A DNA stretch of 64,000 nt, from IMG/VR virus record IMGVR_UViG_3300025131_000005; one strand, 5' to 3'. Position numbers and translations under genes: made by a program. This DNA is from a virus. Below, one piece after another: positions 1-64,000 of the stretch. A model generated the notes under the pieces. That model was not told the origin of the DNA. It saw only the letters and a program-made list of their open reading frames with translations, and ran no database searches. Each line of letters starts with the position of its first letter. Position 1 is the stretch's first letter.

Positions 1-327
1 GAACACTATGATAATGAAATAGAAAAAATATATTTACGTGAGGACGCAATTATCCCAGGTGAAGAAATCTTTAATATTGGTGCGCCGACAGGATTGTTTT
101 CTTACAATATGGTTAATCGTTTTCGAGGGTTTTATGCAGGAAATATTGCTCTAGGAGATGCAAATAATTTAAAAAATGTTTTTAATTTTCCAGCAGTTGA
201 GGGAAGTTCCGGGTCTCCAATATTTGACGATGAGGGATTATTGATAGGTATTGTTTCAATGTTCTCAAAAGACTTTAACTATATAATCCTTTCACCAACC
301 ATACCAGAGCTGAGAAAAAGGCTATAG
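1..327 (+). CDS. Trypsin-like (S1) serine protease, 5'-truncated by window edge
   Basis: Frame 1 is open from base 1; catalytic-Ser motif EGSSGSPIFD followed by LIGIV. Confidence 0.8.
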   Translation, partial: EHYDNEIEKIYLREDAIIPGEEIFNIGAPTGLFSYNMVNRFRGFYAGNIALGDANNLKNVFNFPAVEGSSGSPIFDDEGLLIGIVSMFSKDFNYIILSPTIPELRKRL

Positions 328-787
328 ACTGAATTAGCCCTATAGGATCAAACTTATTTTTATCTTTGAGAGCTATAGCATCTTTTGCTGCTTTAAGAAA
401 ATTTGGAGTGATCGGATATTTTTCTTTTTGTACTTGATCGAGTGTTAATAATTTATATTCCGAATGCTCAAAACTTAATTTTATATTTTTTACCTTGTCG
501 GATGATAATTTAGAGTAATAATAAGTTATATCATCTTCATGACGAAATATTGTGGGATTTTTAATACTTAAACCTGTTTCTTCTTTGACTTCTCGCTTTA
601 AAGCAACAATAAGATCTTCACCATGGTGCACGTGTCCCCCTGGTAAATCTAGATTACCTTTAAATCTTTCGATATCGCTTATAAGAAATAATATTTTATC
701 GCCTACAAATAAAATAATTTTTGCAACGTATCTACTATCTTCACTTTTCTTAAGATATTTGCACCATTTCTTAATATTGTATTTCAT
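275..787 (-). CDS. Nudix hydrolase
   Basis: Nudix box PGGHVHHGEDLIVALKREVKEETG; N-terminus KKWCKYLKKSE resembles the shared leader. Confidence 0.85.
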   Translation of the reverse strand: MKYNIKKWCKYLKKSEDSRYVAKIILFVGDKILFLISDIERFKGNLDLPGGHVHHGEDLIVALKREVKEETGLSIKNPTIFRHEDDITYYYSKLSSDKVKNIKLSFEHSEYKLLTLDQVQKEKYPITPNFLKAAKDAIALKDKNKFDPIGLIQSIAFFSALVWLVKGLYS

Positions 788-790
788 ATT

Positions 791-1111
791 TCAAGTATTG
801 TCAGTTTTTGTTTTTATAACTGATTCTACAGGACTAGGTGGCGCGGCTTCTTCTGGTGCTGGAGCAAAATCAGAAACATCATCTAGAATATTTCCACATT
901 CTAAACATCTTAGAGTTTGTACCGGTGCCATCTGCTCTTGTCCATTAGGAGACATAAGAGCACTTACCCTTTTCACCTTAAAAACATTTTCAAAATAGAC
1001 GCCTTGACATTTGCCGCAATGAGCATCGGGCGCGGTCATGATTTGTTGCCTCATTTGAGCTGCAGCGGCAGCTTGTGCTACCTGTGCGTTGTTATTTTCC
1101 ATTCCGTTCAT
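791..1111 (-). CDS. Small zinc-ribbon protein
   Basis: CGKC...CLEC pair; abuts neighbouring genes. Confidence 0.6.
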   Translation of the reverse strand: MNGMENNNAQVAQAAAAAQMRQQIMTAPDAHCGKCQGVYFENVFKVKRVSALMSPNGQEQMAPVQTLRCLECGNILDDVSDFAPAPEEAAPPSPVESVIKTKTDNT

Positions 1112-1694
1112 AATAATCCTTCTCCAATTTAGTTAATGTGCTAATTGTTTTAGCAACTGATGTATGTAATATCGCAATACCTCCACTTTTTTCCCAAGCT
1201 TCGGTATAAATCTCGAAATCATCAATCAAAATACAGGGTTTTCCGTTTTTATCGGTAGCCCATTTTTCTTTTTCCCCGTCCAGTGGTAATAGTATATCAT
1301 ACTTTTCAGGATTTGGAAACAAATATTTTTGAATCCAGTACTTTTTTCCTTCTATGCACTCTTCATCCATTGGATGTGAGAGGATTTTGGGGGTTGAAAT
1401 GAATGCTAAGTGTCTCCAAAGTCTAAAAGTCCCCGGAAGAGGCTTTAAGGAAGCCCAAAATTCGTAATCATTCGATAGCAAGTTCTTTACCCAATCAATT
1501 GCAGCTTGTATGCCTCTGTTTTTGACGGGCTCAGTCCAATCTAGACGCCTTTTGAATACTTTTTTAACATTTTTTAGCATTTTTGGGTCTTTTGCGCATG
1601 GGTATATACCATTTTCAAATAAATCTACCAGTACGCCATCCATATCACAGTAAATTTCATATGGAAAGTCATTTTTTTTGGATTTTGCAATCAT
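1092..1694 (-). CDS. HAD-family 5'(3')-deoxyribonucleotidase-like protein
   Basis: HAD motif I YCDMDGVL and motif IV ILIDD; ATG at 1694 preferred to TTG at 1703 because the promoter -10 lies at 1704-1709. Confidence 0.8.
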   Translation of the reverse strand: MIAKSKKNDFPYEIYCDMDGVLVDLFENGIYPCAKDPKMLKNVKKVFKRRLDWTEPVKNRGIQAAIDWVKNLLSNDYEFWASLKPLPGTFRLWRHLAFISTPKILSHPMDEECIEGKKYWIQKYLFPNPEKYDILLPLDGEKEKWATDKNGKPCILIDDFEIYTEAWEKSGGIAILHTSVAKTISTLTKLEKDYYERNGK

Positions 1695-1703
1695 AATGAG
1701 CAA

Positions 1704-1732
1704 ATAATATCAACATTTGGCTCTTTTGTCAA
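1704..1732 (-). promoter_or_regulatory. Sigma70-type (early) promoter
   Basis: Minus strand reads TTGACA-17 nt-TATTAT, with A/T tracts upstream, directly before the nucleotidase gene. Confidence 0.75.
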
Positions 1733-1782
1733 GAAAAAAGGTGTTTTTTGCTAAAAAAAGGCTATTTTTAGTGTTTTTTAGC

Positions 1783-2340
1783 CTATTTTCGAACATTTAT
1801 GCGATCGGAGACCATTAAAATTTCGGGGTATTTATCTCCCAAAAGTGCCACAATATCGACATTTTGTTGAGAATCATCTAAAAATAACACATCATCAGCC
1901 CCTGATTTGATGCGATCTTCGATCCAATTGGCTTTTTCTTGTGGATTTGGGTCCTCTAGTCCCACAATTTTTATTTTTGAGGTATCAATACCAATACTTT
2001 TCAACCAGCCTCTGATTGCCGGTGCTGCTTTTTGTGATCTAGCAGTCAAAATAACGATTTCTCGTTCTCCTTCTGCCTCAACAGCGCCTCGTAAGCGCTT
2101 TACAACCGATTTTATCTGCACAGGGTTGATAACTTCATCAAATTGGCTAAAATCATATTCATTTTCATACGGTTTGTACTCATGATCGGCAAATTCTTCT
2201 GGAGTAAACTCTTCTGAGGTATTGTCCGGATAAACAACTACTACTTTCGAATCAGAGACAGCTAATGTATCATCAAAATCAAAAACACGAAGCTTTGATT
2301 CATTTATATACTCTCGCCAATTTTCAAATAGAAGTTTCAT
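1783..2340 (-). CDS. HAD-superfamily phosphatase with MKLLFENWREYINE leader
   Basis: RVFDFDDTL (DxDxT), ILTAR, K, FLDD motifs. Confidence 0.75.
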   Translation of the reverse strand: MKLLFENWREYINESKLRVFDFDDTLAVSDSKVVVVYPDNTSEEFTPEEFADHEYKPYENEYDFSQFDEVINPVQIKSVVKRLRGAVEAEGEREIVILTARSQKAAPAIRGWLKSIGIDTSKIKIVGLEDPNPQEKANWIEDRIKSGADDVLFLDDSQQNVDIVALLGDKYPEILMVSDRINVRK

Positions 2341-2345
2341 TCCTC
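2308..2345 (-). repeat. Leader repeat A, copy 1
   Basis: 37/38 nt identical to 2882-2919; spans GAGGA-ATG and the codons for MKLLFENWREY. Confidence 0.95.
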
Positions 2346-2543
2346 ATCTTCCGTAGTTTTAAACGTCTTACATTCACAAATAGTTCTACCATCATCAGTT
2401 CTTGCGTAGTCTAAATCGATATTTTCAGCGTAACAGAACTTGTTTTTGTTAAAAATGCAATCTACGCACAAACAAGAGCAAGTCACTTGCGGTAATTCTT
2501 CTTCAGAAATTAAATCTCGCCATTTTTCAAGTAATAGTTTCAT
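2337..2543 (-). CDS. Small Cys-rich protein (DUF1540-like) with MKLLLEKWR leader
   Basis: CSCLCVDCIFNKNKFCYAENI pattern; ATGA overlap with the next gene. Confidence 0.6.
   Translation of the reverse strand: MKLLLEKWRDLISEEELPQVTCSCLCVDCIFNKNKFCYAENIDLDYARTDDGRTICECKTFKTTEDEE
2517..2543 (-). repeat. Leader repeat B, copy 1
   Basis: 27/27 nt identical to 3151-3177 (ATGAAACTATTACTTGAAAAATGGCGA). Confidence 0.95.
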
Positions 2544-2545
2544 CT

Positions 2546-2914
2546 TTAAGCCTCCAAAGGTGTTAAATATACTGGGAATTCTTTTATTCCTAGCTTTTTA
2601 GCTGCTTCTAATCGATGGTGACCATTTAGAACAAAATAAACTGGTTCTGATATACCTGATTTCGCCGCTTTTGGCTGATCATCGATTCTGTGTGGGTTAA
2701 CTGGCGCTTGATTACAAACTTCTAGAGGCTCTAGAATTCCTTGTTGTATTTGTTGCATTTTATCTTGAACAATGTTTTCGCACTCTTGACTTGGACAATC
2801 ATGATCTTTTCCATGGCCCATTTCCTCAGAAGGAACTAATAAATTAACGTCGACATAAAAAACTTTCTTATTTTCTTTCACATACTCTCGCCAATTTTCA
2901 AATAGGAGTTTCAT
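2546..2914 (-). CDS. ParB/sulfiredoxin-like domain protein with MKLLFENWREY leader
   Basis: VLNGHHRLEAAKKLG is the ParB/Srx GHxR motif. Confidence 0.75.
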   Translation of the reverse strand: MKLLFENWREYVKENKKVFYVDVNLLVPSEEMGHGKDHDCPSQECENIVQDKMQQIQQGILEPLEVCNQAPVNPHRIDDQPKAAKSGISEPVYFVLNGHHRLEAAKKLGIKEFPVYLTPLEA

Positions 2915-2919
2915 TCCTC
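2882..2919 (-). repeat. Leader repeat A, copy 2
   Basis: 37/38 nt identical to 2308-2345. Confidence 0.95.
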
Positions 2920-3177
2920 TTCCGCCGAAGGGAATAATACATTCAACATTTCATCGATTTCGTTAAATGCTTCAAATTGTTCTGGGGGCCAATCGTCGGC
3001 GGATCCATATACTTCTTTCATACGTTCACTAATGAATTTTTCGATATCGTTTGCTATTACCCCATTTTTTATTAAAAACATTCTATGGGATTTCTTTTCC
3101 TCCGCGCTTTTCCACGGACCTCGAACAACATCCCCTTCTTTTAGGCGTTTTCGCCATTTTTCAAGTAATAGTTTCAT
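2911..3177 (-). CDS. Hypothetical protein with MKLLLEKWR leader
   Basis: Start placed at the leader ATG (3177) rather than the ORF-track 3204; ends EEE* overlapping the next ATG. Confidence 0.65.
   Translation of the reverse strand: MKLLLEKWRKRLKEGDVVRGPWKSAEEKKSHRMFLIKNGVIANDIEKFISERMKEVYGSADDWPPEQFEAFNEIDEMLNVLFPSAEEE
3151..3177 (-). repeat. Leader repeat B, copy 2
   Basis: 27/27 nt identical to 2517-2543. Confidence 0.95.
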
Positions 3178-3187
3178 TTTATATTTC

Positions 3188-4246
3188 CTATCGAGGTAAG
3201 CCACCTAATAATGTAATTGCGATTAAGCCTGGTGCCCCCGGCTTTACATAAACACCAGAAAATAACGTTTCTGTGCGCCCACCAACATAAGAAATAGCAG
3301 CATCTAAATGTTGGCTGATGGCTGGATCGTTTGCCATTTCCGGAGGCATCACCAAGAGCATTGCTCCAATTTTTGATTTACCAACAGTTGTGGGACATGG
3401 AGATCTTTTTACACAATTTTGAAGTATTTTTGCTCCAAGATCTGGAATATTGGGATCTTTAATCAGTGTCGTGCCAATAAGCATTCTCTTTTCTGCCTCC
3501 AGGCATCTTTCTAGATCTTTTGAGTCAAATGACTGAATTGAGGACTTTTCTGAAGCCAATTTAAGAGTTTGGCTGAACAACTTTGCAAAAGCAGTATTTG
3601 CTGTTGGAAGCATATTAACCAATCCTACTTTACCTCGAAGAAACTTGATTTGTCTCTCATTATCTAAGATAATATGGGGAGAATCCATAACATCATTTGC
3701 CAATACCATAGCATTTTTTGCTATAGTGCCGTTTAATAGCTCCTGAGCGTTCGGGAAGGTCATAATGTAGAATACCTTGCCTTCTGCCCCAACTGCTCTT
3801 AAATAGCGCTTAAACACGTCGTCTAGGGCAAAACATGCACTACCCGTGCCTCCACCCCCGCCTGCGAGGACAAAAAGCCAATCAACCTTACCAAGTTTTG
3901 TTCTGAGGGCATCTTCGACAACAGCGCTGTTCTGGCTGAAGGCACTTTTCCCAACTTCAACGTTTTTGGCAACTCCGTCAGCGTCTGGAATAAGAACCAT
4001 GTTTTTAGGATCAACATTTTCCGGTTGATCTTTGGGAGTTGTATTGATCAGAAGAGTTTTGTTAAAGCCGAGATCCAAAAATGCTTTGGCCAATTTGCCG
4101 CCTCCTCCACCAACACCAATAAAAGCGCAATTTAGGGCGCACTCCACAGTATTGTCTTCTAACATATCTTCATTTTTGATTTCTTCAGAATCATCGTAAT
4201 GATCTACAAAATCAAAATCATCAAATTCATTTTCATCGTTATTCAT
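3188..4246 (-). CDS. Tubulin/FtsZ-superfamily GTPase (phage tubulin, PhuZ/TubZ-like role possible)
   Basis: T1 loop FIGVGGGGGK, INT, signature-like AGGGGGTGS, TFP..E, LDNE, T7-like SFDSKD; acidic N-terminal extension; no FtsZ-type C-terminal linker. Confidence 0.9.
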   Translation of the reverse strand: MNNDENEFDDFDFVDHYDDSEEIKNEDMLEDNTVECALNCAFIGVGGGGGKLAKAFLDLGFNKTLLINTTPKDQPENVDPKNMVLIPDADGVAKNVEVGKSAFSQNSAVVEDALRTKLGKVDWLFVLAGGGGGTGSACFALDDVFKRYLRAVGAEGKVFYIMTFPNAQELLNGTIAKNAMVLANDVMDSPHIILDNERQIKFLRGKVGLVNMLPTANTAFAKLFSQTLKLASEKSSIQSFDSKDLERCLEAEKRMLIGTTLIKDPNIPDLGAKILQNCVKRSPCPTTVGKSKIGAMLLVMPPEMANDPAISQHLDAAISYVGGRTETLFSGVYVKPGAPGLIAITLLGGLPR

Positions 4247-4526
4247 CTTTATCTCCTTTTGTTGATGTATATTTTTTAAGAGGGTCGCGGGCGGTGTTTC
4301 TTACAAGCGCATCAAAATCCTTCTTTAGTTGTTCAAGATCCGGATTATACGTTTGTTTATAAACTTTTTTACGCGGATTCTTTGCTCGTTTAGTCTGCAA
4401 GACTAGTTTTTTCATTGTCGATTTATTGGGATACTCTTTTTCTTCAGCTGCTTCCTGCATGATAGCATAGGTATTCTTAATTTCTTCTTCAATAATCTCT
4501 TTCAATTTTTGTTTTGTAATCTTCAT
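4239..4526 (-). CDS. Hypothetical protein with MKITKQKLKEIIEEE leader
   Basis: ATG at 4526 overlaps the upstream stop (ATGA). Confidence 0.6.
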   Translation of the reverse strand: MKITKQKLKEIIEEEIKNTYAIMQEAAEEKEYPNKSTMKKLVLQTKRAKNPRKKVYKQTYNPDLEQLKKDFDALVRNTARDPLKKYTSTKGDKDE

Positions 4527-6772
4527 TTGAACATATTTCCCCATTTCGTAAATAATTTTAGATTTTCTTTAGATTCTGACATCAAATCGGATAATTCTTC
4601 TACATCTTTCATATCTTTTCTTATTTGAGGAACAATCACTTTTTGTATTTTGTTATTAACTAGACCTTCGAGAAGCTCGCGAGTATACTCTAAAAACTTT
4701 GGTTTGTCGAGGATTTTTATAAATCTTTCAATAGCATTTACTTCTTCTTCAGTATTTTCCCTTACTTGAATATCTAGAGCGTAGCCAAAAGTTAAATGAT
4801 CGGATATCTTATGGGGAAACGCCGGTCCGCCGCCTTTGGGCATCGATCCACCTTTATCTGTTGTTAGCCACAAAGTTACATTGTTTACAGGTACTTGGAC
4901 GCCTTCTTCTTCTGAAAGGGGGAGTTCCATTTGTTTAGTGGCTGCTTGATATACTTTTTCAAATACTCCTTGGAGGTGTTTAAGGAATTCATTTTTTATT
5001 TCAAGGTTTATATGTTTGCCGATCTGTATCATTATCTTATTATAAAATGCTTTTTCTTCGTCAGTGGGGGCGCTTTTTGATGCATCGATGATTTCTGGTG
5101 GGAGCAAGATCTGAATGGGTAGTTGCGTGCTTAACTCAACCTCTGTACCTTCTGGTGTAACCTCAAAATGATCTAGCTCTAAGTCCTCAAAGCGTTTTGA
5201 CATATCTTTGATGGTTTGCCCCACTATCAAACCTGATTCTCTGAATGCTTCTAAAATTTCTTCGTATATTGCTTCGTATTTTTCTTCTAGTGTAACATTT
5301 TCCTCAACAAAGGAACGGAACTCATCCATTGTTGATCCACCGTAAGTGTAAGTGTCGGAAGGAGTAAAGTTAGCGGACACCTCAACTGAACCTCTCCAAT
5401 CGTTAACATCAAGTTCCTCTGGATAAAAATAGTTGTTGTCTAATGCTTTCTCAATGATATCTTTCATATCATCAGTATCTGGATCTTCTACCATATCGTC
5501 AACATCAGAAAAATCAAATGATGTTGAGGAGTTAAAATAATATTTACCCTCATCATATTCGTCGACATTGATGTGAACGCGTGACCATTCATATTCATCT
5601 ATAATATTTTGGAATTCTTCTAGGGTGGGACCGGCTGGATTTTCTTCAAAGTGACCTCCAGCGTATCCCGTTATTTCGCTCAACTCTTCCGATACTTTTT
5701 CATCAAACGTTTCGATAGCGATCTGTATTTGCTGTTCTGGGCTCAAATCTTCATCGGGCTCAGCCTCAATACCCAATGCTTCAAAGGCAACTTTTACATC
5801 TCTGGGAATTTCTAAGGTGTCTTGATTGTAGAACTCAGTACGCCATGTATCAAAATGAGTTTGAAGTTGCTCCTTTCCTGTTTTAAAGTAGCTAGTCTTT
5901 TTATCGCCTTTAAGTTTTTTGCCGACATCAGCAAGACTGGAATCCATAAATCCTTTCGCCAACAGGTTCTCTTTGATTGCTTCTTCTAAACCACCGTATC
6001 CAACTTCATCATCTGCAGCATCATATATTTCTTCTGGTTCATAATCACTTCCTGGACCGTATACCAAAGCCATTTTTTTATTATCGCTATCTTGCGGGAG
6101 ATGCTTGAAGAGGGCCATATAAAAAGCTTTTCCTTCGCCTGAGTACTGGTTAAAGTAATTTTGTGAGGTTGTAGACGAGATACACCACTTCGTGCCTCTG
6201 CCGTAATAACAAGAGCCTTCTGGGCTATAGGGGCGTACCATCATAACATCATCAGTATCCATTACTACTTCGCTGGTTTCTTTTGCGCCCTTTTCTAATT
6301 TGCGCATCGTTTCTCTTTCATTAAATTCTTTTTCTGCATTATATACTTGATGCTCGAAGTCGCCCAAATCTTTAAACTTATCAATATTTTTATCAATCAA
6401 GTTCATAGAAGCAAATTTGTGATACTTGGGTAAGGTGCTTGCTATTCTTCTCGTATAGTGTCTTATATTATCTTCTATATCGCGGACATCTACCTCTCTA
6501 TCATACTCTTTAGCCTCGCCCTCTGCATTTTTTATATACTGCATCACTCTGGAGTTGAGGCGACGAGCAGCCCATCCTAAATATTTTTGATTGCCCGAGG
6601 GATCAGCTTCTATGATAGTATCAAGAAGTTTTTCCAATTCTTTTGCAACCTGCTCGTATTTAACATTTTTTACAACGGCTTTTTTAGCGTCTTCTTTACG
6701 ACCTTCAATGAGAAGCACTTCCTCATCTTCGGATAAAAACTTGCGCCATCTTTCAAATAATAGCTTACTCAT
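4523..6772 (-). CDS. Large acidic hypothetical protein with MSKLLFERWRKFLSE leader
   Basis: 749-codon ORF from ATG 6772; DPSGNQKY and SCYYGRGTKWCIS motifs; function not recognised. Confidence 0.7.
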   Translation of the reverse strand: MSKLLFERWRKFLSEDEEVLLIEGRKEDAKKAVVKNVKYEQVAKELEKLLDTIIEADPSGNQKYLGWAARRLNSRVMQYIKNAEGEAKEYDREVDVRDIEDNIRHYTRRIASTLPKYHKFASMNLIDKNIDKFKDLGDFEHQVYNAEKEFNERETMRKLEKGAKETSEVVMDTDDVMMVRPYSPEGSCYYGRGTKWCISSTTSQNYFNQYSGEGKAFYMALFKHLPQDSDNKKMALVYGPGSDYEPEEIYDAADDEVGYGGLEEAIKENLLAKGFMDSSLADVGKKLKGDKKTSYFKTGKEQLQTHFDTWRTEFYNQDTLEIPRDVKVAFEALGIEAEPDEDLSPEQQIQIAIETFDEKVSEELSEITGYAGGHFEENPAGPTLEEFQNIIDEYEWSRVHINVDEYDEGKYYFNSSTSFDFSDVDDMVEDPDTDDMKDIIEKALDNNYFYPEELDVNDWRGSVEVSANFTPSDTYTYGGSTMDEFRSFVEENVTLEEKYEAIYEEILEAFRESGLIVGQTIKDMSKRFEDLELDHFEVTPEGTEVELSTQLPIQILLPPEIIDASKSAPTDEEKAFYNKIMIQIGKHINLEIKNEFLKHLQGVFEKVYQAATKQMELPLSEEEGVQVPVNNVTLWLTTDKGGSMPKGGGPAFPHKISDHLTFGYALDIQVRENTEEEVNAIERFIKILDKPKFLEYTRELLEGLVNNKIQKVIVPQIRKDMKDVEELSDLMSESKENLKLFTKWGNMFK

Positions 6773-6808
6773 ACAAAACTCCAATTGGAATGAAACGATT
6801 AATCATCA

Positions 6809-6816
6809 TAAATAGT
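6809..6816 (-). promoter_or_regulatory. Candidate late-promoter motif ACTATTTA
   Basis: Intergenic, about 37 nt before ATG 6772; the same octamer precedes the gp25-like gene at 59590. Confidence 0.45.
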
Positions 6817-6821
6817 AAGAT

Positions 6822-7469
6822 TTAAAGAGAAAATACCCTTATCATGCCTTTTGTTACATCAATCATTCTAGTGTGAGCCGGCGTCCATCCGTGATATTTA
6901 GGACCTTCGTGGTCTGGGTCTCCATGTCCTTGGCGAGTTTGTGCACGAATAGCTAAATGAACCAGTTCGTGGATAAATGCTGTCTCTGATATTTCTTCCT
7001 TTTCTCCCTTATAAACCCATATTGTTGTCGGACCCATAACACGACCAATAATATTGTGGTTTGTAAATTTCTTACCGTCGAGAAAGAAACCTCGCTTCGA
7101 AACTTTAACCTTTTCGCCCCATTCGATCATAACTTTACGGAGAAGTTCTTTTACAGAATAATCATAGTCACCAAAATTCTCCACCCAATTATAATAAAAT
7201 AATGTCATAGCAAGAGACACTCTATGATTAGGATATATATCACATCGGGTTACAATCTGTGTGGCATATTTAAAATAAGGTATCATTATCATTTGAGGAA
7301 AGGGCTTACTAGAATCACACTGTGATAAAATCTTTCGCACCTTTTCAAAGGTAGCATTAGTAGAGGGGGGCATATTAACTCCATGACCCGAACAAGTTAG
7401 AGTGATTAACGATAAAAACAACACTATCAACACCTTTCTCACCTTGTTTCTTCTCCCACCTATTTGCAA
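6822..7469 (-). CDS. Putative lipoprotein with zincin HExxH motif
   Basis: RKVLIVLFLSLITLTC signal/lipobox-like segment; FIHELVH followed by GHGDPDHE. Confidence 0.6.
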   Translation of the reverse strand: MQIGGRRNKVRKVLIVLFLSLITLTCSGHGVNMPPSTNATFEKVRKILSQCDSSKPFPQMIMIPYFKYATQIVTRCDIYPNHRVSLAMTLFYYNWVENFGDYDYSVKELLRKVMIEWGEKVKVSKRGFFLDGKKFTNHNIIGRVMGPTTIWVYKGEKEEISETAFIHELVHLAIRAQTRQGHGDPDHEGPKYHGWTPAHTRMIDVTKGMIRVFSL

Positions 7470-9475
7470 ATCTCATTAAATATTTCCATTAAATTGTTAT
7501 ACATATCAGTCGGATTGCTAGTGAGCATATAATTCTTTCCATTTCCTGCATCCGATAAATCGGTCCATGATTGTATTGTATTTTTTGAAAACGTGTATAG
7601 TTTAAGTTGGGGGGTGCCGCCAATTGCGGTGATAACATCTTGCTCAGTTAACTGAGGCACTAAGTAACTCTGAGGGGGTTCATCACTAAAAACGATTACA
7701 ATACGATCAGCTCCTGCGCGCCAACTAACTTTAAAATCTTGTAAAGGAGGTATTGATTCTTTAACTCCCCATGGTTGAGTACTGTATACTCCGCTTTCTC
7801 CTTTCCATACCATATCACTAATATTATAGTTAATAGTGGCGCTAATATTACGAAGCGATAAGTATACAGCGTCTAGAATCATCTCATAAGAAGTTTGCAT
7901 CGCTGCCCAATTGGTACCTAACTGTCCCATAGAAGTAAGGAATTCAGTAAACCCGACCAGATTTTGGTGCAATTCTAAACGTTCATCTTGAGATCCGAAT
8001 GTTTCGAAAACATCCAATGGTCCACGAATTAAAGCCCAATTAATAACTTCTTCATCGCTAAAATTAGCAGCAAATTGATTTAACGCTATCATAACGGCGT
8101 CGATTTCATCAGCCATTGAACCGGACCAATCTACAATGAAAAGAATATCTGTATCGGGTATTTCTTCACCCCAATCCGTTTCACCGTCACAATCATCGTC
8201 TAGACCGTTGCAAAGTTCTTCTTGAGGAGTTACTTCTTCTTTACAATAATAAGGAATAAAAGCGCCTTCTTCAGAATCATTACCCCAAATACCTTTATCA
8301 CAATACATTTCTCCAGGTTTGCATTCTCCGGCGTATAAGGTCCCTTCGGGTCCTGTATAACATCCAGAAAACAAATCTTCATCAATTAGTTGATTGCAGT
8401 TATCATCAAAATTATTACACTCTTCCTTTTCTAGTTCCATTCCTATGAGCGGATCACATACAGTTTGAGGATTCGGGGGGAAATGATGACAAATAGCATA
8501 GCAGGGAGTTGTTATAATTGTTTTGCATTCAGGATCTAAACATTCGCAAGTTTTATATCCTTGACCACATAGGAGAGGCGATTCTTGACATGGAAATAGA
8601 GATCCTACATCTTGTATAGTACAAATACATTCAAGACCTTCGTCGACTTGTCCATTGCAGTTATTATCTAGTCCATCGCAAATTTCATCTAATTCTGGTG
8701 GGGCCGTACAAGATATCCAATTACCACTTTCACATATTTCTACCCCATTTCCACAAGCAGTAGCACATGGTTGAAAAAGCTCTTCATCTGTTAATCCATC
8801 GCAATCATCATCATAAGCGTTGCACTCTTCTGAGGGGATGGTTCCGCATTCATTACAATCATTTAATTGTTCTTCATCTGTAAATCCATCGCAGTCATCA
8901 TCAAGTTCGTTACAGGTTTCTTCTGGGATTTCTTCACAATCATTACAAGCATTTAAAACACCTTCATCTATTTCACCATCGCAGTCATTGTCAATATAAT
9001 CGCAAGTTTCTTCTACACAATCTGTAATACAATCTGTATATTGAATTTTTCCTTTATTACAAACTTTTTCTACAACGCCAGCGTATCCATCATCAGTTGT
9101 GCATTCTAAAAAGTCAATATGATATTGTGATGGGTCACATTCCATATATTCTTCACATTCACCTTCGGAATGCAATGTGGGGGGATTATCACACATGTTT
9201 AAACAAATTTCTTTTTGCCATATAGCATCTAGAGGTGGACAAAAATACCATTTGCACTCGACACATTCTTCAAGAGGAGGAGAAATATCTTCTTCTACCC
9301 ATGGAGTCCAACGTACTGCATCATCAGAAAAAATATCTTCTTGTTCGGTGTAGGTATTTTCGTCAGAAAAAAAAGATCCATCGCTGCCGGAGGTATTAGA
9401 ACAATTAACAGCCGATGCGCCGATAAAAATTATCAACAGTGTCAGTCGCGTGATTGTTTTAATATTGTTTTTCAT
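7460..9475 (-). CDS. Putative lipoprotein with Cys/Asp 'CDGxDNDCDGxxDE' repeats and C-terminal vWA domain
   Basis: Signal ending AVNC; six repeats such as CDYIDNDCDGEIDEG and CDGLDNNCNGQVDEG; MIDAS motif IVDWSGSM; VFSDE. Confidence 0.8.
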   Translation of the reverse strand: MKNNIKTITRLTLLIIFIGASAVNCSNTSGSDGSFFSDENTYTEQEDIFSDDAVRWTPWVEEDISPPLEECVECKWYFCPPLDAIWQKEICLNMCDNPPTLHSEGECEEYMECDPSQYHIDFLECTTDDGYAGVVEKVCNKGKIQYTDCITDCVEETCDYIDNDCDGEIDEGVLNACNDCEEIPEETCNELDDDCDGFTDEEQLNDCNECGTIPSEECNAYDDDCDGLTDEELFQPCATACGNGVEICESGNWISCTAPPELDEICDGLDNNCNGQVDEGLECICTIQDVGSLFPCQESPLLCGQGYKTCECLDPECKTIITTPCYAICHHFPPNPQTVCDPLIGMELEKEECNNFDDNCNQLIDEDLFSGCYTGPEGTLYAGECKPGEMYCDKGIWGNDSEEGAFIPYYCKEEVTPQEELCNGLDDDCDGETDWGEEIPDTDILFIVDWSGSMADEIDAVMIALNQFAANFSDEEVINWALIRGPLDVFETFGSQDERLELHQNLVGFTEFLTSMGQLGTNWAAMQTSYEMILDAVYLSLRNISATINYNISDMVWKGESGVYSTQPWGVKESIPPLQDFKVSWRAGADRIVIVFSDEPPQSYLVPQLTEQDVITAIGGTPQLKLYTFSKNTIQSWTDLSDAGNGKNYMLTSNPTDMYNNLMEIFNEICK

Positions 9476-9505
9476 TCTTGTTTATTAAAGAAAGTTCCCA
9501 CAATA

Positions 9506-9515
9506 TAACTAGTTA
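9506..9515. promoter_or_regulatory. Palindromic TAACTAGTTA between divergent transcription units
   Basis: Perfect palindrome reading ACTAGTTA on both strands, at the minus/plus strand switch. Confidence 0.4.
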
Positions 9516-9553
9516 AAAACCTACACTATATATATTATAATATTTAACTGTCA

Positions 9554-9844
9554 TTGGAGTACAAAACTACTTATTATATTATGAGCACAAAAAGATGTGA
9601 TTTGTCAAGGAAAAACATGTGTTACTTGACTTTTATTCTCTCAATCGTATTTTTTATTACGTCGATGGTGTTTTTTGTTTCTGTTGGTGGTGTTGCCTCG
9701 AAAGAAAAACTCATTAATCATGATAAAATTCATCATGCGCAGCAACGAAAAATAATTGATAAACTCAAGCTTCTTGAAAATAAAGTTCATAAAAATAAAA
9801 ATAAATTAAATAGATTAAAGAAAAGAAGAAAGGATAATAATTGA
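9554..9844 (+). CDS. Small membrane protein (one TM helix plus basic coiled coil)
   Basis: YLTFILSIVFFITSMVFFVSVG hydrophobic segment. Confidence 0.55.
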   Translation: MEYKTTYYIMSTKRCDLSRKNMCYLTFILSIVFFITSMVFFVSVGGVASKEKLINHDKIHHAQQRKIIDKLKLLENKVHKNKNKLNRLKKRRKDNN

Positions 9845-10089
9845 TGTCGACCGGTGAAGCCAAAATATCTCTTAGCAGTTTAAGAGATTATATTTTATTA
9901 GGCGTTGCTATAGTGAGCGCCATTGCTGGGATTATTTTTTGGGTGCAGGGCTCTAATGATGAAAAAATATCCAGATTGGAACACGATATTGAATTAGTCC
10001 AATTGGATATCGATAAAATAAGAGAAAATAATACCGAAATACTAAGAGTTATAGGACGTCTTGAAGGCAAGCTGGATAATTTAAAATGA
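9841..10089 (+). CDS. Small membrane protein (TM plus coiled coil; holin-like architecture possible)
   Basis: YILLGVAIVSAIAGIIFWV, then heptad LEHDIELVQLDIDKI; TGATG overlap. Confidence 0.6.
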   Translation: MMSTGEAKISLSSLRDYILLGVAIVSAIAGIIFWVQGSNDEKISRLEHDIELVQLDIDKIRENNTEILRVIGRLEGKLDNLK

Positions 10090-11072
10090 TTAAAAATCTT
10101 TGGGAAGAATATGTCCGAGAAAACGAGATTGATTTACAATCTTTAATACCAAAGGATAATTTACAACCAAGTTTTTGGAATAATAAATTAGAACTTAAAA
10201 AATCTATAGCTGATAAATTAATGGAAATTGCTAAAGATTTTCTTGAATCTATTAATTTAGATACGGAAATCGAACTTAAAGATGTAACCATAACAGGCTC
10301 AATAGCTAGCTATAATTGGTCAAAATATTCTGATGTAGATCTTCATTTAATAATTGATTATAAAGATGTAGATGAAAATGAAGATTTGGTAAAAGAATAT
10401 TTTTCTGGAAAGATATTTGTGTGGAATACTAAACATGAAATCATGATGAACGATCATGAAGTCGAAGTATACGTACAAAATGAATCAGAGACGCATGTTT
10501 CTGGCGGCGTCTATTCAGTGATGCATAATAAATGGTTACAAAAACCAAAGAAGGAAGATGTTATAATAAATCTTGCAGTGGTAGAAAAAAAAGTACTTGG
10601 ATTAATCGATCATATCGAAAGATCTTTTGATTTATTTGAGCAAAAAAAATATCATCCCGCAATGGTTACTGCCAAAAGTATAAAAGAAAAAATTAAACTC
10701 TTAAGACGCTCTGGGTTATCTAAAGAAGGCATATATTCAATTGAAAATCTAGCTTTTAAGTTACTTCGAAGATCAGGGCATTTAAAACTTATTAATGATA
10801 TTATCACTAAGTCATATGATAGAGTTATGTCTTTACATAAAGATTTGCGAGGATCTTTGAAAGTTTTTATTGGAAGTACTGAGTCTGAGGCTAATGAATC
10901 TTATGATGCTCTTTTAGAAGAAGAAGGATATCAACGTCGGGTAAAACAGAGACATTATCTTATGAAAAAGAAATTAATTGGTCTTGGAGGAGAGAAAAAT
11001 ACCTCCCCTTATGTAAAGAAACCTAGTTATAAGAGATCAAAATCTGCTCCTGCTGGATTGGGGGGAAGTTAA
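10086..11072 (+). CDS. Pol-beta-superfamily nucleotidyltransferase
   Basis: TGSIASYNWSKYSDVDLHL (GS...DxD) plus EVEVYV; leader-like MIKNLWEEYVRE. Confidence 0.75.
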   Translation: MIKNLWEEYVRENEIDLQSLIPKDNLQPSFWNNKLELKKSIADKLMEIAKDFLESINLDTEIELKDVTITGSIASYNWSKYSDVDLHLIIDYKDVDENEDLVKEYFSGKIFVWNTKHEIMMNDHEVEVYVQNESETHVSGGVYSVMHNKWLQKPKKEDVIINLAVVEKKVLGLIDHIERSFDLFEQKKYHPAMVTAKSIKEKIKLLRRSGLSKEGIYSIENLAFKLLRRSGHLKLINDIITKSYDRVMSLHKDLRGSLKVFIGSTESEANESYDALLEEEGYQRRVKQRHYLMKKKLIGLGGEKNTSPYVKKPSYKRSKSAPAGLGGS

Positions 11073-13960
11073 TGAAATTAAAAGTTATATTAAAAGAAAA
11101 AAAGAACTTAAACGAAGTTGATACGGCCAAAGTAGCAGAATTAAGAAGAAGGATGAATAAGCCATCAGCTATTGAAAGAGAATTAGAAGTAGCATTTAAA
11201 AAAGCAGAAAAAAGTCCGCAAGAATTCTTTAATGTAATGCAACAAGTGATACAAAGAACAAAAAAGGATTTACAAAAATTAGCCAGTATATTTCCCACAA
11301 TGCCGCGTTTTTTAGAAACTATTAATAAAATTACAATTGGGGCAGCCGAAGACGCAGAAGATATAGAAGATTTTGGTGATGATATAGAAGACGCGCTTAG
11401 AAGTGATGAAAAAGAATCCGGAGAAGAAGAAGACGCGTTCGATAATATTGAATTAGAGGAAGCAGAAAAAGATATAGATTATGAAAAACTTTTCCAATTT
11501 GTAAAATCTCGGGAAGACGACGAAGAGAAAAGCAAAAAGTTGGGAAAAGTATTAGATACTCTTAATTTTTCCAGTATTGCCAAATTAATAGGAAATACAC
11601 CTTTTGAAGATCTTATTAAAAGTTATCAAAAGGATTTAGCAGAAGGATTAAAAGCAATTGCTAAAAAAGGCACAGATCCTGTAAATTATTTTATTAATAA
11701 TCCACAATTAGCCATGGATCTTCGAGGTGTCTATCAAATTATTAATCTATCTTTTGAATTTTCAAAAGTGATATTAAAAGTTCGCTCTAGAATGGCTGGT
11801 TTATATAAAAAAGGACGCGAAGATCCCGAATCTATAATTAATGCAATTGAAAAAAATCCAGATATTTTATTAAATAATTTTAAAGAAGAATTTAAGCATT
11901 TGAAAATATCTCCCATGTTAGCTAAGGGACAACAAACGTTTAATAACTTTTTTATAGGTCAAATATTCCAAGCTAGCGACGTTGCAACGGGTGGTGGATA
12001 TGCTAAGCAAGTAGCTGCTGTAGGAAGAGCTGGTAGTCGGTTAGATCGTCTTAAAAAAGCGGGAGCAGTTCGAGAAGAGGTATTAGGAGAACAAGATGCA
12101 GATGTCGATGCTGCAATGAAGGACCTACAATCAGATCCTCTTACACAAACGTTTGATGAATATGAAAAACAGGCTAAGGCCGAACTTAAATCTGCAGCAT
12201 CGAAAGAAAAAATAGATGAATTAACTGAATTAGCTAATAAGATTGTGACTGCTTTCGCTTCAAAACATAGGATGAGAGATGCACAGCATCGAGATTTTAA
12301 AGTAAAATTTATAAATTTAATTAATAATAATTTTGATAAAGCTGCTGGACAGTTAGAACGTATAATGGATTTCTTTAAAGAAGATATTGATAATATACTG
12401 GATGGTGCGATCGAGCCTCAAATTAAACGATGGATAAAATTAAGGCAAAGAGTCAAAAAAGCAAATATATCTCCGGAAAGGGCTGCAGCCTATATTGAGG
12501 AACTTAATAATACGATTAAATATTTAAATAAATTAAGAAAAGACTACGGTTTAAAACATTTGGATACTATTAATAAAAATCCTGCTAACTATGCTGAATT
12601 TCTAGAAGATGTTGAAGCTGCATTATCTAAAGAATTTCCTAATATAGAAAAACAATTAGGCGCAAAATTCAAAAGCATTAAACAGGGAAATGGTGCACCA
12701 GGCGAAGATAAAAAAGAAGATGAAAAAGAAAAAGAACCTGGGGATCCCAATTCTCTAAAGAATTTAAGTACTGGAAAAATTAACGTTGCGCTTAACCAAC
12801 TTAGAAATAAAGGACTAGGCGCAGATCAAATAACTAAACAAATAAATAATATAGCAAATGATATTAGTAAAAATGCAGGCCCCCAAAGAGATAATTTTAT
12901 AAATAAAGATTTACCAGTTATTAATAAAATTAAAGATGAAATAAGTAAAATACTTAAGGGAGATTTTACTAATTTAGTTAAAGAATCTAATAACTTAGTT
13001 TATATACATCCTATAACTTATGATTTACTTAAAAGATTAAGTATTAAATTTAAATCTAAAATAGATTATAATATTAAAGCTTTAAATGAAAATACATTAA
13101 ATATTAATAAATATAATTTGATTGTATCACAAATTTCTAATTTAGTAAAGAGCTATTCTGAAAAAGATAAAAAGAAACTTTTAAACTTTAATGAAAACAA
13201 ATACTTACAAGTCAACTCAAAATTAAGTCCGGAAGCGATTCGAGTAATAATCGATGCGTTTCATAGCTCCAAAGACACAATAGTACCATTAAAAGAAGAA
13301 TGTGTCATTAAAAATCACTCAGATAGAGACATGTCTCATTTAGAAGATATATTAACTCAGTTTTATCCATATGCCAAAAAAAAACTTGACTTTGAAGAAC
13401 CTGTAAATATTAATTTAGTTTCAGATGCAGAAAATTCTAAAGATCCATTTGGAAAAACTGCTTATTATAATCCAGAAGCAATGGAAATTTCTATATTTGT
13501 AGATGAAAGACATCCCAAAGATATGTTAAGATCAATTGCACACGAATTGGTGCATCATGCACAAAATTGTCGAGGCGAATTTGATAACGTCGGTAGTACA
13601 GAACCGGGTTATGCTCAAAAAGATTCTCATTTGAGAAATTTGGAAGGAGAAGCTTATTTATTAGGAAATGGATTTTTGGTTAGAGATTACGAGGATTTAC
13701 TTAAACTTAATTCAAAGGAGAAAAAAGAAGTGAAGAAATTAACTAAAGAAAGATTAGAAGCTGTCTTAACAAGAGTAGTTTCAGAAATTGTTGCAGAAGA
13801 AGGAGAAACAACTGTTTACAACAGAGATGAGGATGAAGAGTCCGCTTGTGTTGAAGAAGCAGAAGCTTCTACTCTTACTGAAGATATGGTTGAGGAATTA
13901 TTCAGAGTTCGTAAAGATGCTCTTATAAATGAAGCATTGAAAAAGAAATGGTGTAAGTAA
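11072..13960 (+). CDS. Large mosaic protein with C-terminal zincin-like HExxH domain; probable virion head-associated protein
   Basis: RHPKDMLRSIAHELVHHAQ; several L-x-E motifs; very AT-rich internal block near 12960-13200. Confidence 0.65.
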   Translation: MKLKVILKEKKNLNEVDTAKVAELRRRMNKPSAIERELEVAFKKAEKSPQEFFNVMQQVIQRTKKDLQKLASIFPTMPRFLETINKITIGAAEDAEDIEDFGDDIEDALRSDEKESGEEEDAFDNIELEEAEKDIDYEKLFQFVKSREDDEEKSKKLGKVLDTLNFSSIAKLIGNTPFEDLIKSYQKDLAEGLKAIAKKGTDPVNYFINNPQLAMDLRGVYQIINLSFEFSKVILKVRSRMAGLYKKGREDPESIINAIEKNPDILLNNFKEEFKHLKISPMLAKGQQTFNNFFIGQIFQASDVATGGGYAKQVAAVGRAGSRLDRLKKAGAVREEVLGEQDADVDAAMKDLQSDPLTQTFDEYEKQAKAELKSAASKEKIDELTELANKIVTAFASKHRMRDAQHRDFKVKFINLINNNFDKAAGQLERIMDFFKEDIDNILDGAIEPQIKRWIKLRQRVKKANISPERAAAYIEELNNTIKYLNKLRKDYGLKHLDTINKNPANYAEFLEDVEAALSKEFPNIEKQLGAKFKSIKQGNGAPGEDKKEDEKEKEPGDPNSLKNLSTGKINVALNQLRNKGLGADQITKQINNIANDISKNAGPQRDNFINKDLPVINKIKDEISKILKGDFTNLVKESNNLVYIHPITYDLLKRLSIKFKSKIDYNIKALNENTLNINKYNLIVSQISNLVKSYSEKDKKKLLNFNENKYLQVNSKLSPEAIRVIIDAFHSSKDTIVPLKEECVIKNHSDRDMSHLEDILTQFYPYAKKKLDFEEPVNINLVSDAENSKDPFGKTAYYNPEAMEISIFVDERHPKDMLRSIAHELVHHAQNCRGEFDNVGSTEPGYAQKDSHLRNLEGEAYLLGNGFLVRDYEDLLKLNSKEKKEVKKLTKERLEAVLTRVVSEIVAEEGETTVYNRDEDEESACVEEAEASTLTEDMVEELFRVRKDALINEALKKKWCK

Positions 13961-13971
13961 GGAGTTAAATT

Positions 13972-16860
13972 ATGGGTGGTTTTTATGGACATATGTCACA
14001 CTTGTACGATAATCCAAATCTGAAATTCTCCCAGATGATGGATATCTTTAAAAAAGCTGCCGATGGAGAACTAGAAGGCACCGAGAAAACTGATGGTCAA
14101 AATTTATATGTAGCTTATAATACCGCAGAAGGCAAAGCAAAGGCAGTCCGCAATAAGTCTAATATATCCGGCTATTATCGTGAAAAAAACGAAGAAACCG
14201 GTAAAACAGAACTGGTTAAAAAACACGAACCAGGAGGAATGGATGCAGCTGCTATAGCGAAAACGTTTGCAAAACGAGGATCCGTTGAGAAAGCTTTTGT
14301 GGAAGCATTTGAATCGTTCGAAGCAATTGCGCGATCTTTCCCAAAAGAAAAACAAACACAGATATTTGGCGATGGAGTTAATTCAATTGTATTCTATAGT
14401 GCTGAGATCCAGGATCCTAAGAACCCTAATGTAGTTAATTATGATTCGAGAGTATTCAATATTCACAGAGTTGAACCAGCTGTTGTTGATATAAAAACTG
14501 GAAAAGCTTTGGAAGATAGTGATATCAAAGGTAACGTACAAGAATTAGGAAAAGTATTAAATCAAGTTCAAAAAATGACCGGTGATCAAAAATTTAAAGT
14601 TCAGGTTAATGCTATTAGGCAGCTTGAAGGACTTTCTGATGGTGATCAATTAGACAGATACTTGGAGCGCTTAAACAATGTTATTAGCGATGCTGGTATA
14701 TCTGATGAACAAACAGTAGGTGAATATTTAATTGCTCGTTTATTGCCAATGATTAGTAATCAAGTTTCTTTGACACCAGAAAAAGAAGACTTGATTATTA
14801 AAAAGATGCTTGGAGTCAAAGGAATCAACATAAGAGAGATTAAAAAAGATTTAAATCCAACACAAGTAGAGACAATTAATATGCTTTTAGGCAATTCAAA
14901 AGCTTTAGTTCAAAATGCCATTCAGCCACTGGAGGACATAGTACACGATTTTTCAGTAGAAATGATCAAGAATCTAGAATCAGTTTTTGTTTTAGACAGA
15001 GGAAAGGAAGTAGCGCGCTTAAGAAAAGAACTTAGAACGGCAAAACTAGCAATAGAAAAATCCGGTCATGATGCCGCGATAGAAATATTAAAAAAACAAA
15101 TGGGGAAAATTAAAGATATAGAAAAAAATATTTCTACTGCCGCTGAAGGATTTGTTTTTGACTACGACGGACACACTTATAAACTTACTGGTAATTTTGC
15201 TCCAATGAATCAACTATTGGGCTTATTTAAGTATGGTAGAGGTAAAATCCCAGCAATGCAAAAGCTTTCGGAAGAGCTAGAAGATTCCATTGCATTAGTA
15301 CCTGGAGGTTTCAAACCCCCTCATGCTGGGCACTATCAACTAGCAGCTTGGGCCGGCAACCATCCAGGAGTCGACAAGGCAATTGTTCTTGTATCGCCAA
15401 AACCACGTGGTATAATTGGTCCGGAACAATCTAAACAAATTTGGGAAATCTATAGAGATAGGTTAGGTGGGAATTTTGATGTTCAAATTAGTGGTGAGAA
15501 TTCACCCGTAGGCGCAACTTATGAATTTGTCGACAATGACGCTCAGCCTGGACAGACTATCTATGTTATCAAAGGGGAAAAAGATCGTGGCGATGAAAGA
15601 TTTAAAGCCATGAGTGGAAGAAAAGAAGGTGTCGAGGTTAAAGAATTAGTATCTCCATCATTTGCAGGAGGCATAAGTGGGACTGTAATGAGAGATGAGT
15701 TTATTAAAAAAGGAAACAAAGAAGGTTTTCAAGCAGCATTGCCAAAAGATTTACCTCAAGAAGATAAAGATAAGATTTGGGATATTGTCTCCATTAAAGA
15801 AAGAGAAGAGACATTGAATGAAGGCGAGGAGGTAAAGAGCTTGCCGCTCGGTATATTTCTTGGGATAATCGAAGAAGTGGTTAGAGAAATGACTTCTGAA
15901 ACAGAAGAAGAACTATTTACTGAAGAAGAGTTAGAAGAAATTTCATCAATGGCTGGAGGATCTGTTACTGGCTATTCATTGCCATTAGGAGCTAAACCTC
16001 CTCACGGTAAGAAAAAGAAAAAAAGGACATATGAACAAATGGATCGTATTAAAGTTTATGAAGAAATTAAATTAAGAAACTTAATTCGCGAAGGAATTCA
16101 AAAGGTTTCACAAAAAATTGAAAAAGAAAAAGAACAAAATCTTGTAGAAGAAAAGAGGCTTAGGACTGTAATTCGAAAACTTATTCTTTCAGAAGGGACA
16201 ACAACTGGAGATAGCGACCCTGCTCCTCATGAATCAACCGGTATTAACTTTTTAGAAGATTTACTTAAGCAGATTATTCCTGTATTAGAACAATCGTATA
16301 AAAGACTCACTACTTCAAAGGATCAGAGAATATCTTTTCGTGAACATATCTTGAAGGCTATTGAGGATACGATTGTTCCATTGCAAGTAACTGATCAAGT
16401 TAACTTGCAAGAACAATTCGAAGAGGAAGAAGATATCACCGTAAGTGTAGAAGACGATCCGGATTTTATTGATATTCGTTCTGATAAAGAAGTAGAAAAT
16501 GATGAGAAAGAAGCGAATGGAGAACCTTTATCTGGCGAAGAAGAAATAGAGCAATTTGCAATTGAAGGAGAGGATGAAGTAGGAAGAAGTTCTGCTTTTG
16601 AGACGTTTAAGTCGATTTCGAAACAAATTGTTAATTTTTATGAAGAACTTTCTGGAAGCCCTGAAGATCAAAAGCTTTTTTATGAATATTTGTTGACAAA
16701 TCTAAAACTTTATTTTGATAAATTTGAAAATGACATGTCCTCAGTAGAGGAACCAAAGAGTCCTGATTATGGAAGCAGCCAATTGGATACAGGTGGTGAA
16801 GAAATAACCCCTTCTTCGGAAACAATGGGGCAAGAACAAGAATTAGGTTTAGGAGCTTAA
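13972..16860 (+). CDS. Fusion of ligase-like covalent nucleotidyltransferase, HxGH (cytidylyltransferase-like) domain and acidic C-terminal region
   Basis: Motif I EKTDG, III SAEI, IV AEGFVF, V YKLTG; second domain LVPGGFKPPHAGH ... ISGTVMR. Confidence 0.75.
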   Translation: MGGFYGHMSHLYDNPNLKFSQMMDIFKKAADGELEGTEKTDGQNLYVAYNTAEGKAKAVRNKSNISGYYREKNEETGKTELVKKHEPGGMDAAAIAKTFAKRGSVEKAFVEAFESFEAIARSFPKEKQTQIFGDGVNSIVFYSAEIQDPKNPNVVNYDSRVFNIHRVEPAVVDIKTGKALEDSDIKGNVQELGKVLNQVQKMTGDQKFKVQVNAIRQLEGLSDGDQLDRYLERLNNVISDAGISDEQTVGEYLIARLLPMISNQVSLTPEKEDLIIKKMLGVKGINIREIKKDLNPTQVETINMLLGNSKALVQNAIQPLEDIVHDFSVEMIKNLESVFVLDRGKEVARLRKELRTAKLAIEKSGHDAAIEILKKQMGKIKDIEKNISTAAEGFVFDYDGHTYKLTGNFAPMNQLLGLFKYGRGKIPAMQKLSEELEDSIALVPGGFKPPHAGHYQLAAWAGNHPGVDKAIVLVSPKPRGIIGPEQSKQIWEIYRDRLGGNFDVQISGENSPVGATYEFVDNDAQPGQTIYVIKGEKDRGDERFKAMSGRKEGVEVKELVSPSFAGGISGTVMRDEFIKKGNKEGFQAALPKDLPQEDKDKIWDIVSIKEREETLNEGEEVKSLPLGIFLGIIEEVVREMTSETEEELFTEEELEEISSMAGGSVTGYSLPLGAKPPHGKKKKKRTYEQMDRIKVYEEIKLRNLIREGIQKVSQKIEKEKEQNLVEEKRLRTVIRKLILSEGTTTGDSDPAPHESTGINFLEDLLKQIIPVLEQSYKRLTTSKDQRISFREHILKAIEDTIVPLQVTDQVNLQEQFEEEEDITVSVEDDPDFIDIRSDKEVENDEKEANGEPLSGEEEIEQFAIEGEDEVGRSSAFETFKSISKQIVNFYEELSGSPEDQKLFYEYLLTNLKLYFDKFENDMSSVEEPKSPDYGSSQLDTGGEEITPSSETMGQEQELGLGA

Positions 16861-16862
16861 AA

Positions 16863-18494
16863 ATGAAGAAAAAAAAACAACTCTTAAAACTTTCTCGAAA
16901 AAACTTAGAAAGAATTGTTAGCAAGGAGCTTAATTCTACTCAAAGAAAAAATACTGCTTTGCTTAAATTACAGCTTGAAAATATACAAAAAGCGATAGAT
17001 GTGGTCGCAGAAGAAAACGATTCAGATCTCCGTGAACATTTTTTAGAACATCAAAATAATATATTTATTCCCATACTCGACGAGGCAACCGGCGAAAAAA
17101 TCTATGAAGCTAAAAATCTTGATGAATATCTTGCTGAATTTAAAGATAATTATGATTTATACGACGAGGTTTATCAGAGACTTGAAGAGTCTATTGATTA
17201 CGAACGTTCTCTTTATTTTGAAGAAAACGAAAATGATGTTTTAGCCGAGGTCGATTGGGCGAAAAGAGCTGCTGAAATTGAAGCGGGCGGCGAAGCTGAA
17301 GAATATGATGCTGAAGGCAGAAAGAAAGACATGCTTCAGAGAGGAAAAGAAAAAGTTAAAGGCGCAGTAGAGAAAGTAAAAAGTGCTTATAAAAAAGGGG
17401 CGCTTTATTTCTTTCTTAAGACAGTTCAGATGGGCTTAAAGGCTGCACTGGCAGCATCAAAAGGTATTTTCTCTTTAATTAAAAAAGTTATGTTACAAGC
17501 AGTATTTAAAGCAATTAAATCATGGGCAACTAGCAAAAAGAAAGTACAAGACGCTTTCAAAGAAGTCAAGGAGGGTGCACTCCAAGGCGGTTTTATGAAA
17601 CTCATGAGCAAAATTATGAAGCCCTTTATGTGGATTGCGAGCAAGCTTACAAAGGATGTAGAAAAACAAAAAGAGCTAGCACCGATTATTTTGAGCATCG
17701 TCGCATCATCTCTTATGTTGGCCTTTTTGTGGGCTATGGGCGGTATAAGTATATTTGGCGAAGCAACTACGGGTATGTCAAAAGCGATGACGGAGGTTGT
17801 TGAAGGCATGCCTTCCGAAGAAGCTGCTATGATGTGTATAACAGAGGGAATTAATTATAAAAATCGTGATCCTAAAAAGCAATTTCTTCTGGAGGGGTGT
17901 GGAATAATCTTACAGAACGGTGAAGAACTATCTAATGCCATGGCAAAAGCAGTAATGAAAGATCTTCTGGAAAGAGATATTGTGGGTAAAATAAATGAAG
18001 CAACCCAAACGGTACGTACCCAAGTTCAAGAGGTTATAAATGACAAACTAGTTCAGGATATTGATACATTTACTGGTTATGCTCAAACTAGTTTTGATCA
18101 ATCTCAGGAAGTGATTGCACTTATGCAGGGCGCTATCACACGCGGATCTGCGCATGGTATGGGTTTGGACTTAACCGAGAGCGGATGGTCATCGTTCGTA
18201 AACAAGAAGATTGCTGGATCAATAGCTCGCATCACTGCCCAAGCGCATGAAGCCCTTCCCGATGTACCTACGAGCGAACTTAAGGCGGTTGCAGATGGCA
18301 TCAAATGGACACATGCAATTGAATCCGTCGACGAGTTTGTTGATAGCCAGCATGTAGTAAATGATGTTCTCAAACATACTCGCGAATTTGCAAGCATGGT
18401 TTCGAAATCACAAATTGTCGGTGTTGATACCGGGGGTTTGACTAATGAACAAGTCTTAAGATTTAGAAAGCTTAGTGGTTTGTTGAAGAGCTAA
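16863..18494 (+). CDS. Hypothetical protein with hydrophobic segment and terminal RFRKLSGLL motif
   Basis: LKLSRKNLERIVSKE leader-like start; LAPIILSIVASSLMLAFLWAMGG. Confidence 0.65.
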   Translation: MKKKKQLLKLSRKNLERIVSKELNSTQRKNTALLKLQLENIQKAIDVVAEENDSDLREHFLEHQNNIFIPILDEATGEKIYEAKNLDEYLAEFKDNYDLYDEVYQRLEESIDYERSLYFEENENDVLAEVDWAKRAAEIEAGGEAEEYDAEGRKKDMLQRGKEKVKGAVEKVKSAYKKGALYFFLKTVQMGLKAALAASKGIFSLIKKVMLQAVFKAIKSWATSKKKVQDAFKEVKEGALQGGFMKLMSKIMKPFMWIASKLTKDVEKQKELAPIILSIVASSLMLAFLWAMGGISIFGEATTGMSKAMTEVVEGMPSEEAAMMCITEGINYKNRDPKKQFLLEGCGIILQNGEELSNAMAKAVMKDLLERDIVGKINEATQTVRTQVQEVINDKLVQDIDTFTGYAQTSFDQSQEVIALMQGAITRGSAHGMGLDLTESGWSSFVNKKIAGSIARITAQAHEALPDVPTSELKAVADGIKWTHAIESVDEFVDSQHVVNDVLKHTREFASMVSKSQIVGVDTGGLTNEQVLRFRKLSGLLKS

Positions 18495-18495
18495 A

Positions 18496-18855
18496 GTGTG
18501 GGAAATGAAACGAAAGAAGTATTCGAAACCTGATCAAGAATATTATTCTATTTCCAATAAATTAAAGTCCGAGGGTAAAATCAATACTGATTTCGAGATC
18601 ATGCTTTCTTCTTTAACCCTTGAAGAGATTATTGCTTTAAGGCTTGAATTAGCAGCGAACGCAGTTAATGGAAAGCTTTATGGGTTGAATTTATGGAAGG
18701 AAATACCTAATATAGCTAGAGACGCTGTATTAAAATATGCTCATAGTGCCACTAGAACAAAAAATGAGGCAGCTGCGATGCTGGGAATTAACAAATCTGA
18801 ATTTCGAAAATTATTAAAGAAATTTAATATTACAAATTGGTTTAATAAAGATTAA
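18496..18855 (+). CDS. Fis-type helix-turn-helix protein
   Basis: C-terminal TKNEAAAMLGINKSEFRKLLKKF; likely start at ATG 18505. Confidence 0.65.
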   Translation: MWEMKRKKYSKPDQEYYSISNKLKSEGKINTDFEIMLSSLTLEEIIALRLELAANAVNGKLYGLNLWKEIPNIARDAVLKYAHSATRTKNEAAAMLGINKSEFRKLLKKFNITNWFNKD

Positions 18856-18903
18856 CATTTGTAAAATAATATGATACTATTACTTTTAAGAGGAGGTCGA
18901 AAA

Positions 18904-19083
18904 ATGACTGAAAATGAATTAACAAAATTGGTAGAACAACAGCAAGAGACTATTGCCCATTTAACCGGGCGTATGAGTTCATTAACCGATGAACTGGCTG
19001 TTTTCAAAGGTGATATCGAAACATTTAGAGGAAATGTAGCTAACGATATACATCGTCTGATTGAAATGATTAGAAATAAGTAA
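18904..19083 (+). CDS. Small coiled-coil protein
   Basis: AGGAGG RBS before ATG 18904; heptad pattern. Confidence 0.6.
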   Translation: MTENELTKLVEQQQETIAHLTGRMSSLTDELAVFKGDIETFRGNVANDIHRLIEMIRNK

Positions 19084-19089
19084 TACAAA

Positions 19090-19404
19090 ATGTCAGACGA
19101 GCAAGAAATTAATGTTGTTAAGCATGGTAGCCCTTGGACTAATAATTCATTTCATCCTTCTTTTCAAGAAGCTAATGAAAAACGAACTACACTATTATCG
19201 ATATGGGAAGACGATAATTCTCATAAAGGAATGCAAGTAAAGGTCAAATTTATGCCGTCAAAGAATCAGTTTGTAGTAAAAACACGTCTACATCCAGATT
19301 TTGTGAAACCAAAGAAAAGTAAGAAGAAAAATGTCAAACGAGGAAAAAGAAAAAATAAAAGCTCTTTTGAAAAAAGAGAAAACGACTCTCAAAAAGTTAA
19401 TTGA
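19090..19404 (+). CDS. Hypothetical protein
   Basis: Co-oriented ORF abutting neighbours. Confidence 0.55.
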   Translation: MSDEQEINVVKHGSPWTNNSFHPSFQEANEKRTTLLSIWEDDNSHKGMQVKVKFMPSKNQFVVKTRLHPDFVKPKKSKKKNVKRGKRKNKSSFEKRENDSQKVN

Positions 19405-19504
19405 GAAATATCCTCATTTGACGGAAGTGTACTTAGAAGATCTTCTCGCACAAGATGATCTACAAGAAAAAAAGGACAACACTAAGAAGTTGTTATTGGA
19501 CTGA
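19331..19504 (+). CDS. 57-aa hypothetical protein not in the ORF track
   Basis: Hand translation MSNEEKEKIK...TKKLLLD*; fills the gap to ATG 19509 and overlaps the upstream gene by 74 nt. Confidence 0.5.
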   Translation: MSNEEKEKIKALLKKEKTTLKKLIEKYPHLTEVYLEDLLAQDDLQEKKDNTKKLLLD

Positions 19505-19508
19505 GAAA

Positions 19509-19709
19509 ATGCTTAGACAGAAACTTTATTTTTTTACTTTTAGTGACCAATCGACTAAAAGAGTTGAAACCCTGCAAGTAAAAGCTGCGTCGTTTGCAGA
19601 GGCATTACCGGAAGCTTTTATACACCGCCAGAATTTAAATAAACGACATAATAAAAGTAACTGGGATGTTATATCGATAGAAGATAAAAATTTCTACAAT
19701 GAGCGCTAA
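19509..19709 (+). CDS. Hypothetical protein
   Basis: Likely start MLRQK just after the stop at 19504. Confidence 0.5.
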   Translation: MLRQKLYFFTFSDQSTKRVETLQVKAASFAEALPEAFIHRQNLNKRHNKSNWDVISIEDKNFYNER

Positions 19710-20022
19710 AGACACCGATAAGATCAAGAAGATCGTCGCGGAAGAAGTCTTAGAAGCAATAATAAATTATAATGTAGAATTCGAATTTGATCATATCTGT
19801 TCTCATGTACAGATTGTGTATGTTCGCGAACTTCGTTCATCTCCGGAACCCGTAGAATATCACATGTTAGAGAATCTGTCTAAGCGAATATCTGAAATTA
19901 ATCCGAGATATAAAATAGGAATTATTTTTGAAGATCTCTCAATGATACCTATATCTGAAGATTTTGAACAGATCCAAAAAGAAATAGATAGGTTAGATCG
20001 TGAAAATAGTAAGCTTAAATAA
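19699..20022 (+). CDS. Hypothetical protein
   Basis: Co-oriented ORF overlapping the previous stop. Confidence 0.55.
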   Translation: MSAKDTDKIKKIVAEEVLEAIINYNVEFEFDHICSHVQIVYVRELRSSPEPVEYHMLENLSKRISEINPRYKIGIIFEDLSMIPISEDFEQIQKEIDRLDRENSKLK

Positions 20023-20034
20023 TCTACTTATAGA

Positions 20035-20250
20035 ATGGAAGAGAATTTAATAACCATTATCGAGTGCCCTCATTGCTCGGATAAAAAGACCACTAAAACA
20101 TATAAAGGCAATTGTAAGTGTGGTAATCTATCTATTGACTCTCTTACGCCGAAGACAAAATGTAAATTTAAATATTTTACAACTGTTAGCTATAAACATG
20201 AACCACCAAATATATATGAAATCTCCTCATCGCTGGAGAAATTTCCATAA
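20035..20250 (+). CDS. Small zinc-finger protein
   Basis: CPHC...CKCG. Confidence 0.5.
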   Translation: MEENLITIIECPHCSDKKTTKTYKGNCKCGNLSIDSLTPKTKCKFKYFTTVSYKHEPPNIYEISSSLEKFP

Positions 20251-20961
20251 ATCTTCGAAAGTAGCTGAAACTGAAACATGGTGGAAGAAAGCATATACAG
20301 AATGTGTAACACCTACTATTTCACCTTTTCTATTTATTAAAGGAGATCCACTTGAACCACCCATTGCCGGAATACTATAAAAAGCGCGGCTATCAAGAAT
20401 ACCTAAAAATCTTCCCTCAAAAATAGGTATTACACCATTTTCAGCCAATCCACCCGGAGAGGCGATAGTAAATATTTTTTCTCCGTAGGTTGGCTTTTTA
20501 TTTGAGATTTTTAATGCTGGTCCTTCCAATTCATTACCTTTCATCATACAAATATCATTTTCGTCATCTAGTTTGAAAGGAACTACTTCATACTTATCCC
20601 AATCATTACCTTCTACACTAACAATATAATCATATTGAATATCGTCTCCTAATAATGTTGCCATGTGATCCAATTGCATTTGACGACATACATGTGCGAC
20701 AGTAAGAATAACTTTATTTCCTTTATTCAAGATTATTGATCCGGATCCCCATGCTCCACCAAGCTTGTTTTTTATGCACTCTGTGACACCATCTTCAAGA
20801 GTTTGGCATGCAGTACCCCATACGGAAACTTCTATTTTAACAAAAGATCTTTTTGCTTTTTTAAGTAAGTTTTGTGTATTATTAATATGTTGATTGATAC
20901 CACAACTTGATAAAAATAAGATTAGAAAACAAAAAAATATTTTTTTTATGTAAGACATCAT
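20227..20961 (-). CDS. Trypsin-like (S1) serine protease, putative lipoprotein
   Basis: Lipobox FLSSC; LTVAHV (His), NDIC (Asp), GGSSGSP (Ser). Confidence 0.85.
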   Translation of the reverse strand: MMSYIKKIFFCFLILFLSSCGINQHINNTQNLLKKAKRSFVKIEVSVWGTACQTLEDGVTECIKNKLGGAWGSGSIILNKGNKVILTVAHVCRQMQLDHMATLLGDDIQYDYIVSVEGNDWDKYEVVPFKLDDENDICMMKGNELEGPALKISNKKPTYGEKIFTIASPGGLAENGVIPIFEGRFLGILDSRAFYSIPAMGGSSGSPLINRKGEIVGVTHSVYAFFHHVSVSATFEDLWKFLQR

Positions 20962-20990
20962 ATTAGTAAATACTTATATTGTAAGGAAAA

Positions 20991-22304
20991 TTGATGAAAA
21001 AAACATACGTCTTAGATACCAACGTCCTTCTAACAGAAGCTAACTCTATATTTTCATTTAAAAATAACGATATAATAATTCCTTTAAAAGTTTTAGAAGA
21101 AATCGATAAACACAAGAAAAGACAGGATGGCGTTGGACAAAACGCTCGTAAATCGATACGTATTCTAGATGGACTCCGTACAAAAGGAAATTTACATAAT
21201 GGTATTCGTTTAGAGAAACGAAAAGGAATTTTATATGTTCGGATGTACGATCCATCTTTAATGCCAATCGGTTTAGACGCGTCAGATGCAGATAACCAAA
21301 TTATCACTACAGCAATCACTGAAAAACAAAAAAATCCGAAACGTAAAGTATCTGTTGTTTCGCGTGATATTAATATGCGTATTAAATGTGACGCATTACA
21401 AATATTAGCAGAAGATTATGATAGAGGTAAAATTGTTTCTACTATCGATGAACTTTACGACGGTTTTACCGCTCATTTAGTAGATACTCAAATAATAGAT
21501 AGATTTTATGAAGGTGAAGAGATAAGCGCCTCGATGATTGAGGGAAGATTTAGTCCAAATGAGTTTGTTATGCTGATTTCAAATTCTAATTCAAAACATA
21601 CCGCATTGGCCAAGTATGGAGGCGCTGTTGATAAATTAATAGCTATTAATGAATATAAAAATAACGGTATCTGGGGTTTACGTTCTAGAAATAAAGAACA
21701 AATGTTTGCTTTAGATCTTCTTATGGATGAAAGTATTCCTATTATTACTATTACAGGAAAAGCCGGATGTGGTAAGACTTTGCTAACATTAGCTGCGGGT
21801 TTAAATCAAGTACTGGATCAAGATAAATATAAAAAACTTGTTGTTTCGCGCCCCGTACAGCCAATTGGCAGAGATCTTGGATATTTGCCTGGTACTCTAG
21901 AAGAAAAAATGCATCCATGGCTCAAACCAATTGGAGATAATTTAGAATTTTTAATGGGTGATAAAAAAGATACAATGGAACTTTTAATAGAGCAGGGAAC
22001 AATTGAAGTTGAAGCTTTAACATATATTCGAGGCAGATCGATATCGAATGCTTTTGTAATTATTGATGAAGCTCAGAATCTTTCAGTTCACGAACTTAAA
22101 ACTATTGTTACAAGAATTGGTGAAAATTCTAAAATTGTTCTAACGGGAGATATTGAACAAATAGATAACACATATTTAGATTCAACATCTAATGGGCTTT
22201 CCTATGCTATTGAAAAGTTTAAAACCGAAGAAATAGCGGGTCATATAACACTTAAAAAGGGTGAAAGGTCTGAGGTTGCAACATTGGCGTCAAAAATACT
22301 TTAA
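20991..22304 (+). CDS. phoH: PIN-domain plus PhoH-family ATPase
   Basis: YVLDTNVL PIN start; GKAGCGKT Walker A; GYLPG; YIRGRS; IIDEAQN; GDIEQID. Confidence 0.92.
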   Translation: MMKKTYVLDTNVLLTEANSIFSFKNNDIIIPLKVLEEIDKHKKRQDGVGQNARKSIRILDGLRTKGNLHNGIRLEKRKGILYVRMYDPSLMPIGLDASDADNQIITTAITEKQKNPKRKVSVVSRDINMRIKCDALQILAEDYDRGKIVSTIDELYDGFTAHLVDTQIIDRFYEGEEISASMIEGRFSPNEFVMLISNSNSKHTALAKYGGAVDKLIAINEYKNNGIWGLRSRNKEQMFALDLLMDESIPIITITGKAGCGKTLLTLAAGLNQVLDQDKYKKLVVSRPVQPIGRDLGYLPGTLEEKMHPWLKPIGDNLEFLMGDKKDTMELLIEQGTIEVEALTYIRGRSISNAFVIIDEAQNLSVHELKTIVTRIGENSKIVLTGDIEQIDNTYLDSTSNGLSYAIEKFKTEEIAGHITLKKGERSEVATLASKIL

Positions 22305-22346
22305 TAATATATAGCTATATGCTATACTGTATACAAGGAGCTAATT

Positions 22347-22619
22347 ATGAAAAATGTTACACCACCAGAAGAATATGATACAAATCCAGACCTAGAGCAG
22401 TTAGTTGAACCAGATACGGATTTAAAAAATTGGCTTGTTGAATATGTTGGCTCACAGTTGAATCCTGATAACATGGATGTTACTGTTGAGATGATCATCG
22501 AAGTTGTGGCATCTGAATTTCCTGAGTTTTTATTGGCCGTAGCCGAAGAGAACTTTATTAGAGGATATGAACAGGCGTTAGATGATTTAAATGAAGCCGA
22601 AAAAATACAAAATGAATAA
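22347..22619 (+). CDS. Hypothetical acidic protein
   Basis: AAGGAG RBS; FIRGYEQAL. Confidence 0.65.
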   Translation: MKNVTPPEEYDTNPDLEQLVEPDTDLKNWLVEYVGSQLNPDNMDVTVEMIIEVVASEFPEFLLAVAEENFIRGYEQALDDLNEAEKIQNE

Positions 22620-23286
22620 TTTCGTCAAAGAAGGTTTAAGAAATACAAAAGAGTTTGTAATTTTTAATAGAGTCCCGGTTCATCTAGATGCACCCCTTAT
22701 AAATAATGATATTATTCTAAGCGATATTTTAAAACAGATTGAGAACCTAACTCATCGAAACTATTTTCAAGGTATTAATCGAATCCGCATCGGAGACTAT
22801 AAGTTTTTGAATGATAGGGACATTAATGCTGCTTTTCATGAGGGAACCATATATCTTTCCAATATCCAAGATGATGATGACGACATTATCGATGATATAC
22901 TACATGAAGTAGCCCATAACTTGGAAAGATTATATGATGACGAAATTTATGATGATAGAAAACTTGAAGATGAATTTCTTCTCAAAAGATCAAAATTAAA
23001 AAGAATTTTACAGGATTTGGATTTTAATGTTGACAAACACAACTTCTTTGAGGTAGAATATAACAAAGAATTTGATCGATTTTTATATAAAGACGTTACA
23101 TATTCTTCGCTTAAGCAACTAGCCGTAAATTTGTTTTGTTCAGTTTACGGTGCAACGTCACTAAGTGAATATTATGCTACAGGTGTACAACAATATTTGA
23201 TGGACGACCGCAAATGTCTATCAGAATTAAGTCCGGTACTTTATAAAAAGATTGATAAATTGAATCATTTATTAACTGAAAAATAA
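22612..23286 (+). CDS. Zincin-like metallopeptidase-domain protein
   Basis: ILHEVAH plus downstream SEYYA; likely start MNNFVK. Confidence 0.6.
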   Translation: MNNFVKEGLRNTKEFVIFNRVPVHLDAPLINNDIILSDILKQIENLTHRNYFQGINRIRIGDYKFLNDRDINAAFHEGTIYLSNIQDDDDDIIDDILHEVAHNLERLYDDEIYDDRKLEDEFLLKRSKLKRILQDLDFNVDKHNFFEVEYNKEFDRFLYKDVTYSSLKQLAVNLFCSVYGATSLSEYYATGVQQYLMDDRKCLSELSPVLYKKIDKLNHLLTEK

Positions 23287-23291
23287 AAATT

Positions 23292-24065
23292 ATGAAAAAA
23301 CCTCATATCTCTTTTTCCGAATTAAAAATTTGGAGTGAATGCCCACACAGACATAAACTAGATTATATTGACAAACTTAGGGTTTTCAAAGGAAACGAAT
23401 ACACAGCATTTGGCAAAGCCATCCACGCTGTGGGAGAAAAGTTTGTCTTCGAAGCCGATGGCGACGAAATGGAAGAGTTTGAGTCCAACTTCTTATATGA
23501 ATTAAAACTCCTCAAAGAGGAAGATAAAGATATATCCTTTAACGACAAGTTAATACAAGAAATGCGACCCCAAGGAGCCAAAATAGCTCCCAAAATGATT
23601 CCAGCGTTGAAAGACCACTTTGGACCCTACGAAGTAGTATCCGCAGAAGAGGAGTTATATGAGCCTCTAACGCATCCTGGCGTCAAGTTCAAGGGATTCA
23701 TCGATTTGGTCATCAAAGTCGATCAGACGTACCATATCCTGGACTGGAAGAGCTGCACGTGGGGTTGGGACACAAGAAAGAAATCAGATCGTATTATTTC
23801 TTATCAATTAACCCTATATAAACATTTTTATGCAGCAAAACATAATATCGATCCTGCAGATATACGAACTCACTTTGCATTACTTAAAAGAACTGCAAAA
23901 GCAAAACCTGTTGAAATCTTTGAAATAAAGTGTGGAACAAAAAAAACCAATAATGCACTTAAATTATTAAACACTTTCATGTATAATGTTGAAAAAGGAA
24001 TTCACATTAAGAATAGATTATCATGTAAATACTGTCCTTATACGAAAACCGAACATTGTACATAA
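23292..24065 (+). CDS. PD-(D/E)XK nuclease (RecB/Cas4-like)
   Basis: ISFSEL..W.ECP, GKAIH, FKGFIDLV, ILDWKS, QLTLY, C-terminal CKYCPY..HC. Confidence 0.85.
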   Translation: MKKPHISFSELKIWSECPHRHKLDYIDKLRVFKGNEYTAFGKAIHAVGEKFVFEADGDEMEEFESNFLYELKLLKEEDKDISFNDKLIQEMRPQGAKIAPKMIPALKDHFGPYEVVSAEEELYEPLTHPGVKFKGFIDLVIKVDQTYHILDWKSCTWGWDTRKKSDRIISYQLTLYKHFYAAKHNIDPADIRTHFALLKRTAKAKPVEIFEIKCGTKKTNNALKLLNTFMYNVEKGIHIKNRLSCKYCPYTKTEHCT

Positions 24066-24078
24066 AAGTGATTTAAAA

Positions 24079-25338
24079 ATGAATAAAAAGATTAAAGTAT
24101 TAGTTTTAAGTGATCATCCATTTTCACCTTCTGGTGTTGGGACTCAAACAAGATATGTGATAGAAGCCTGTTTAAAAACAGGTAGATATTCATTTGTTTG
24201 TCTCGCAGGTGCTATTAAGCACGAAAAGTACGAACCAATCAAAACGGAGGAATGGGGAGAAGATTTAATTATTTATCCTGTCGATGGTTATGGTACTCAT
24301 GATATAGTACGTTCCATGTTAAGAAATCATAAACCGGATATTGTTTGGTTTATGACGGACCCCCGTTTCTGGGGATGGTTGTGGGAAATAGAAAACGAAA
24401 TTAGACCAGTCGCCCCTATGGTTTATTACCACGTGTGGGATAATTATCCTTATCCTAAATTTAATGAGGTATATTACAGATCTTGCGATAAAATTCTCAC
24501 TATATCGAAAGTAACTGACGACTTAGTACGTACTGTTGCTCCGGATGTAGAAGTAGAATATTTACCCCATGCCGTAAATCAAGATATTTTTAAACCTCTC
24601 CCTAAAGAAGCTTCTGATAAATTCATTTTACAATCTATTCCGCATATGGAAGGAAAAATAATGTTTTTTTGGAACAATAGAAATGCTAGGCGTAAACAAA
24701 GTGGTTCTATTATCTGGTGGTTTGCCGAATTCGCAGAGAAAGTGGGTAGGGAAAATGTGGGTCTTCTTATGCATACAGATCCAAAAGACGAAAATGGCCA
24801 AGATTTACAAGCAATTATTCATGAACTAGGTTTAGATGATGGCACTGTTATATTTTCTACCACCCCTGTAATTCCACAGGTATTAGCTGAGTTATATAAT
24901 TATGCATCCTGTACCATCAATATTTCTGATGCCGAAGGGTTTGGTTTGTCTACATTAGAATCTTTGGCTTGTGGAACACCTATCATTGTAAATATGACCG
25001 GGGGACTTCAAGAACAAGTAACAGATGGCAAAAATTGGTTTGGAATAGGGATAGAACCAAGTTCCAAAGCTATTATAGGATCCCAACTAGTACCCTATAT
25101 CCAGGAAGACAGGCTTAATAAAAATGATTTTATTAATGCATTAACTAAAATATATGAAATGTCTCAAGAGGAACGCGATGCTCTGGGAAATGGTGGGCTA
25201 GAACATGTAACCAAAAATTATAATTTTAAGAACTTTGAAAAACGATGGGTAGAAACGCTAGATGGGGTATATGAGAAACATGGTTCTTGGGAGACACGAA
25301 AGAATTATAAATCTTGGTTTCTTCAAGAGGTGGTTTGA
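24079..25338 (+). CDS. Glycosyltransferase, GT-B fold (GT4-like)
   Basis: SGVGTQ; NRNARRK; EGFGLSTLESLACGTP. Confidence 0.88.
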   Translation: MNKKIKVLVLSDHPFSPSGVGTQTRYVIEACLKTGRYSFVCLAGAIKHEKYEPIKTEEWGEDLIIYPVDGYGTHDIVRSMLRNHKPDIVWFMTDPRFWGWLWEIENEIRPVAPMVYYHVWDNYPYPKFNEVYYRSCDKILTISKVTDDLVRTVAPDVEVEYLPHAVNQDIFKPLPKEASDKFILQSIPHMEGKIMFFWNNRNARRKQSGSIIWWFAEFAEKVGRENVGLLMHTDPKDENGQDLQAIIHELGLDDGTVIFSTTPVIPQVLAELYNYASCTINISDAEGFGLSTLESLACGTPIIVNMTGGLQEQVTDGKNWFGIGIEPSSKAIIGSQLVPYIQEDRLNKNDFINALTKIYEMSQEERDALGNGGLEHVTKNYNFKNFEKRWVETLDGVYEKHGSWETRKNYKSWFLQEVV

Positions 25339-26621
25339 TGAAGAAAATTTTGATTAGAGGTCCGGTCTTAACACGGAGTGGATATGGCGAACATGTAAGA
25401 TTTATTTTACGAGCTTTGAGACAATTAGAAGATAAATTAGATATCTATCTCATACCAGTTAATTGGGGAAATACTGGGTGGATTTATGATGATGATGAAG
25501 AAAGAATTTGGATCGACTCACTTATTAATAAAACGGCTGCTCTCAAGCACAACGCTGCTCTTTCGCAAGAGCCACCAAATTTTGATTTGAGTATCCAAGT
25601 TAGTATACCAAATGAGTGGGAGAAATTGGCACCAATTAATATTGGGGTTACGGCAGGTATTGAAACTACAAAAGTAGCTCCCCAGTGGGTGGAGAAAGGT
25701 AATATGGTGGATTTGATTATAGTTCCCTCTCATCACTCAAAACATGTTTACGAAAATACTAATTACAACATGACAGTACAACAAACAGGACAAGTTGTGC
25801 CTAATTACAAATGTACTACTCCAATCGAGGTTCTTTCTTATCCGGTAAAAGATTTTTCAGTATGCGATCTGGGTATTGATTTTGAAACAGATTTTAATTT
25901 TCTCAATATTGCGCAATGGTCCTCTCGAAAAGATGTAGAGAATTGTATTAAATGGTTTGTTGAAGAATTTATCGATCAAGAAGTCGGATTAATTTTAAAG
26001 CTGAATATAGCTAAGAACTGTTTAATGGATAGAAGAATGAGTGAAAGTAAAATTAAATTTCTTTTATCTGATGAAAAATACACTGATAGAAAATGTAAAA
26101 TATATCTTCTTCATGGTGATATGACTGATCAAGAGATACATCAATTATATCGTCATTCTAAAATTAAAGCTTTTGTGACAACAACCCATGGCGAAGGTTT
26201 TGGCTTGCCAATGTTCGAAGCTGCCTACGAAGGCATGCCACTGATTGCTCCGGATTGGAGTGGTTATATGGATTTTCTTTATATGCCCGTTGCGGATAAA
26301 AAGGGTAAAACCAAAAATAAAGCTAAGTTTGCGAAAGTGGGCTATACTTTGCAACCTATTGCTCCCGATGTAGTGTGGGATGGTGTACTTCAAAAAGATT
26401 CGATGTGGGCGTATGCTGATCAAGGGTCTTTTAAAATGCGTATGCGAGAGGTTTATAGAGATCATGGTAGATTCAAGAAGCAAGCCAAAGAACTTCAAGG
26501 ATGGATTAGAGAAAATTTTTCACTTCATCAACAATATAAAAAATGTTTATATATGTTAGAGAATTTTTTATTAGATGAAGAGGAAATAGATGATTTTTCT
26601 TTTTTTGAGAGAGAAAATTAA
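25338..26621 (+). CDS. Glycosyltransferase, GT-B fold (GT4-like)
   Basis: SGYG; SSRK; GEGFGLPMFEAA. Confidence 0.88.
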   Translation: MKKILIRGPVLTRSGYGEHVRFILRALRQLEDKLDIYLIPVNWGNTGWIYDDDEERIWIDSLINKTAALKHNAALSQEPPNFDLSIQVSIPNEWEKLAPINIGVTAGIETTKVAPQWVEKGNMVDLIIVPSHHSKHVYENTNYNMTVQQTGQVVPNYKCTTPIEVLSYPVKDFSVCDLGIDFETDFNFLNIAQWSSRKDVENCIKWFVEEFIDQEVGLILKLNIAKNCLMDRRMSESKIKFLLSDEKYTDRKCKIYLLHGDMTDQEIHQLYRHSKIKAFVTTTHGEGFGLPMFEAAYEGMPLIAPDWSGYMDFLYMPVADKKGKTKNKAKFAKVGYTLQPIAPDVVWDGVLQKDSMWAYADQGSFKMRMREVYRDHGRFKKQAKELQGWIRENFSLHQQYKKCLYMLENFLLDEEEIDDFSFFEREN

Positions 26622-27466
26622 TGTCAAAAAAAGCGCTTTTAATCCAACCGGGAAAGCTTGGAGATCTTGTTATTACGACTCCTATAGCAAAACATTATCA
26701 TGATATGGGCTATGAAGTACACTGGCCAGTCTTTGATAATTTTGCTAATTATTTTAAAGCGTTTGATCATATAAATTCATTTTGTTTTGGTGCAAAAATG
26801 AACCCTTCGGCATATTATAGAAATGAACGTCTAGATCGACATACACCTGAAGTATTTTTAAAAGCAGGAGGACAATTCTTTACTCATTTGAATAAATTCA
26901 TTAATGACAATAATGACTATGAAATAGTTGATTTCTGCTTTACTTTTCCGGGCCATTTTAATAATTACAATAATCGTTTAACAAAAACCTTCGAAGCGGA
27001 AAATAGAAACTGGATTGATTTAAAATATCATTTAGCTGAAGTTCCTTTGAAAAAAAGATGGGAATATGAGTGGAATAGAGATGAAGAAAAAGAAGATAAA
27101 TTATTAGAATTTATAACTAATTTTACAAAGAAAAAATATGGGTCAGAAAAATATTCAATAGTACATGAATATCGAGGAGGTACCCCATTAAAAGAAATAA
27201 AAACAGAAAATCCAATTAATTTTTCATATATAAAAGGATATGAAATTTATGATTGGTATAAAGTATTGTTAAATGCACAATCAATTGTGTGCGTCGATTC
27301 ATGTTTAGCAAATTTTGTAGAAGTAATACCAGCTTTCAAGAATATAAAAAAACATTATTTGGGAAGTGAGGAGCCTCATTTTCACCCATATATGAGAAAT
27401 ATACTTTTAAATAATTGGATTGATCATTCCGATAGCGATACTGCTTATAATGGCTTTCAATTATGA
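26621..27466 (+). CDS. GT9 (heptosyltransferase)-like glycosyltransferase
   Basis: N-terminal PGKLGDLVITTP and C-terminal VCVDSCL. Confidence 0.55.
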   Translation: MSKKALLIQPGKLGDLVITTPIAKHYHDMGYEVHWPVFDNFANYFKAFDHINSFCFGAKMNPSAYYRNERLDRHTPEVFLKAGGQFFTHLNKFINDNNDYEIVDFCFTFPGHFNNYNNRLTKTFEAENRNWIDLKYHLAEVPLKKRWEYEWNRDEEKEDKLLEFITNFTKKKYGSEKYSIVHEYRGGTPLKEIKTENPINFSYIKGYEIYDWYKVLLNAQSIVCVDSCLANFVEVIPAFKNIKKHYLGSEEPHFHPYMRNILLNNWIDHSDSDTAYNGFQL

Positions 27467-27864
27467 GAAAAATAGGATTTGTAAATGGATGTTTTGATAT
27501 TCTTCATATCGGACATTTGAAATTATTTGAATTTTGTAGAAGCCAATGTGATTATTTAGTTGTAGGAATTGATTCGGATTCAATGGTAAAAAAAGCTAAG
27601 GGAGAATCAAGACCATATAACAATGAAGCGGATAGAAAATATTTTTTAGAAAATATAAAAGCCGTCGACAAAGTTTTTATTTTTAATTCTCATTCTTTTT
27701 TAGAAAATAAATTAAGCACACTAAGCCCGGATATCATGTTTGTGGGTTCTGATTATAGAGATAGGAAAGTCATTGGCAGCCAATTTGCCAAAGAATTAAA
27801 ATTTTTTGAGAAAATAAATGGGCACTCAACAACAAAACTCATACAAGATATTACTTTTGGGTGA
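27463..27864 (+). CDS. hldC: HldE/RfaE domain II-like sugar-phosphate nucleotidyltransferase
   Basis: GCFDILHIGH, VGIDSD, RPYN, VGSDY, GHSTT. Confidence 0.8.
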   Translation: MRKIGFVNGCFDILHIGHLKLFEFCRSQCDYLVVGIDSDSMVKKAKGESRPYNNEADRKYFLENIKAVDKVFIFNSHSFLENKLSTLSPDIMFVGSDYRDRKVIGSQFAKELKFFEKINGHSTTKLIQDITFG

Positions 27865-28615
27865 TGGATGCATTGACAAATATCATTTTGGTCAATGCGA
27901 AAGACTATCACCAGAAGCACCGGTACCAGTTTTCAAATTGATGAGAACCAAACCAATGCCAGGAATGGCTTTGAATGTAGAGAAGAATTTGTCTGCTTTT
28001 GGTATTAATGTAGATACCATCAGTAATGAGGGTAAACTGATTACAAAAGAAAGATTCATCGATGAAAAATCCGGGCAACAACTTTTGCGTTTAGATACCG
28101 GTGAAAATGAATTATTAGATCCTATAGATGTAGAGGATATTGACTTAAATCTATACGACTGTGTTGTGGTTTCGGATTACAATAAGGGTATTTTAGATTA
28201 TCACAATTGTTCTCTCTTGGCGAAGAAGTGTATACAAGAAAATAAATTTTTATTTGTGGATAGCAAGAAAAAGGATTTAAGTTGTTTCGAGGGAGCAATA
28301 ATAAAAATTAATAAAAGAGAAAAGGAATTAGTTGAAAATTTTCCTATTAAATATGATATAATTATAACTCATGGAGAGCAGGGTGCTACATGGGATGGTT
28401 TACATTTCCCCTCGGATCCTACCGAAGTATTTGATGTATCTGGAGCGGGAGATACTTTCTTTGCCGCTCTTGTAAGCGAGTATTTGGTATCTAAAAATAT
28501 AGCTACTTCTATAGTATTTGCTAATAAATGCGCGGCCCTTACCGTCAAAAAAATTGGAGTATATTCACCAACACAGACAGAAATAAAGGATATTAAAAAT
28601 GGTTTATGTGGTTGA
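27818..28615 (+). CDS. hldA: HldE/RfaE domain I-like PfkB sugar kinase
   Basis: RLSPEAPVPV, SDYNKG, DVSGAGDT. Confidence 0.85.
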   Translation: MGTQQQNSYKILLLGDGCIDKYHFGQCERLSPEAPVPVFKLMRTKPMPGMALNVEKNLSAFGINVDTISNEGKLITKERFIDEKSGQQLLRLDTGENELLDPIDVEDIDLNLYDCVVVSDYNKGILDYHNCSLLAKKCIQENKFLFVDSKKKDLSCFEGAIIKINKREKELVENFPIKYDIIITHGEQGATWDGLHFPSDPTEVFDVSGAGDTFFAALVSEYLVSKNIATSIVFANKCAALTVKKIGVYSPTQTEIKDIKNGLCG

Positions 28616-28940
28616 TATCGATGGTACTATATGTACTTTGAGTAAAGATTTAACTTATACAGATTCGAAACCTCTTAAAGAGAGAATTGAAAAACTTAAT
28701 AAACTACACGACGAGGGTCATACTATAATTTACCACACAGCTCGTGGGATGGGTCGTAACAACAATATACGCTCCTTGGCTGAAGCTAAGTTTTATCTTT
28801 TTACCGTTAAACAACTTAAAGGATGGGGATGCAAGTATCACCGAATCTTTTTAGGCAAACCTGCTGGCGATATTTATATTGATGATAAAGCAATGAAAGA
28901 TGGAGAGTTTTTTGAAGATCGCGATGACATTTGTCCCTAA
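28599..28940 (+). CDS. Minimal HAD phosphatase
   Basis: VDIDGTIC, HTARG, GKP..DIYIDD. Confidence 0.8.
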   Translation: MVYVVDIDGTICTLSKDLTYTDSKPLKERIEKLNKLHDEGHTIIYHTARGMGRNNNIRSLAEAKFYLFTVKQLKGWGCKYHRIFLGKPAGDIYIDDKAMKDGEFFEDRDDICP

Positions 28941-29265
28941 AGGATGGGGATTTGAAAAATGGATTGTTAACTGTGACAAATATTGTGGAAAATTACTTTA
29001 TTTCGTAAAAGGAAAAAAGTGTTCATGGCATTATCATAAAATAAAAGATGAAGTTTTTTATGTACAAAGCGGTAAAATTATGGTAAAGTATTCGTATAAT
29101 GATGATCTTTCCAAGGCACGCAAAATTATTCTTGAAGCGGGAGATAATTTTCATGTTGCCGTGGGCATGAGACACCAAATGATAGCACTACAAGATACTG
29201 AATTATTTGAGTTTTCTACTCAACATTTTGATGAAGATAGCTATCGGATTGTGAAAGGAGACTGA
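28924..29265 (+). CDS. Cupin protein (sugar isomerase/epimerase-like)
   Basis: PKGWGFE, HYHKIKDE.FYV.SG, RHQM. Confidence 0.8.
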   Translation: MTFVPKGWGFEKWIVNCDKYCGKLLYFVKGKKCSWHYHKIKDEVFYVQSGKIMVKYSYNDDLSKARKIILEAGDNFHVAVGMRHQMIALQDTELFEFSTQHFDEDSYRIVKGD

Positions 29266-30042
29266 ATGAGTGAGAGAGAGTTCGAATTTGTACACAAGAA
29301 CCCAAAGTCTTTTATAACAACCGGGGATATGGGAGACGTTATATATCACCTTCTCTTCATAAAGAAACTAGGGGGCACCAAATATCATATCGATCCATCT
29401 CCTACCAGCTATGAGAGAAATGGATACATTCGAGTTGGGGACGGTAACCCAGGAAAATTTAATTTAACTAAGGCGCTTTTTCTGTTGCCGTTAATTAAGA
29501 AACAATCTTATCTGGAAGATGTAGATCTCTATAATAGTGAGCCCTCACGAGCTTGGCAGTATTATGATGTCCATACAGGGGAATACCACAAGGATGATCT
29601 AGGCATGCAAAATTTAGTTCAGTTTCATGCTAAGAAGTATGGCTTGCCCCTCGACGAGCTAAATGAGCCATGGCTAGAGGTTAAGTCAGCGAGAAGAGTC
29701 GATCCCAACCGCGACACGGTAATTAGCCGAACGCTAAGATATCGAGGAAATGATAATTATTATTACTTTAATAGAGAGCGTCTTAACCAGAGGGGAGTTT
29801 TTGTTGGACTTGGCGAGGAATATACAGATTTTGTGCAGAGATTTGGTTGCGTTAATGTACCTCTCCGCCGCGTAGATACCGCCTTGGAGATGGCAGAAGT
29901 CATTAATGGACATCAACACTTTGTAGGTAACGGCTCTTTGGTAGCGTCAATTGCTTTAGGTTTGGGATTAGAGATAGAATATGAGTTTTGTCCAGCTGCT
30001 GCTCATTATTTATTCAAAAGAGATAATATTAATATATTTTAA
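29266..30042 (+). CDS. GT9-like glycosyltransferase
   Basis: GDMGDVI; C-terminal FVGNGS..ASIALG. Confidence 0.55.
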   Translation: MSEREFEFVHKNPKSFITTGDMGDVIYHLLFIKKLGGTKYHIDPSPTSYERNGYIRVGDGNPGKFNLTKALFLLPLIKKQSYLEDVDLYNSEPSRAWQYYDVHTGEYHKDDLGMQNLVQFHAKKYGLPLDELNEPWLEVKSARRVDPNRDTVISRTLRYRGNDNYYYFNRERLNQRGVFVGLGEEYTDFVQRFGCVNVPLRRVDTALEMAEVINGHQHFVGNGSLVASIALGLGLEIEYEFCPAAAHYLFKRDNINIF

Positions 30043-30059
30043 TAAAAAAGGAAACACAC

Positions 30060-30860
30060 ATGAAAATTGCATTTATATCATATATTTTTGGCAACGACCA
30101 CGCCGTTGTTAATTTTGGAACCTTCAAGATGATGAGTTCTTTCAAACGTTTTCATCCGGATATTCCTCTCTATATGCTTACAGAGAAAGAGATTAACAAA
30201 GAGGCACAAACAGTAGTTCCGATGAGTATGACTTATTTAAATCCTCTAATGACGCGTACAATCGCTGATGATTATGACCTTGTGGTTCATATCGATACCG
30301 ATGTTGTGGTAACGGATCGCTTAGATGAAATTCTAGAGGGCGATTATGATGTTGCGGTGGGACGCAATAATGCGGATCAAAGAACTGCAGGATGTGGCAC
30401 TCCTCACACTCTAAATGGAGAAGTAGACGTTTTTAAATATGCAAATGCGGGAATTGTAGCATCTACTAAAAAGGAATTTTGGGATGATTGGGTTGAATTA
30501 AATCAAAAGAATTTTAATAAATATCCTATGCATGAACAAGACAATTTAAATATTTTGATTAATTCAGGTAAATATAAAGTTAAATGGTTAGATCCACCGG
30601 AAAAATCGCTATATTATAATATTGCTAGTGCCTATGGAGATCCCAAGTGGAATGGTCAGTGGGACAAACACTGGGAAAGTTGGGAAAGAATTGAACTTAA
30701 AGATGATAAATTGTGGCTCGATGGAAAACTGATAAAGATGTTACATTATGCCGGGGGGAATACGCCCGATAAATTTAATCTTACGAGGCATTTTTCTGAT
30801 GAAGTCACAGAGCATATTAAAAAGCTTTGTAATATACCAAAGAAATTTAAAGGAGAATAA
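30060..30860 (+). CDS. GT-A glycosyltransferase (GT8-like)
   Basis: HIDTD (DxD), NAGIV, EQDNLN, LHYAG. Confidence 0.8.
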   Translation: MKIAFISYIFGNDHAVVNFGTFKMMSSFKRFHPDIPLYMLTEKEINKEAQTVVPMSMTYLNPLMTRTIADDYDLVVHIDTDVVVTDRLDEILEGDYDVAVGRNNADQRTAGCGTPHTLNGEVDVFKYANAGIVASTKKEFWDDWVELNQKNFNKYPMHEQDNLNILINSGKYKVKWLDPPEKSLYYNIASAYGDPKWNGQWDKHWESWERIELKDDKLWLDGKLIKMLHYAGGNTPDKFNLTRHFSDEVTEHIKKLCNIPKKFKGE

Positions 30861-30862
30861 AA
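30659..30862 (+). repeat. 204-bp perfect direct repeat, copy 1 (3' end of GT8 gene plus RBS)
   Basis: Identical by eye to 31914-32117 (offset 1255). Confidence 0.95.
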
Positions 30863-30864
30863 AG

Positions 30865-31806
30865 ATGACTGTTTATGATTTCTGTCCATTTTTAGACGAA
30901 AACGATCTATATGAACTTAGGTTAAACCAGCATTGGAATTTTGTTGATAAATTTATTGTAGTGGAAGCTTCAGAAACACACACTGGACACGCAAAACCTT
31001 TTAACTTTGATCAAAAAAGATTTGAAAAATATTCTGAAAAACTCATATATGTTCAAATTGATTTTCATGACGCGTTCACGAGTAACGATTTTTTAGATAG
31101 TTTTACAAATTTTGATGAAAGACCACCTGAGTGGATTAGAGATAACTATCAAGGAAATTATTTTACTAAAATTTTAAAAGATTTAGGCGCGCAAGATGAC
31201 GATATAATTTATGCTAGTTCTTTAGATGAGATAATTAGAGAAGAAGCTTTTTATGAATCTTTGCGTATTTTTAAAAACACAAAAAATATCAAATTTGCAT
31301 TGCAAACCCCTCCTAATCACCCGCCCCATCTTGTGCAATATTGGCATCATAATCAAAATGTTTTTTTTCCAAACAAGGTAAGTCGTCCTATAATGGGCTT
31401 TCATATGGAGTGGTTTGTATATAAGTTTAATTTAACATCTCACATACGTTGCCCCATGGGCAATATTACAGAATATTCAACTTATAAACAAATCTTACCA
31501 GCAACGATGAGACACATGGCTCTTTCGACACACCCGCCAATTGGCACAACTGAAAAGCCTGCAGGGTGGCATTTTACTTTTTTAGATGACACAAATGGAG
31601 ATAAAATTATAAAAAAACTAGATTCTTATGCGCATCATGTCGATTATATGCCCGAGTATTTAAACCTCGATAAACACGATGTAACACTAAAGATGCTTAG
31701 AAAACACAGAGCAAAGAAAAAACCGCTGACATTTCCTGATTTTCCATCTTATTTAATTGACAACTTAGATAAATTTAAAAATTATATCTTCGAAGGCAGC
31801 ACTTAA
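30865..31806 (+). CDS. GT17-like glycosyltransferase, paralog a
   Basis: MTVYDFCPF..E...ELRL, VEASETHTG, RDNYQ, GWHFTF; AGGAG RBS. Confidence 0.8.
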   Translation: MTVYDFCPFLDENDLYELRLNQHWNFVDKFIVVEASETHTGHAKPFNFDQKRFEKYSEKLIYVQIDFHDAFTSNDFLDSFTNFDERPPEWIRDNYQGNYFTKILKDLGAQDDDIIYASSLDEIIREEAFYESLRIFKNTKNIKFALQTPPNHPPHLVQYWHHNQNVFFPNKVSRPIMGFHMEWFVYKFNLTSHIRCPMGNITEYSTYKQILPATMRHMALSTHPPIGTTEKPAGWHFTFLDDTNGDKIIKKLDSYAHHVDYMPEYLNLDKHDVTLKMLRKHRAKKKPLTFPDFPSYLIDNLDKFKNYIFEGST

Positions 31807-31807
31807 A

Positions 31808-31987
31808 ATGGCTGTTTACGATTGCTTTCCTTTTTTCAACGAAAATGATTTATTAGAACTAAGGTTAAATCAACATTGGAATTACGTAGACAAATTTATT
31901 ATCACTGAAGCCGGTGGGACAAACACTGGGAAAGTTGGGAAAGAATTGAACTTAAAGATGATAAATTGTGGCTCGATGGAAAACTGA
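31808..31987 (+). pseudogene. Truncated GT17-like paralog b fused out of frame to the duplicated GT8 segment
   Basis: 36 codons MAVYDCFPFFNENDLLELRLNQHWNYVDKFIITEAG run into repeat copy 2 and stop at 31985-31987. Confidence 0.85.
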
Positions 31988-32117
31988 TAAAGATGTTACA
32001 TTATGCCGGGGGGAATACGCCCGATAAATTTAATCTTACGAGGCATTTTTCTGATGAAGTCACAGAGCATATTAAAAAGCTTTGTAATATACCAAAGAAA
32101 TTTAAAGGAGAATAAAA
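31914..32117 (+). repeat. 204-bp perfect direct repeat, copy 2
   Basis: Identical by eye to 30659-30862. Confidence 0.95.
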
Positions 32118-32818
32118 TGAAGGTACAGAAACAAATGGAGAGTATTAATTATGAATTTGGAGGTGATTTATTTATTGACGTCGGCGCTAACGTCGGCATG
32201 TGGGTTAAGGAGCTGGGGTATCTTTATGGCAGAATCATATGTATAGAGCCGAGTCAAGAGGCTTTTAAACTACTCAGATCTGCAACGGAATACAAATATG
32301 GAGATAAGACAACTTATATAAATAAAGCTGGTTGGTCCGAGAGTAATTTAAGATTAGATTTAGCAGCTGGGGGACACGATACTGGAAATTTTACAGTTTT
32401 TGGAGAAAAATTGATAAAACCAGAAAATATAATCAAACGTGATACATGCACTACCATGACTATAGATGAATTACTTGACGAGGTGAAGGACGAAGAAAAA
32501 GATATTCTAATTAAAATAGATACAGAGGGAGCAGATTGGGAAATCCTTGACGGCGCGAGAGATTTTATCAAGGCACACAGGCCAACGATTGCTTTGGAGA
32601 ATCATTTTCATATGCATTATGATAAAGAAAAATATTATTCATTGATTTCTTTTTTTCATGAACAAAATTATAATATAATTGAATTTAAGAATACCGACTA
32701 TCTTGAGTCCTACAATCACCAACGAATTTTTGGCGGTGACCGGGATTATACGGGAGCAGAGATGTATGACAAACATTACCAAATGATATTTGAACCAAAA
32801 AAGTTTTTAGGTGAGTAG
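32117..32818 (+). CDS. FkbM-family SAM-dependent methyltransferase
   Basis: FIDVGANVG, IEP, TIDE, IKIDTEGADWEIL; uses the RBS supplied by repeat copy 2. Confidence 0.85.
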   Translation: MKVQKQMESINYEFGGDLFIDVGANVGMWVKELGYLYGRIICIEPSQEAFKLLRSATEYKYGDKTTYINKAGWSESNLRLDLAAGGHDTGNFTVFGEKLIKPENIIKRDTCTTMTIDELLDEVKDEEKDILIKIDTEGADWEILDGARDFIKAHRPTIALENHFHMHYDKEKYYSLISFFHEQNYNIIEFKNTDYLESYNHQRIFGGDRDYTGAEMYDKHYQMIFEPKKFLGE

Positions 32819-32825
32819 GTGAATA

Positions 32826-33755
32826 ATGGCAGTATATGATTGTTTCCCCTTCTTTAACGAAAATGATTTACTTGAGATAAGATTAAATCAACATTGGGAT
32901 TATGTAGATAAATTTATTGTTACAGAGGCAGGAGAGACCCATACCGGCTTGAAGAAACCATTTAATTTTGATCATGAACGATTCAAAAAGTATGACTCAA
33001 AAATAATTTACCATCAAATTAAAGATTTTAGAAAAGAAATTCAAGAAGTTGGCGCGGAGGTATTAGATAATTATAGCCTTCGTGACCGCAGCCAAAATGG
33101 GCAGTTTACAGATGATTGGGTAAGAGATCATTTTCAAGGAAACTATCCAGTAAAAATCTTAAAAGAATTAGGAGCCAAAGATACGGATATAACTTATTTC
33201 AGTGCTGTAGATGAAATTTTGAGTGATCAAGGTTTTAAAGAAGGAATAGCTCGTTTTGTAAACAAAGATGAGATGTACGAACTAAAAAGTGGTGGTGAAA
33301 AGGTACATAGTCAAAATAATCAACCTGTACTTATAAGACCAACTTTTGGATTTTTTTTGGATACGTATGTGTACAAATTCAATTTATTTTGTAAGAAAAT
33401 TTCTGTGGCACAAATGACTGAATTTTCTGTTCTTAAGCAAATGTTACCATCAACTATGAGAGGCATGTCTATGGGTACACATCCTAGTGTTGATAATGCC
33501 GGGTGGCATTTTACTTTTATGGATAATACGGATGGTGATAGGGTCCTTCAAAAACAAAAAAGCTGGGCACACTCCAGAGATGTCATTCCCGGTCAAAAAG
33601 TTAAGTTTACACATACAACAAAAAAAGAGGCGTTGGAGAGACTATTTGAGGATCTTAAAGTCACCAAAGTCCCTATAACTGAACAATCACATCCCAAATA
33701 TTTGATTGATAATTTAGAGAAATACAAAGACTACATATGTGAAGAAAAAGGTTGA
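32826..33755 (+). CDS. GT17-like glycosyltransferase, paralog c
   Basis: MAVYDCFPFFNE, TEAGETHTG, RDHFQ, GWHFTF. Confidence 0.8.
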   Translation: MAVYDCFPFFNENDLLEIRLNQHWDYVDKFIVTEAGETHTGLKKPFNFDHERFKKYDSKIIYHQIKDFRKEIQEVGAEVLDNYSLRDRSQNGQFTDDWVRDHFQGNYPVKILKELGAKDTDITYFSAVDEILSDQGFKEGIARFVNKDEMYELKSGGEKVHSQNNQPVLIRPTFGFFLDTYVYKFNLFCKKISVAQMTEFSVLKQMLPSTMRGMSMGTHPSVDNAGWHFTFMDNTDGDRVLQKQKSWAHSRDVIPGQKVKFTHTTKKEALERLFEDLKVTKVPITEQSHPKYLIDNLEKYKDYICEEKG

Positions 33756-33780
33756 TTTTTAGTTTTATTTGTGGTATCGT
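33752..33780 (+). promoter_or_regulatory. Sigma70-type promoter candidate
   Basis: TTGATT-17 nt-TATCGT with extended TG, 22 nt upstream of the neuB-like gene. Confidence 0.5.
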
Positions 33781-33802
33781 TGTGTTATGAATTTCTAACA
33801 AT

Positions 33803-35323
33803 ATGGAGAAACAAATGACAAGAATGTTTGAGAAATTATTTATTTTTGAGTTTGCTAATAATCATATGGGTGATGTTGAACATGGACTCAAGATGATACG
33901 TGAATTCGCTAAGGTGAAAGAACCATACAAAGAATTTGATTTTGCAGTAAAATTTCAATTTCGTAATATAGACACGTTTATTCATCCGGATTATAAAGAT
34001 CGTATGGATTTAAAATACGTAAAAAGATTTTCTGAAACTCGTCTTACATCTGAAGAATTTGCTTTATTGAAAACAGAAGCAGAAAAACATGGTTTTATTT
34101 CAATGTGCACAGGTTTCGATGAAGACTCTATTTCTTTAATTGAAGATATGGATTTTTCAATCATCAAGATTGCCAGCTGTTCTTTTACTGATTGGCCACT
34201 CCTTAACAGGATTGCTGAGACCGACATGCCAATTATTGCTTCAACTGCTGGCTCTTCTTTAGAAGATATTGATAACGTGGTCTCATTTTTTACGCATCGC
34301 AAGAAGGATTTGACCATTATGCATTGCGTTGGCGAATATCCAACAGCAACAACAAATTTACAACTTAATCAAATTTCTCTTTTGAAAAATAGATATCCTA
34401 ATATTCGAATAGGTTATTCTACTCATGAGGATCCAGGTAATCCAAACATTATACCTCTAGCTATAGCACAGGGCGCTGAAGTTTTTGAAAAACATGTAGC
34501 GGTTGAAACAGAAGAGTATGCGAAAAATGCTTATTCTTCAACCCCTGGTCAAGTAAAATCCTGGCTGCACTCCGCTAGGACAGCTTACGAAATTTCGGGT
34601 GATATTGCTGGACGACCACCAGCATCCGAAAAAGAGCTTGCCGATTTGAGGAGATTCAAGCGTGGAGTTTTCGCGAAAAGAGACATTAAGAAGAATGAAG
34701 TAGTAGAAAGAAAGGATGTCTTTTATGCTTTTCCTTGTGAAGAAGGACAAGTTTTAGCAAATGACATGTCTAAATACACACAATTCACAGCAGAAAAGGA
34801 TTTTAAGATTAATGAATCTATTTCTTTTAACAATGTACAACAAAATAATTTAAGAGAAGGGGTATATGATATTGTACAAAATGTAAAATCATTTTTATCG
34901 GAATCAAATGTTGTATATCCTGGAGAAGCAGAGTTAGAAATTTCTCATCATTATGGAATCGATCACTTCTACGAGGTTGGGATCACAATGATCACCGTAG
35001 TAAACCGTGAATATTGTAAGAAATTAATTATCGCTTTACCGGGACAATCTCATCCGGAGCAATACCATGAAAAGAAGGGAGAAACGTTTGTTATTCTTTA
35101 TGGTGATGTTGATCTTTCTTTGGACGGAGAATCGCAACGTCTTGTAAAGGGAGATGTTGTGACGATTGAACCAGGAGTTAGGCATAAATTTAAGACTTTG
35201 AATGGTTGTGTTATTGAAGAGGTTTCATCAACACACTATAAAGATGATTCTTTTTATACAGATAAAGAAATCACTAACAATAAGAATCGAAAAACTTTTA
35301 TTACACATTGGATAGGAGCATAG
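33803..35323 (+). CDS. neuB: NeuB/SpsE-family nonulosonic acid synthase with SAF domain and C-terminal cupin
   Basis: FEFANNHMG, AVKFQ, IKIAS, MHCVGEYP, GYSTHE, FEKH; C-terminal HPEQYHEKKGETF...RH. Confidence 0.88.
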   Translation: MEKQMTRMFEKLFIFEFANNHMGDVEHGLKMIREFAKVKEPYKEFDFAVKFQFRNIDTFIHPDYKDRMDLKYVKRFSETRLTSEEFALLKTEAEKHGFISMCTGFDEDSISLIEDMDFSIIKIASCSFTDWPLLNRIAETDMPIIASTAGSSLEDIDNVVSFFTHRKKDLTIMHCVGEYPTATTNLQLNQISLLKNRYPNIRIGYSTHEDPGNPNIIPLAIAQGAEVFEKHVAVETEEYAKNAYSSTPGQVKSWLHSARTAYEISGDIAGRPPASEKELADLRRFKRGVFAKRDIKKNEVVERKDVFYAFPCEEGQVLANDMSKYTQFTAEKDFKINESISFNNVQQNNLREGVYDIVQNVKSFLSESNVVYPGEAELEISHHYGIDHFYEVGITMITVVNREYCKKLIIALPGQSHPEQYHEKKGETFVILYGDVDLSLDGESQRLVKGDVVTIEPGVRHKFKTLNGCVIEEVSSTHYKDDSFYTDKEITNNKNRKTFITHWIGA

Positions 35324-35325
35324 AA

Positions 35326-35844
35326 ATGAGTGAAGAAACGATTACAGAAAGTGGACTAAAGATAACTGTTTTACAAGAAGGCACAGGCGAGGCTCCCAAA
35401 AGCGGGCAAACTGTACTAATGCATTATGAGCTTTGGGCATCCCCCGGCGCGACATCTTCAGATTATGATTATGAAAATAAAAAGTACATCGATAGTATTT
35501 CTTATAGCACTTATGATGAGAGAAATCCTTTTAGCGGTCCAATCCAAATTACTATCGGTAAGCAGACTCCAAAAGATGAAATATATTCCAAAGGAGACTC
35601 GATTGGGGGTCTAGACGAAGCACTTCTTTCGATGAAGGTGGGTGCCAAGTGTTCTCTTTTAATTCCACCACATTTGGGATATGGTCCAGAAGGAGCAAGT
35701 AGCTTTCATTCATTTCATGGTTTTGTGACACCTCCAAGTCAACCTGTGCGTTGTAATATAGAATTGGTGAGTATAATTGATGCTCAAGAGTCAAATAAAA
35801 GATCGATAGAGGATCAGCCTGAAAATGTAGCCTACGAGGGTTAA
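35326..35844 (+). CDS. FKBP-type peptidyl-prolyl isomerase with loop insertion
   Basis: EGTG..PKSGQTV..HY, IGGLDEALLSMKVG, LIPPHLGYG, IEL. Confidence 0.8.
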   Translation: MSEETITESGLKITVLQEGTGEAPKSGQTVLMHYELWASPGATSSDYDYENKKYIDSISYSTYDERNPFSGPIQITIGKQTPKDEIYSKGDSIGGLDEALLSMKVGAKCSLLIPPHLGYGPEGASSFHSFHGFVTPPSQPVRCNIELVSIIDAQESNKRSIEDQPENVAYEG

Positions 35845-37626
35845 ATGAAAGTAGTCGAATATGTTGCATCTTTCTTGGAAGATCGCGGCATTAAAAATAT
35901 TTTTATGCTTTCGGGTGGATTCTGTTTGCCCCTGGTTGACGCTATAGCAGATAGTAATATTAATTATGTCTGTAATTTGCACGAACAAGCAGCTGCAATC
36001 TGTGCAGAAGCCCATGCACAATATACAAATTTACCTGGAGTCTGTATAGTTACTGCCGGTCCTGGAAGCACTAATACACTTACAGGCGTTGCTTCCGCAT
36101 GGTTGGATTCAATTCCAATGATTATCTTATCCGGACAAGTTCAGCGTAAAGATATCAAAGGAACCAGAAAGGTAAGACAAATAGGATTCCAAGAAATAGA
36201 TATAGTTTCGGTAGTTAAAAACATAACAAAATGTGCATTAACTGTACTCGATCCACAAAATATCAAATGTATTATGGAATCTGCATGGCATGAAGCCACA
36301 ACTGGTCGCCCTGGTCCTGTTTGGATTGATATACCGCTTGATATACAATCGGCTCAAATTAATGTAGAAAATTTGAGATCTTTTAAGCCAGAATTAAAAA
36401 CTGATAAAAGTGTAGAATTAAAGGAAAAAGTTGCACAATTTTATGAATTAATCAACGCTTCAAAAAGACCGATTTTGTTAGTAGGAAATGGTGTTAGATT
36501 AGCTAATTCTAAAGACAAGTTTTTAAAATTAATCGAGAAGCTAAATATACCTATTTTGACAACTTGGAAATCGATTGATTTTTTGAGTGAGGATCATCCT
36601 CTTTACGCGGGCAGACCAGGATTGATTGGCCAACGAGGTGCAAATTTTTCACAGCAGAATTCGGATCTCTTTATCTCCATCGGCGCACGCCTCGATTTTG
36701 GTCAAACGGCTTTTAACCATAAAAACTTCGCCAGAAAAGCTAAAAAAATTATTATCGATATTGATGAAGCCGAAATCGATAAAATGGAATTCGATATTGA
36801 CTGTCCAATTAATTTTGATGCGAAAGAATTTTTAGAAGAAGCCCTTAACCAGATTGATAAAAAAGAAAAGGACTTTCCGGAATGGTTATCAATCTGCAAA
36901 AATTGGCATGAGCGATATCCTGTTATCTTGAAAGAGTATTGGGAGCAAAAAGAATGTGTCAATAATTACGTTCTAATCGACGCGCTATCACAAACCATGG
37001 TATCGGGAGACTTACTGATCCCTGGCTCTTCAGGAGCCTCTAGCGAGGTCACTATGCAGGCTTTTAAAGTAAAGGACGGTACCCGAATCTTTAACAGTGA
37101 GGGGTTAGGATCGATGGGTTTTGGTGTACCTGCAGCCATTGGGGGATGTATTGCTAGTGATCGCCGCAGAACCGTCTGTGTTGACGGTGATGGAGGCTTT
37201 ATAATGAATATACAGGAATTGGAGACCGTCAGGAGACTTAATTTGCCGATTAAATATTTTGTACTTAATAATGGGGGCTACGCTTCAATTCGAAATTCGC
37301 AAGGCAGGCATTTTGACAAAGAGGTCGCAAGTGGAGAAAATAGTGGTGTAACGCTGCCTGATATTGAAAAAATTAGTCATTCCTATGGAATAAAATATCA
37401 TAAGTTATCAGATCACAAAAATATAGTCGCAAATGTTCAAACAATTTTAGATGAACCAGGACCGGCAATATGTGAGGTGGTGATGCTCCATACTCATGAG
37501 AGTATGCCAAGAAACTCTACCTACAAAAAAGAAGACGGTACTTTTGTCTCACTTCCTATGGAAGATCTGCTTCCTCTCTTGCCACGGGATGAGTTTGAGG
37601 CAAATATGAGCGTTAGTGATGACTAA
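35845..37626 (+). CDS. ThDP-dependent acetolactate-synthase-like enzyme (YerE-like candidate)
   Basis: LHEQAA..AEA, TAGPG.TN, GRPGPV..DIP, GSMGFG, DGDGGF...NN. Confidence 0.88.
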   Translation: MKVVEYVASFLEDRGIKNIFMLSGGFCLPLVDAIADSNINYVCNLHEQAAAICAEAHAQYTNLPGVCIVTAGPGSTNTLTGVASAWLDSIPMIILSGQVQRKDIKGTRKVRQIGFQEIDIVSVVKNITKCALTVLDPQNIKCIMESAWHEATTGRPGPVWIDIPLDIQSAQINVENLRSFKPELKTDKSVELKEKVAQFYELINASKRPILLVGNGVRLANSKDKFLKLIEKLNIPILTTWKSIDFLSEDHPLYAGRPGLIGQRGANFSQQNSDLFISIGARLDFGQTAFNHKNFARKAKKIIIDIDEAEIDKMEFDIDCPINFDAKEFLEEALNQIDKKEKDFPEWLSICKNWHERYPVILKEYWEQKECVNNYVLIDALSQTMVSGDLLIPGSSGASSEVTMQAFKVKDGTRIFNSEGLGSMGFGVPAAIGGCIASDRRRTVCVDGDGGFIMNIQELETVRRLNLPIKYFVLNNGGYASIRNSQGRHFDKEVASGENSGVTLPDIEKISHSYGIKYHKLSDHKNIVANVQTILDEPGPAICEVVMLHTHESMPRNSTYKKEDGTFVSLPMEDLLPLLPRDEFEANMSVSDD

Positions 37627-38521
37627 GAAAATCCTCATTACGGGAGGAAATGGTTTCATAGGCAGAAGCTTGTATGAATTTCTAAGTGACCAATATTTCT
37701 TTCCTCTTGGCAAGAATATTTATTGTCTAGGACGACAAGAATTGGATTTGCTCGATAGTCAGAAAGTGTATGATTTTATCCGAGAACATAAATTTGACGT
37801 AGTGATCCATGCTGCAACTTACGATGCGGTACCTGAATTTACCACCAAAGACACGACAAAAGTTTTGGAATACAATTTAAAGATGTTTTTCAATATTGCG
37901 CGCTGCAAAGAATATTTTGGTAAAATGATATATTTTGGCTCTGGTTCCGAAGCAGGGCGAGAGAATTTCATACCAACTATGACGGAAGAATATATTGAGA
38001 GGAACGTTCCGGAAGACCAGTATGCTTTTTCTAAGCATGTTTCTAATGAATACGCTCAGCTTAGCGACAACATCTATAATTTAAGAATTTTTGGATTATT
38101 TGGTAAATATGATGACTGGAGGTATCGCTTTATCTCCAATGCTTGCTGTAAAGCTGTACTAAACAAGCCTGTTATCATAAATCAGGACGTCATGTTTGAT
38201 TATGTCTATATAAATGATTTTGCAGAGATTGTTAGATGGTTTATAGAAAACAGTCCGGAACGCAAATCTTTTAATATTTGTTCTGGACACCGCTGCAGTT
38301 ATTATTCATTAGCCAAGAAGATTGTTTCGGCATCTTCAAAGGATCTTGAGATCATAACAAAGAAAGAGGGACTACGTAAAGAATATAGTGGCAACAATAT
38401 GCTTTTGAAAAATACGATAAAAGATTTCAAGTTTACGTCCACAAAAGATGCGATAAAAGAGCTTTACAACTGGTATGACGATCATAGAGATCTTATCGAT
38501 GAAGATCTTTTGCTTTACTAA
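37616..38521 (+). CDS. Extended SDR NDP-sugar epimerase/reductase
   Basis: ITGGNGFIG, YAFSK (YxxxK). Confidence 0.85.
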   Translation: MMTKKILITGGNGFIGRSLYEFLSDQYFFPLGKNIYCLGRQELDLLDSQKVYDFIREHKFDVVIHAATYDAVPEFTTKDTTKVLEYNLKMFFNIARCKEYFGKMIYFGSGSEAGRENFIPTMTEEYIERNVPEDQYAFSKHVSNEYAQLSDNIYNLRIFGLFGKYDDWRYRFISNACCKAVLNKPVIINQDVMFDYVYINDFAEIVRWFIENSPERKSFNICSGHRCSYYSLAKKIVSASSKDLEIITKKEGLRKEYSGNNMLLKNTIKDFKFTSTKDAIKELYNWYDDHRDLIDEDLLLY

Positions 38522-38532
38522 CAGAGATTATT

Positions 38533-39039
38533 ATGAGAGAGGAATCATTAAAAGTTTTAGAGAAAGAAATTTCTCTCTACAGAGACAGGTTTCCGGATAA
38601 TGGATTGCCGGAAGATATATTTTTTTTCACTAGCAGGATTACCCCTATTGTCAATGTAGACCTTCTGATACAGGACGAAGACAAAAGAACGCTTCTGGCC
38701 TGGAGGAATAGTTTTGAGTGGGAAGGAGAAGGGTGGCACATACCTGGCGGGATTGTGAGGTACAAGGAAGGGTTTGAAGATCGTTTACTTAAGGTATCTG
38801 AAATGGAAATTGGTACTCAAGTTGAGTTTGAAAAGGCACCCATTGCCCTTAATGAGGTGATATTACCACAAGAGACACGAGGACATTTTGTATCAATCTT
38901 ATACAAATGTTTTCTCAGCCGCGATTTCGTTCTCAGCAATAGCGGAGTTAATTGCCACCAAGAGGGATACTTGAAATGGCACGAAGGGGCACCCACAAAT
39001 CTGCTGAAGTGCCAAGATATATATAGGAAGCATTTTTAA
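38533..39039 (+). CDS. Nudix hydrolase, GDP-mannose mannosyl hydrolase-like
   Basis: VDLLIQD, WHIPGGIV..E, degenerate Nudix box. Confidence 0.7.
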   Translation: MREESLKVLEKEISLYRDRFPDNGLPEDIFFFTSRITPIVNVDLLIQDEDKRTLLAWRNSFEWEGEGWHIPGGIVRYKEGFEDRLLKVSEMEIGTQVEFEKAPIALNEVILPQETRGHFVSILYKCFLSRDFVLSNSGVNCHQEGYLKWHEGAPTNLLKCQDIYRKHF

Positions 39040-39049
39040 GGAAATAATT

Positions 39050-40183
39050 ATGTCCATTGATAGATGCCGAGTTTGTGGTAATAAATTGGAATTACTATTA
39101 TCATACGAAAATATGCCCAAAGCCGCTCAACATATGCCTAATATGCTCGAAAGACTTGCAGAAAGGGGGGTGGATTTAGAAGTCCATCAATGTAAGGGTT
39201 GTGGACTAGCTCAATTAAATAATGAGCCGGTTCCGTATTATAAAGAAGTCATTAGGGCTGCAGCTTTTTCCGAGGAAATGAGAAGCTTCAGAATTAAACA
39301 ATTTGAAAATTTTGTTAACAAGTACTCTCTTCAAGATAAGAAAGTTATCGAGATAGGATGCGGCAAAGGAGAATTTCTTTCCTTGATGAAAGACGCCGGT
39401 ACCAATGCGTATGGTATAGAGTATGCTGATGATTCGGTAAATCTCTGTAATGATAATGGATTGGAGGTGTCAAAGTTTTATATTGATAGCGAAGATGATA
39501 TTTTACCAGCTGCTCCTTACGATTGTTTTTTTATAATGAATTTCTTTGAGCATTTACCGGATCCAAATACGACTCTTAGGGCTCTACATACTAATTTAGC
39601 GGACGACGGTATTGGTATTATTGAGGTGCCGAATTTTGATATGATAATAAAGAAAAAACTATTTTCTGAATTCATCGGTGATCATCTATTTTATTTCACT
39701 AAAGAGACCTTATGTAATACTTTAGCGAAGAATGGTTTTGAAGTATTAGAGTGTAGTGAAATATGGTATGATTATATAATTTCCGTGGTTGTGAGAAAGA
39801 GAGAAAAATTAGATATAACGAATTTCTACGATCATCAAGTAAAGATAAAAAAGGAAATAGAGGATTTTATCAACCACCACGCCGGGTTTGTGGCTATATA
39901 TGGAGCTGGACACCAATCATTTGCTGTTATCTCGATGACCAAAATCGCAAATAAAATAAAATATGTTGTTGATGATGCTCCATTCAAGCAAGGAAAATAC
40001 ACTCCAGCAACTCATATACCAATAGTTTCCAATAAACATTTAAAAAACGATCCAGTGGATGCTATAATCGTTATGGCTGCTAGCTATTCAGACGAAGTGG
40101 CTAGAAAGATAAAACAGAATTTCAATGAAGACATATCTATAGCTATATTGAGAGATTTTGGATTAGAGGAAATTAATGAGTAA
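39050..40183 (+). CDS. NDP-sugar C-methyltransferase-like SAM-dependent protein
   Basis: N-terminal CRVCG...CKGCG..QL, VIEIGCGKG, FEH, IEVPN, IYGAG, VVDDAP.KQG. Confidence 0.8.
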   Translation: MSIDRCRVCGNKLELLLSYENMPKAAQHMPNMLERLAERGVDLEVHQCKGCGLAQLNNEPVPYYKEVIRAAAFSEEMRSFRIKQFENFVNKYSLQDKKVIEIGCGKGEFLSLMKDAGTNAYGIEYADDSVNLCNDNGLEVSKFYIDSEDDILPAAPYDCFFIMNFFEHLPDPNTTLRALHTNLADDGIGIIEVPNFDMIIKKKLFSEFIGDHLFYFTKETLCNTLAKNGFEVLECSEIWYDYIISVVVRKREKLDITNFYDHQVKIKKEIEDFINHHAGFVAIYGAGHQSFAVISMTKIANKIKYVVDDAPFKQGKYTPATHIPIVSNKHLKNDPVDAIIVMAASYSDEVARKIKQNFNEDISIAILRDFGLEEINE

Positions 40184-40592
40184 AAAGAAGAAAGAATTTG
40201 TATCAAATGTTACTGGTGAAGAATGGTTCAAACACAATTCACAAAAATGGGATAGGGTTATTAAGCAGATTGGACTAACTATAGAAGATGAAGTTCATCA
40301 GGGAAAAAAGGGCACAACGGTAACTTTGAAAAAAGGGAGTAAGGTAATTATTGATGATATTAGGGGAAGAATTAAACCTCAATATAGAGTAAGAGATATT
40401 AACGGAAAGATATGGTTTGTGTCGGCTTTAAATGTACAGATTTTAGAAGATGAAGGTGGTAAACCAGATATAACTAAACATAAATATCGAGGAGGTGTCC
40501 GCCATGACGGAAGTAAGGCGTCACCATATCGATATGAAGTTGAAAAAACAACTGAAGAAGAACTAGAAGATATAAGGAGTAACAATGGCTAA
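40176..40592 (+). CDS. Hypothetical protein (small beta-barrel possible)
   Basis: Co-oriented ORF overlapping both neighbours. Confidence 0.55.
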   Translation: MSKKKKEFVSNVTGEEWFKHNSQKWDRVIKQIGLTIEDEVHQGKKGTTVTLKKGSKVIIDDIRGRIKPQYRVRDINGKIWFVSALNVQILEDEGGKPDITKHKYRGGVRHDGSKASPYRYEVEKTTEEELEDIRSNNG

Positions 40593-41916
40593 TTCACACG
40601 ATACAATGTTTCAAACCCCTCTGGAAGGAAACAAACATGACCACACATTACCTTGGAACGAAGAGCAATTAAGGGCTCTCGCAGAAGGTAAGATAATGCA
40701 GAGTACCACAGTTAAAGATGAAAATCTACGCCAAAATTGGCTGAAATCACATAAGCCTCTGGTATATGATAAAATGATGAGATACCCAGAAAAAATTGCA
40801 ATGGGAGAAAGCATAGCAATTATACAATTTCAATATGATTATTTATGTAATTTTGATTGCGAACACTGCTGCATCGACAAATTTTATGTTCCCAAAGCTT
40901 GGGAAAAGGCGTCCGGACGACGAAAATTTGAGTTAGAAGACGTAAGGCGTCTTTCTCAAGAAGCCGATGCAATGGGCTTGGCTAATTTTGTTATCACCGG
41001 AGGAGAGCCTCTTCTACTAAAAGAATATGATAAATTAGTAGAAGCCATTGACCCCAGTAAGTTTTATTTAGTTACGGATTCAAATGGATGGTTTCTGGAC
41101 AAGAAGAGGGCCAAGCATTTAAAGGCAATTGGTGTGGATAAGGTTCAATTGAGTCTAGATGGTGCCGATGCAGAAAGTCATGACACGTTCCGTCGAGCCC
41201 CCGGTTCATTTGATCGTGTAATGAAAGCGATTGATGCTTGTAAAGAAGCTGATCTCCATGTTATTTTGTCTACTGTCATCTGGAAAGATAGAATTTATAC
41301 TGAAGAGTGGAGAACTTTCTTAGATCATGCCAAAGAAAAACAAGTTGGAACATACATTGTATATGCTAAACCCGTGGGTGCCTATGAAGGTGTTACCGAA
41401 CAGATGATGACAGAGAAAGAAGGAAAGATACTGCAGCAGTTTGAGGAAGAATATGATATTTTCACTCATATGACACCTTCATATGGTAGAGATATCGGGT
41501 GTATCGCAGTTAAGAGAATGGTACCTATTTCCCGCTATGGAGATGTTATGCCATGTCCTTACCAGCATGTTTCTCTTGGAAACTTTTTCGAAGAACCACT
41601 CGCAGATATTATTGGCAGAGGTCTTAATATTAAATGGTTTGATCCTAAAAAGAATATGCCCTGTATCTGTGGTGTCGATAAAGGTTTTATTGAAGATGTC
41701 ATTTCAGAATCTTATGGTGACTCAGAAGTACCGGTGAGATATGATAAGGTTTTTACTTCCGATGATTTTATCAAGAAAGATAACATGGGTGATGTGAGAG
41801 CCAATAGCGGCACCGGCAAGGAAGTGGAGACGTGGAAAAACTCTCCTTTGATCACTATCAAGGGTAAGGATCTTAAAGAATTTGATCCTATAGCAGATTC
41901 CATTAAAGGTGCTTAG
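40585..41916 (+). CDS. Radical SAM protein with SPASM/twitch-like C-terminus
   Basis: CNFDCEHC, ITGGEPLL, QLSLDG, H..FR, DVMPCP, C..C. Confidence 0.88.
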   Translation: MANSHDTMFQTPLEGNKHDHTLPWNEEQLRALAEGKIMQSTTVKDENLRQNWLKSHKPLVYDKMMRYPEKIAMGESIAIIQFQYDYLCNFDCEHCCIDKFYVPKAWEKASGRRKFELEDVRRLSQEADAMGLANFVITGGEPLLLKEYDKLVEAIDPSKFYLVTDSNGWFLDKKRAKHLKAIGVDKVQLSLDGADAESHDTFRRAPGSFDRVMKAIDACKEADLHVILSTVIWKDRIYTEEWRTFLDHAKEKQVGTYIVYAKPVGAYEGVTEQMMTEKEGKILQQFEEEYDIFTHMTPSYGRDIGCIAVKRMVPISRYGDVMPCPYQHVSLGNFFEEPLADIIGRGLNIKWFDPKKNMPCICGVDKGFIEDVISESYGDSEVPVRYDKVFTSDDFIKKDNMGDVRANSGTGKEVETWKNSPLITIKGKDLKEFDPIADSIKGA

Positions 41917-42300
41917 GTGATTACCATCACTAAAAGTGCTTTAAAGAGATTTAAAGAAGTTGCTGATTCTAATGATTTTATTAGAATAGGCGTCGTCGGC
42001 GGCGGCTGCGCCGGACTTACTTATAATATTGAAATAGAAGAGAGAGCTGACGAAGATGATATTTTGATCGAATTAGAAGGTGTCAATATATGTATTGATC
42101 GGAATAGCTCCTTTATGTTGAGTGAAACGACTGTAAACTATATAGAAACAATGCAACAATCTGGTTTTAGGTTTGATAATCCTCAAGCCGCCAGTAGTTG
42201 TGGTTGTGGAACATCTTTTAGTCCGAAGGAAGATCCTTCTATCGATTCTTCTATCCCTCTCGCGGGAGGCTGTTCAACTGGTGGTTGCCCCTCTAGTTGA
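41917..42300 (+). CDS. iscA: HesB/IscA/ErpA A-type Fe-S carrier
   Basis: GGCAGLTY, NP, SCGCGTSF; extra C-terminal GGCSTGGC. Confidence 0.88.
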   Translation: MITITKSALKRFKEVADSNDFIRIGVVGGGCAGLTYNIEIEERADEDDILIELEGVNICIDRNSSFMLSETTVNYIETMQQSGFRFDNPQAASSCGCGTSFSPKEDPSIDSSIPLAGGCSTGGCPSS

Positions 42301-42401
42301 CACTACCGCAGATATTAAAAAATTTTCTTAAAAATACTCTAGAATGATGATATAGTAAGGTATATTATCATGTGGTATATTTTAAGGATCAGAGGTACAT
42401 A

Positions 42402-43553
42402 ATGGCTAGAAAGAAGGTTTGGTATGCCCCTAATGGTTTCGAGGCATATGGCGAAGAAGAAATCAAGGCTGTCGAAGAATGTCTAAGGGACGGCTGGCTC
42501 GCCGGCTTTGGTAAGAGGACCGTAGAATTTGAAGAAAAAGTTGCCAAGCTTTTTGGCAAGAAGCATGGAGTCTTTGTGAATTCTGGATCTTCTGCTAACT
42601 TAATAGCACTCGGCAGCTTGGCTCTTCCACGCGGCAGTGAGGTTGTAACTCCTGCGTGTACCTTCTCTACAACCGTTGCCCCTATACTACAATTGGGCTG
42701 TGTTCCTGTCTTTTGCGATGTTGAGCTTGATAAATATGTACCGAGTGTACGAAGTGTATTGGAAAAGATCACCTCCAAAACCAGAGTTATTATGCTTCCT
42801 AATTTGGTGGGTAATAAACCCGATTGGGCCCGACTTAAGCAGGAATTAGGTAACATTGGAAGAACCGATATTGTTTTAATTGAAGATTCTTGTGATACCA
42901 TAACTTTCACTGGCGAAACCGACATATCGACGACTAGTTTTTATGCCAGCCATATAATCACTGCTGGAGGCTCTGGCGGAATGGCTATGTTCAACAGTGG
43001 GGAACAGCTTGATATTGCACTTCAGCTTAGAGATTGGGGACGTATTGGCAATAATTCTGAGTTTATTGATGAGCGCTTCAACCATCAAGTTGATGGGATA
43101 TTATACGATTTCAAATTTCTATACGGGGTAGTGGGCTATAATTTTAAATCTTCGGAAATGAATTCAGCATTTGGTTTAGCTCAATTAAAAAAGTTTGATA
43201 AATTCCGTAAAATAAGAAGGGAAAACATAGAAAGATATTTGCATAACTTGGAAGATATTGAAGAAATTGTATTACCGGATGATAGTATTAAGCCGAATTG
43301 GTTGGCAATCCCCCTTCAGACGGAGAATAGATTAGATCTTTTGAGATTTTTAGAGAAAAACGATATTCAAACAAGAGTTACTTTTGCTGGAAATATCACC
43401 CGTCATCCTGCTTATAGAGAATATCTACAAGAGTTTTCTAATTCTGATATCATTATGAGAGATGGGTTTTTATTGGGAGCACACCATGGTATGACGCTGG
43501 AAGATGTAGATTACGTATGTAATAAAATAAAAGGATTTTTCGGAAGGTATTAA
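42402..43553 (+). CDS. PMP-dependent NDP-4-keto-6-deoxyhexose 3-dehydratase (RfbH/ColD-like; DegT fold)
   Basis: VNSGSSANL, EDSCD, and SFYASHIIT with His at the site where aminotransferases have Lys. Confidence 0.8.
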   Translation: MARKKVWYAPNGFEAYGEEEIKAVEECLRDGWLAGFGKRTVEFEEKVAKLFGKKHGVFVNSGSSANLIALGSLALPRGSEVVTPACTFSTTVAPILQLGCVPVFCDVELDKYVPSVRSVLEKITSKTRVIMLPNLVGNKPDWARLKQELGNIGRTDIVLIEDSCDTITFTGETDISTTSFYASHIITAGGSGGMAMFNSGEQLDIALQLRDWGRIGNNSEFIDERFNHQVDGILYDFKFLYGVVGYNFKSSEMNSAFGLAQLKKFDKFRKIRRENIERYLHNLEDIEEIVLPDDSIKPNWLAIPLQTENRLDLLRFLEKNDIQTRVTFAGNITRHPAYREYLQEFSNSDIIMRDGFLLGAHHGMTLEDVDYVCNKIKGFFGRY

Positions 43554-44503
43554 TGAAAATTGTTATTATAACAGGTTGTTTGGGATTTATGGGTTCTTAT
43601 TTGACGCGTAAAGCATTGAAACTAGGATGGCAAGTGCGAGGAATTGATAAATTAACGTATGCTGCGAATCCCGATCTTTTAACAGAATTTAATGAATATG
43701 AAAATTTTCATTTCGAACGCCGCGATATTAAAAATGTTAAACGTCTTTATGATTGTGACTATATTATAAATTTTGCCGCTGAATCACATGTAGGTAATAG
43801 TATTATCAACAGTGATGAGTTTATTAATAGTAATATATTGGGGGTTAAAAATCTTTTAGATTTGACGAGATTTAAACCTGTTAATTGCAATGAGAAGCCA
43901 GTAATGTTTCATATCAGTACAGATGAAGTTTATGGTGATATTACAAAAGGTGCACATAAGGAATCAGATATTTTGAAACCTAGTAATCCTTATTCGGCTG
44001 CAAAAGCGGGAGGTGATATGCTTATTCATGCATGGGCTAGAACTTATGGTATTAAATATATTATTTTGCGCCCAACGAATAATTATGGTATTGGACAATA
44101 TCCAGAAAAACTCATTCCTCTGGCAGTGAAGAATTTGACTAGGGGTAGAGAGATCAAGCTTCACGATGGAGGTATTCCTACACGCAATTGGTTGCATGCA
44201 GCTGATACGGCTGAAGCAGTGATTTCTATTATTGATTCTGGCAATGTTAACCAAATTTATAATGTAGCCGGAGGATTTGAGCAATCGAACGCAGAAACTG
44301 TAAGAAAGATCATAGAGGCATACTATGGTACCGATGACAATTGGGAACAATATGTGGACTTTGACACTTTTCGCAAAGGACAAGATATTCGCTATGCCTT
44401 AAATGATAGAAAATTAAAGAATCTTGGTTGGAAACCAAAAAAGAATTTTGATAAAGAAATAAAGAATATTGTAGAATATTACAAGAATAATTTTATATGG
44501 TAA
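43553..44503 (+). CDS. rfbB: NDP-glucose 4,6-dehydratase (RmlB-like)
   Basis: DKLTYA, FAAESHV, ISTDEVYG, PSNPYSAAK, NNYG..QYPEKLIP. Confidence 0.88.
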   Translation: MKIVIITGCLGFMGSYLTRKALKLGWQVRGIDKLTYAANPDLLTEFNEYENFHFERRDIKNVKRLYDCDYIINFAAESHVGNSIINSDEFINSNILGVKNLLDLTRFKPVNCNEKPVMFHISTDEVYGDITKGAHKESDILKPSNPYSAAKAGGDMLIHAWARTYGIKYIILRPTNNYGIGQYPEKLIPLAVKNLTRGREIKLHDGGIPTRNWLHAADTAEAVISIIDSGNVNQIYNVAGGFEQSNAETVRKIIEAYYGTDDNWEQYVDFDTFRKGQDIRYALNDRKLKNLGWKPKKNFDKEIKNIVEYYKNNFIW

Positions 44504-44517
44504 GAAAGGAGAATATA

Positions 44518-44727
44518 ATGAAATTATCAGATGAAGCACTTGGTGCGATAATGATGGCCTTACAGAAGTCCCTTATGGAACAAAGCGATATTGTTCCCGT
44601 CTTGAAGGGATTTAAGTTTGAAGCCAACGAAAAGGAAGAACTTATGGTCATGAATCCTCCTCTTGTTAAGATGAATAATGATGATTATGATACACTGACT
44701 TCGATAGAAGATTCATCGGATGCCTAA
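44518..44727 (+). CDS. Hypothetical protein
   Basis: AAGGAG RBS before MKLSDEALG. Confidence 0.6.
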   Translation: MKLSDEALGAIMMALQKSLMEQSDIVPVLKGFKFEANEKEELMVMNPPLVKMNNDDYDTLTSIEDSSDA

Positions 44728-45010
44728 GTATTCTTATAAATGTGAAAATTGCAATCATCAATTTGTTATTTTCCATGGAATACAAGAAAATCCCTCTAAT
44801 TGTCCCGAATGCGAAAGTAGCGACGATTTAACAAAGATGGTCAACATGGTGTATATTAAGAAGACTCCGACAGAGAAAACAAATTCATCTTTTAAGAAAG
44901 TTGGTGAATTAACTAAAGAAGCTATAGAAGATAATAAAGAAATTTTAAAGGATATAAAGGAGCAAACGAAAAATTTAAATTATGTTGATATTACAAATAT
45001 TTCTGATTAG
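44720..45010 (+). CDS. FmdB-like zinc-ribbon protein
   Basis: MPKYSYKCENC...CPEC. Confidence 0.75.
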   Translation: MPKYSYKCENCNHQFVIFHGIQENPSNCPECESSDDLTKMVNMVYIKKTPTEKTNSSFKKVGELTKEAIEDNKEILKDIKEQTKNLNYVDITNISD

Positions 45011-45419
45011 TTCTTTAATACTCAATTCTTTTTTGTTGATTTATTTGTTTGGATTACTTCCTTTTTTATTATTTTTGTCTGTGTTATTCAATGTCGTTAG
45101 TGTAGTTTATATGTATTTTTTACTACATGAGAGAATAAATGTTCAAAATGATTTTTCTTCACTTTTGTTGAGGAGTGAAAATTTTCTCGACCACGTGAAG
45201 AGCATTTACGAATTAGAGATGTTTTACGGAGATGAGACATTGGAATCTCTTATTATTCATTCGAAAGAATTAGTTAATGATTTTTATGAACATGAGGATA
45301 AACACTACACTCCGGAAACAGAAGACCCCCAGGAAGAATATGATAATGATAGAACAGAAAACCAAGAAGAGCCGCTCGACGACTCGCAAGAAAAACCAAT
45401 ATTTCACCAAAGTTCATGA
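44982..45419 (+). CDS. Membrane protein
   Basis: Two N-terminal hydrophobic helices and an acidic tail. Confidence 0.6.
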   Translation: MLILQIFLISSLILNSFLLIYLFGLLPFLLFLSVLFNVVSVVYMYFLLHERINVQNDFSSLLLRSENFLDHVKSIYELEMFYGDETLESLIIHSKELVNDFYEHEDKHYTPETEDPQEEYDNDRTENQEEPLDDSQEKPIFHQSS

Positions 45420-46056
45420 AGAAGCAATAATAGAATATGCTTTAACAGATTCTCGAAAAATTCGCACAGATCTTTATGTGAATTTTATTGGACCGGCTTT
45501 TGATGAAATGGTGGATAAAATTGTATACACTTATAAGTTTACTACTCTTCCAAATATTGATTATTTGAAAGATGATTGCAAGATTTGGCTTACAACGATA
45601 TTGGATAAGTACGACCCCAATAGGAAATCTAAAGCTTTTTCATATTTTAGTGTTATAACAAAAAACTGGTTTATCCACAAAGTAAAGAAAAATTCTAAAA
45701 AACTTCAAAGAGAATATTGCATAGATGATTTTAAAGCCGATAGTGCTAACGAGAACTTAGTTGTAGAGAATGATTATCTTGAGAGAAGAGAACAAGCGGA
45801 ATTTTTAGGTTTTTTATTTCAAGAGATAGAAAGATGGGAAGAATTTGATCTTAAAGAAAATGAAAGAAAAGTATTAGAATCAATTAAGATATTATTTGAG
45901 TCCGCAGATGACATTGATATTTTTAACAAAAAAGCTATTTACTTATACATTCGGGAAATTACAGGTTTAAACACTAAACAAGTTGTTAACAACCTGAATA
46001 AGATTCGACTTAAATATAGGGCTTTTAAAAATCGATGGGAAAAGGACGAACTATAA
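45340..46056 (+). CDS. T4 gp55-like late sigma factor
   Basis: YFT..HEEAI; DKYDPNRKSKAFSYFSVITKNWF resembles gp55 region 2; C-terminal helix-turn-helix-like YLYIREITG. Confidence 0.65.
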   Translation: MIMIEQKTKKSRSTTRKKNQYFTKVHEEAIIEYALTDSRKIRTDLYVNFIGPAFDEMVDKIVYTYKFTTLPNIDYLKDDCKIWLTTILDKYDPNRKSKAFSYFSVITKNWFIHKVKKNSKKLQREYCIDDFKADSANENLVVENDYLERREQAEFLGFLFQEIERWEEFDLKENERKVLESIKILFESADDIDIFNKKAIYLYIREITGLNTKQVVNNLNKIRLKYRAFKNRWEKDEL

Positions 46057-46343
46057 AAAATGTTGATTCTCTTATAGAAGAATCATTAGAAAATATAAGA
46101 GAAGATCGGGCAATGGCTTCTACTCTTTTGATTGATTTGATGGCACACCTCAAGGGTGATAAACTTCAACATCAATTGACGGGACAGGTAGCGGCAAAAT
46201 ATTTAGAGACTCTGCAGCGTTCAAATGAACAGATGGTTAAAATAAGTGCTCTTCTACATAAAAAGAATTCTGTGTCTTCTGGTTTATCAGAGATGGATAA
46301 AAATGAGATTTATGATATTATAGGAAAAGAACAAGATGGCTGA
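46035..46343 (+). CDS. Small helical protein (small-terminase-like possible)
   Basis: Amphipathic helices; weak resemblance only. Confidence 0.5.
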   Translation: MGKGRTIKNVDSLIEESLENIREDRAMASTLLIDLMAHLKGDKLQHQLTGQVAAKYLETLQRSNEQMVKISALLHKKNSVSSGLSEMDKNEIYDIIGKEQDG

Positions 46344-49200
46344 TAATATTCTCACTCAAAAAGGATTTGCATATGGGCAATTAAATGCCGTAGAGCGTAA
46401 AAAAGATAAGTTAATATATAATAATCTGATCGATCCTATCGATGTCCTTCGTGGAAATGTGCGCTCTGCTTTTTCAGCTGAGAGTGTGAAGGGTGTTACT
46501 CAATTTAAAGCAATCGTGCTGAGAATCGAGGAAGATGATTCTACTCCAAGTTTTTGGGATAATTTAACTAATTTTTTTGATTCCGAACCGTCCGAGTCAA
46601 AAATAGTAAAATTTAAAGGTATGATACCGGAGATTCATGGTTCGATATTACCTTCTCCTACCACTTTAGGTAACGAAAATAGTGTAGGTGCCGATGATTC
46701 CGCCATTGACAAATTTCCTACTTTCGCAGCTAAAACCACAAATATGCAAGTACCCAAAGTGGGAGACATTGTATGGGTTACTTTTGAGAATGTCGATAAT
46801 CTAGAGGGTGGTATTTACGCTGGCCCCACGGACACAGTATTACCTCCCAACCCAGGTGCTGCATCCAGCAAAGGTGCTGCTGGTTTCCACCCGTGTGGAA
46901 AATTATTGGCTAGTGGGGGCAAAGGTGGTTCGTTATCTACTGATGTTGCTAGAATAGTTGCTAATTTTCCTGATTTTAAAAATCACAGAACGCCGGTTGA
47001 TCCCATGAGAGATCGCGGTGAACTTCCTTTAGGTAAGGGACTTTTTACGAATATGTATGCAAATCTTAAAAATTTTCCAGTTGCTAAAGCGGTTGATATG
47101 GGATTAGACTGGATTGCTACTTTGGGAATGTGGCAAGGATCCGACAAGAAAGGTACCAAAACGGCACCTTTTGAAAAAGTTAAAGAAATGGTCGATGCTT
47201 ACCATAATGCCGGTATAAGAGTATATTTGTGGGGTTTTCCCCGTCTCGATAAAATTGATGAATGGGTGAATTATATGTTTGGTACAGCAAATGATGCAGG
47301 TTGTATTGGTGTTATATCGGATCCAGAAGCTGGTATGATTAATTATGGATCGATTGGATCATGGTCCATCCAGAAAAAGAGACAAAAAACACGTGAATTT
47401 ACTGATAAATGCAATGAATATGCGAATATGACGAAACTGTGCTATGGGGTGACTTCTTATGAGATTCCCGGATATCAGGCAGCCAAAAATTTTGCTTTTG
47501 CGGAATTGGCACCTGCCGATTTTGCTATTCCTCAATCATATCGTGCATATCCCCAATATGGTATAAAAAGAATGGTGGGGGGACTCAAATCTTATCATGA
47601 CGTCGGTTTCAAAAATATTCTAGCTATGAGTGGATTATATGGAAAAGAGTGGAAACCAGCCTATCCCCAATACAATAGCAATAAAAAACCTCCAGAGGAA
47701 GTTATAAAGAGAACTGGGTGGCTGTTGGGAGACGCAGCTCAAAAATATATTTCTTATCCAGATGCATTTATATATTGGAAATGGGTGAATCTGACTGTTA
47801 AGCAGCCTGCAGCATGGCCGCAGAATTTGATGACTACATTTACAAATATAAGTGAATATTTAAAATCCACTCCGGAGGTAGCTACTTCTACAGGAGGAGC
47901 CCTGAAGAAAATATCGGATGCATCCACCCAAGAGAAGACTGTTAAAAATGATAAAGTAACCTCTGACTTAAAGAAATCCGAAGGTGGGGGTACTGCTGAC
48001 GGCACTCAAGACTCTAATTGGGTTCTTGCCGACGCGTCCAAAACCGTTAAAGAAAAATCAGTAGAAGCTGACGTCGCAAAAGATCCAAATGCAAAACCCA
48101 AGCTATCTAAAGCTCAACAAGCAACGTTAGATGCTGCAAATCAGGATGTGGCAATTCAGAAAGCAAAAGTTGAAGAATTGGATGGGCAAATTGAAGGACT
48201 TGAGAGTACATCTTTAAAAGGGAGTCCGTCGCAAGCTGAAGCCAAGATTAAACGCGTCGAGCTTAAACAAGCACAGAAAAAGCTCATTGCAGCTGAAAAA
48301 ACTTTAAGGGCTCTTCAAAAGGAATATGGTATTAGGATTAATACAGCAGGCGCTAAGCCTCCCGCTGCTTCTGCTGCGCCATCTCAATATGGCGGCAAAT
48401 GCGCTAGAAATTCAGGCGGCGGAAGCTCCGGAGCAGCTCTTTCACAAACTTCTGGTATTGGCGACTTGCCCCCCTATCAATATGATAATACAGAAGTTTC
48501 CATTATTCCAGCTACTCCATGGATTCACAACAATCGCGTAAGGTGGGGAAATTACCCTATTGGCTCTTTAGATCCGAGTCTTATAGTTGATTGTTATAAT
48601 AGAAAGGTACACAAATTGGCGGCTAAAAGAATTATTATGTTGAATGAAGCGTGGGTCAAAGAAACAGGAAGAAAACCTTTTACAAGTTTGTCATGTGCAC
48701 TTGGTAGCGCTCCTGAAAAGCGTTATAGAAAACTTCTGTACAGTTGGGGAGATAAATTTCCGAGGGTTAAAGAAGCTAAACAACGAGGCGAACGAAGACT
48801 TCGAACTTTGTGGGATCTTATGTTAATAGACGAGTATAAGAGCGTGAAAGAAGGGTTAAAATGGAGAGCTTGGACCGGTCCTCACGAAACCGGGCTAGCC
48901 TTTGATTTTTATTATTTTGATGCGGCAACAAAAGTTTGGGTTCGGGCAATATCAAAAACTAACAAGGAGCAGAAACAAACACAATTTTACAAATGGGTAA
49001 AAAAGAATGCTCATAGATTTGGAATAGCTCCTTATAGAAAAGAAGCATGGCATTGGGAAGTTCAATTGACAAGAAAAGCTTGGTATACCGGAGAAGATTT
49101 TGTAACAGATGGAAATTATGCTGTAACTGTTCGTGAAAAAAGTACTAAAACCGGTTTATTAACCAGCGATAAAGCTTGGCGTGGGACATTGTTTGAATAA
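46336..49200 (+). CDS. Baseplate hub/tail-associated lysin: gp5-like OB-fold, GH25-like domain, coiled coil, M15 peptidase
   Basis: VPKVGDIVWVTF (gp5/VgrG OB); VYLWGF...ISDPE; PHETGLAFD and EAWHWE (VanY/M15). Confidence 0.7.
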   Translation: MADNILTQKGFAYGQLNAVERKKDKLIYNNLIDPIDVLRGNVRSAFSAESVKGVTQFKAIVLRIEEDDSTPSFWDNLTNFFDSEPSESKIVKFKGMIPEIHGSILPSPTTLGNENSVGADDSAIDKFPTFAAKTTNMQVPKVGDIVWVTFENVDNLEGGIYAGPTDTVLPPNPGAASSKGAAGFHPCGKLLASGGKGGSLSTDVARIVANFPDFKNHRTPVDPMRDRGELPLGKGLFTNMYANLKNFPVAKAVDMGLDWIATLGMWQGSDKKGTKTAPFEKVKEMVDAYHNAGIRVYLWGFPRLDKIDEWVNYMFGTANDAGCIGVISDPEAGMINYGSIGSWSIQKKRQKTREFTDKCNEYANMTKLCYGVTSYEIPGYQAAKNFAFAELAPADFAIPQSYRAYPQYGIKRMVGGLKSYHDVGFKNILAMSGLYGKEWKPAYPQYNSNKKPPEEVIKRTGWLLGDAAQKYISYPDAFIYWKWVNLTVKQPAAWPQNLMTTFTNISEYLKSTPEVATSTGGALKKISDASTQEKTVKNDKVTSDLKKSEGGGTADGTQDSNWVLADASKTVKEKSVEADVAKDPNAKPKLSKAQQATLDAANQDVAIQKAKVEELDGQIEGLESTSLKGSPSQAEAKIKRVELKQAQKKLIAAEKTLRALQKEYGIRINTAGAKPPAASAAPSQYGGKCARNSGGGSSGAALSQTSGIGDLPPYQYDNTEVSIIPATPWIHNNRVRWGNYPIGSLDPSLIVDCYNRKVHKLAAKRIIMLNEAWVKETGRKPFTSLSCALGSAPEKRYRKLLYSWGDKFPRVKEAKQRGERRLRTLWDLMLIDEYKSVKEGLKWRAWTGPHETGLAFDFYYFDAATKVWVRAISKTNKEQKQTQFYKWVKKNAHRFGIAPYRKEAWHWEVQLTRKAWYTGEDFVTDGNYAVTVREKSTKTGLLTSDKAWRGTLFE

Positions 49201-50123
49201 TGGGAAAGTTAGCTGTACAGTTAAAAGGATTAAGCAAATCCAAAATAAAATTTTTATCTGCGACCGCCAATACAACGGAAGGACGTGGAATCGCATGCGC
49301 GAGCCTTGTTGAGCCGCTCCCTAATTTCATAGCCGCTGAATGTGAGACAGTATACGAAGGAAAAAATAATACTTTTATAATTTTGGGTCGCGATAGACCT
49401 TCAACGAGGGATAGTGGTTACGGTGGTTTGGGAGATACTCAATCTGGAATGATTGATATAGTTGCCGGTCGAATAGGTTCAGAAGTTAGAGAAGTAAATG
49501 AAAATAATGAAAAAATATTTGTGGATCCTGACTTAAGGCGCGATGCTGCAAGGATTTTTATATCACAAAAGACAGATATCGATGAGTATTTTAAATTAGC
49601 TGATGGTTTAGTCGGAAACGCAGTTGCAAAATCTGCAATTGCTATAAAAGCAGATAATGTACGCCTTATTTCTCGCGAGGGTATGAAATTGGTCACAGGC
49701 ACCGATCCTATGAATTCACAAGGTGGTTCGGTAATGTCAGTGGGAGGTATCGACCTTATTGCTGGAAATAACGATAAAGATATGCAACCATTTGTAAAAG
49801 GTGATAATTTAACCGATTGCTTGCAAGAGGTAATAACCAAAATATCCCAATTAGATGGAACGTTGATTAATTTTATTAATTATCAACTTAGATTTAACTT
49901 TTCTGTTATGAATCATTATCATTATAGTCCATTTTTTGGTATACCTACGAGCATGGATATAGATATTATGCCTCAAGAAGGATTGGGACAGATAATAAAA
50001 ATGCTCACAAATTCAGTTCCAGCTCTGGTTAATCACAAAATGAATTTAAAGACTTTAGGACACAATTACTTGAAACTCACAGGTAAGAAATATATAAATT
50101 CTAGGTATAATAGCACAAATTAA
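49200..50123 (+). CDS. gp5 C-terminal spike (beta-helix)-like protein
   Basis: DAARIFISQKTDID, SAIAIKADNVRLISR, QPFVKGDNL; lies between the hub gene and gp25. Confidence 0.55.
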   Translation: MGKLAVQLKGLSKSKIKFLSATANTTEGRGIACASLVEPLPNFIAAECETVYEGKNNTFIILGRDRPSTRDSGYGGLGDTQSGMIDIVAGRIGSEVREVNENNEKIFVDPDLRRDAARIFISQKTDIDEYFKLADGLVGNAVAKSAIAIKADNVRLISREGMKLVTGTDPMNSQGGSVMSVGGIDLIAGNNDKDMQPFVKGDNLTDCLQEVITKISQLDGTLINFINYQLRFNFSVMNHYHYSPFFGIPTSMDIDIMPQEGLGQIIKMLTNSVPALVNHKMNLKTLGHNYLKLTGKKYINSRYNSTN

Positions 50124-50137
50124 CAAAAGAGATTTTT

Positions 50138-53100
50138 ATGGCAGATATTATAGGACTAACAGATGAGGGGCTTCTGACTTCTGACGCTTTTGATTTTTGG
50201 GATCAGCCAAAAGCTGCAGCTCTTTTTCAGAAAATCAGCGGGCCGCCACCAGATGGCGCTGGCGCACATGCTTATAATCCAGAAACCAGCCAACTTCTAA
50301 TTAGTGATTCCGCAGATTTTAATGAGATTTCTACTCTAACAATCCCATTAGATGAAGAAGGAAAAGTTAATGTATATTTGGGTATCGTGGAGGGCAACCA
50401 TACCGTTGAAGAGTCTTTATATGATAATGATGCTTTTAAAAATCCCGCTACTCACTCTCCTGCTTTCAAAAATAATGGATTTCTAACACTTTATTATTTG
50501 GTACGTACCACAGTCGATATGGGTGTACCCTTTAATACGGAAAATGTCTTAAAAAGCGTATTGGGGGATAAATATGAACAATTTACAACAACATCTATAA
50601 CTGATGCATCTTCTGCAACTCTAAGTTTTGAAATAGATATTTCAACAATTTCAGTGAATTTCGAGCCTATCGATGAACCGGACATCCCCGCACCTCGTAC
50701 AATCTCTCATTTGGATTTTGTAGCTTTCATCTCGAAATATCCACACGTATATACTTTGGGGCAAGATAGGATAAACGCCCTTCAATTGCTCACGGAGAAT
50801 GATGGTCCACCTAACAGCACTACCTTAATAACAGTAGAGTCCGACGAATTCAAACCATCAGAAGTCTCGCGCTGGCAACCTATTCAGAAATCCCAAGCTA
50901 CCCATTATGTATATTTTGGCACACCCGGTACTCCAGATGTAGATGATAAATATGCGACAATGCGAACTGGCTATATTAAAACAACCAACAATAATAGCTC
51001 TATAACGAAAAAACAGGATATTTTCGAAGCTAGTACTGGAAATTATGCGATTTTTAAGGGCGCACCCATAATAGGTCGTCTTCCAAATGGGGCACAGGTT
51101 CAAGTAGTAAGGGAGGGTTTTGGTAAAGGAGCTTTATTTTCTCAATTTAAACTCAAGTATTATCCAAAGAATCATGAACATACTTTTATAAAGTCAGGAT
51201 ATCCTAAATTTATTGACTCTCGTACTTTAATGCCATTTGGAAATGTTTCGGAGAAGACTAATGAAGAATTTGACTTTTTAACTATACCAAAAATTGAAGT
51301 ACCAGAACCTGATCCTAATTTTATAGAACCTGATTGGACTCAGAAAGATGATTGTGAACCATGGCTGAATGAAAAGACAAATGAATATTGTATTATGTAC
51401 GAACATCGAGGCAAAAATCTTCCTGGTACGTCTGACAAGGAGATGATTAGAAGGAAAGGAGTTATCAGGCTCTTGTCATACTACGACAAAAAAAGATCTC
51501 CTGGATTTGTTGACAAACTTCTTGAACTTAACAATGGTCTATTCGCCAGAATAGTTGAGGAATCTTCTAGTTCTAGAAAAGACAAAACTTATAAATTTCT
51601 AATAGGAATTCCTCGAACTTATTTTGAGCATCCATTTTTGGATGTTAATCCTTATCGTATTGATAATCCAAGCCTAGAGAAACTATCCACTGAACACAAG
51701 AAAATAGATTATTGGTGGGTGATTAAAACAAACAAGATAGAAAAATGGATCGATGATACAATAAGAGTTGTTTCTAGAGATTTCAAAAAACGACTTTCTA
51801 AAGCTAATTCGCAATTAGATCCAAAATTTATTGTCAATATGGAAGTGGAGAACTTAAAAAAATTCCTTCCTGCCTTAAAAGAATTTATGTTTCTTAATGA
51901 TGCAACATTGCAAACCGATAGAGCGGATGGTTTGATATTTGGTTTTGATTTCAGACATAGGCTTAAAATGGTGTTATATCAGCAGACAAATTATGAGCCA
52001 CCAAATAAGAAACTTGTTGTAATGTCGAAAAAGAAGAGTAAAAGTGGACGACAAAAAACACAAGAAGGTCCATCGCGCTATTTGGGCATAAGTCTTCCTT
52101 GTTTTCGTAATCCTAATAAAAATCCTGGTTGCTCCCCACGTACTCTTGCTTATTTGCGTTTTGGACAAGATATGCAATCAGCAGTAGAGTCTGACAAATA
52201 TCCTGGCTTAGAGCTTGTATTGAAGTATACAATAGGTCCAGAAATCAGCTTATTCCCTTCAGCACCGAAAAAACAAGAAGAAGGACTATCCTCCGAAGAA
52301 ATAAGTGATAAAGTACAAACCATATTTGATAACAAGCCAAAAAGTGGCGATAAAACAATTAAAACAGAAAAAGAGCTAAAAGAAGAAACTAAAAAATTAA
52401 TCAATCCCGCAAAAAGAGCGAAGACCTATAATAGCAGGAAAGATGTTAGAATAAATAATTTTGATACTGCATTATCTGAGATGGAAAAGATATTCGATGG
52501 CGCTGTTGATTCGAAAGGTTATTATAAGCGCATCCTTAATATAATTGATATTAAAAATCTTATTTCTGTTGCTTATACATGCTTAGGTAAAGTATTGCCT
52601 GTTAACGATCTTAAGGCACTTATTCGTAAAAATGTTTTAAAAACAATTGGTTATGAAAATCTTAAAGCTTTTGTAGAAATTCTTGCAGAGAAAAAGTATT
52701 TGGAAGAAGTGTGCCCGAACTTGATTCCCTTTGGTGTTGATCCTAACACCACCACCGCAGCTTCCGCTAATTTTGGAGAAGAAGGGACTCCTCCACCGGG
52801 GTTAACCGATACTAAAGTTAGTGAGGATGATGAAGAAGCTGCAGCGCCCAAAGGATTGATGGAGGTAGTAAACGATGCTATAAAAAGTATAGAGGATGAT
52901 TATCTTTGCTATTCTAATGGAGAAATAAAGTCTGCTTTGGGTCCGGATTTTTCTAAGTCAATTGAATCATTAGATAATATTCCCGCCGACTTAAAAAATG
53001 CAAATATTTATGCAGCTGCAAAGCAAGATGCTGATTTCAGAACAAAACAACAAGAAAAACTTTTGCAAGAATTAAATGTAAGATTAGTTGATAAATTAGA

Positions 53101-56100
53101 TCACGAAGGCGTCTTAAATTGTATACTGAAGATTTTGGATAAGTATCGTGATGAACTCGAAGAAACATTAATAGCAATTTTGTCACCGCCTGTTCCCGCT
53201 ATTCTTATTAGAAAGTTACTTCATCCTGAAGATTTTTTAAATGATATTCTGGGACAAATTCGTCTTTTCGATCCGGAAGGAACAATTCATCGTATTGAAA
53301 ATTATACTCCCACTTTCGAAATCCCAGAAGCTCCACGTGGGCATGATGATCCGCTGGCTCAACTTGATCGGGCTCTTGACCAAGCATTCTTATTAATTGC
53401 TAGTACCATAGGTGGTTTAGTAAAAACAGTAATAGATGAATTTTTAAAATTATGTGAGGGAGCGAATATTGTTGCAGCGATAGAATCACTTACAGAGAAA
53501 GATAATATAGAAAATTCTATAAAACCTGGCTTAGGCACACTACCAGAATCGACATTAGATATGTCACCATGGCAACTTAAAAAATTGAAGATTTTTGACC
53601 GAATTGGTTCTGCCCCATCTAGTCTTTCTGGTTTGCAATCTAATCACCCTGGTGAATTAAATATATATGACTTGCTAAGTGATCCGTCTATCGACGGAGA
53701 GATATTCTTCAATATTCTTGAAAAAATGGGCAAATTACCTACTAGTGAATTGATGGGTGAATCACTAAATTTGTTGGACGAATTGTCAAGAATTCTGAAA
53801 CCATCTGAAATTTGTTCTATAATGCTGGGTGAAGCAAATGAAGTAATTTACAAATTAATATTTAAAGTTATACAGGCTACTGATTTGGATGGAGTATCTC
53901 CATCCGGATATGTTTATCCAAATTTGAGAACAGTATTCGATTATACAACTGAAGTTAAGACATTTTTTCTTTTATTAGGAAGTTATATTGATTTGACATT
54001 TTGTTCGAGTGTTGTCTCCAATATCGGAGTTATTATAGGTTCTTGTGAAAGAAATCTGGAAGATGATTGGTATTGTGAACAATTAAAACAAAAAGGCTAT
54101 AGCGAAGAGGATTGCAAATCGATTTTAGCTAGTAAACTCAATAGAGATAGAAAACGCTTAGAACATTTGGGAGATTTGTTAATGGCTTCCGATATGACGG
54201 ATTTGCTTGGCATACCTCCACTCGTTTCGTCATTTGGGCGGAAAGGTATCATTTCTGAAACCCCTCCTTATGTACAAGAAATTACTGATAAAGCAACTGA
54301 TTCTCTATTAGACATGGCTCGCGCCCGATTTGATTTAGAATCTCGGGGATTAAAAGGTATCTTTGTCGACGAAGTTTTTATTGAAGGAGGCGATACAGAT
54401 CCAGAACATAAGAGAATGCCAGAAGAGGGACGGGACTATATAGGCGAAAGTTGGGCCGCCATCTACGGTCAAGTTATGTGTGGGGACAACTACTGCAACT
54501 CAAATGTACCTACATCCCACCCGGATGCTATGAAATATTATAATAATACTTGGGTCAGTAAAGGCTATAAAATCACGGATTCGTCCACATGGCCCCAGAG
54601 AGATATAACTGTAAGAAAAGTTGCTGAATCTTTAAAACTTAATTTATTATTAGATAATTCAAATATTCAAAGATATGGACCGGTGAATATATATCCGAAC
54701 CATTTTAATGGTATTGAGGAGAATGAGCATAATACAACTTTGGAAGCTTCAAATGTACCAGCAAAAGAACATTACACCATTATCAATTATCATAAAATGT
54801 TGGAAAGTCCGTTTGTCCGGTATAAAACAGTTCCCGCTATTGGCTATCATTCTATTTCTTGGGAGGAGCATGAGGCGTGGTATACATCACAAGATATCAC
54901 GTGGTATACAGATAACACCCCGGCTGGATTCAATGTTATCTCATCCACCGACCCATACGCATTTATGTCGATGGAGGCGTTCATGACAGAGACAACAGCA
55001 ATAATGGATTTTATTGGTTATGATTATGATAATTCTACTACTTTTAATGAGTCTTTTTTGAGATATGGTTATGAAGTGGTGGTACCGGTAATTTCTTCTG
55101 CGTCATTAGCTCCTCTTCAACAATTTAAGTCTAAATTTCCGAAGTCTACTGCTAAATTAATTGAGTTTGCATATCCGAAGTATATTCAAATCAAGGCACA
55201 GGATTTTATTACTAAAATTCCAGATCTTCCTATTCCTTTTGAAATTGCTACTAGCATAAGCAACTACCCAATTGATATTATGGAATTGCGTATATATGAT
55301 CGTTCGTCTGAATTTACTAATTTGAACACACAATTAGCGCAAAGCAGCGATGATACGGGAGATTATCCTACTTTTTCGATACCATTAGAAAATATCACAG
55401 GCGATCAAAATACAGTTAATCTCACTGAAGCCGCCGACCAACTTAGAGATGAAATATTGGGTAGCGATGAAGGGGTACTGGATATAACAGATATCGACAC
55501 AGCAAAAATTCTCAGTTATCAGCAATGGTTGTTTTCTGCTTTGTTTACCGATTCTTTCGGATCCCTTATTCATGAATTTGATGATATTGGCGATTCGACC
55601 ATAAATCGCAGAAGAAAATTTATGAAATCATGTATGAAAATATACGATTTAGCATTTACAAACGGAGTTACCAATATTTTAACTCAAGTGTCCACTTCGC
55701 CTATGTTCAATATTGATGTATTCGATAGATTGATTTTGTCTGGTAAAGCATCTTTGAGAGAGCTGGAGGATATTATATGCAATGAATTTAGTACTAGCGC
55801 ATCGACTCCTCCTACTTTAAGTGATTTACTAAACACTGATTCTCTTAAAGATTTAGCGCGCCTCATGACACGGGATCAAGAGTGTGTCGAAGGCGCATTT
55901 GAAAAGGCTTTAGAGAGAATTGCAGTACTGGCATATATCCGTGTGGTTTTATTAGAAAACATTCTCAGAGGACTATTAATTTTTACTGCGGTACGACCTG
56001 TAGATTTATTAAAAGATAATTTAATATTTTTAAAATATATGGTTTATTCCATTAAAAGCAGTACGATGAGACACTCAGATATCTATTTTGAGAAGATTCT

Positions 56101-59100
56101 TAATATATGTTTAGACATGGTGCTCTTCGATATAGGGTGTTCGTTTGGGAGTACACCGATTACCGTATTAGATAAAACTATAGTATTTGAAGATATTAAC
56201 GATATCTATGATTATGAAACAGATATTAAAGTTAACAAGAAATATAATTTACAGTGGGTGTTGGAAGACCCTGTTGGTAAAAATTACCTTCCAGAATTAA
56301 AGGAAACTTGTCTTATATACATTATACAACAACAAATTGAAGAAATCGATGGTCCTGTATCAGAGATTTTAAAAATTTCAGGAATTGATTATGAAAAGCT
56401 CGAACTTAAAAATGCAATATTGAGCATGCAGCGAGAAACTAATGGAAAATTATTAGAAGATTATTGGTATTCTGACTTACCTTTGAATCTGATTGATTAT
56501 GATTTTTATAAACCGAATAATCTTGTTTATGAAGAAGTCAAGTATAATGTCGATGTCCCCACCTATATAGAGGAGCTTTTTGGCGTTCCTTGGGAAGAAG
56601 ACGGTGAATCTGGGTTTTCAGGTCCATATGTTATGAACCCAGCTACGGAAGAAAATACATATTTTCCCGCTAAACTCTATCATACTTTTCCTCTTCTCCA
56701 TGAAGTTAATGAAGAAATAGACGAACAAGATCAACTAGGCTCTACTGTTGATATTAATATAGATGCTTTAGATTCCTTATTTGATCGTTATGAAGAATTA
56801 AATATTAATTGGGAAGAGGATTTAATAATTGGTGATAATAAAATTAATGCTGGCGCATTTCGAAGTTCTATACGAAAACAAAATCGATCAAATTTTTATA
56901 AAGAACCCCCCGCTACTAGTGTTCAAGGGAACCAAGACACACAGACAGAAACGGGCGTCCAGTACAGTTATATAACGTGGGCACAGTTAGCTACTTTTCT
57001 TGACCCCATTATCCAGACTGCAGCTGCAGAGGGTATAATAGAACCGCTGGAAGAGAATGATTGGGGTCCAGGAGGAGTTGGAGGTATGATATCGCTAACC
57101 AAATGGAGGGATCATCATTTCGGTGATTGGGGGACATTTGTGGCAGCATTCGGTTTAGCTTCTCTTGGTGCGGCTCCCTATGATTTTCCTCCACCCGACG
57201 AAACCCTCCCTGGAATAAAAATACCCACAGCGATTTGGGAGCAGAACAGTGGGGTATTATTTGCTAAAAATATAGGGGATCCGGATCCATCATTCGCTGA
57301 CGGTGATGATTTTATTGAACAATTATTGGGATATAATAAAGCATTCTCTAATAAATTAACTCCTTTGGGAGCCGCCACAAAAAATGGTGGATTTGTTATT
57401 CAGCGATATTTGAAGCTTAAATTAAATAAAAACAAAGAAACATTTCTATTTCATTTTACTGATGAAACTGGAGATGAATCATGGCTTAATTGGAAATTGG
57501 CTTTTAATTTCGGCTTCGATGGCGGCACCCAGTATAATATTAATCCCGCTAAATCAGTGCTATCATTAGAAGGGCTCGCGGATCCAAATGCTGAAGGAGG
57601 TGCACTTTTTTTATCACCCCAATCTCAAGAAATTTTCAATAGCGGAGCTACACAAATAGTATCAGATTATTATGAAGTATGGTACAGCCAAGGCCATTCA
57701 TATTTTAGTACCAAAGCACTTGATTATGCTATGCTTAATAGTGTTTTGTTTTCAATGATCCACCTTTCAGGGGAGAATATCACCGATTCTACTTTAGGAA
57801 CAGCATACGGTGATTTTATTACGGCTCCATGTATTACTGGAATCATCAATCCTCCGGATGAAGCGAACAGCGGCGGCGGCCCAGGTGGCGATGAAAGTGA
57901 GACAGAGTGGTGCGCGGAGTGGAGCGCCGACCCTACTTATGGTTTTTTTGATCATGTTAAAGCTGGTACATACGCTAATCGTCCTTTGTCAGATTGGTTT
58001 GAGGATATTACTATTGGGCAAAGATTGGTATATGTTTTTCCCCATGATTTAGATGTTACGAAATCTCCTCTTGATCAACTTCCTCCTGAAATTGCGGTGT
58101 TGGTCGAATCTGAAGGACTTTTTAATATTTTAGAGACAGAAGATACTTTGGTTCATGAACAAGAAGCAGTCCTTGAAAGTTGGCAAATTGTATCTGATGC
58201 GCAAGGCAATGGGGCAGATATTTTAAACACGACCTACGAGATGGGTCCGAATCATCCCGGCTCATTTGCTAAAATTTTAAGAAAGAATTTAACAGCTGAA
58301 GCTGAAGGTATCTATAGTGGCGACTCGGAAAATCCTTACAAATTTGGTACCGCAGGGGAATCTCTAAAAGAAGAAATGTTTTCCTCGCGCTATTTGCGTC
58401 AGCAAGAGATGGTTATAGAGCCCAATACAAGTAATATTGGACTAAAAAGGATTTATTCTTTACCAATAAAAGGATGCTTTGCAGAATATAGTGCCAAAGA
58501 GCTTCTCGACACAACTTATGGTCAGTTTGTTAAATATTACGCGGAAAAACAAGGAGAAATTGAAAAAATCCAAATCGAGGCAGGTGCTACCCCCGAAAAG
58601 CCCTACTCCTTTTGGACAGGTTTGCAAGATAAAGTTGCTTTAGAAAAGCTCTGTAAAGATTATGTTACACAAGATGTGTTAGAAGTACTTCTTGAAGAAC
58701 CGCCTCCGGGGACATACGGAACCCAGGAACAGCAGGACCTTTATAAAGATTGTTTAGGTAAAATAGCAATGATCAAAATGAAACAAATCCCAGGATTTGT
58801 TGATAATTTTTGCAAAATAACAGAAATGATTATGCCAAGTTCGTTAGGAGCCGACACTAAACTAGGAACTCTTGATGAGTATTTGACAGAACAACTTTTT
58901 AATACCGAAAAAGGAAAGCTATTAAGTAAATATATTCTTTCTGAAGATGTAATTAAAAATCTGGCCTTATTACACACCATTTTCTTTCCCGTTGAACCTG
59001 CTGTTGGGATGAATAATTTATTTGTTTCCACTAAAGAGCTTTTATATAATTTAGGAGATTCAGCTGGTCAATATATAGATGACTATTCTTATAACGGAAC

Positions 59101-59533
59101 ATCAGATTTTCAACAAAAGGGAGGCAATATTGGTATCAATAAATCAGCTTTGGATAGAATATCAACTTCGAAAGCAGATAATGCAATTGTGTCCTTTTTT
59201 CAAAATTTGACACCAAAATTAATTTTAAAAGGATTCGTGCAGACGACAGATCCGGCATGGAAACGAGCCTTTCAGATTCAGGGTCTAACGGGAGTAAGTG
59301 ATAAATATTTACCGGGAATTATGGCGGCTATTCGCCCCATTCCTCTTATACCACCTCCATTTGGCGATCCGTCTGCCCCTATTACACCTTTTGGGATGGT
59401 TTATTTAGGACTGAGTGCACTGGAGCCTCTTAGCGAAAATCACAATGCCAACAACCCCATCATTCCAGATACTGGTATCGATGTGACTGTGTGCGAATCC
59501 GACGATCCACAAGATTCGGCAGACGAAAGTTAA
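50138..59533 (+). CDS. Giant (3131 aa) hypothetical protein in the tail/baseplate module
   Basis: Uninterrupted ORF; SH3-like IIGRLPNGAQVQVVREG near the N-terminus; otherwise unrecognised. Confidence 0.75.
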   Translation: MADIIGLTDEGLLTSDAFDFWDQPKAAALFQKISGPPPDGAGAHAYNPETSQLLISDSADFNEISTLTIPLDEEGKVNVYLGIVEGNHTVEESLYDNDAFKNPATHSPAFKNNGFLTLYYLVRTTVDMGVPFNTENVLKSVLGDKYEQFTTTSITDASSATLSFEIDISTISVNFEPIDEPDIPAPRTISHLDFVAFISKYPHVYTLGQDRINALQLLTENDGPPNSTTLITVESDEFKPSEVSRWQPIQKSQATHYVYFGTPGTPDVDDKYATMRTGYIKTTNNNSSITKKQDIFEASTGNYAIFKGAPIIGRLPNGAQVQVVREGFGKGALFSQFKLKYYPKNHEHTFIKSGYPKFIDSRTLMPFGNVSEKTNEEFDFLTIPKIEVPEPDPNFIEPDWTQKDDCEPWLNEKTNEYCIMYEHRGKNLPGTSDKEMIRRKGVIRLLSYYDKKRSPGFVDKLLELNNGLFARIVEESSSSRKDKTYKFLIGIPRTYFEHPFLDVNPYRIDNPSLEKLSTEHKKIDYWWVIKTNKIEKWIDDTIRVVSRDFKKRLSKANSQLDPKFIVNMEVENLKKFLPALKEFMFLNDATLQTDRADGLIFGFDFRHRLKMVLYQQTNYEPPNKKLVVMSKKKSKSGRQKTQEGPSRYLGISLPCFRNPNKNPGCSPRTLAYLRFGQDMQSAVESDKYPGLELVLKYTIGPEISLFPSAPKKQEEGLSSEEISDKVQTIFDNKPKSGDKTIKTEKELKEETKKLINPAKRAKTYNSRKDVRINNFDTALSEMEKIFDGAVDSKGYYKRILNIIDIKNLISVAYTCLGKVLPVNDLKALIRKNVLKTIGYENLKAFVEILAEKKYLEEVCPNLIPFGVDPNTTTAASANFGEEGTPPPGLTDTKVSEDDEEAAAPKGLMEVVNDAIKSIEDDYLCYSNGEIKSALGPDFSKSIESLDNIPADLKNANIYAAAKQDADFRTKQQEKLLQELNVRLVDKLDHEGVLNCILKILDKYRDELEETLIAILSPPVPAILIRKLLHPEDFLNDILGQIRLFDPEGTIHRIENYTPTFEIPEAPRGHDDPLAQLDRALDQAFLLIASTIGGLVKTVIDEFLKLCEGANIVAAIESLTEKDNIENSIKPGLGTLPESTLDMSPWQLKKLKIFDRIGSAPSSLSGLQSNHPGELNIYDLLSDPSIDGEIFFNILEKMGKLPTSELMGESLNLLDELSRILKPSEICSIMLGEANEVIYKLIFKVIQATDLDGVSPSGYVYPNLRTVFDYTTEVKTFFLLLGSYIDLTFCSSVVSNIGVIIGSCERNLEDDWYCEQLKQKGYSEEDCKSILASKLNRDRKRLEHLGDLLMASDMTDLLGIPPLVSSFGRKGIISETPPYVQEITDKATDSLLDMARARFDLESRGLKGIFVDEVFIEGGDTDPEHKRMPEEGRDYIGESWAAIYGQVMCGDNYCNSNVPTSHPDAMKYYNNTWVSKGYKITDSSTWPQRDITVRKVAESLKLNLLLDNSNIQRYGPVNIYPNHFNGIEENEHNTTLEASNVPAKEHYTIINYHKMLESPFVRYKTVPAIGYHSISWEEHEAWYTSQDITWYTDNTPAGFNVISSTDPYAFMSMEAFMTETTAIMDFIGYDYDNSTTFNESFLRYGYEVVVPVISSASLAPLQQFKSKFPKSTAKLIEFAYPKYIQIKAQDFITKIPDLPIPFEIATSISNYPIDIMELRIYDRSSEFTNLNTQLAQSSDDTGDYPTFSIPLENITGDQNTVNLTEAADQLRDEILGSDEGVLDITDIDTAKILSYQQWLFSALFTDSFGSLIHEFDDIGDSTINRRRKFMKSCMKIYDLAFTNGVTNILTQVSTSPMFNIDVFDRLILSGKASLRELEDIICNEFSTSASTPPTLSDLLNTDSLKDLARLMTRDQECVEGAFEKALERIAVLAYIRVVLLENILRGLLIFTAVRPVDLLKDNLIFLKYMVYSIKSSTMRHSDIYFEKILNICLDMVLFDIGCSFGSTPITVLDKTIVFEDINDIYDYETDIKVNKKYNLQWVLEDPVGKNYLPELKETCLIYIIQQQIEEIDGPVSEILKISGIDYEKLELKNAILSMQRETNGKLLEDYWYSDLPLNLIDYDFYKPNNLVYEEVKYNVDVPTYIEELFGVPWEEDGESGFSGPYVMNPATEENTYFPAKLYHTFPLLHEVNEEIDEQDQLGSTVDINIDALDSLFDRYEELNINWEEDLIIGDNKINAGAFRSSIRKQNRSNFYKEPPATSVQGNQDTQTETGVQYSYITWAQLATFLDPIIQTAAAEGIIEPLEENDWGPGGVGGMISLTKWRDHHFGDWGTFVAAFGLASLGAAPYDFPPPDETLPGIKIPTAIWEQNSGVLFAKNIGDPDPSFADGDDFIEQLLGYNKAFSNKLTPLGAATKNGGFVIQRYLKLKLNKNKETFLFHFTDETGDESWLNWKLAFNFGFDGGTQYNINPAKSVLSLEGLADPNAEGGALFLSPQSQEIFNSGATQIVSDYYEVWYSQGHSYFSTKALDYAMLNSVLFSMIHLSGENITDSTLGTAYGDFITAPCITGIINPPDEANSGGGPGGDESETEWCAEWSADPTYGFFDHVKAGTYANRPLSDWFEDITIGQRLVYVFPHDLDVTKSPLDQLPPEIAVLVESEGLFNILETEDTLVHEQEAVLESWQIVSDAQGNGADILNTTYEMGPNHPGSFAKILRKNLTAEAEGIYSGDSENPYKFGTAGESLKEEMFSSRYLRQQEMVIEPNTSNIGLKRIYSLPIKGCFAEYSAKELLDTTYGQFVKYYAEKQGEIEKIQIEAGATPEKPYSFWTGLQDKVALEKLCKDYVTQDVLEVLLEEPPPGTYGTQEQQDLYKDCLGKIAMIKMKQIPGFVDNFCKITEMIMPSSLGADTKLGTLDEYLTEQLFNTEKGKLLSKYILSEDVIKNLALLHTIFFPVEPAVGMNNLFVSTKELLYNLGDSAGQYIDDYSYNGTSDFQQKGGNIGINKSALDRISTSKADNAIVSFFQNLTPKLILKGFVQTTDPAWKRAFQIQGLTGVSDKYLPGIMAAIRPIPLIPPPFGDPSAPITPFGMVYLGLSALEPLSENHNANNPIIPDTGIDVTVCESDDPQDSADES

Positions 59534-59589
59534 TTATAAAAGCGTAATGGTTAAATTTAAAGGTTAAAATTTATTTAGAATAAGTAATT

Positions 59590-59597
59590 ACTATTTA
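59590..59597 (+). promoter_or_regulatory. Candidate late-promoter motif ACTATTTA
   Basis: Directly before the GGAG RBS of the gp25-like gene. Confidence 0.5.
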
Positions 59598-59608
59598 GGA
59601 GATTAGAA

Positions 59609-59989
59609 ATGTATGGGATTGGTGCTAAATTACCACTATCAGTTGATAATGTTGATGGACATTTCGTTTTAATAAAAACATTAGTCGACGAAATAAAACA
59701 AAATCTATTTCATCTTATAATGACAAGTCCTGGCGAAAGAATAATGGATATTGATTTTGGTGTTGGTATAAGAAATTTTCTGTTTGAGCAGATGGTATCC
59801 CAAACAGAAGGAAGAATTGAATCCCGAATTTTAAGCCAAGTGGGGAAGTATATACCATTTATTGTGATAAATGATATACGTTTTGATTCAAATGACTATG
59901 AAAACTTATTAGGTATTGCAATTGTTTATCGAATTCCCAATCTTGGAAAGAGTGATACATTGAGATTGGATTTCGCTGAAAATAACTAA
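59609..59989 (+). CDS. Baseplate wedge protein, T4 gp25-like
   Basis: IKQNL..LIMTSPGERIMD.DFGVGI..FLFE. Confidence 0.9.
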   Translation: MYGIGAKLPLSVDNVDGHFVLIKTLVDEIKQNLFHLIMTSPGERIMDIDFGVGIRNFLFEQMVSQTEGRIESRILSQVGKYIPFIVINDIRFDSNDYENLLGIAIVYRIPNLGKSDTLRLDFAENN

Positions 59990-59992
59990 TTA
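59985..59992 (+). promoter_or_regulatory. Candidate late-promoter motif ACTAATTA
   Basis: About 20 nt before the gp6-like start and its GAGGT RBS. Confidence 0.4.
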
Positions 59993-60011
59993 ATATTGTT
60001 GAGGTATTAAC

Positions 60012-61817
60012 ATGGCAGTCAAAAAAACCGAAGAACTAGCAATCGACTATACTGCAAGAGACTTTACGTCGATTAGAAACGAATTAACAAGCTATGTCAA
60101 AAGATATTACGCAGATTCGTATAAAGATTTTAATGAAGCTTCCTTTGGTTCAATGATGCTCGATCTTGTTTCTTATGTGGGAGATATGTTATCTTTTTAT
60201 CTTGATTACCAAGCAAATGAATCTTTTCTTCGAACGGCTTTAGAATTTGATAATATCGTCAAGATTGCCAAGCAGATGGGATATAATTACAATGGTGTTC
60301 CTACATCTCATGGAGAAGTATCCTTTTTTATATTGGTACCAGCTAATTCTGTGGGCAGCGGTCCCGATACTAGATATTGCCCAGTTTTAAAAAGAGGATC
60401 GATAGTAGGTGCACCGGGGGGCTCAGTTTTTACCTTGGCACAAGATGTCAATTTTGCATCTAGTACAAATATTGTTGTCGGTACAGTTGATAATAGTACA
60501 GGAATTCCATTAACTTATGCTATCAAACAAACTGGTAGAGTTATTTCTGGTGAATTAGATGCGTATGAAACAACAATTGGAATTTACGAGAAGTTTTTGA
60601 GGGTGGAAGTACCGGGTGGGCGTATAATATCAGAAATTATTTCTGTCCATGATTCGAATGGTAACCAATATTTTGAAGTAGATTATTTGTCACAAGATGT
60701 TATCTATAAAGAGATAAGAAATCCAAATACGACATCTTCGGATTTAGCACCCTCAATATTTAAACCCGCTGCGGTACCTCGTCGATTTGTGGTCGATAGA
60801 ACCCCTAATCAACTATTTTTACAATTTGGTCATGGCAGCGAATCAGAAATAAAAACAGATCCAATAGCTGAACCAAGTAAAACTATTTTAAATTTACATG
60901 GTAGAGATTTTACCACTGATTTAACTTTTGATCCCTCTAATCTTATTAGTAGTGATAAATTGGGAGTTTCTCCTGCTAACACAACCCTGACAGTTATTTA
61001 TCGAAAGAGCACGGCCCAGACGTTGAATGCACCTGTTGGGACTATAACCCAAATTATCGATCCAAGAATAGAGTTTCAAAATCGTTTTAATCTAAATACA
61101 TCGCTAATTTCTAGTACTGAAAGTAGTTTGGAATGTTTGAATGAAGATTCTTTGGTAGGAGATAATGTTAATATAACTTCGGAAGAAGTTAAACAACGAG
61201 CTTACGGTGCATTTCATAATCAAAATAGAGCTGTTACTAAGCAAGATTACAAGACGTTGATTTATTCAATGCCGGAAAGATTTGGCAGTATATCACGATG
61301 CTCAATAGTGAGAGATAATGATTCTTTTAAGAGAAATTTAAATTTATTTATTTTATCTAAAGATAAGAATGGTGATTTCACTACATCTAATCAGACTATT
61401 AAACAAAATTTAAAATTCTGGTTAAATAAATATAGAATGATAAATGATTCTATTGATATATTAAATGGACGAATTATTAATTTTGGGGTAGAGTTTGAAG
61501 TTTTAAGTGAAAATAACGTTAATAATTATACTGTCTTACAGCGATGTTATTCTGCATTACAAGATTTATTCTCCACCAAAGCAAGTATGGGTGAACACTT
61601 AGTCATAACCACAATATATAAAAAGCTTAATGCAGTGGTTGGTGTAGCAGATACTACCGATGTTAAGATAGTGCGTAAATTGGGAACAAATTATTCTAGT
61701 TCTGCATATGATATCGCGAGCAATATTTCGGCAGATAAAAGGTATCTAAAATTACCCATTGACGCAGTGTATGAATTTAAATTTCCAAATTCAGATTTCA
61801 AGGGCGTTGTTTTATAA
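60012..61817 (+). CDS. Baseplate wedge protein, T4 gp6/baseplate-J-like
   Basis: DYTARDF.SIR..L, DFNEAS.G.M.LDL.SYVGD, NES, QNRAVT..DY. Confidence 0.9.
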   Translation: MAVKKTEELAIDYTARDFTSIRNELTSYVKRYYADSYKDFNEASFGSMMLDLVSYVGDMLSFYLDYQANESFLRTALEFDNIVKIAKQMGYNYNGVPTSHGEVSFFILVPANSVGSGPDTRYCPVLKRGSIVGAPGGSVFTLAQDVNFASSTNIVVGTVDNSTGIPLTYAIKQTGRVISGELDAYETTIGIYEKFLRVEVPGGRIISEIISVHDSNGNQYFEVDYLSQDVIYKEIRNPNTTSSDLAPSIFKPAAVPRRFVVDRTPNQLFLQFGHGSESEIKTDPIAEPSKTILNLHGRDFTTDLTFDPSNLISSDKLGVSPANTTLTVIYRKSTAQTLNAPVGTITQIIDPRIEFQNRFNLNTSLISSTESSLECLNEDSLVGDNVNITSEEVKQRAYGAFHNQNRAVTKQDYKTLIYSMPERFGSISRCSIVRDNDSFKRNLNLFILSKDKNGDFTTSNQTIKQNLKFWLNKYRMINDSIDILNGRIINFGVEFEVLSENNVNNYTVLQRCYSALQDLFSTKASMGEHLVITTIYKKLNAVVGVADTTDVKIVRKLGTNYSSSAYDIASNISADKRYLKLPIDAVYEFKFPNSDFKGVVL

Positions 61818-63475
61818 TGGCAATAAAAAAATATATAGCAACTAAAGATACCACCATAACAAATGCTTTTGATCCAAATCTCCGGACTAGGGCGACTGGA
61901 GCCAACATGGGAGCTTCTGATGTGATGGAGGTTTTTTCCATATATGGGCAGATGATTTCTTCTGGTTCCACTATCGGTTTTTCTAAGACACAAGAATTAT
62001 CTAGGATTTTGGTTCAATTTGATAGTGCCCAAATGAGAACTGATAGAACCACCGTGCTTCCGGAATCCGGCAGTGTAAAATTTTATTTACGTCTTTTTAA
62101 TGCCAAACATGGTCAAACAACTCCTGAAGATCCCAAATATGTTGTTACTCCGCTAAGCCGCACTTGGGAAGAAGGCTATGGGATGGATATAGATGATTAC
62201 ACGGATTTAACTAAGGATGGCGTGGGCGCAAATTGGATAAAAAGTGCGGGGACTACTAGTTGGACAAATATTGGCGGTGATTATTTAAATGCATATGAAA
62301 AGACTCAGACCTTAACGAAAGCTAATCAAGATATTGAATTAGATATCACCGATATTGTTGAAAAATGGATTACTGGCTCAAGCGGCGGCGGCTTTTCAAA
62401 TTATGGACTTGGGATCCATTTAACATCAAGTCAAGAAGCGTTTTTTTCCAGTTCTCTTGGTGTTGATTTAAGTTCTTCGATTCAAAATCCAGATGGAGCT
62501 AAAAGATCTTACTATACTAAGAAATTCTTTGCACGTAAAACACAATTTTTCTTTAAACGTCCTGTAGTCGAAGCAAGGTGGGATTCTTCTCTTAAAGATG
62601 ACCGGGCAAAGACTTTTTATAGTAGTAGCCTTCTTCCAGCGACGGATAATCTTAATAAATTCTTCGTGTATAATTATGTCAATGGGCAACTTAAAACTTT
62701 TGGTGATCCATGGGGATATAAACAAGGTGCTATGGTACCGCCTGTTTTTGTTCAATTATTTTCCGGCTCTACTGATAATACGAAACCGTCTGGTTCTGCA
62801 TTAAACGTTGTTACGAGTGTTTCAAATGTTTCTGAGGATACCCCAACTGTAATTAGTGGTGGTTTTGTATTAGCTAATAAACAATCATTGCCTGATACTA
62901 TGGGTATATATTCGGCGTCATTCGCCATTACGGCGTCTTCTCCGGCACTTACACGAATATTTGATGTCTGGTACCTAAATGAGTCCGGAGTACCAGGAAC
63001 AGTCATTTACACGGGTTCTTTCGCTCCATCAACTTATGGGTTATCTAGTGTTTCCACACAGCCTGAATATGTCTTTAATATAACTAATCTTAAAGATTCA
63101 TATTTGAACAATGAAAAAGCACGCTTTGAACTTTTTGCAAGACGAAAGGATTGGAATCCATCAATCTACACTGTAGCTAATGCAGATCCACAGAATTTTA
63201 TTTTGGAAGATATTTATTATAGAGTTACGAGAATAATTGATGGTACACTGGCAATATCCTTTGGTACTGGAAGCTCCACTCCGCAGAGTAATGGTTCTGC
63301 TGGTTCATATACAAGATTATCTTATGACGCCTCTGGCTCTTATTTCGATTTAGATATGTCACTTCTTGAGCCTGGATATGGCTATAAGCTAGAATTTGTT
63401 TATTTTAATAACAATAACTATGCAAATGTAAGAGACGAGTTTAAATTTAGAGTCGAGGAAGATTTAGATGGCTAA
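61817..63475 (+). CDS. Probable virion structural protein
   Basis: KDTTI...N.G..D..E start, SR.L.QFD, W..G.D, DITDIV..W, RP..EARWD; follows gp6. Confidence 0.65.
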   Translation: MAIKKYIATKDTTITNAFDPNLRTRATGANMGASDVMEVFSIYGQMISSGSTIGFSKTQELSRILVQFDSAQMRTDRTTVLPESGSVKFYLRLFNAKHGQTTPEDPKYVVTPLSRTWEEGYGMDIDDYTDLTKDGVGANWIKSAGTTSWTNIGGDYLNAYEKTQTLTKANQDIELDITDIVEKWITGSSGGGFSNYGLGIHLTSSQEAFFSSSLGVDLSSSIQNPDGAKRSYYTKKFFARKTQFFFKRPVVEARWDSSLKDDRAKTFYSSSLLPATDNLNKFFVYNYVNGQLKTFGDPWGYKQGAMVPPVFVQLFSGSTDNTKPSGSALNVVTSVSNVSEDTPTVISGGFVLANKQSLPDTMGIYSASFAITASSPALTRIFDVWYLNESGVPGTVIYTGSFAPSTYGLSSVSTQPEYVFNITNLKDSYLNNEKARFELFARRKDWNPSIYTVANADPQNFILEDIYYRVTRIIDGTLAISFGTGSSTPQSNGSAGSYTRLSYDASGSYFDLDMSLLEPGYGYKLEFVYFNNNNYANVRDEFKFRVEEDLDG

Positions 63476-64000
63476 ATTTAGTAAAACGATAGGTGGATAC
63501 AAGCCAAACCCCGGAGCAGCCGGGAGTGGAGACACCACTGCGTATGATTCGACACTCACTAGTGCTGAATTCCCCGGCCAAAAATCTATCTTTAGTGGTA
63601 GTACTCCAAATTCAATTACAGCAGATGCAGAATCTGTAGAATACCTCGAAGTACTTAATACTAAAGAAGATAGGTTTATTCCTCATATAAATTTTGCTAC
63701 GGCTTCGAATTTTGCAAAGTTTGGATCTGCAAAAAAGTATTATGGAGACGCTTTTGTACGCATTCATAATTTTTATCCCTATGATGGTTCTAAGAAAGAG
63801 GCAGTTCAATGGGAATTATCATCTTCTTATTTAGATAGATATATTTTTAAAAATGAATACCCCCGAACGACTGGTTATATTACGGTGGGAAGTTCTCGCA
63901 GAGCCGCTGGGATAATTGCTGCACCCCCGTTTAATTTTTTTAGCTCCAGCAATCCTGAATATGTATATTTTAAAGGAGGTCCCAATCCGGATCCATTTGG
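63468..64000 (+). CDS. Probable large virion protein, 3'-truncated by window edge
   Basis: Hand translation from ATG 63468 (MAKFSKTIGG...NFAKFGSAKKYY...YPYDGS...EYPRTTGYI) is open to base 64000. Confidence 0.75.
   Translation, partial: MAKFSKTIGGYKPNPGAAGSGDTTAYDSTLTSAEFPGQKSIFSGSTPNSITADAESVEYLEVLNTKEDRFIPHINFATASNFAKFGSAKKYYGDAFVRIHNFYPYDGSKKEAVQWELSSSYLDRYIFKNEYPRTTGYITVGSSRRAAGIIAAPPFNFFSSSNPEYVYFKGGPNPDPF

Follow-up and report, generated by a model that had tools for sequence, protein, structure and literature searches.

The window analysed here, a stretch of 64,000 nucleotides (IMG/VR record IMGVR_UViG_3300025131_000005), belongs to a large marine T4-like phage which carries a putative branched-sugar operon. 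Between positions 35,845 and 44,503 lie nine co-directional genes, overlapping or nearly abutting, which in order specify a ThDP enzyme, an SDR, a Nudix protein, a C-methyltransferase, a 138-aa ORF, a radical-SAM/SPASM enzyme, IscA, an E1-like enzyme and an RmlB-like dehydratase (Table 1). The module also takes in the upstream NeuB-cupin and FKBP genes, the whole being conserved together. From the NeuB-cupin gene to the RmlB-like gene the gaps are -16, 0, -11, 11, 10, -8, -8, 0, 101 and -1 nt, a spacing that fits one transcription unit. What the data show directly is family membership, the integrity of motifs, conservation of gene order and phylogeny. The initial annotation left out the Nudix, 138-aa, radical-SAM/SPASM and IscA genes, and did not link the NeuB-cupin and FKBP genes to the rest.

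Table 1. Features of the phage sugar module and the HAD gene upstream of it
Feature	Coordinates	Strand	Basis
Small HAD phosphatase; may act with the NeuB step (uncertain)	28599..28940	+	DIDGT...IDD motifs
NeuB-family synthase with C-terminal cupin; keto-acid donor synthesis proposed	33803..35323	+	Pfam, PDB, synteny
FKBP-type (SlyD-like) peptidyl-prolyl isomerase, accessory	35308..35844	+	PF00254 4.5e-11
YerE-like ThDP carboligase, ALS fold, no small subunit	35845..37626	+	domains, JanthE match, tree
Extended SDR; YerF-like reduction of the branch carbonyl proposed	37616..38521	+	PF01370, motifs
Nudix-fold protein like GDP-mannose mannosyl hydrolase (Gmm), Nudix box degenerate	38533..39039	+	NF011963
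NDP-4-keto-sugar C-methyltransferase, TcaB9/TylC3 type	39050..40183	+	domains, PDB matches
138-aa protein	40176..40592	+	stop overlaps radical-SAM start by 8 nt
Radical-SAM/SPASM enzyme	40585..41916	+	PF04055, SPASM
IscA/HesB-type Fe-S assembly protein, accessory	41917..42300	+	TIGR00049
E1-like PMP-dependent NDP-4-keto-6-deoxyhexose 3-dehydratase without [2Fe-2S] loop	42402..43553	+	motifs, E1/ColD/RfbH scores
RmlB-like NDP-glucose 4,6-dehydratase	43553..44503	+	TIGR01181, motifs

Putative dideoxyhexose enzymes

The last two genes encode, as had been claimed, a DegT-fold enzyme with His in place of the Schiff-base Lys and an NDP-glucose 4,6-dehydratase. The latter scored 294 bits with TIGR01181 (cut-off 365) against 86 bits with the CDP-glucose dehydratase model, and its STDEVYG and YSAAK motifs contain the catalytic TDE and YxxxK. 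Since the dehydratase is of the RmlB type, the sugar is probably not CDP-linked, and the phage module has no equivalents of DdhA and DdhD (E3); on neither point is the yersiniose-type scheme of the initial annotation supported as it was put. Among IMG/VR phage loci the RmlB-like dehydratase is the fixed partner of the cluster-less E1.

The likely start of the E1-like gene is the ATG at 42402, giving a protein of 383 aa, a length shared by its homologues. It carries SFYASH, whose His aligns with the catalytic His of E1, and EDSCD, and scored 202 bits with E1 (3BCX/3BB8), 130 bits with ColD and 268 bits with the RfbH model (cut-off 423). The Cys loop of the E1 Fe-S cluster is missing and IGNNSEF stands in its place, which bears out the earlier suspicion, raised by the single Cys of EDSCD, of a cluster-free enzyme. 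SFYASH is common to, and the Cys loop missing from, all 120 of its 120 closest homologues. On sequence grounds this His-for-Lys enzyme is a 3-dehydratase homologue. It resembles ColD (GDP-4-keto-6-deoxymannose 3-dehydratase) in having the catalytic His and no Fe-S cluster, and E1/RfbH (CDP-6-deoxy-L-threo-D-glycero-4-hexulose 3-dehydrase) in the His, overall sequence and EDxCD. It is nearer to E1 than to ColD, yet without three or four of the E1 cluster cysteines, and its partner is an RmlB-type dehydratase, not one for CDP- or GDP-sugars.

The ThDP enzyme

The ThDP enzyme matches TPP_enzyme_N, M and C, each with an E of about 1e-33 to 1e-35. It also has the ThDP motif GDG...NN and, in HEQ, the catalytic Glu. 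It had been described as an ALS-like enzyme without a regulatory subunit, and indeed neither a gene for an ilvN-like small subunit nor any other ilv gene was found near it. It failed every ALS equivalog cut-off (best, TIGR00118, 400 versus 538). Its best solved relative is JanthE (Janthinobacterium sp. HH01; PDB 8RPH/8RPI/8RPJ), a YerE-like ketone-accepting ThDP carboligase, with 364 bits to 8RPH over residues 2–588, against 274 bits for the best ALS structure. PpYerE (5AHK) scored 270 bits, no better than ALS, so that the label "YerE-like" rests on JanthE, the tree and gene context; this score counts against the pathway favoured below. JanthE has an unusual CDG in the ThDP motif where the window enzyme has the canonical GDG and, by score, falls outside the NeuB-linked subclade that holds the latter.

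A tree was built from about 90 sugar-cluster enzymes and four genuine ALS (Salmonella IlvB/G/I and Staphylococcus IlvB), with YerE, ErwE and MMAR_2332 left out. The sugar-cluster enzymes form their own clade (0.93, branch 1.0) apart from the four ALS. Within it, a NeuB-linked clade (0.94) includes a phage subclade (0.99), to which the window enzyme belongs. In agreement with the initial annotation, it groups by phylogeny and score with the sugar-branching YerE-like enzymes and not with acetolactate synthase. To our knowledge the NeuB-linked subclade contains no characterised enzyme, and such clusters have not been tied to any glycan structure.

NeuB-cupin and the probable origin of the donor

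Pfam places NeuB (4.3e-43), Cupin_2 (1e-10) and Lyx_isomer (1e-5) domains in the NeuB-cupin protein. Its best PDB match is 3G8R (364 bits, versus 60–99 bits for NeuB/PseI), the cupin domain resembles D-lyxose ketol-isomerase 2Y0O (5e-8), and the NeuB_NnaB equivalog cut-off was failed (146 versus 400 bits). By tblastn, 71 of 85 loci have the NeuB gene directly 5' of the one for the ThDP enzyme. Bacterial counts were taken from the 41 loci with full 10-kb flanks: NeuB is present in 38, E1 in 36, an RfbF-like nucleotidyltransferase in 35 and an HAD-like gene in 30. NeuB also occurs in 6/6 phage or phage-like loci of the NeuB-linked clade.

In related loci an HAD or KdsC-type phosphatase usually sits between the NeuB and ThDP genes. 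Where NeuB is a stand-alone protein, a KdsC-family phosphatase is directly 5' of the ThDP gene (TIGR01670 131 bits, cut-off 107; KDN-9-P phosphatase model 110 bits); elsewhere a 202-aa family with HAD motifs directly precedes it. Such a phosphatase implies that the aldose comes phosphorylated from central metabolism and is not a free dideoxyhexose. Three observations count against the pathway proposed below. No HAD gene adjoins NeuB in the window, the only one there being the upstream gene of Table 1 (TIGR01689 1e-10, below cut-off); its homologue directly precedes NeuB-cupin in L087/88 and lies close by in L002/L004. Both in the window and in sibling phage L086, which is without NeuB, this gene sits inside a heptose-type kinase/nucleotidyltransferase block. 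Finally, the window lacks a nucleotidyltransferase gene for the hexose.

In place of the NeuB module L086 has ThDP, HpcH/HpaI-fold aldolase, HAD-like, SDR, DegT and RmlB genes; its DegT enzyme is 93% identical to that of the window and both flanks are common. L090 has the same gene set in a different order. The aldolase assignment derives from Pfam (26.5 bits), an AF2 model (pLDDT 82) and Foldseek (HpaI/HpcH/YfaU, probability 1.0). The fixed NeuB partner, mostly with a phosphatase, together with the aldolase–ThDP pairing in the siblings, points to a longer, hydroxylated keto-acid donor. Longer donors are used for erwiniose, caryophyllose and gastriose; for the first two, experiments have shown that an aldolase supplies the donor for coupling by the ThDP enzyme, with reduction by an SDR to follow (PMC9306805). 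JanthE takes C3–C6 keto acids, 4-hydroxy-2-oxovalerate among them, and also ketones as acceptors (PMC12188165).

SDR, methyltransferase and accessory genes

The SDR and C-methyltransferase reported earlier were both recovered. The former matches PF01370 (4.6e-26), RmlD_sub_bind (3e-13) and RmlD structures (9e-11), and has GGNGFIG and YAFSK; in phage loci and in about 20 bacterial ones its gene comes after that of the ThDP enzyme. The latter has Methyltransf_13, _23 and _14 (Zn-ribbon, MT and C-MT C-terminal domains), an N-terminal Zn-ribbon CxxC...CxxC, and top PDB matches (4e-21) to TcaB9, KijD1 and mycarose 3-C-MT.

The Nudix protein matches NF011963 (2.7e-6) and PF00293 (5e-4) below cut-off; its gene occurs in 24/80 bacterial loci, 24/24 of which also have the radical-SAM gene, and is absent from sister phages L001–L005. 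The radical-SAM/SPASM enzyme (PF04055 1.7e-22, SPASM 4.6e-5, motif CNFDCEHC) has BlsE, SkfB and MoaA as weak relatives, is 77–82% identical in sister phages and is present in about 29 bacterial loci. The 138-aa protein has no Pfam or NCBIfam match and a protein atlas search gives viral hypotheticals only (score 0.76); it is conserved in seven phage or phage-like loci. IscA (TIGR00049 104.5 bits, cut-off 58.8) is confined to phage loci among those compared. FKBP (46–63% identity in L001–L006 and L087/88) is found in phage loci and L006 only, and is absent from the bacterial loci compared. The phage clusters are marked by an RmlB-type rather than CDP-glucose-type dehydratase, a cluster-less E1, added FKBP and IscA genes, and missing nucleotidyltransferase and E3.

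Proposed pathway

With somewhat better than even confidence, we propose that the module builds a nucleotide-activated 3,6-dideoxyhexose with a C4 carbon branch whose donor comes from the NeuB-like enzyme and not from pyruvate. A C4-branched 3,6-dideoxyhexose is the best reading because a 3-dehydratase homologue and a YerE-like ThDP enzyme are accompanied by an SDR and a C-methyltransferase. That part of the initial yersiniose-type proposal is likely to hold; its pyruvate-derived C2 branch fits poorly with the NeuB and aldolase partners, and the product is probably not yersiniose.

We infer all substrates, the step order, the nucleotide carrier and the branch length as follows. The RmlB-like enzyme would convert host NDP-glucose, probably dTDP-glucose, to NDP-4-keto-6-deoxyglucose by oxidation and dehydration, and the E1-like PMP enzyme would remove the 3-OH from this to give NDP-4-keto-3,6-dideoxyglucose. 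If the latter enzyme works as ColD does, the enamine would be hydrolysed and PMP restored from glutamate, and no E3 reductase would be needed. The TcaB9-type methyltransferase may methylate a carbon adjoining the 4-keto group. In parallel, NeuB-cupin would isomerise a ketose, probably a ketose phosphate, to an aldose and condense this with PEP, giving a 3-deoxy-2-ulosonic acid which an HAD phosphatase would dephosphorylate. The ThDP enzyme would then decarboxylate the keto acid and add the acyl-anion equivalent to the C4 ketone, and the SDR would reduce the new side-chain ketone. The radical-SAM/SPASM enzyme, with the Nudix, IscA, FKBP and 138-aa proteins, may provide further tailoring or pathway support, and the neighbouring GT4 and GT17-like transferases would take up the product.

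Alternative readings

A plain yersiniose-type route, in which the ThDP enzyme adds C2 from pyruvate, the SDR reduces it, and NeuB-cupin serves a separate ulosonic-acid pathway sharing the island, appears unlikely. All four core enzymes are present, no HAD adjoins NeuB, and YerE and JanthE both take pyruvate (PMC9306805, PMC12247030), which leaves room for a C2 branch. Against this stand the near-constant NeuB–ThDP association, the exchange of NeuB in sibling phages for an aldolase still adjoining the ThDP gene, and the rejection of pyruvate by the aldolase-paired ErwE (PMC9306805). The CMP-ulosonate synthetase that a separate pathway needs was found neither in the window island nor among annotated conserved neighbour families.

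Less probable still is a linear nonulosonic-type route, in which the Gmm-like Nudix protein frees the dideoxyhexose, NeuB and PEP convert it to a deoxy-nonulosonic acid, and the ThDP enzyme decarboxylates the acid or processes it in another way, with no branching. The order of dehydratase, DegT-fold enzyme, hydrolase and NeuB does mirror that of the routes to legionaminic and pseudaminic acid, there is a Gmm-like Nudix, and the upstream kinase and nucleotidyltransferase could re-activate a free sugar. However, the Nudix gene is patchily distributed while NeuB, ThDP and E1 persist, the intervening phosphatase implies a phosphorylated aldose, and the characterised enzymes most closely related to the ThDP enzyme are carboligases that accept ketones.

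A phage-borne acetolactate synthase, auxiliary to branched-chain amino acid synthesis as in automatic annotation (metagenome sources call homologues "acetolactate synthase large subunit", and fold and cofactor motifs match ALS), has next to no credibility given the failed cut-offs, the missing ilv genes, the long branch to genuine ALS and the embedding of the gene among sugar genes in about 90 loci.

Comparison with known systems

The earlier statement that no such pathway had been described in a phage agrees with the literature consulted. The yersiniose A pathway of Yersinia pseudotuberculosis O:VI (DdhA-D, YerE, YerF) follows the same logic of 4,6-dehydration and PMP-dependent C3 deoxygenation, then ThDP-dependent C4 branching and SDR reduction as proposed for the phage. 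In the phage, however, an RmlB-like enzyme takes the place of DdhB and a cluster-less form that of DdhC, DdhA and DdhD have no counterparts, and the donor is probably not pyruvate.

Closer likeness is found in the long-branch clusters for erwiniose (ErwE/F/I/J, Pectobacterium atrosepticum), caryophyllose (MMAR_2331/2332, Mycobacterium marinum) and gastriose (MygE/F/I), brought together in a "unifying scheme" (PMC9306805). These combine an aldol-type enzyme, a YerE-like ThDP carboligase, an NAD(P)H reductase and NDP-4-keto-3,6-dideoxyhexose genes, and the aldolase of L086 and L090 is of the same HpcH/HpaI fold as MMAR_2331. The window differs in that its donor enzyme is a PEP-dependent NeuB-family synthase fused to a cupin and not a pyruvate aldolase, in its RmlB-type dehydratase, cluster-less E1 and lack of nucleotidyltransferase and E3, in the added C-methyltransferase, radical-SAM/SPASM, Nudix, IscA and FKBP genes, and in being carried by a phage.

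The NeuB-family synthase with its isomerase-like cupin, and the KdsC-family phosphatase of related loci, recall KDN/KDO-type synthesis (isomerase, PEP-dependent synthase and KdsC-family phosphatase, e.g. Bacteroides KDN-9-P synthase and phosphatase). The module differs in having no CMP-ulosonate synthetase; its ulosonate is proposed to be a ThDP substrate instead of being CMP-activated.

Phage background and organization of the sugar island

The source of the window is a tailed phage. It encodes a gp6-like baseplate wedge protein (PHROG 219) whose nearest cultured relatives, at 30–33% identity, are those of Microcystis phage Mel-JY01 and the Flavobacterium "immuto" phages. An identical ThDP protein is carried on a contig of approximately 184 kb, and Megablast matched the region to no cultured phage. 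The sugar island opens with two GT4 genes, followed by a block of CTP_transf_like, PfkB, HAD and cupin genes, by two GT17-like genes around an FkbM methyltransferase gene, and then by the eleven-gene NeuB-ThDP module. Within this module adjacent genes overlap or are separated by no more than 11 nt, the sole exception being a 101-nt gap 5' of the E1-like gene, and the catalytic and cofactor motifs are intact throughout. The module is real, intact and conserved.

Features of the window, in window coordinates
Feature	Position	Strand
962-aa ORF	11072-13960	
962-aa ORF	13972-16860	
PhoH-PIN gene	20991-22304	
Sugar island	23986-44503	+
CTP_transf_like/PfkB/HAD/cupin block	27463-29265	
HAD	28599-28940	
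207-nt direct repeat, first copy	30659-30865	
GT17-like gene	30748-31806	
207-nt direct repeat, second copy	31914-32120	
GT17-like gene	32826-33755	
NeuB-cupin	33803-35323	+
FKBP	35308-35844	+
ThDP enzyme	35845-37626	+
SDR	37616-38521	+
Nudix	38533-39039	+
C-methyltransferase	39050-40183	+
138-aa protein	40176-40592	+
Radical-SAM/SPASM enzyme	40585-41916	+
IscA	41917-42300	+
E1-like enzyme	42402-43553	+
RmlB-like enzyme	43553-44503	+
3131-aa ORF	50138-59533	
gp6-like baseplate wedge	60012-61817	

Several other features of the window were noted. The direct repeat on both sides of one GT17-like gene is perfect, and the two GT17-like genes have several repeat segments in common (72–78%); these repeats look like the trace of a recent duplication of a cassette or a scar left by recombination. 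The block comprising a CTP_transf_like nucleotidyltransferase, a PfkB kinase, a small HAD and a cupin resembles an NDP-heptose route in which the cupin replaces GmhA. Its stand-alone cupin and the NeuB-fused one share ~31% identity, and the block is kept at 75–92% in the sibling phage L086. Outside the island, the two adjoining 962-aa ORFs have no Pfam or PHROG match, and the 3131-aa ORF lies upstream of the baseplate wedge gene.

The ThDP enzyme

The ThDP enzyme contains the TPP_enzyme_N, M and C domains of the acetolactate synthase (ALS) type, with the ThDP motif (VDGDGGF...NN) and the catalytic Glu (HEQ). It falls below all the ALS equivalog cut-offs, the best being TIGR00118 (399.8 bits versus 538.35) and the rest lying further below. 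Among solved structures it scores 364 bits with 8RPH, 274 with the best ALS and 270 with PpYerE (5AHK). The first of these is JanthE, a YerE-like enzyme which couples C3–C6 2-oxo acids with ketones (PMC12188165, PMC12247030).

A tree of 94 sequences (MAFFT, FastTree with LG+gamma) was built from phage and bacterial homologues, the Salmonella IlvB, IlvG and IlvI proteins and one Staphylococcus IlvB; for YerE, ErwE, MMAR_2332, JanthE and PpYerE the comparison was through PDB scores and published papers. The sugar-cluster ThDP enzymes all group in a single clade (support 0.93, stem length 1.0), with the four genuine ALS sequences outside it, and the window enzyme belongs to a phage subclade (0.99) within a bacterial clade of 84 tips (0.94). 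The tree separates the clade from ALS and leaves the relationship with YerE to the structural scores.

The enzyme is encoded in the window together with an SDR, the E1-like enzyme and a 4,6-dehydratase; this set supplies a reductase and the enzymes expected to form an NDP-4-keto-3,6-dideoxyhexose. Its immediate neighbours are FKBP upstream and the SDR downstream, and the annotated stretch of the window (~20–46 kb) contains neither ilv genes nor a regulatory small subunit. A biosynthetic acetolactate synthase (IlvB/G/I) was rejected because no equivalog was passed and neither a small subunit nor ilv genes occur in that stretch.

When the ThDP enzyme was searched by tblastn against phage and plasmid collections, only genuine ALS were returned, at ~30–34% identity. 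Many "phage" records that matched (OR848815, OR845443, MG065691, AFYI01000003 and others) encode an ordinary ALS of ~30% identity; the two inspected were a contig of Salmonella carrying ilvB-ilvN and the record of a Staphylococcus phage carrying ilvD-ilvB. Much of this set looks like bacterial contigs filed as phage, and matches to the collection call for a check for bacterial DNA.

NeuB and the conservation of the module

The module reaches upstream to NeuB, the partner of the ThDP enzyme. The gene order NeuB-cupin, FKBP, ThDP, SDR, C-MT, 138-aa, radical-SAM, IscA, E1 and RmlB is common to five phage loci of IMG/VR. A scan of species genomes gave 80 loci with ThDP homologues of 46–58% identity, from Thermodesulfobacteriota, Chloroflexota, Verrucomicrobiota, Planctomycetota, Nitrospirota, Acidobacteriota, Bacillota, Bacteroidota, Cyanobacteria and others. 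All ORFs were clustered, the conserved families annotated, and counts made on those 41 bacterial loci whose 10-kb flanks are complete. NeuB is present in 38 of the 41, E1 in 36, an RfbF-like nucleotidyltransferase in 35 and an HAD-like protein in 30, followed by radical-SAM (20), Nudix (17), C-MT (11) and an SDR of the window type (7). Over all 80 bacterial loci Nudix is found only beside a radical-SAM gene (24/24).

The NeuB domain of the window protein (4.3e-43) scores 364 bits with 3G8R versus 60–99 with NeuB, PseI and SiaC, and stays well below the equivalog cut-offs of NeuB_NnaB (146 versus 400) and PseI (126 versus 340). As judged from these scores it is a distinct subfamily, a member of the family by fold and no orthologue of a known synthase. 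The fused cupin resembles D-lyxose ketol-isomerase.

In the bacterial loci the interval between NeuB and the ThDP gene holds either a 202-aa family with HAD motifs or a KdsC-family phosphatase. The latter, found where NeuB is a stand-alone protein, passes TIGR01670 (131 bits, cut-off 107) and scores 110 bits with the KDN-9-P phosphatase model. The 202-aa family has no Pfam, NCBIfam or single-sequence PDB match; its assignment as HAD is supported by the motifs and by weak profile matches to HAD structures, and hhalign comparison with single phage HAD sequences was not significant. The only HAD of the window lies in the heptose-type block that L086 also has, and a homologue is located directly 5' of NeuB in the loci L087/88. 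The possibility that FKBP corresponds in phages to the 202-aa protein of the bacteria was rejected, there being no similarity between them.

One locus labelled Candidatus Woesearchaeota (L006) has the phage-type arrangement of GT4a, NeuB-cupin (79%), FKBP, ThDP, SDR, C-MT and 138-aa genes, and its ThDP enzyme lies inside the phage subclade of the tree. It is therefore probably a phage contig binned into a MAG.

Sibling phages with a putative aldolase

L086 is the nearest relative of the window phage (DegT 93%, RmlB 86%, both island flanks 48–92% identity). Its interval from GT17 to DegT contains a ThDP enzyme (40% identical), a 275-aa protein, an 83-aa protein, an HAD-like protein and an SDR. 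The second sibling phage, L090, has DegT, RmlB, the same protein as that of L086 (256 aa), HAD, ThDP and SDR. This shared protein narrowly exceeds its Pfam cut-off (26.5 bits versus 25), and Foldseek with an AF2 model (pLDDT 82) gave HpaI, HpcH, YfaU and malyl-CoA lyase as top matches (probability 1.0, TM ~0.55). In L086 phmmer found no PDB match for it and the profile match was weak. On the Pfam match and the modelled fold we regard the protein as a putative class II aldolase of the HpcH/HpaI type, the sequence evidence being weak. From the NeuB loci and the L086/L090 sets a recurring unit emerges, in which an aldol-type synthase is combined with a phosphatase, a ThDP enzyme and an SDR beside the pair of genes for a 3,6-dideoxy-4-keto sugar.

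The predicted pair of deoxygenation enzymes

Of the solved relatives, E1 (3BCX/3BB8; 202 bits) is nearest to the DegT-fold protein, with ColD next (130 bits); the protein reaches 267.7 bits with the RfbH equivalog NF011936, below the cut-off of 423. Its SFYASH aligns with SFYPAHH of 3BCX, placing the His on the catalytic His of E1. The [2Fe-2S] motif of E1 (C-X57-C-X-C-X7-C) is missing; the loop C-terminal to RDWGR reads IGNNSEF, is Cys-free and has a 4-residue gap. That this enzyme has no Fe-S cluster, a ColD-like trait proposed in the initial annotation, is upheld by the loop. The 120 closest homologues (72–93% identity, from metagenome sources including Tara Oceans) all have SFYASH and none has the Cys loop, so that loss of the cluster motif does not represent decay. 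The protein has the His and lacks the cluster, as does ColD; its sequence is nearer to E1, and by analogy with ColD it may regenerate PMP from glutamate.

In the sister phages a canonical E1 with the CYC...C motif is located at the same position (L001:17926-19272, L002:15906-17243 and L004:16560-17918), and therefore the two forms of E1 have replaced each other in place. The Fe-S form is only ~33% identical to the cluster-less form of the window. In IMG/VR the RmlB-like gene lies directly 3' of the cluster-less E1 in the majority of the 20 phage loci obtained. The RmlB-like enzyme has the motifs STDEVYG and YSAAK and scores 294.4 bits with TIGR01181 (cut-off 365.1), 86 with the CDP-glucose dehydratase model and 56.5 with the GDP-mannose dehydratase model.

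No gene for an E3-like reductase occurs in the annotated window stretch (~20–46 kb). The combination of a cluster-less E1 with an RmlB-type enzyme would constitute a reductase-independent path to 3,6-dideoxyhexoses on a different nucleotide. The window likewise lacks an RfbF- or RmlA-like nucleotidyltransferase, and matches in the phage loci were short and weak; the starting NDP-glucose would therefore have to be supplied by the host. In phages with an Fe-S E1 the reducing electrons would likewise come from the host.

Accessory genes

The C-methyltransferase has a Zn-ribbon (PF08421; CxxC...CxxC), a methyltransferase domain (PF13489) and a C-MT C-terminal domain (PF08484), and its best PDB matches are TcaB9, KijD1 and mycarose 3-C-MT. 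Plausible roles of IscA and FKBP are assistance with Fe-S loading and with folding. The 138-aa protein gave neither a family match nor an informative match in the protein atlas.

Proposed pathway and its implications

In the biosynthesis of erwiniose, caryophyllose and gastriose an aldolase forms a 4-hydroxy-2-oxo acid, which a ThDP enzyme joins to CDP-4-keto-3,6-dideoxyglucose, the product being reduced by an SDR; the ThDP enzyme ErwE rejects pyruvate (PMC9306805). This demonstrated arrangement is the same as that of the recurring unit (aldol-type synthase, ThDP enzyme, SDR).

The alternative is a linear, nonulosonate-like route, against which the phosphatase argues. A CMP-ulosonate synthetase (CTP_transf_3) is present neither in the window island nor in the annotated conserved neighbour families. 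In the convergent model, where the donor is consumed by the ThDP enzyme, no second nucleotide activation would be needed.

On the convergent model, we tentatively propose, at somewhat less than an even chance of its being right as a whole, that an undescribed higher-carbon sugar is a product common to marine T4-like phages and to bacteria from over 10 phyla. The NeuB-like enzyme would supply a 3-deoxy-2-ulosonic acid, which the ThDP enzyme would decarboxylate and attach to an NDP-4-keto-3,6-dideoxyhexose at C4. For this acceptor the phages would rely on a dTDP-type dehydratase and the cluster-free E1, and the radical-SAM/SPASM enzyme would remodel the product. Within a single hypervariable island that adjoins the baseplate genes, the phages would exchange the donor module, which is of either the NeuB or the HpcH-aldolase type. 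The initial annotation holds for the enzyme classes and, as the likely product, for a branched dideoxy sugar. The C2 branch and the CDP carrier that it assigned are probably incorrect, given the NeuB or aldolase partner and the RmlB-type dehydratase.

If the proposal is true, the dTDP-type dehydratase and cluster-free E1 would be a novel way, in nucleotide and cofactor, of achieving C3 deoxygenation, and exchange of donor modules would diversify the phage-made glycan. A NeuB-linked ThDP subclade would also broaden the donor range of the ThDP carboligases, which are used in biocatalysis for the production of tertiary alcohols.

In the literature searched we found no description of a branched-dideoxysugar pathway in a phage, or of a NeuB-type donor synthase. 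To our knowledge, all acyl-branched sugars reported so far belong to bacterial surface glycans or to antibiotics. In ocean viromes the annotations given to such genes are "acetolactate synthase", "sialic acid synthase" and "aminotransferase"; taken singly these suggest auxiliary genes for amino acids or sialic acid, and taken together the genes make up one glycan pathway. A phage that makes an acyl-branched sugar, from an exchangeable island adjacent to its baseplate genes, would suggest that phages diversify branched-sugar chemistry, and prompts the question of what the product coats, be it the virion, the surface of the host or some other structure.

Related genes in other viruses

Some cultured cyanophages, such as Synechococcus phage S-H68, are annotated with an E1-like 3-dehydratase which has at most 34% identity to the window protein. 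Four IMG/VR loci labelled as giant-virus MAGs (L101, L102, L103 and L105, two of them GVMAG contigs) carry a cluster-less E1-like gene of 63% identity, and three of the four (L101, L102 and L105) also encode, on the opposite strand, an SDR and a ThDP enzyme of 33% identity. Branched-sugar genes may thus occur in giant viruses too.
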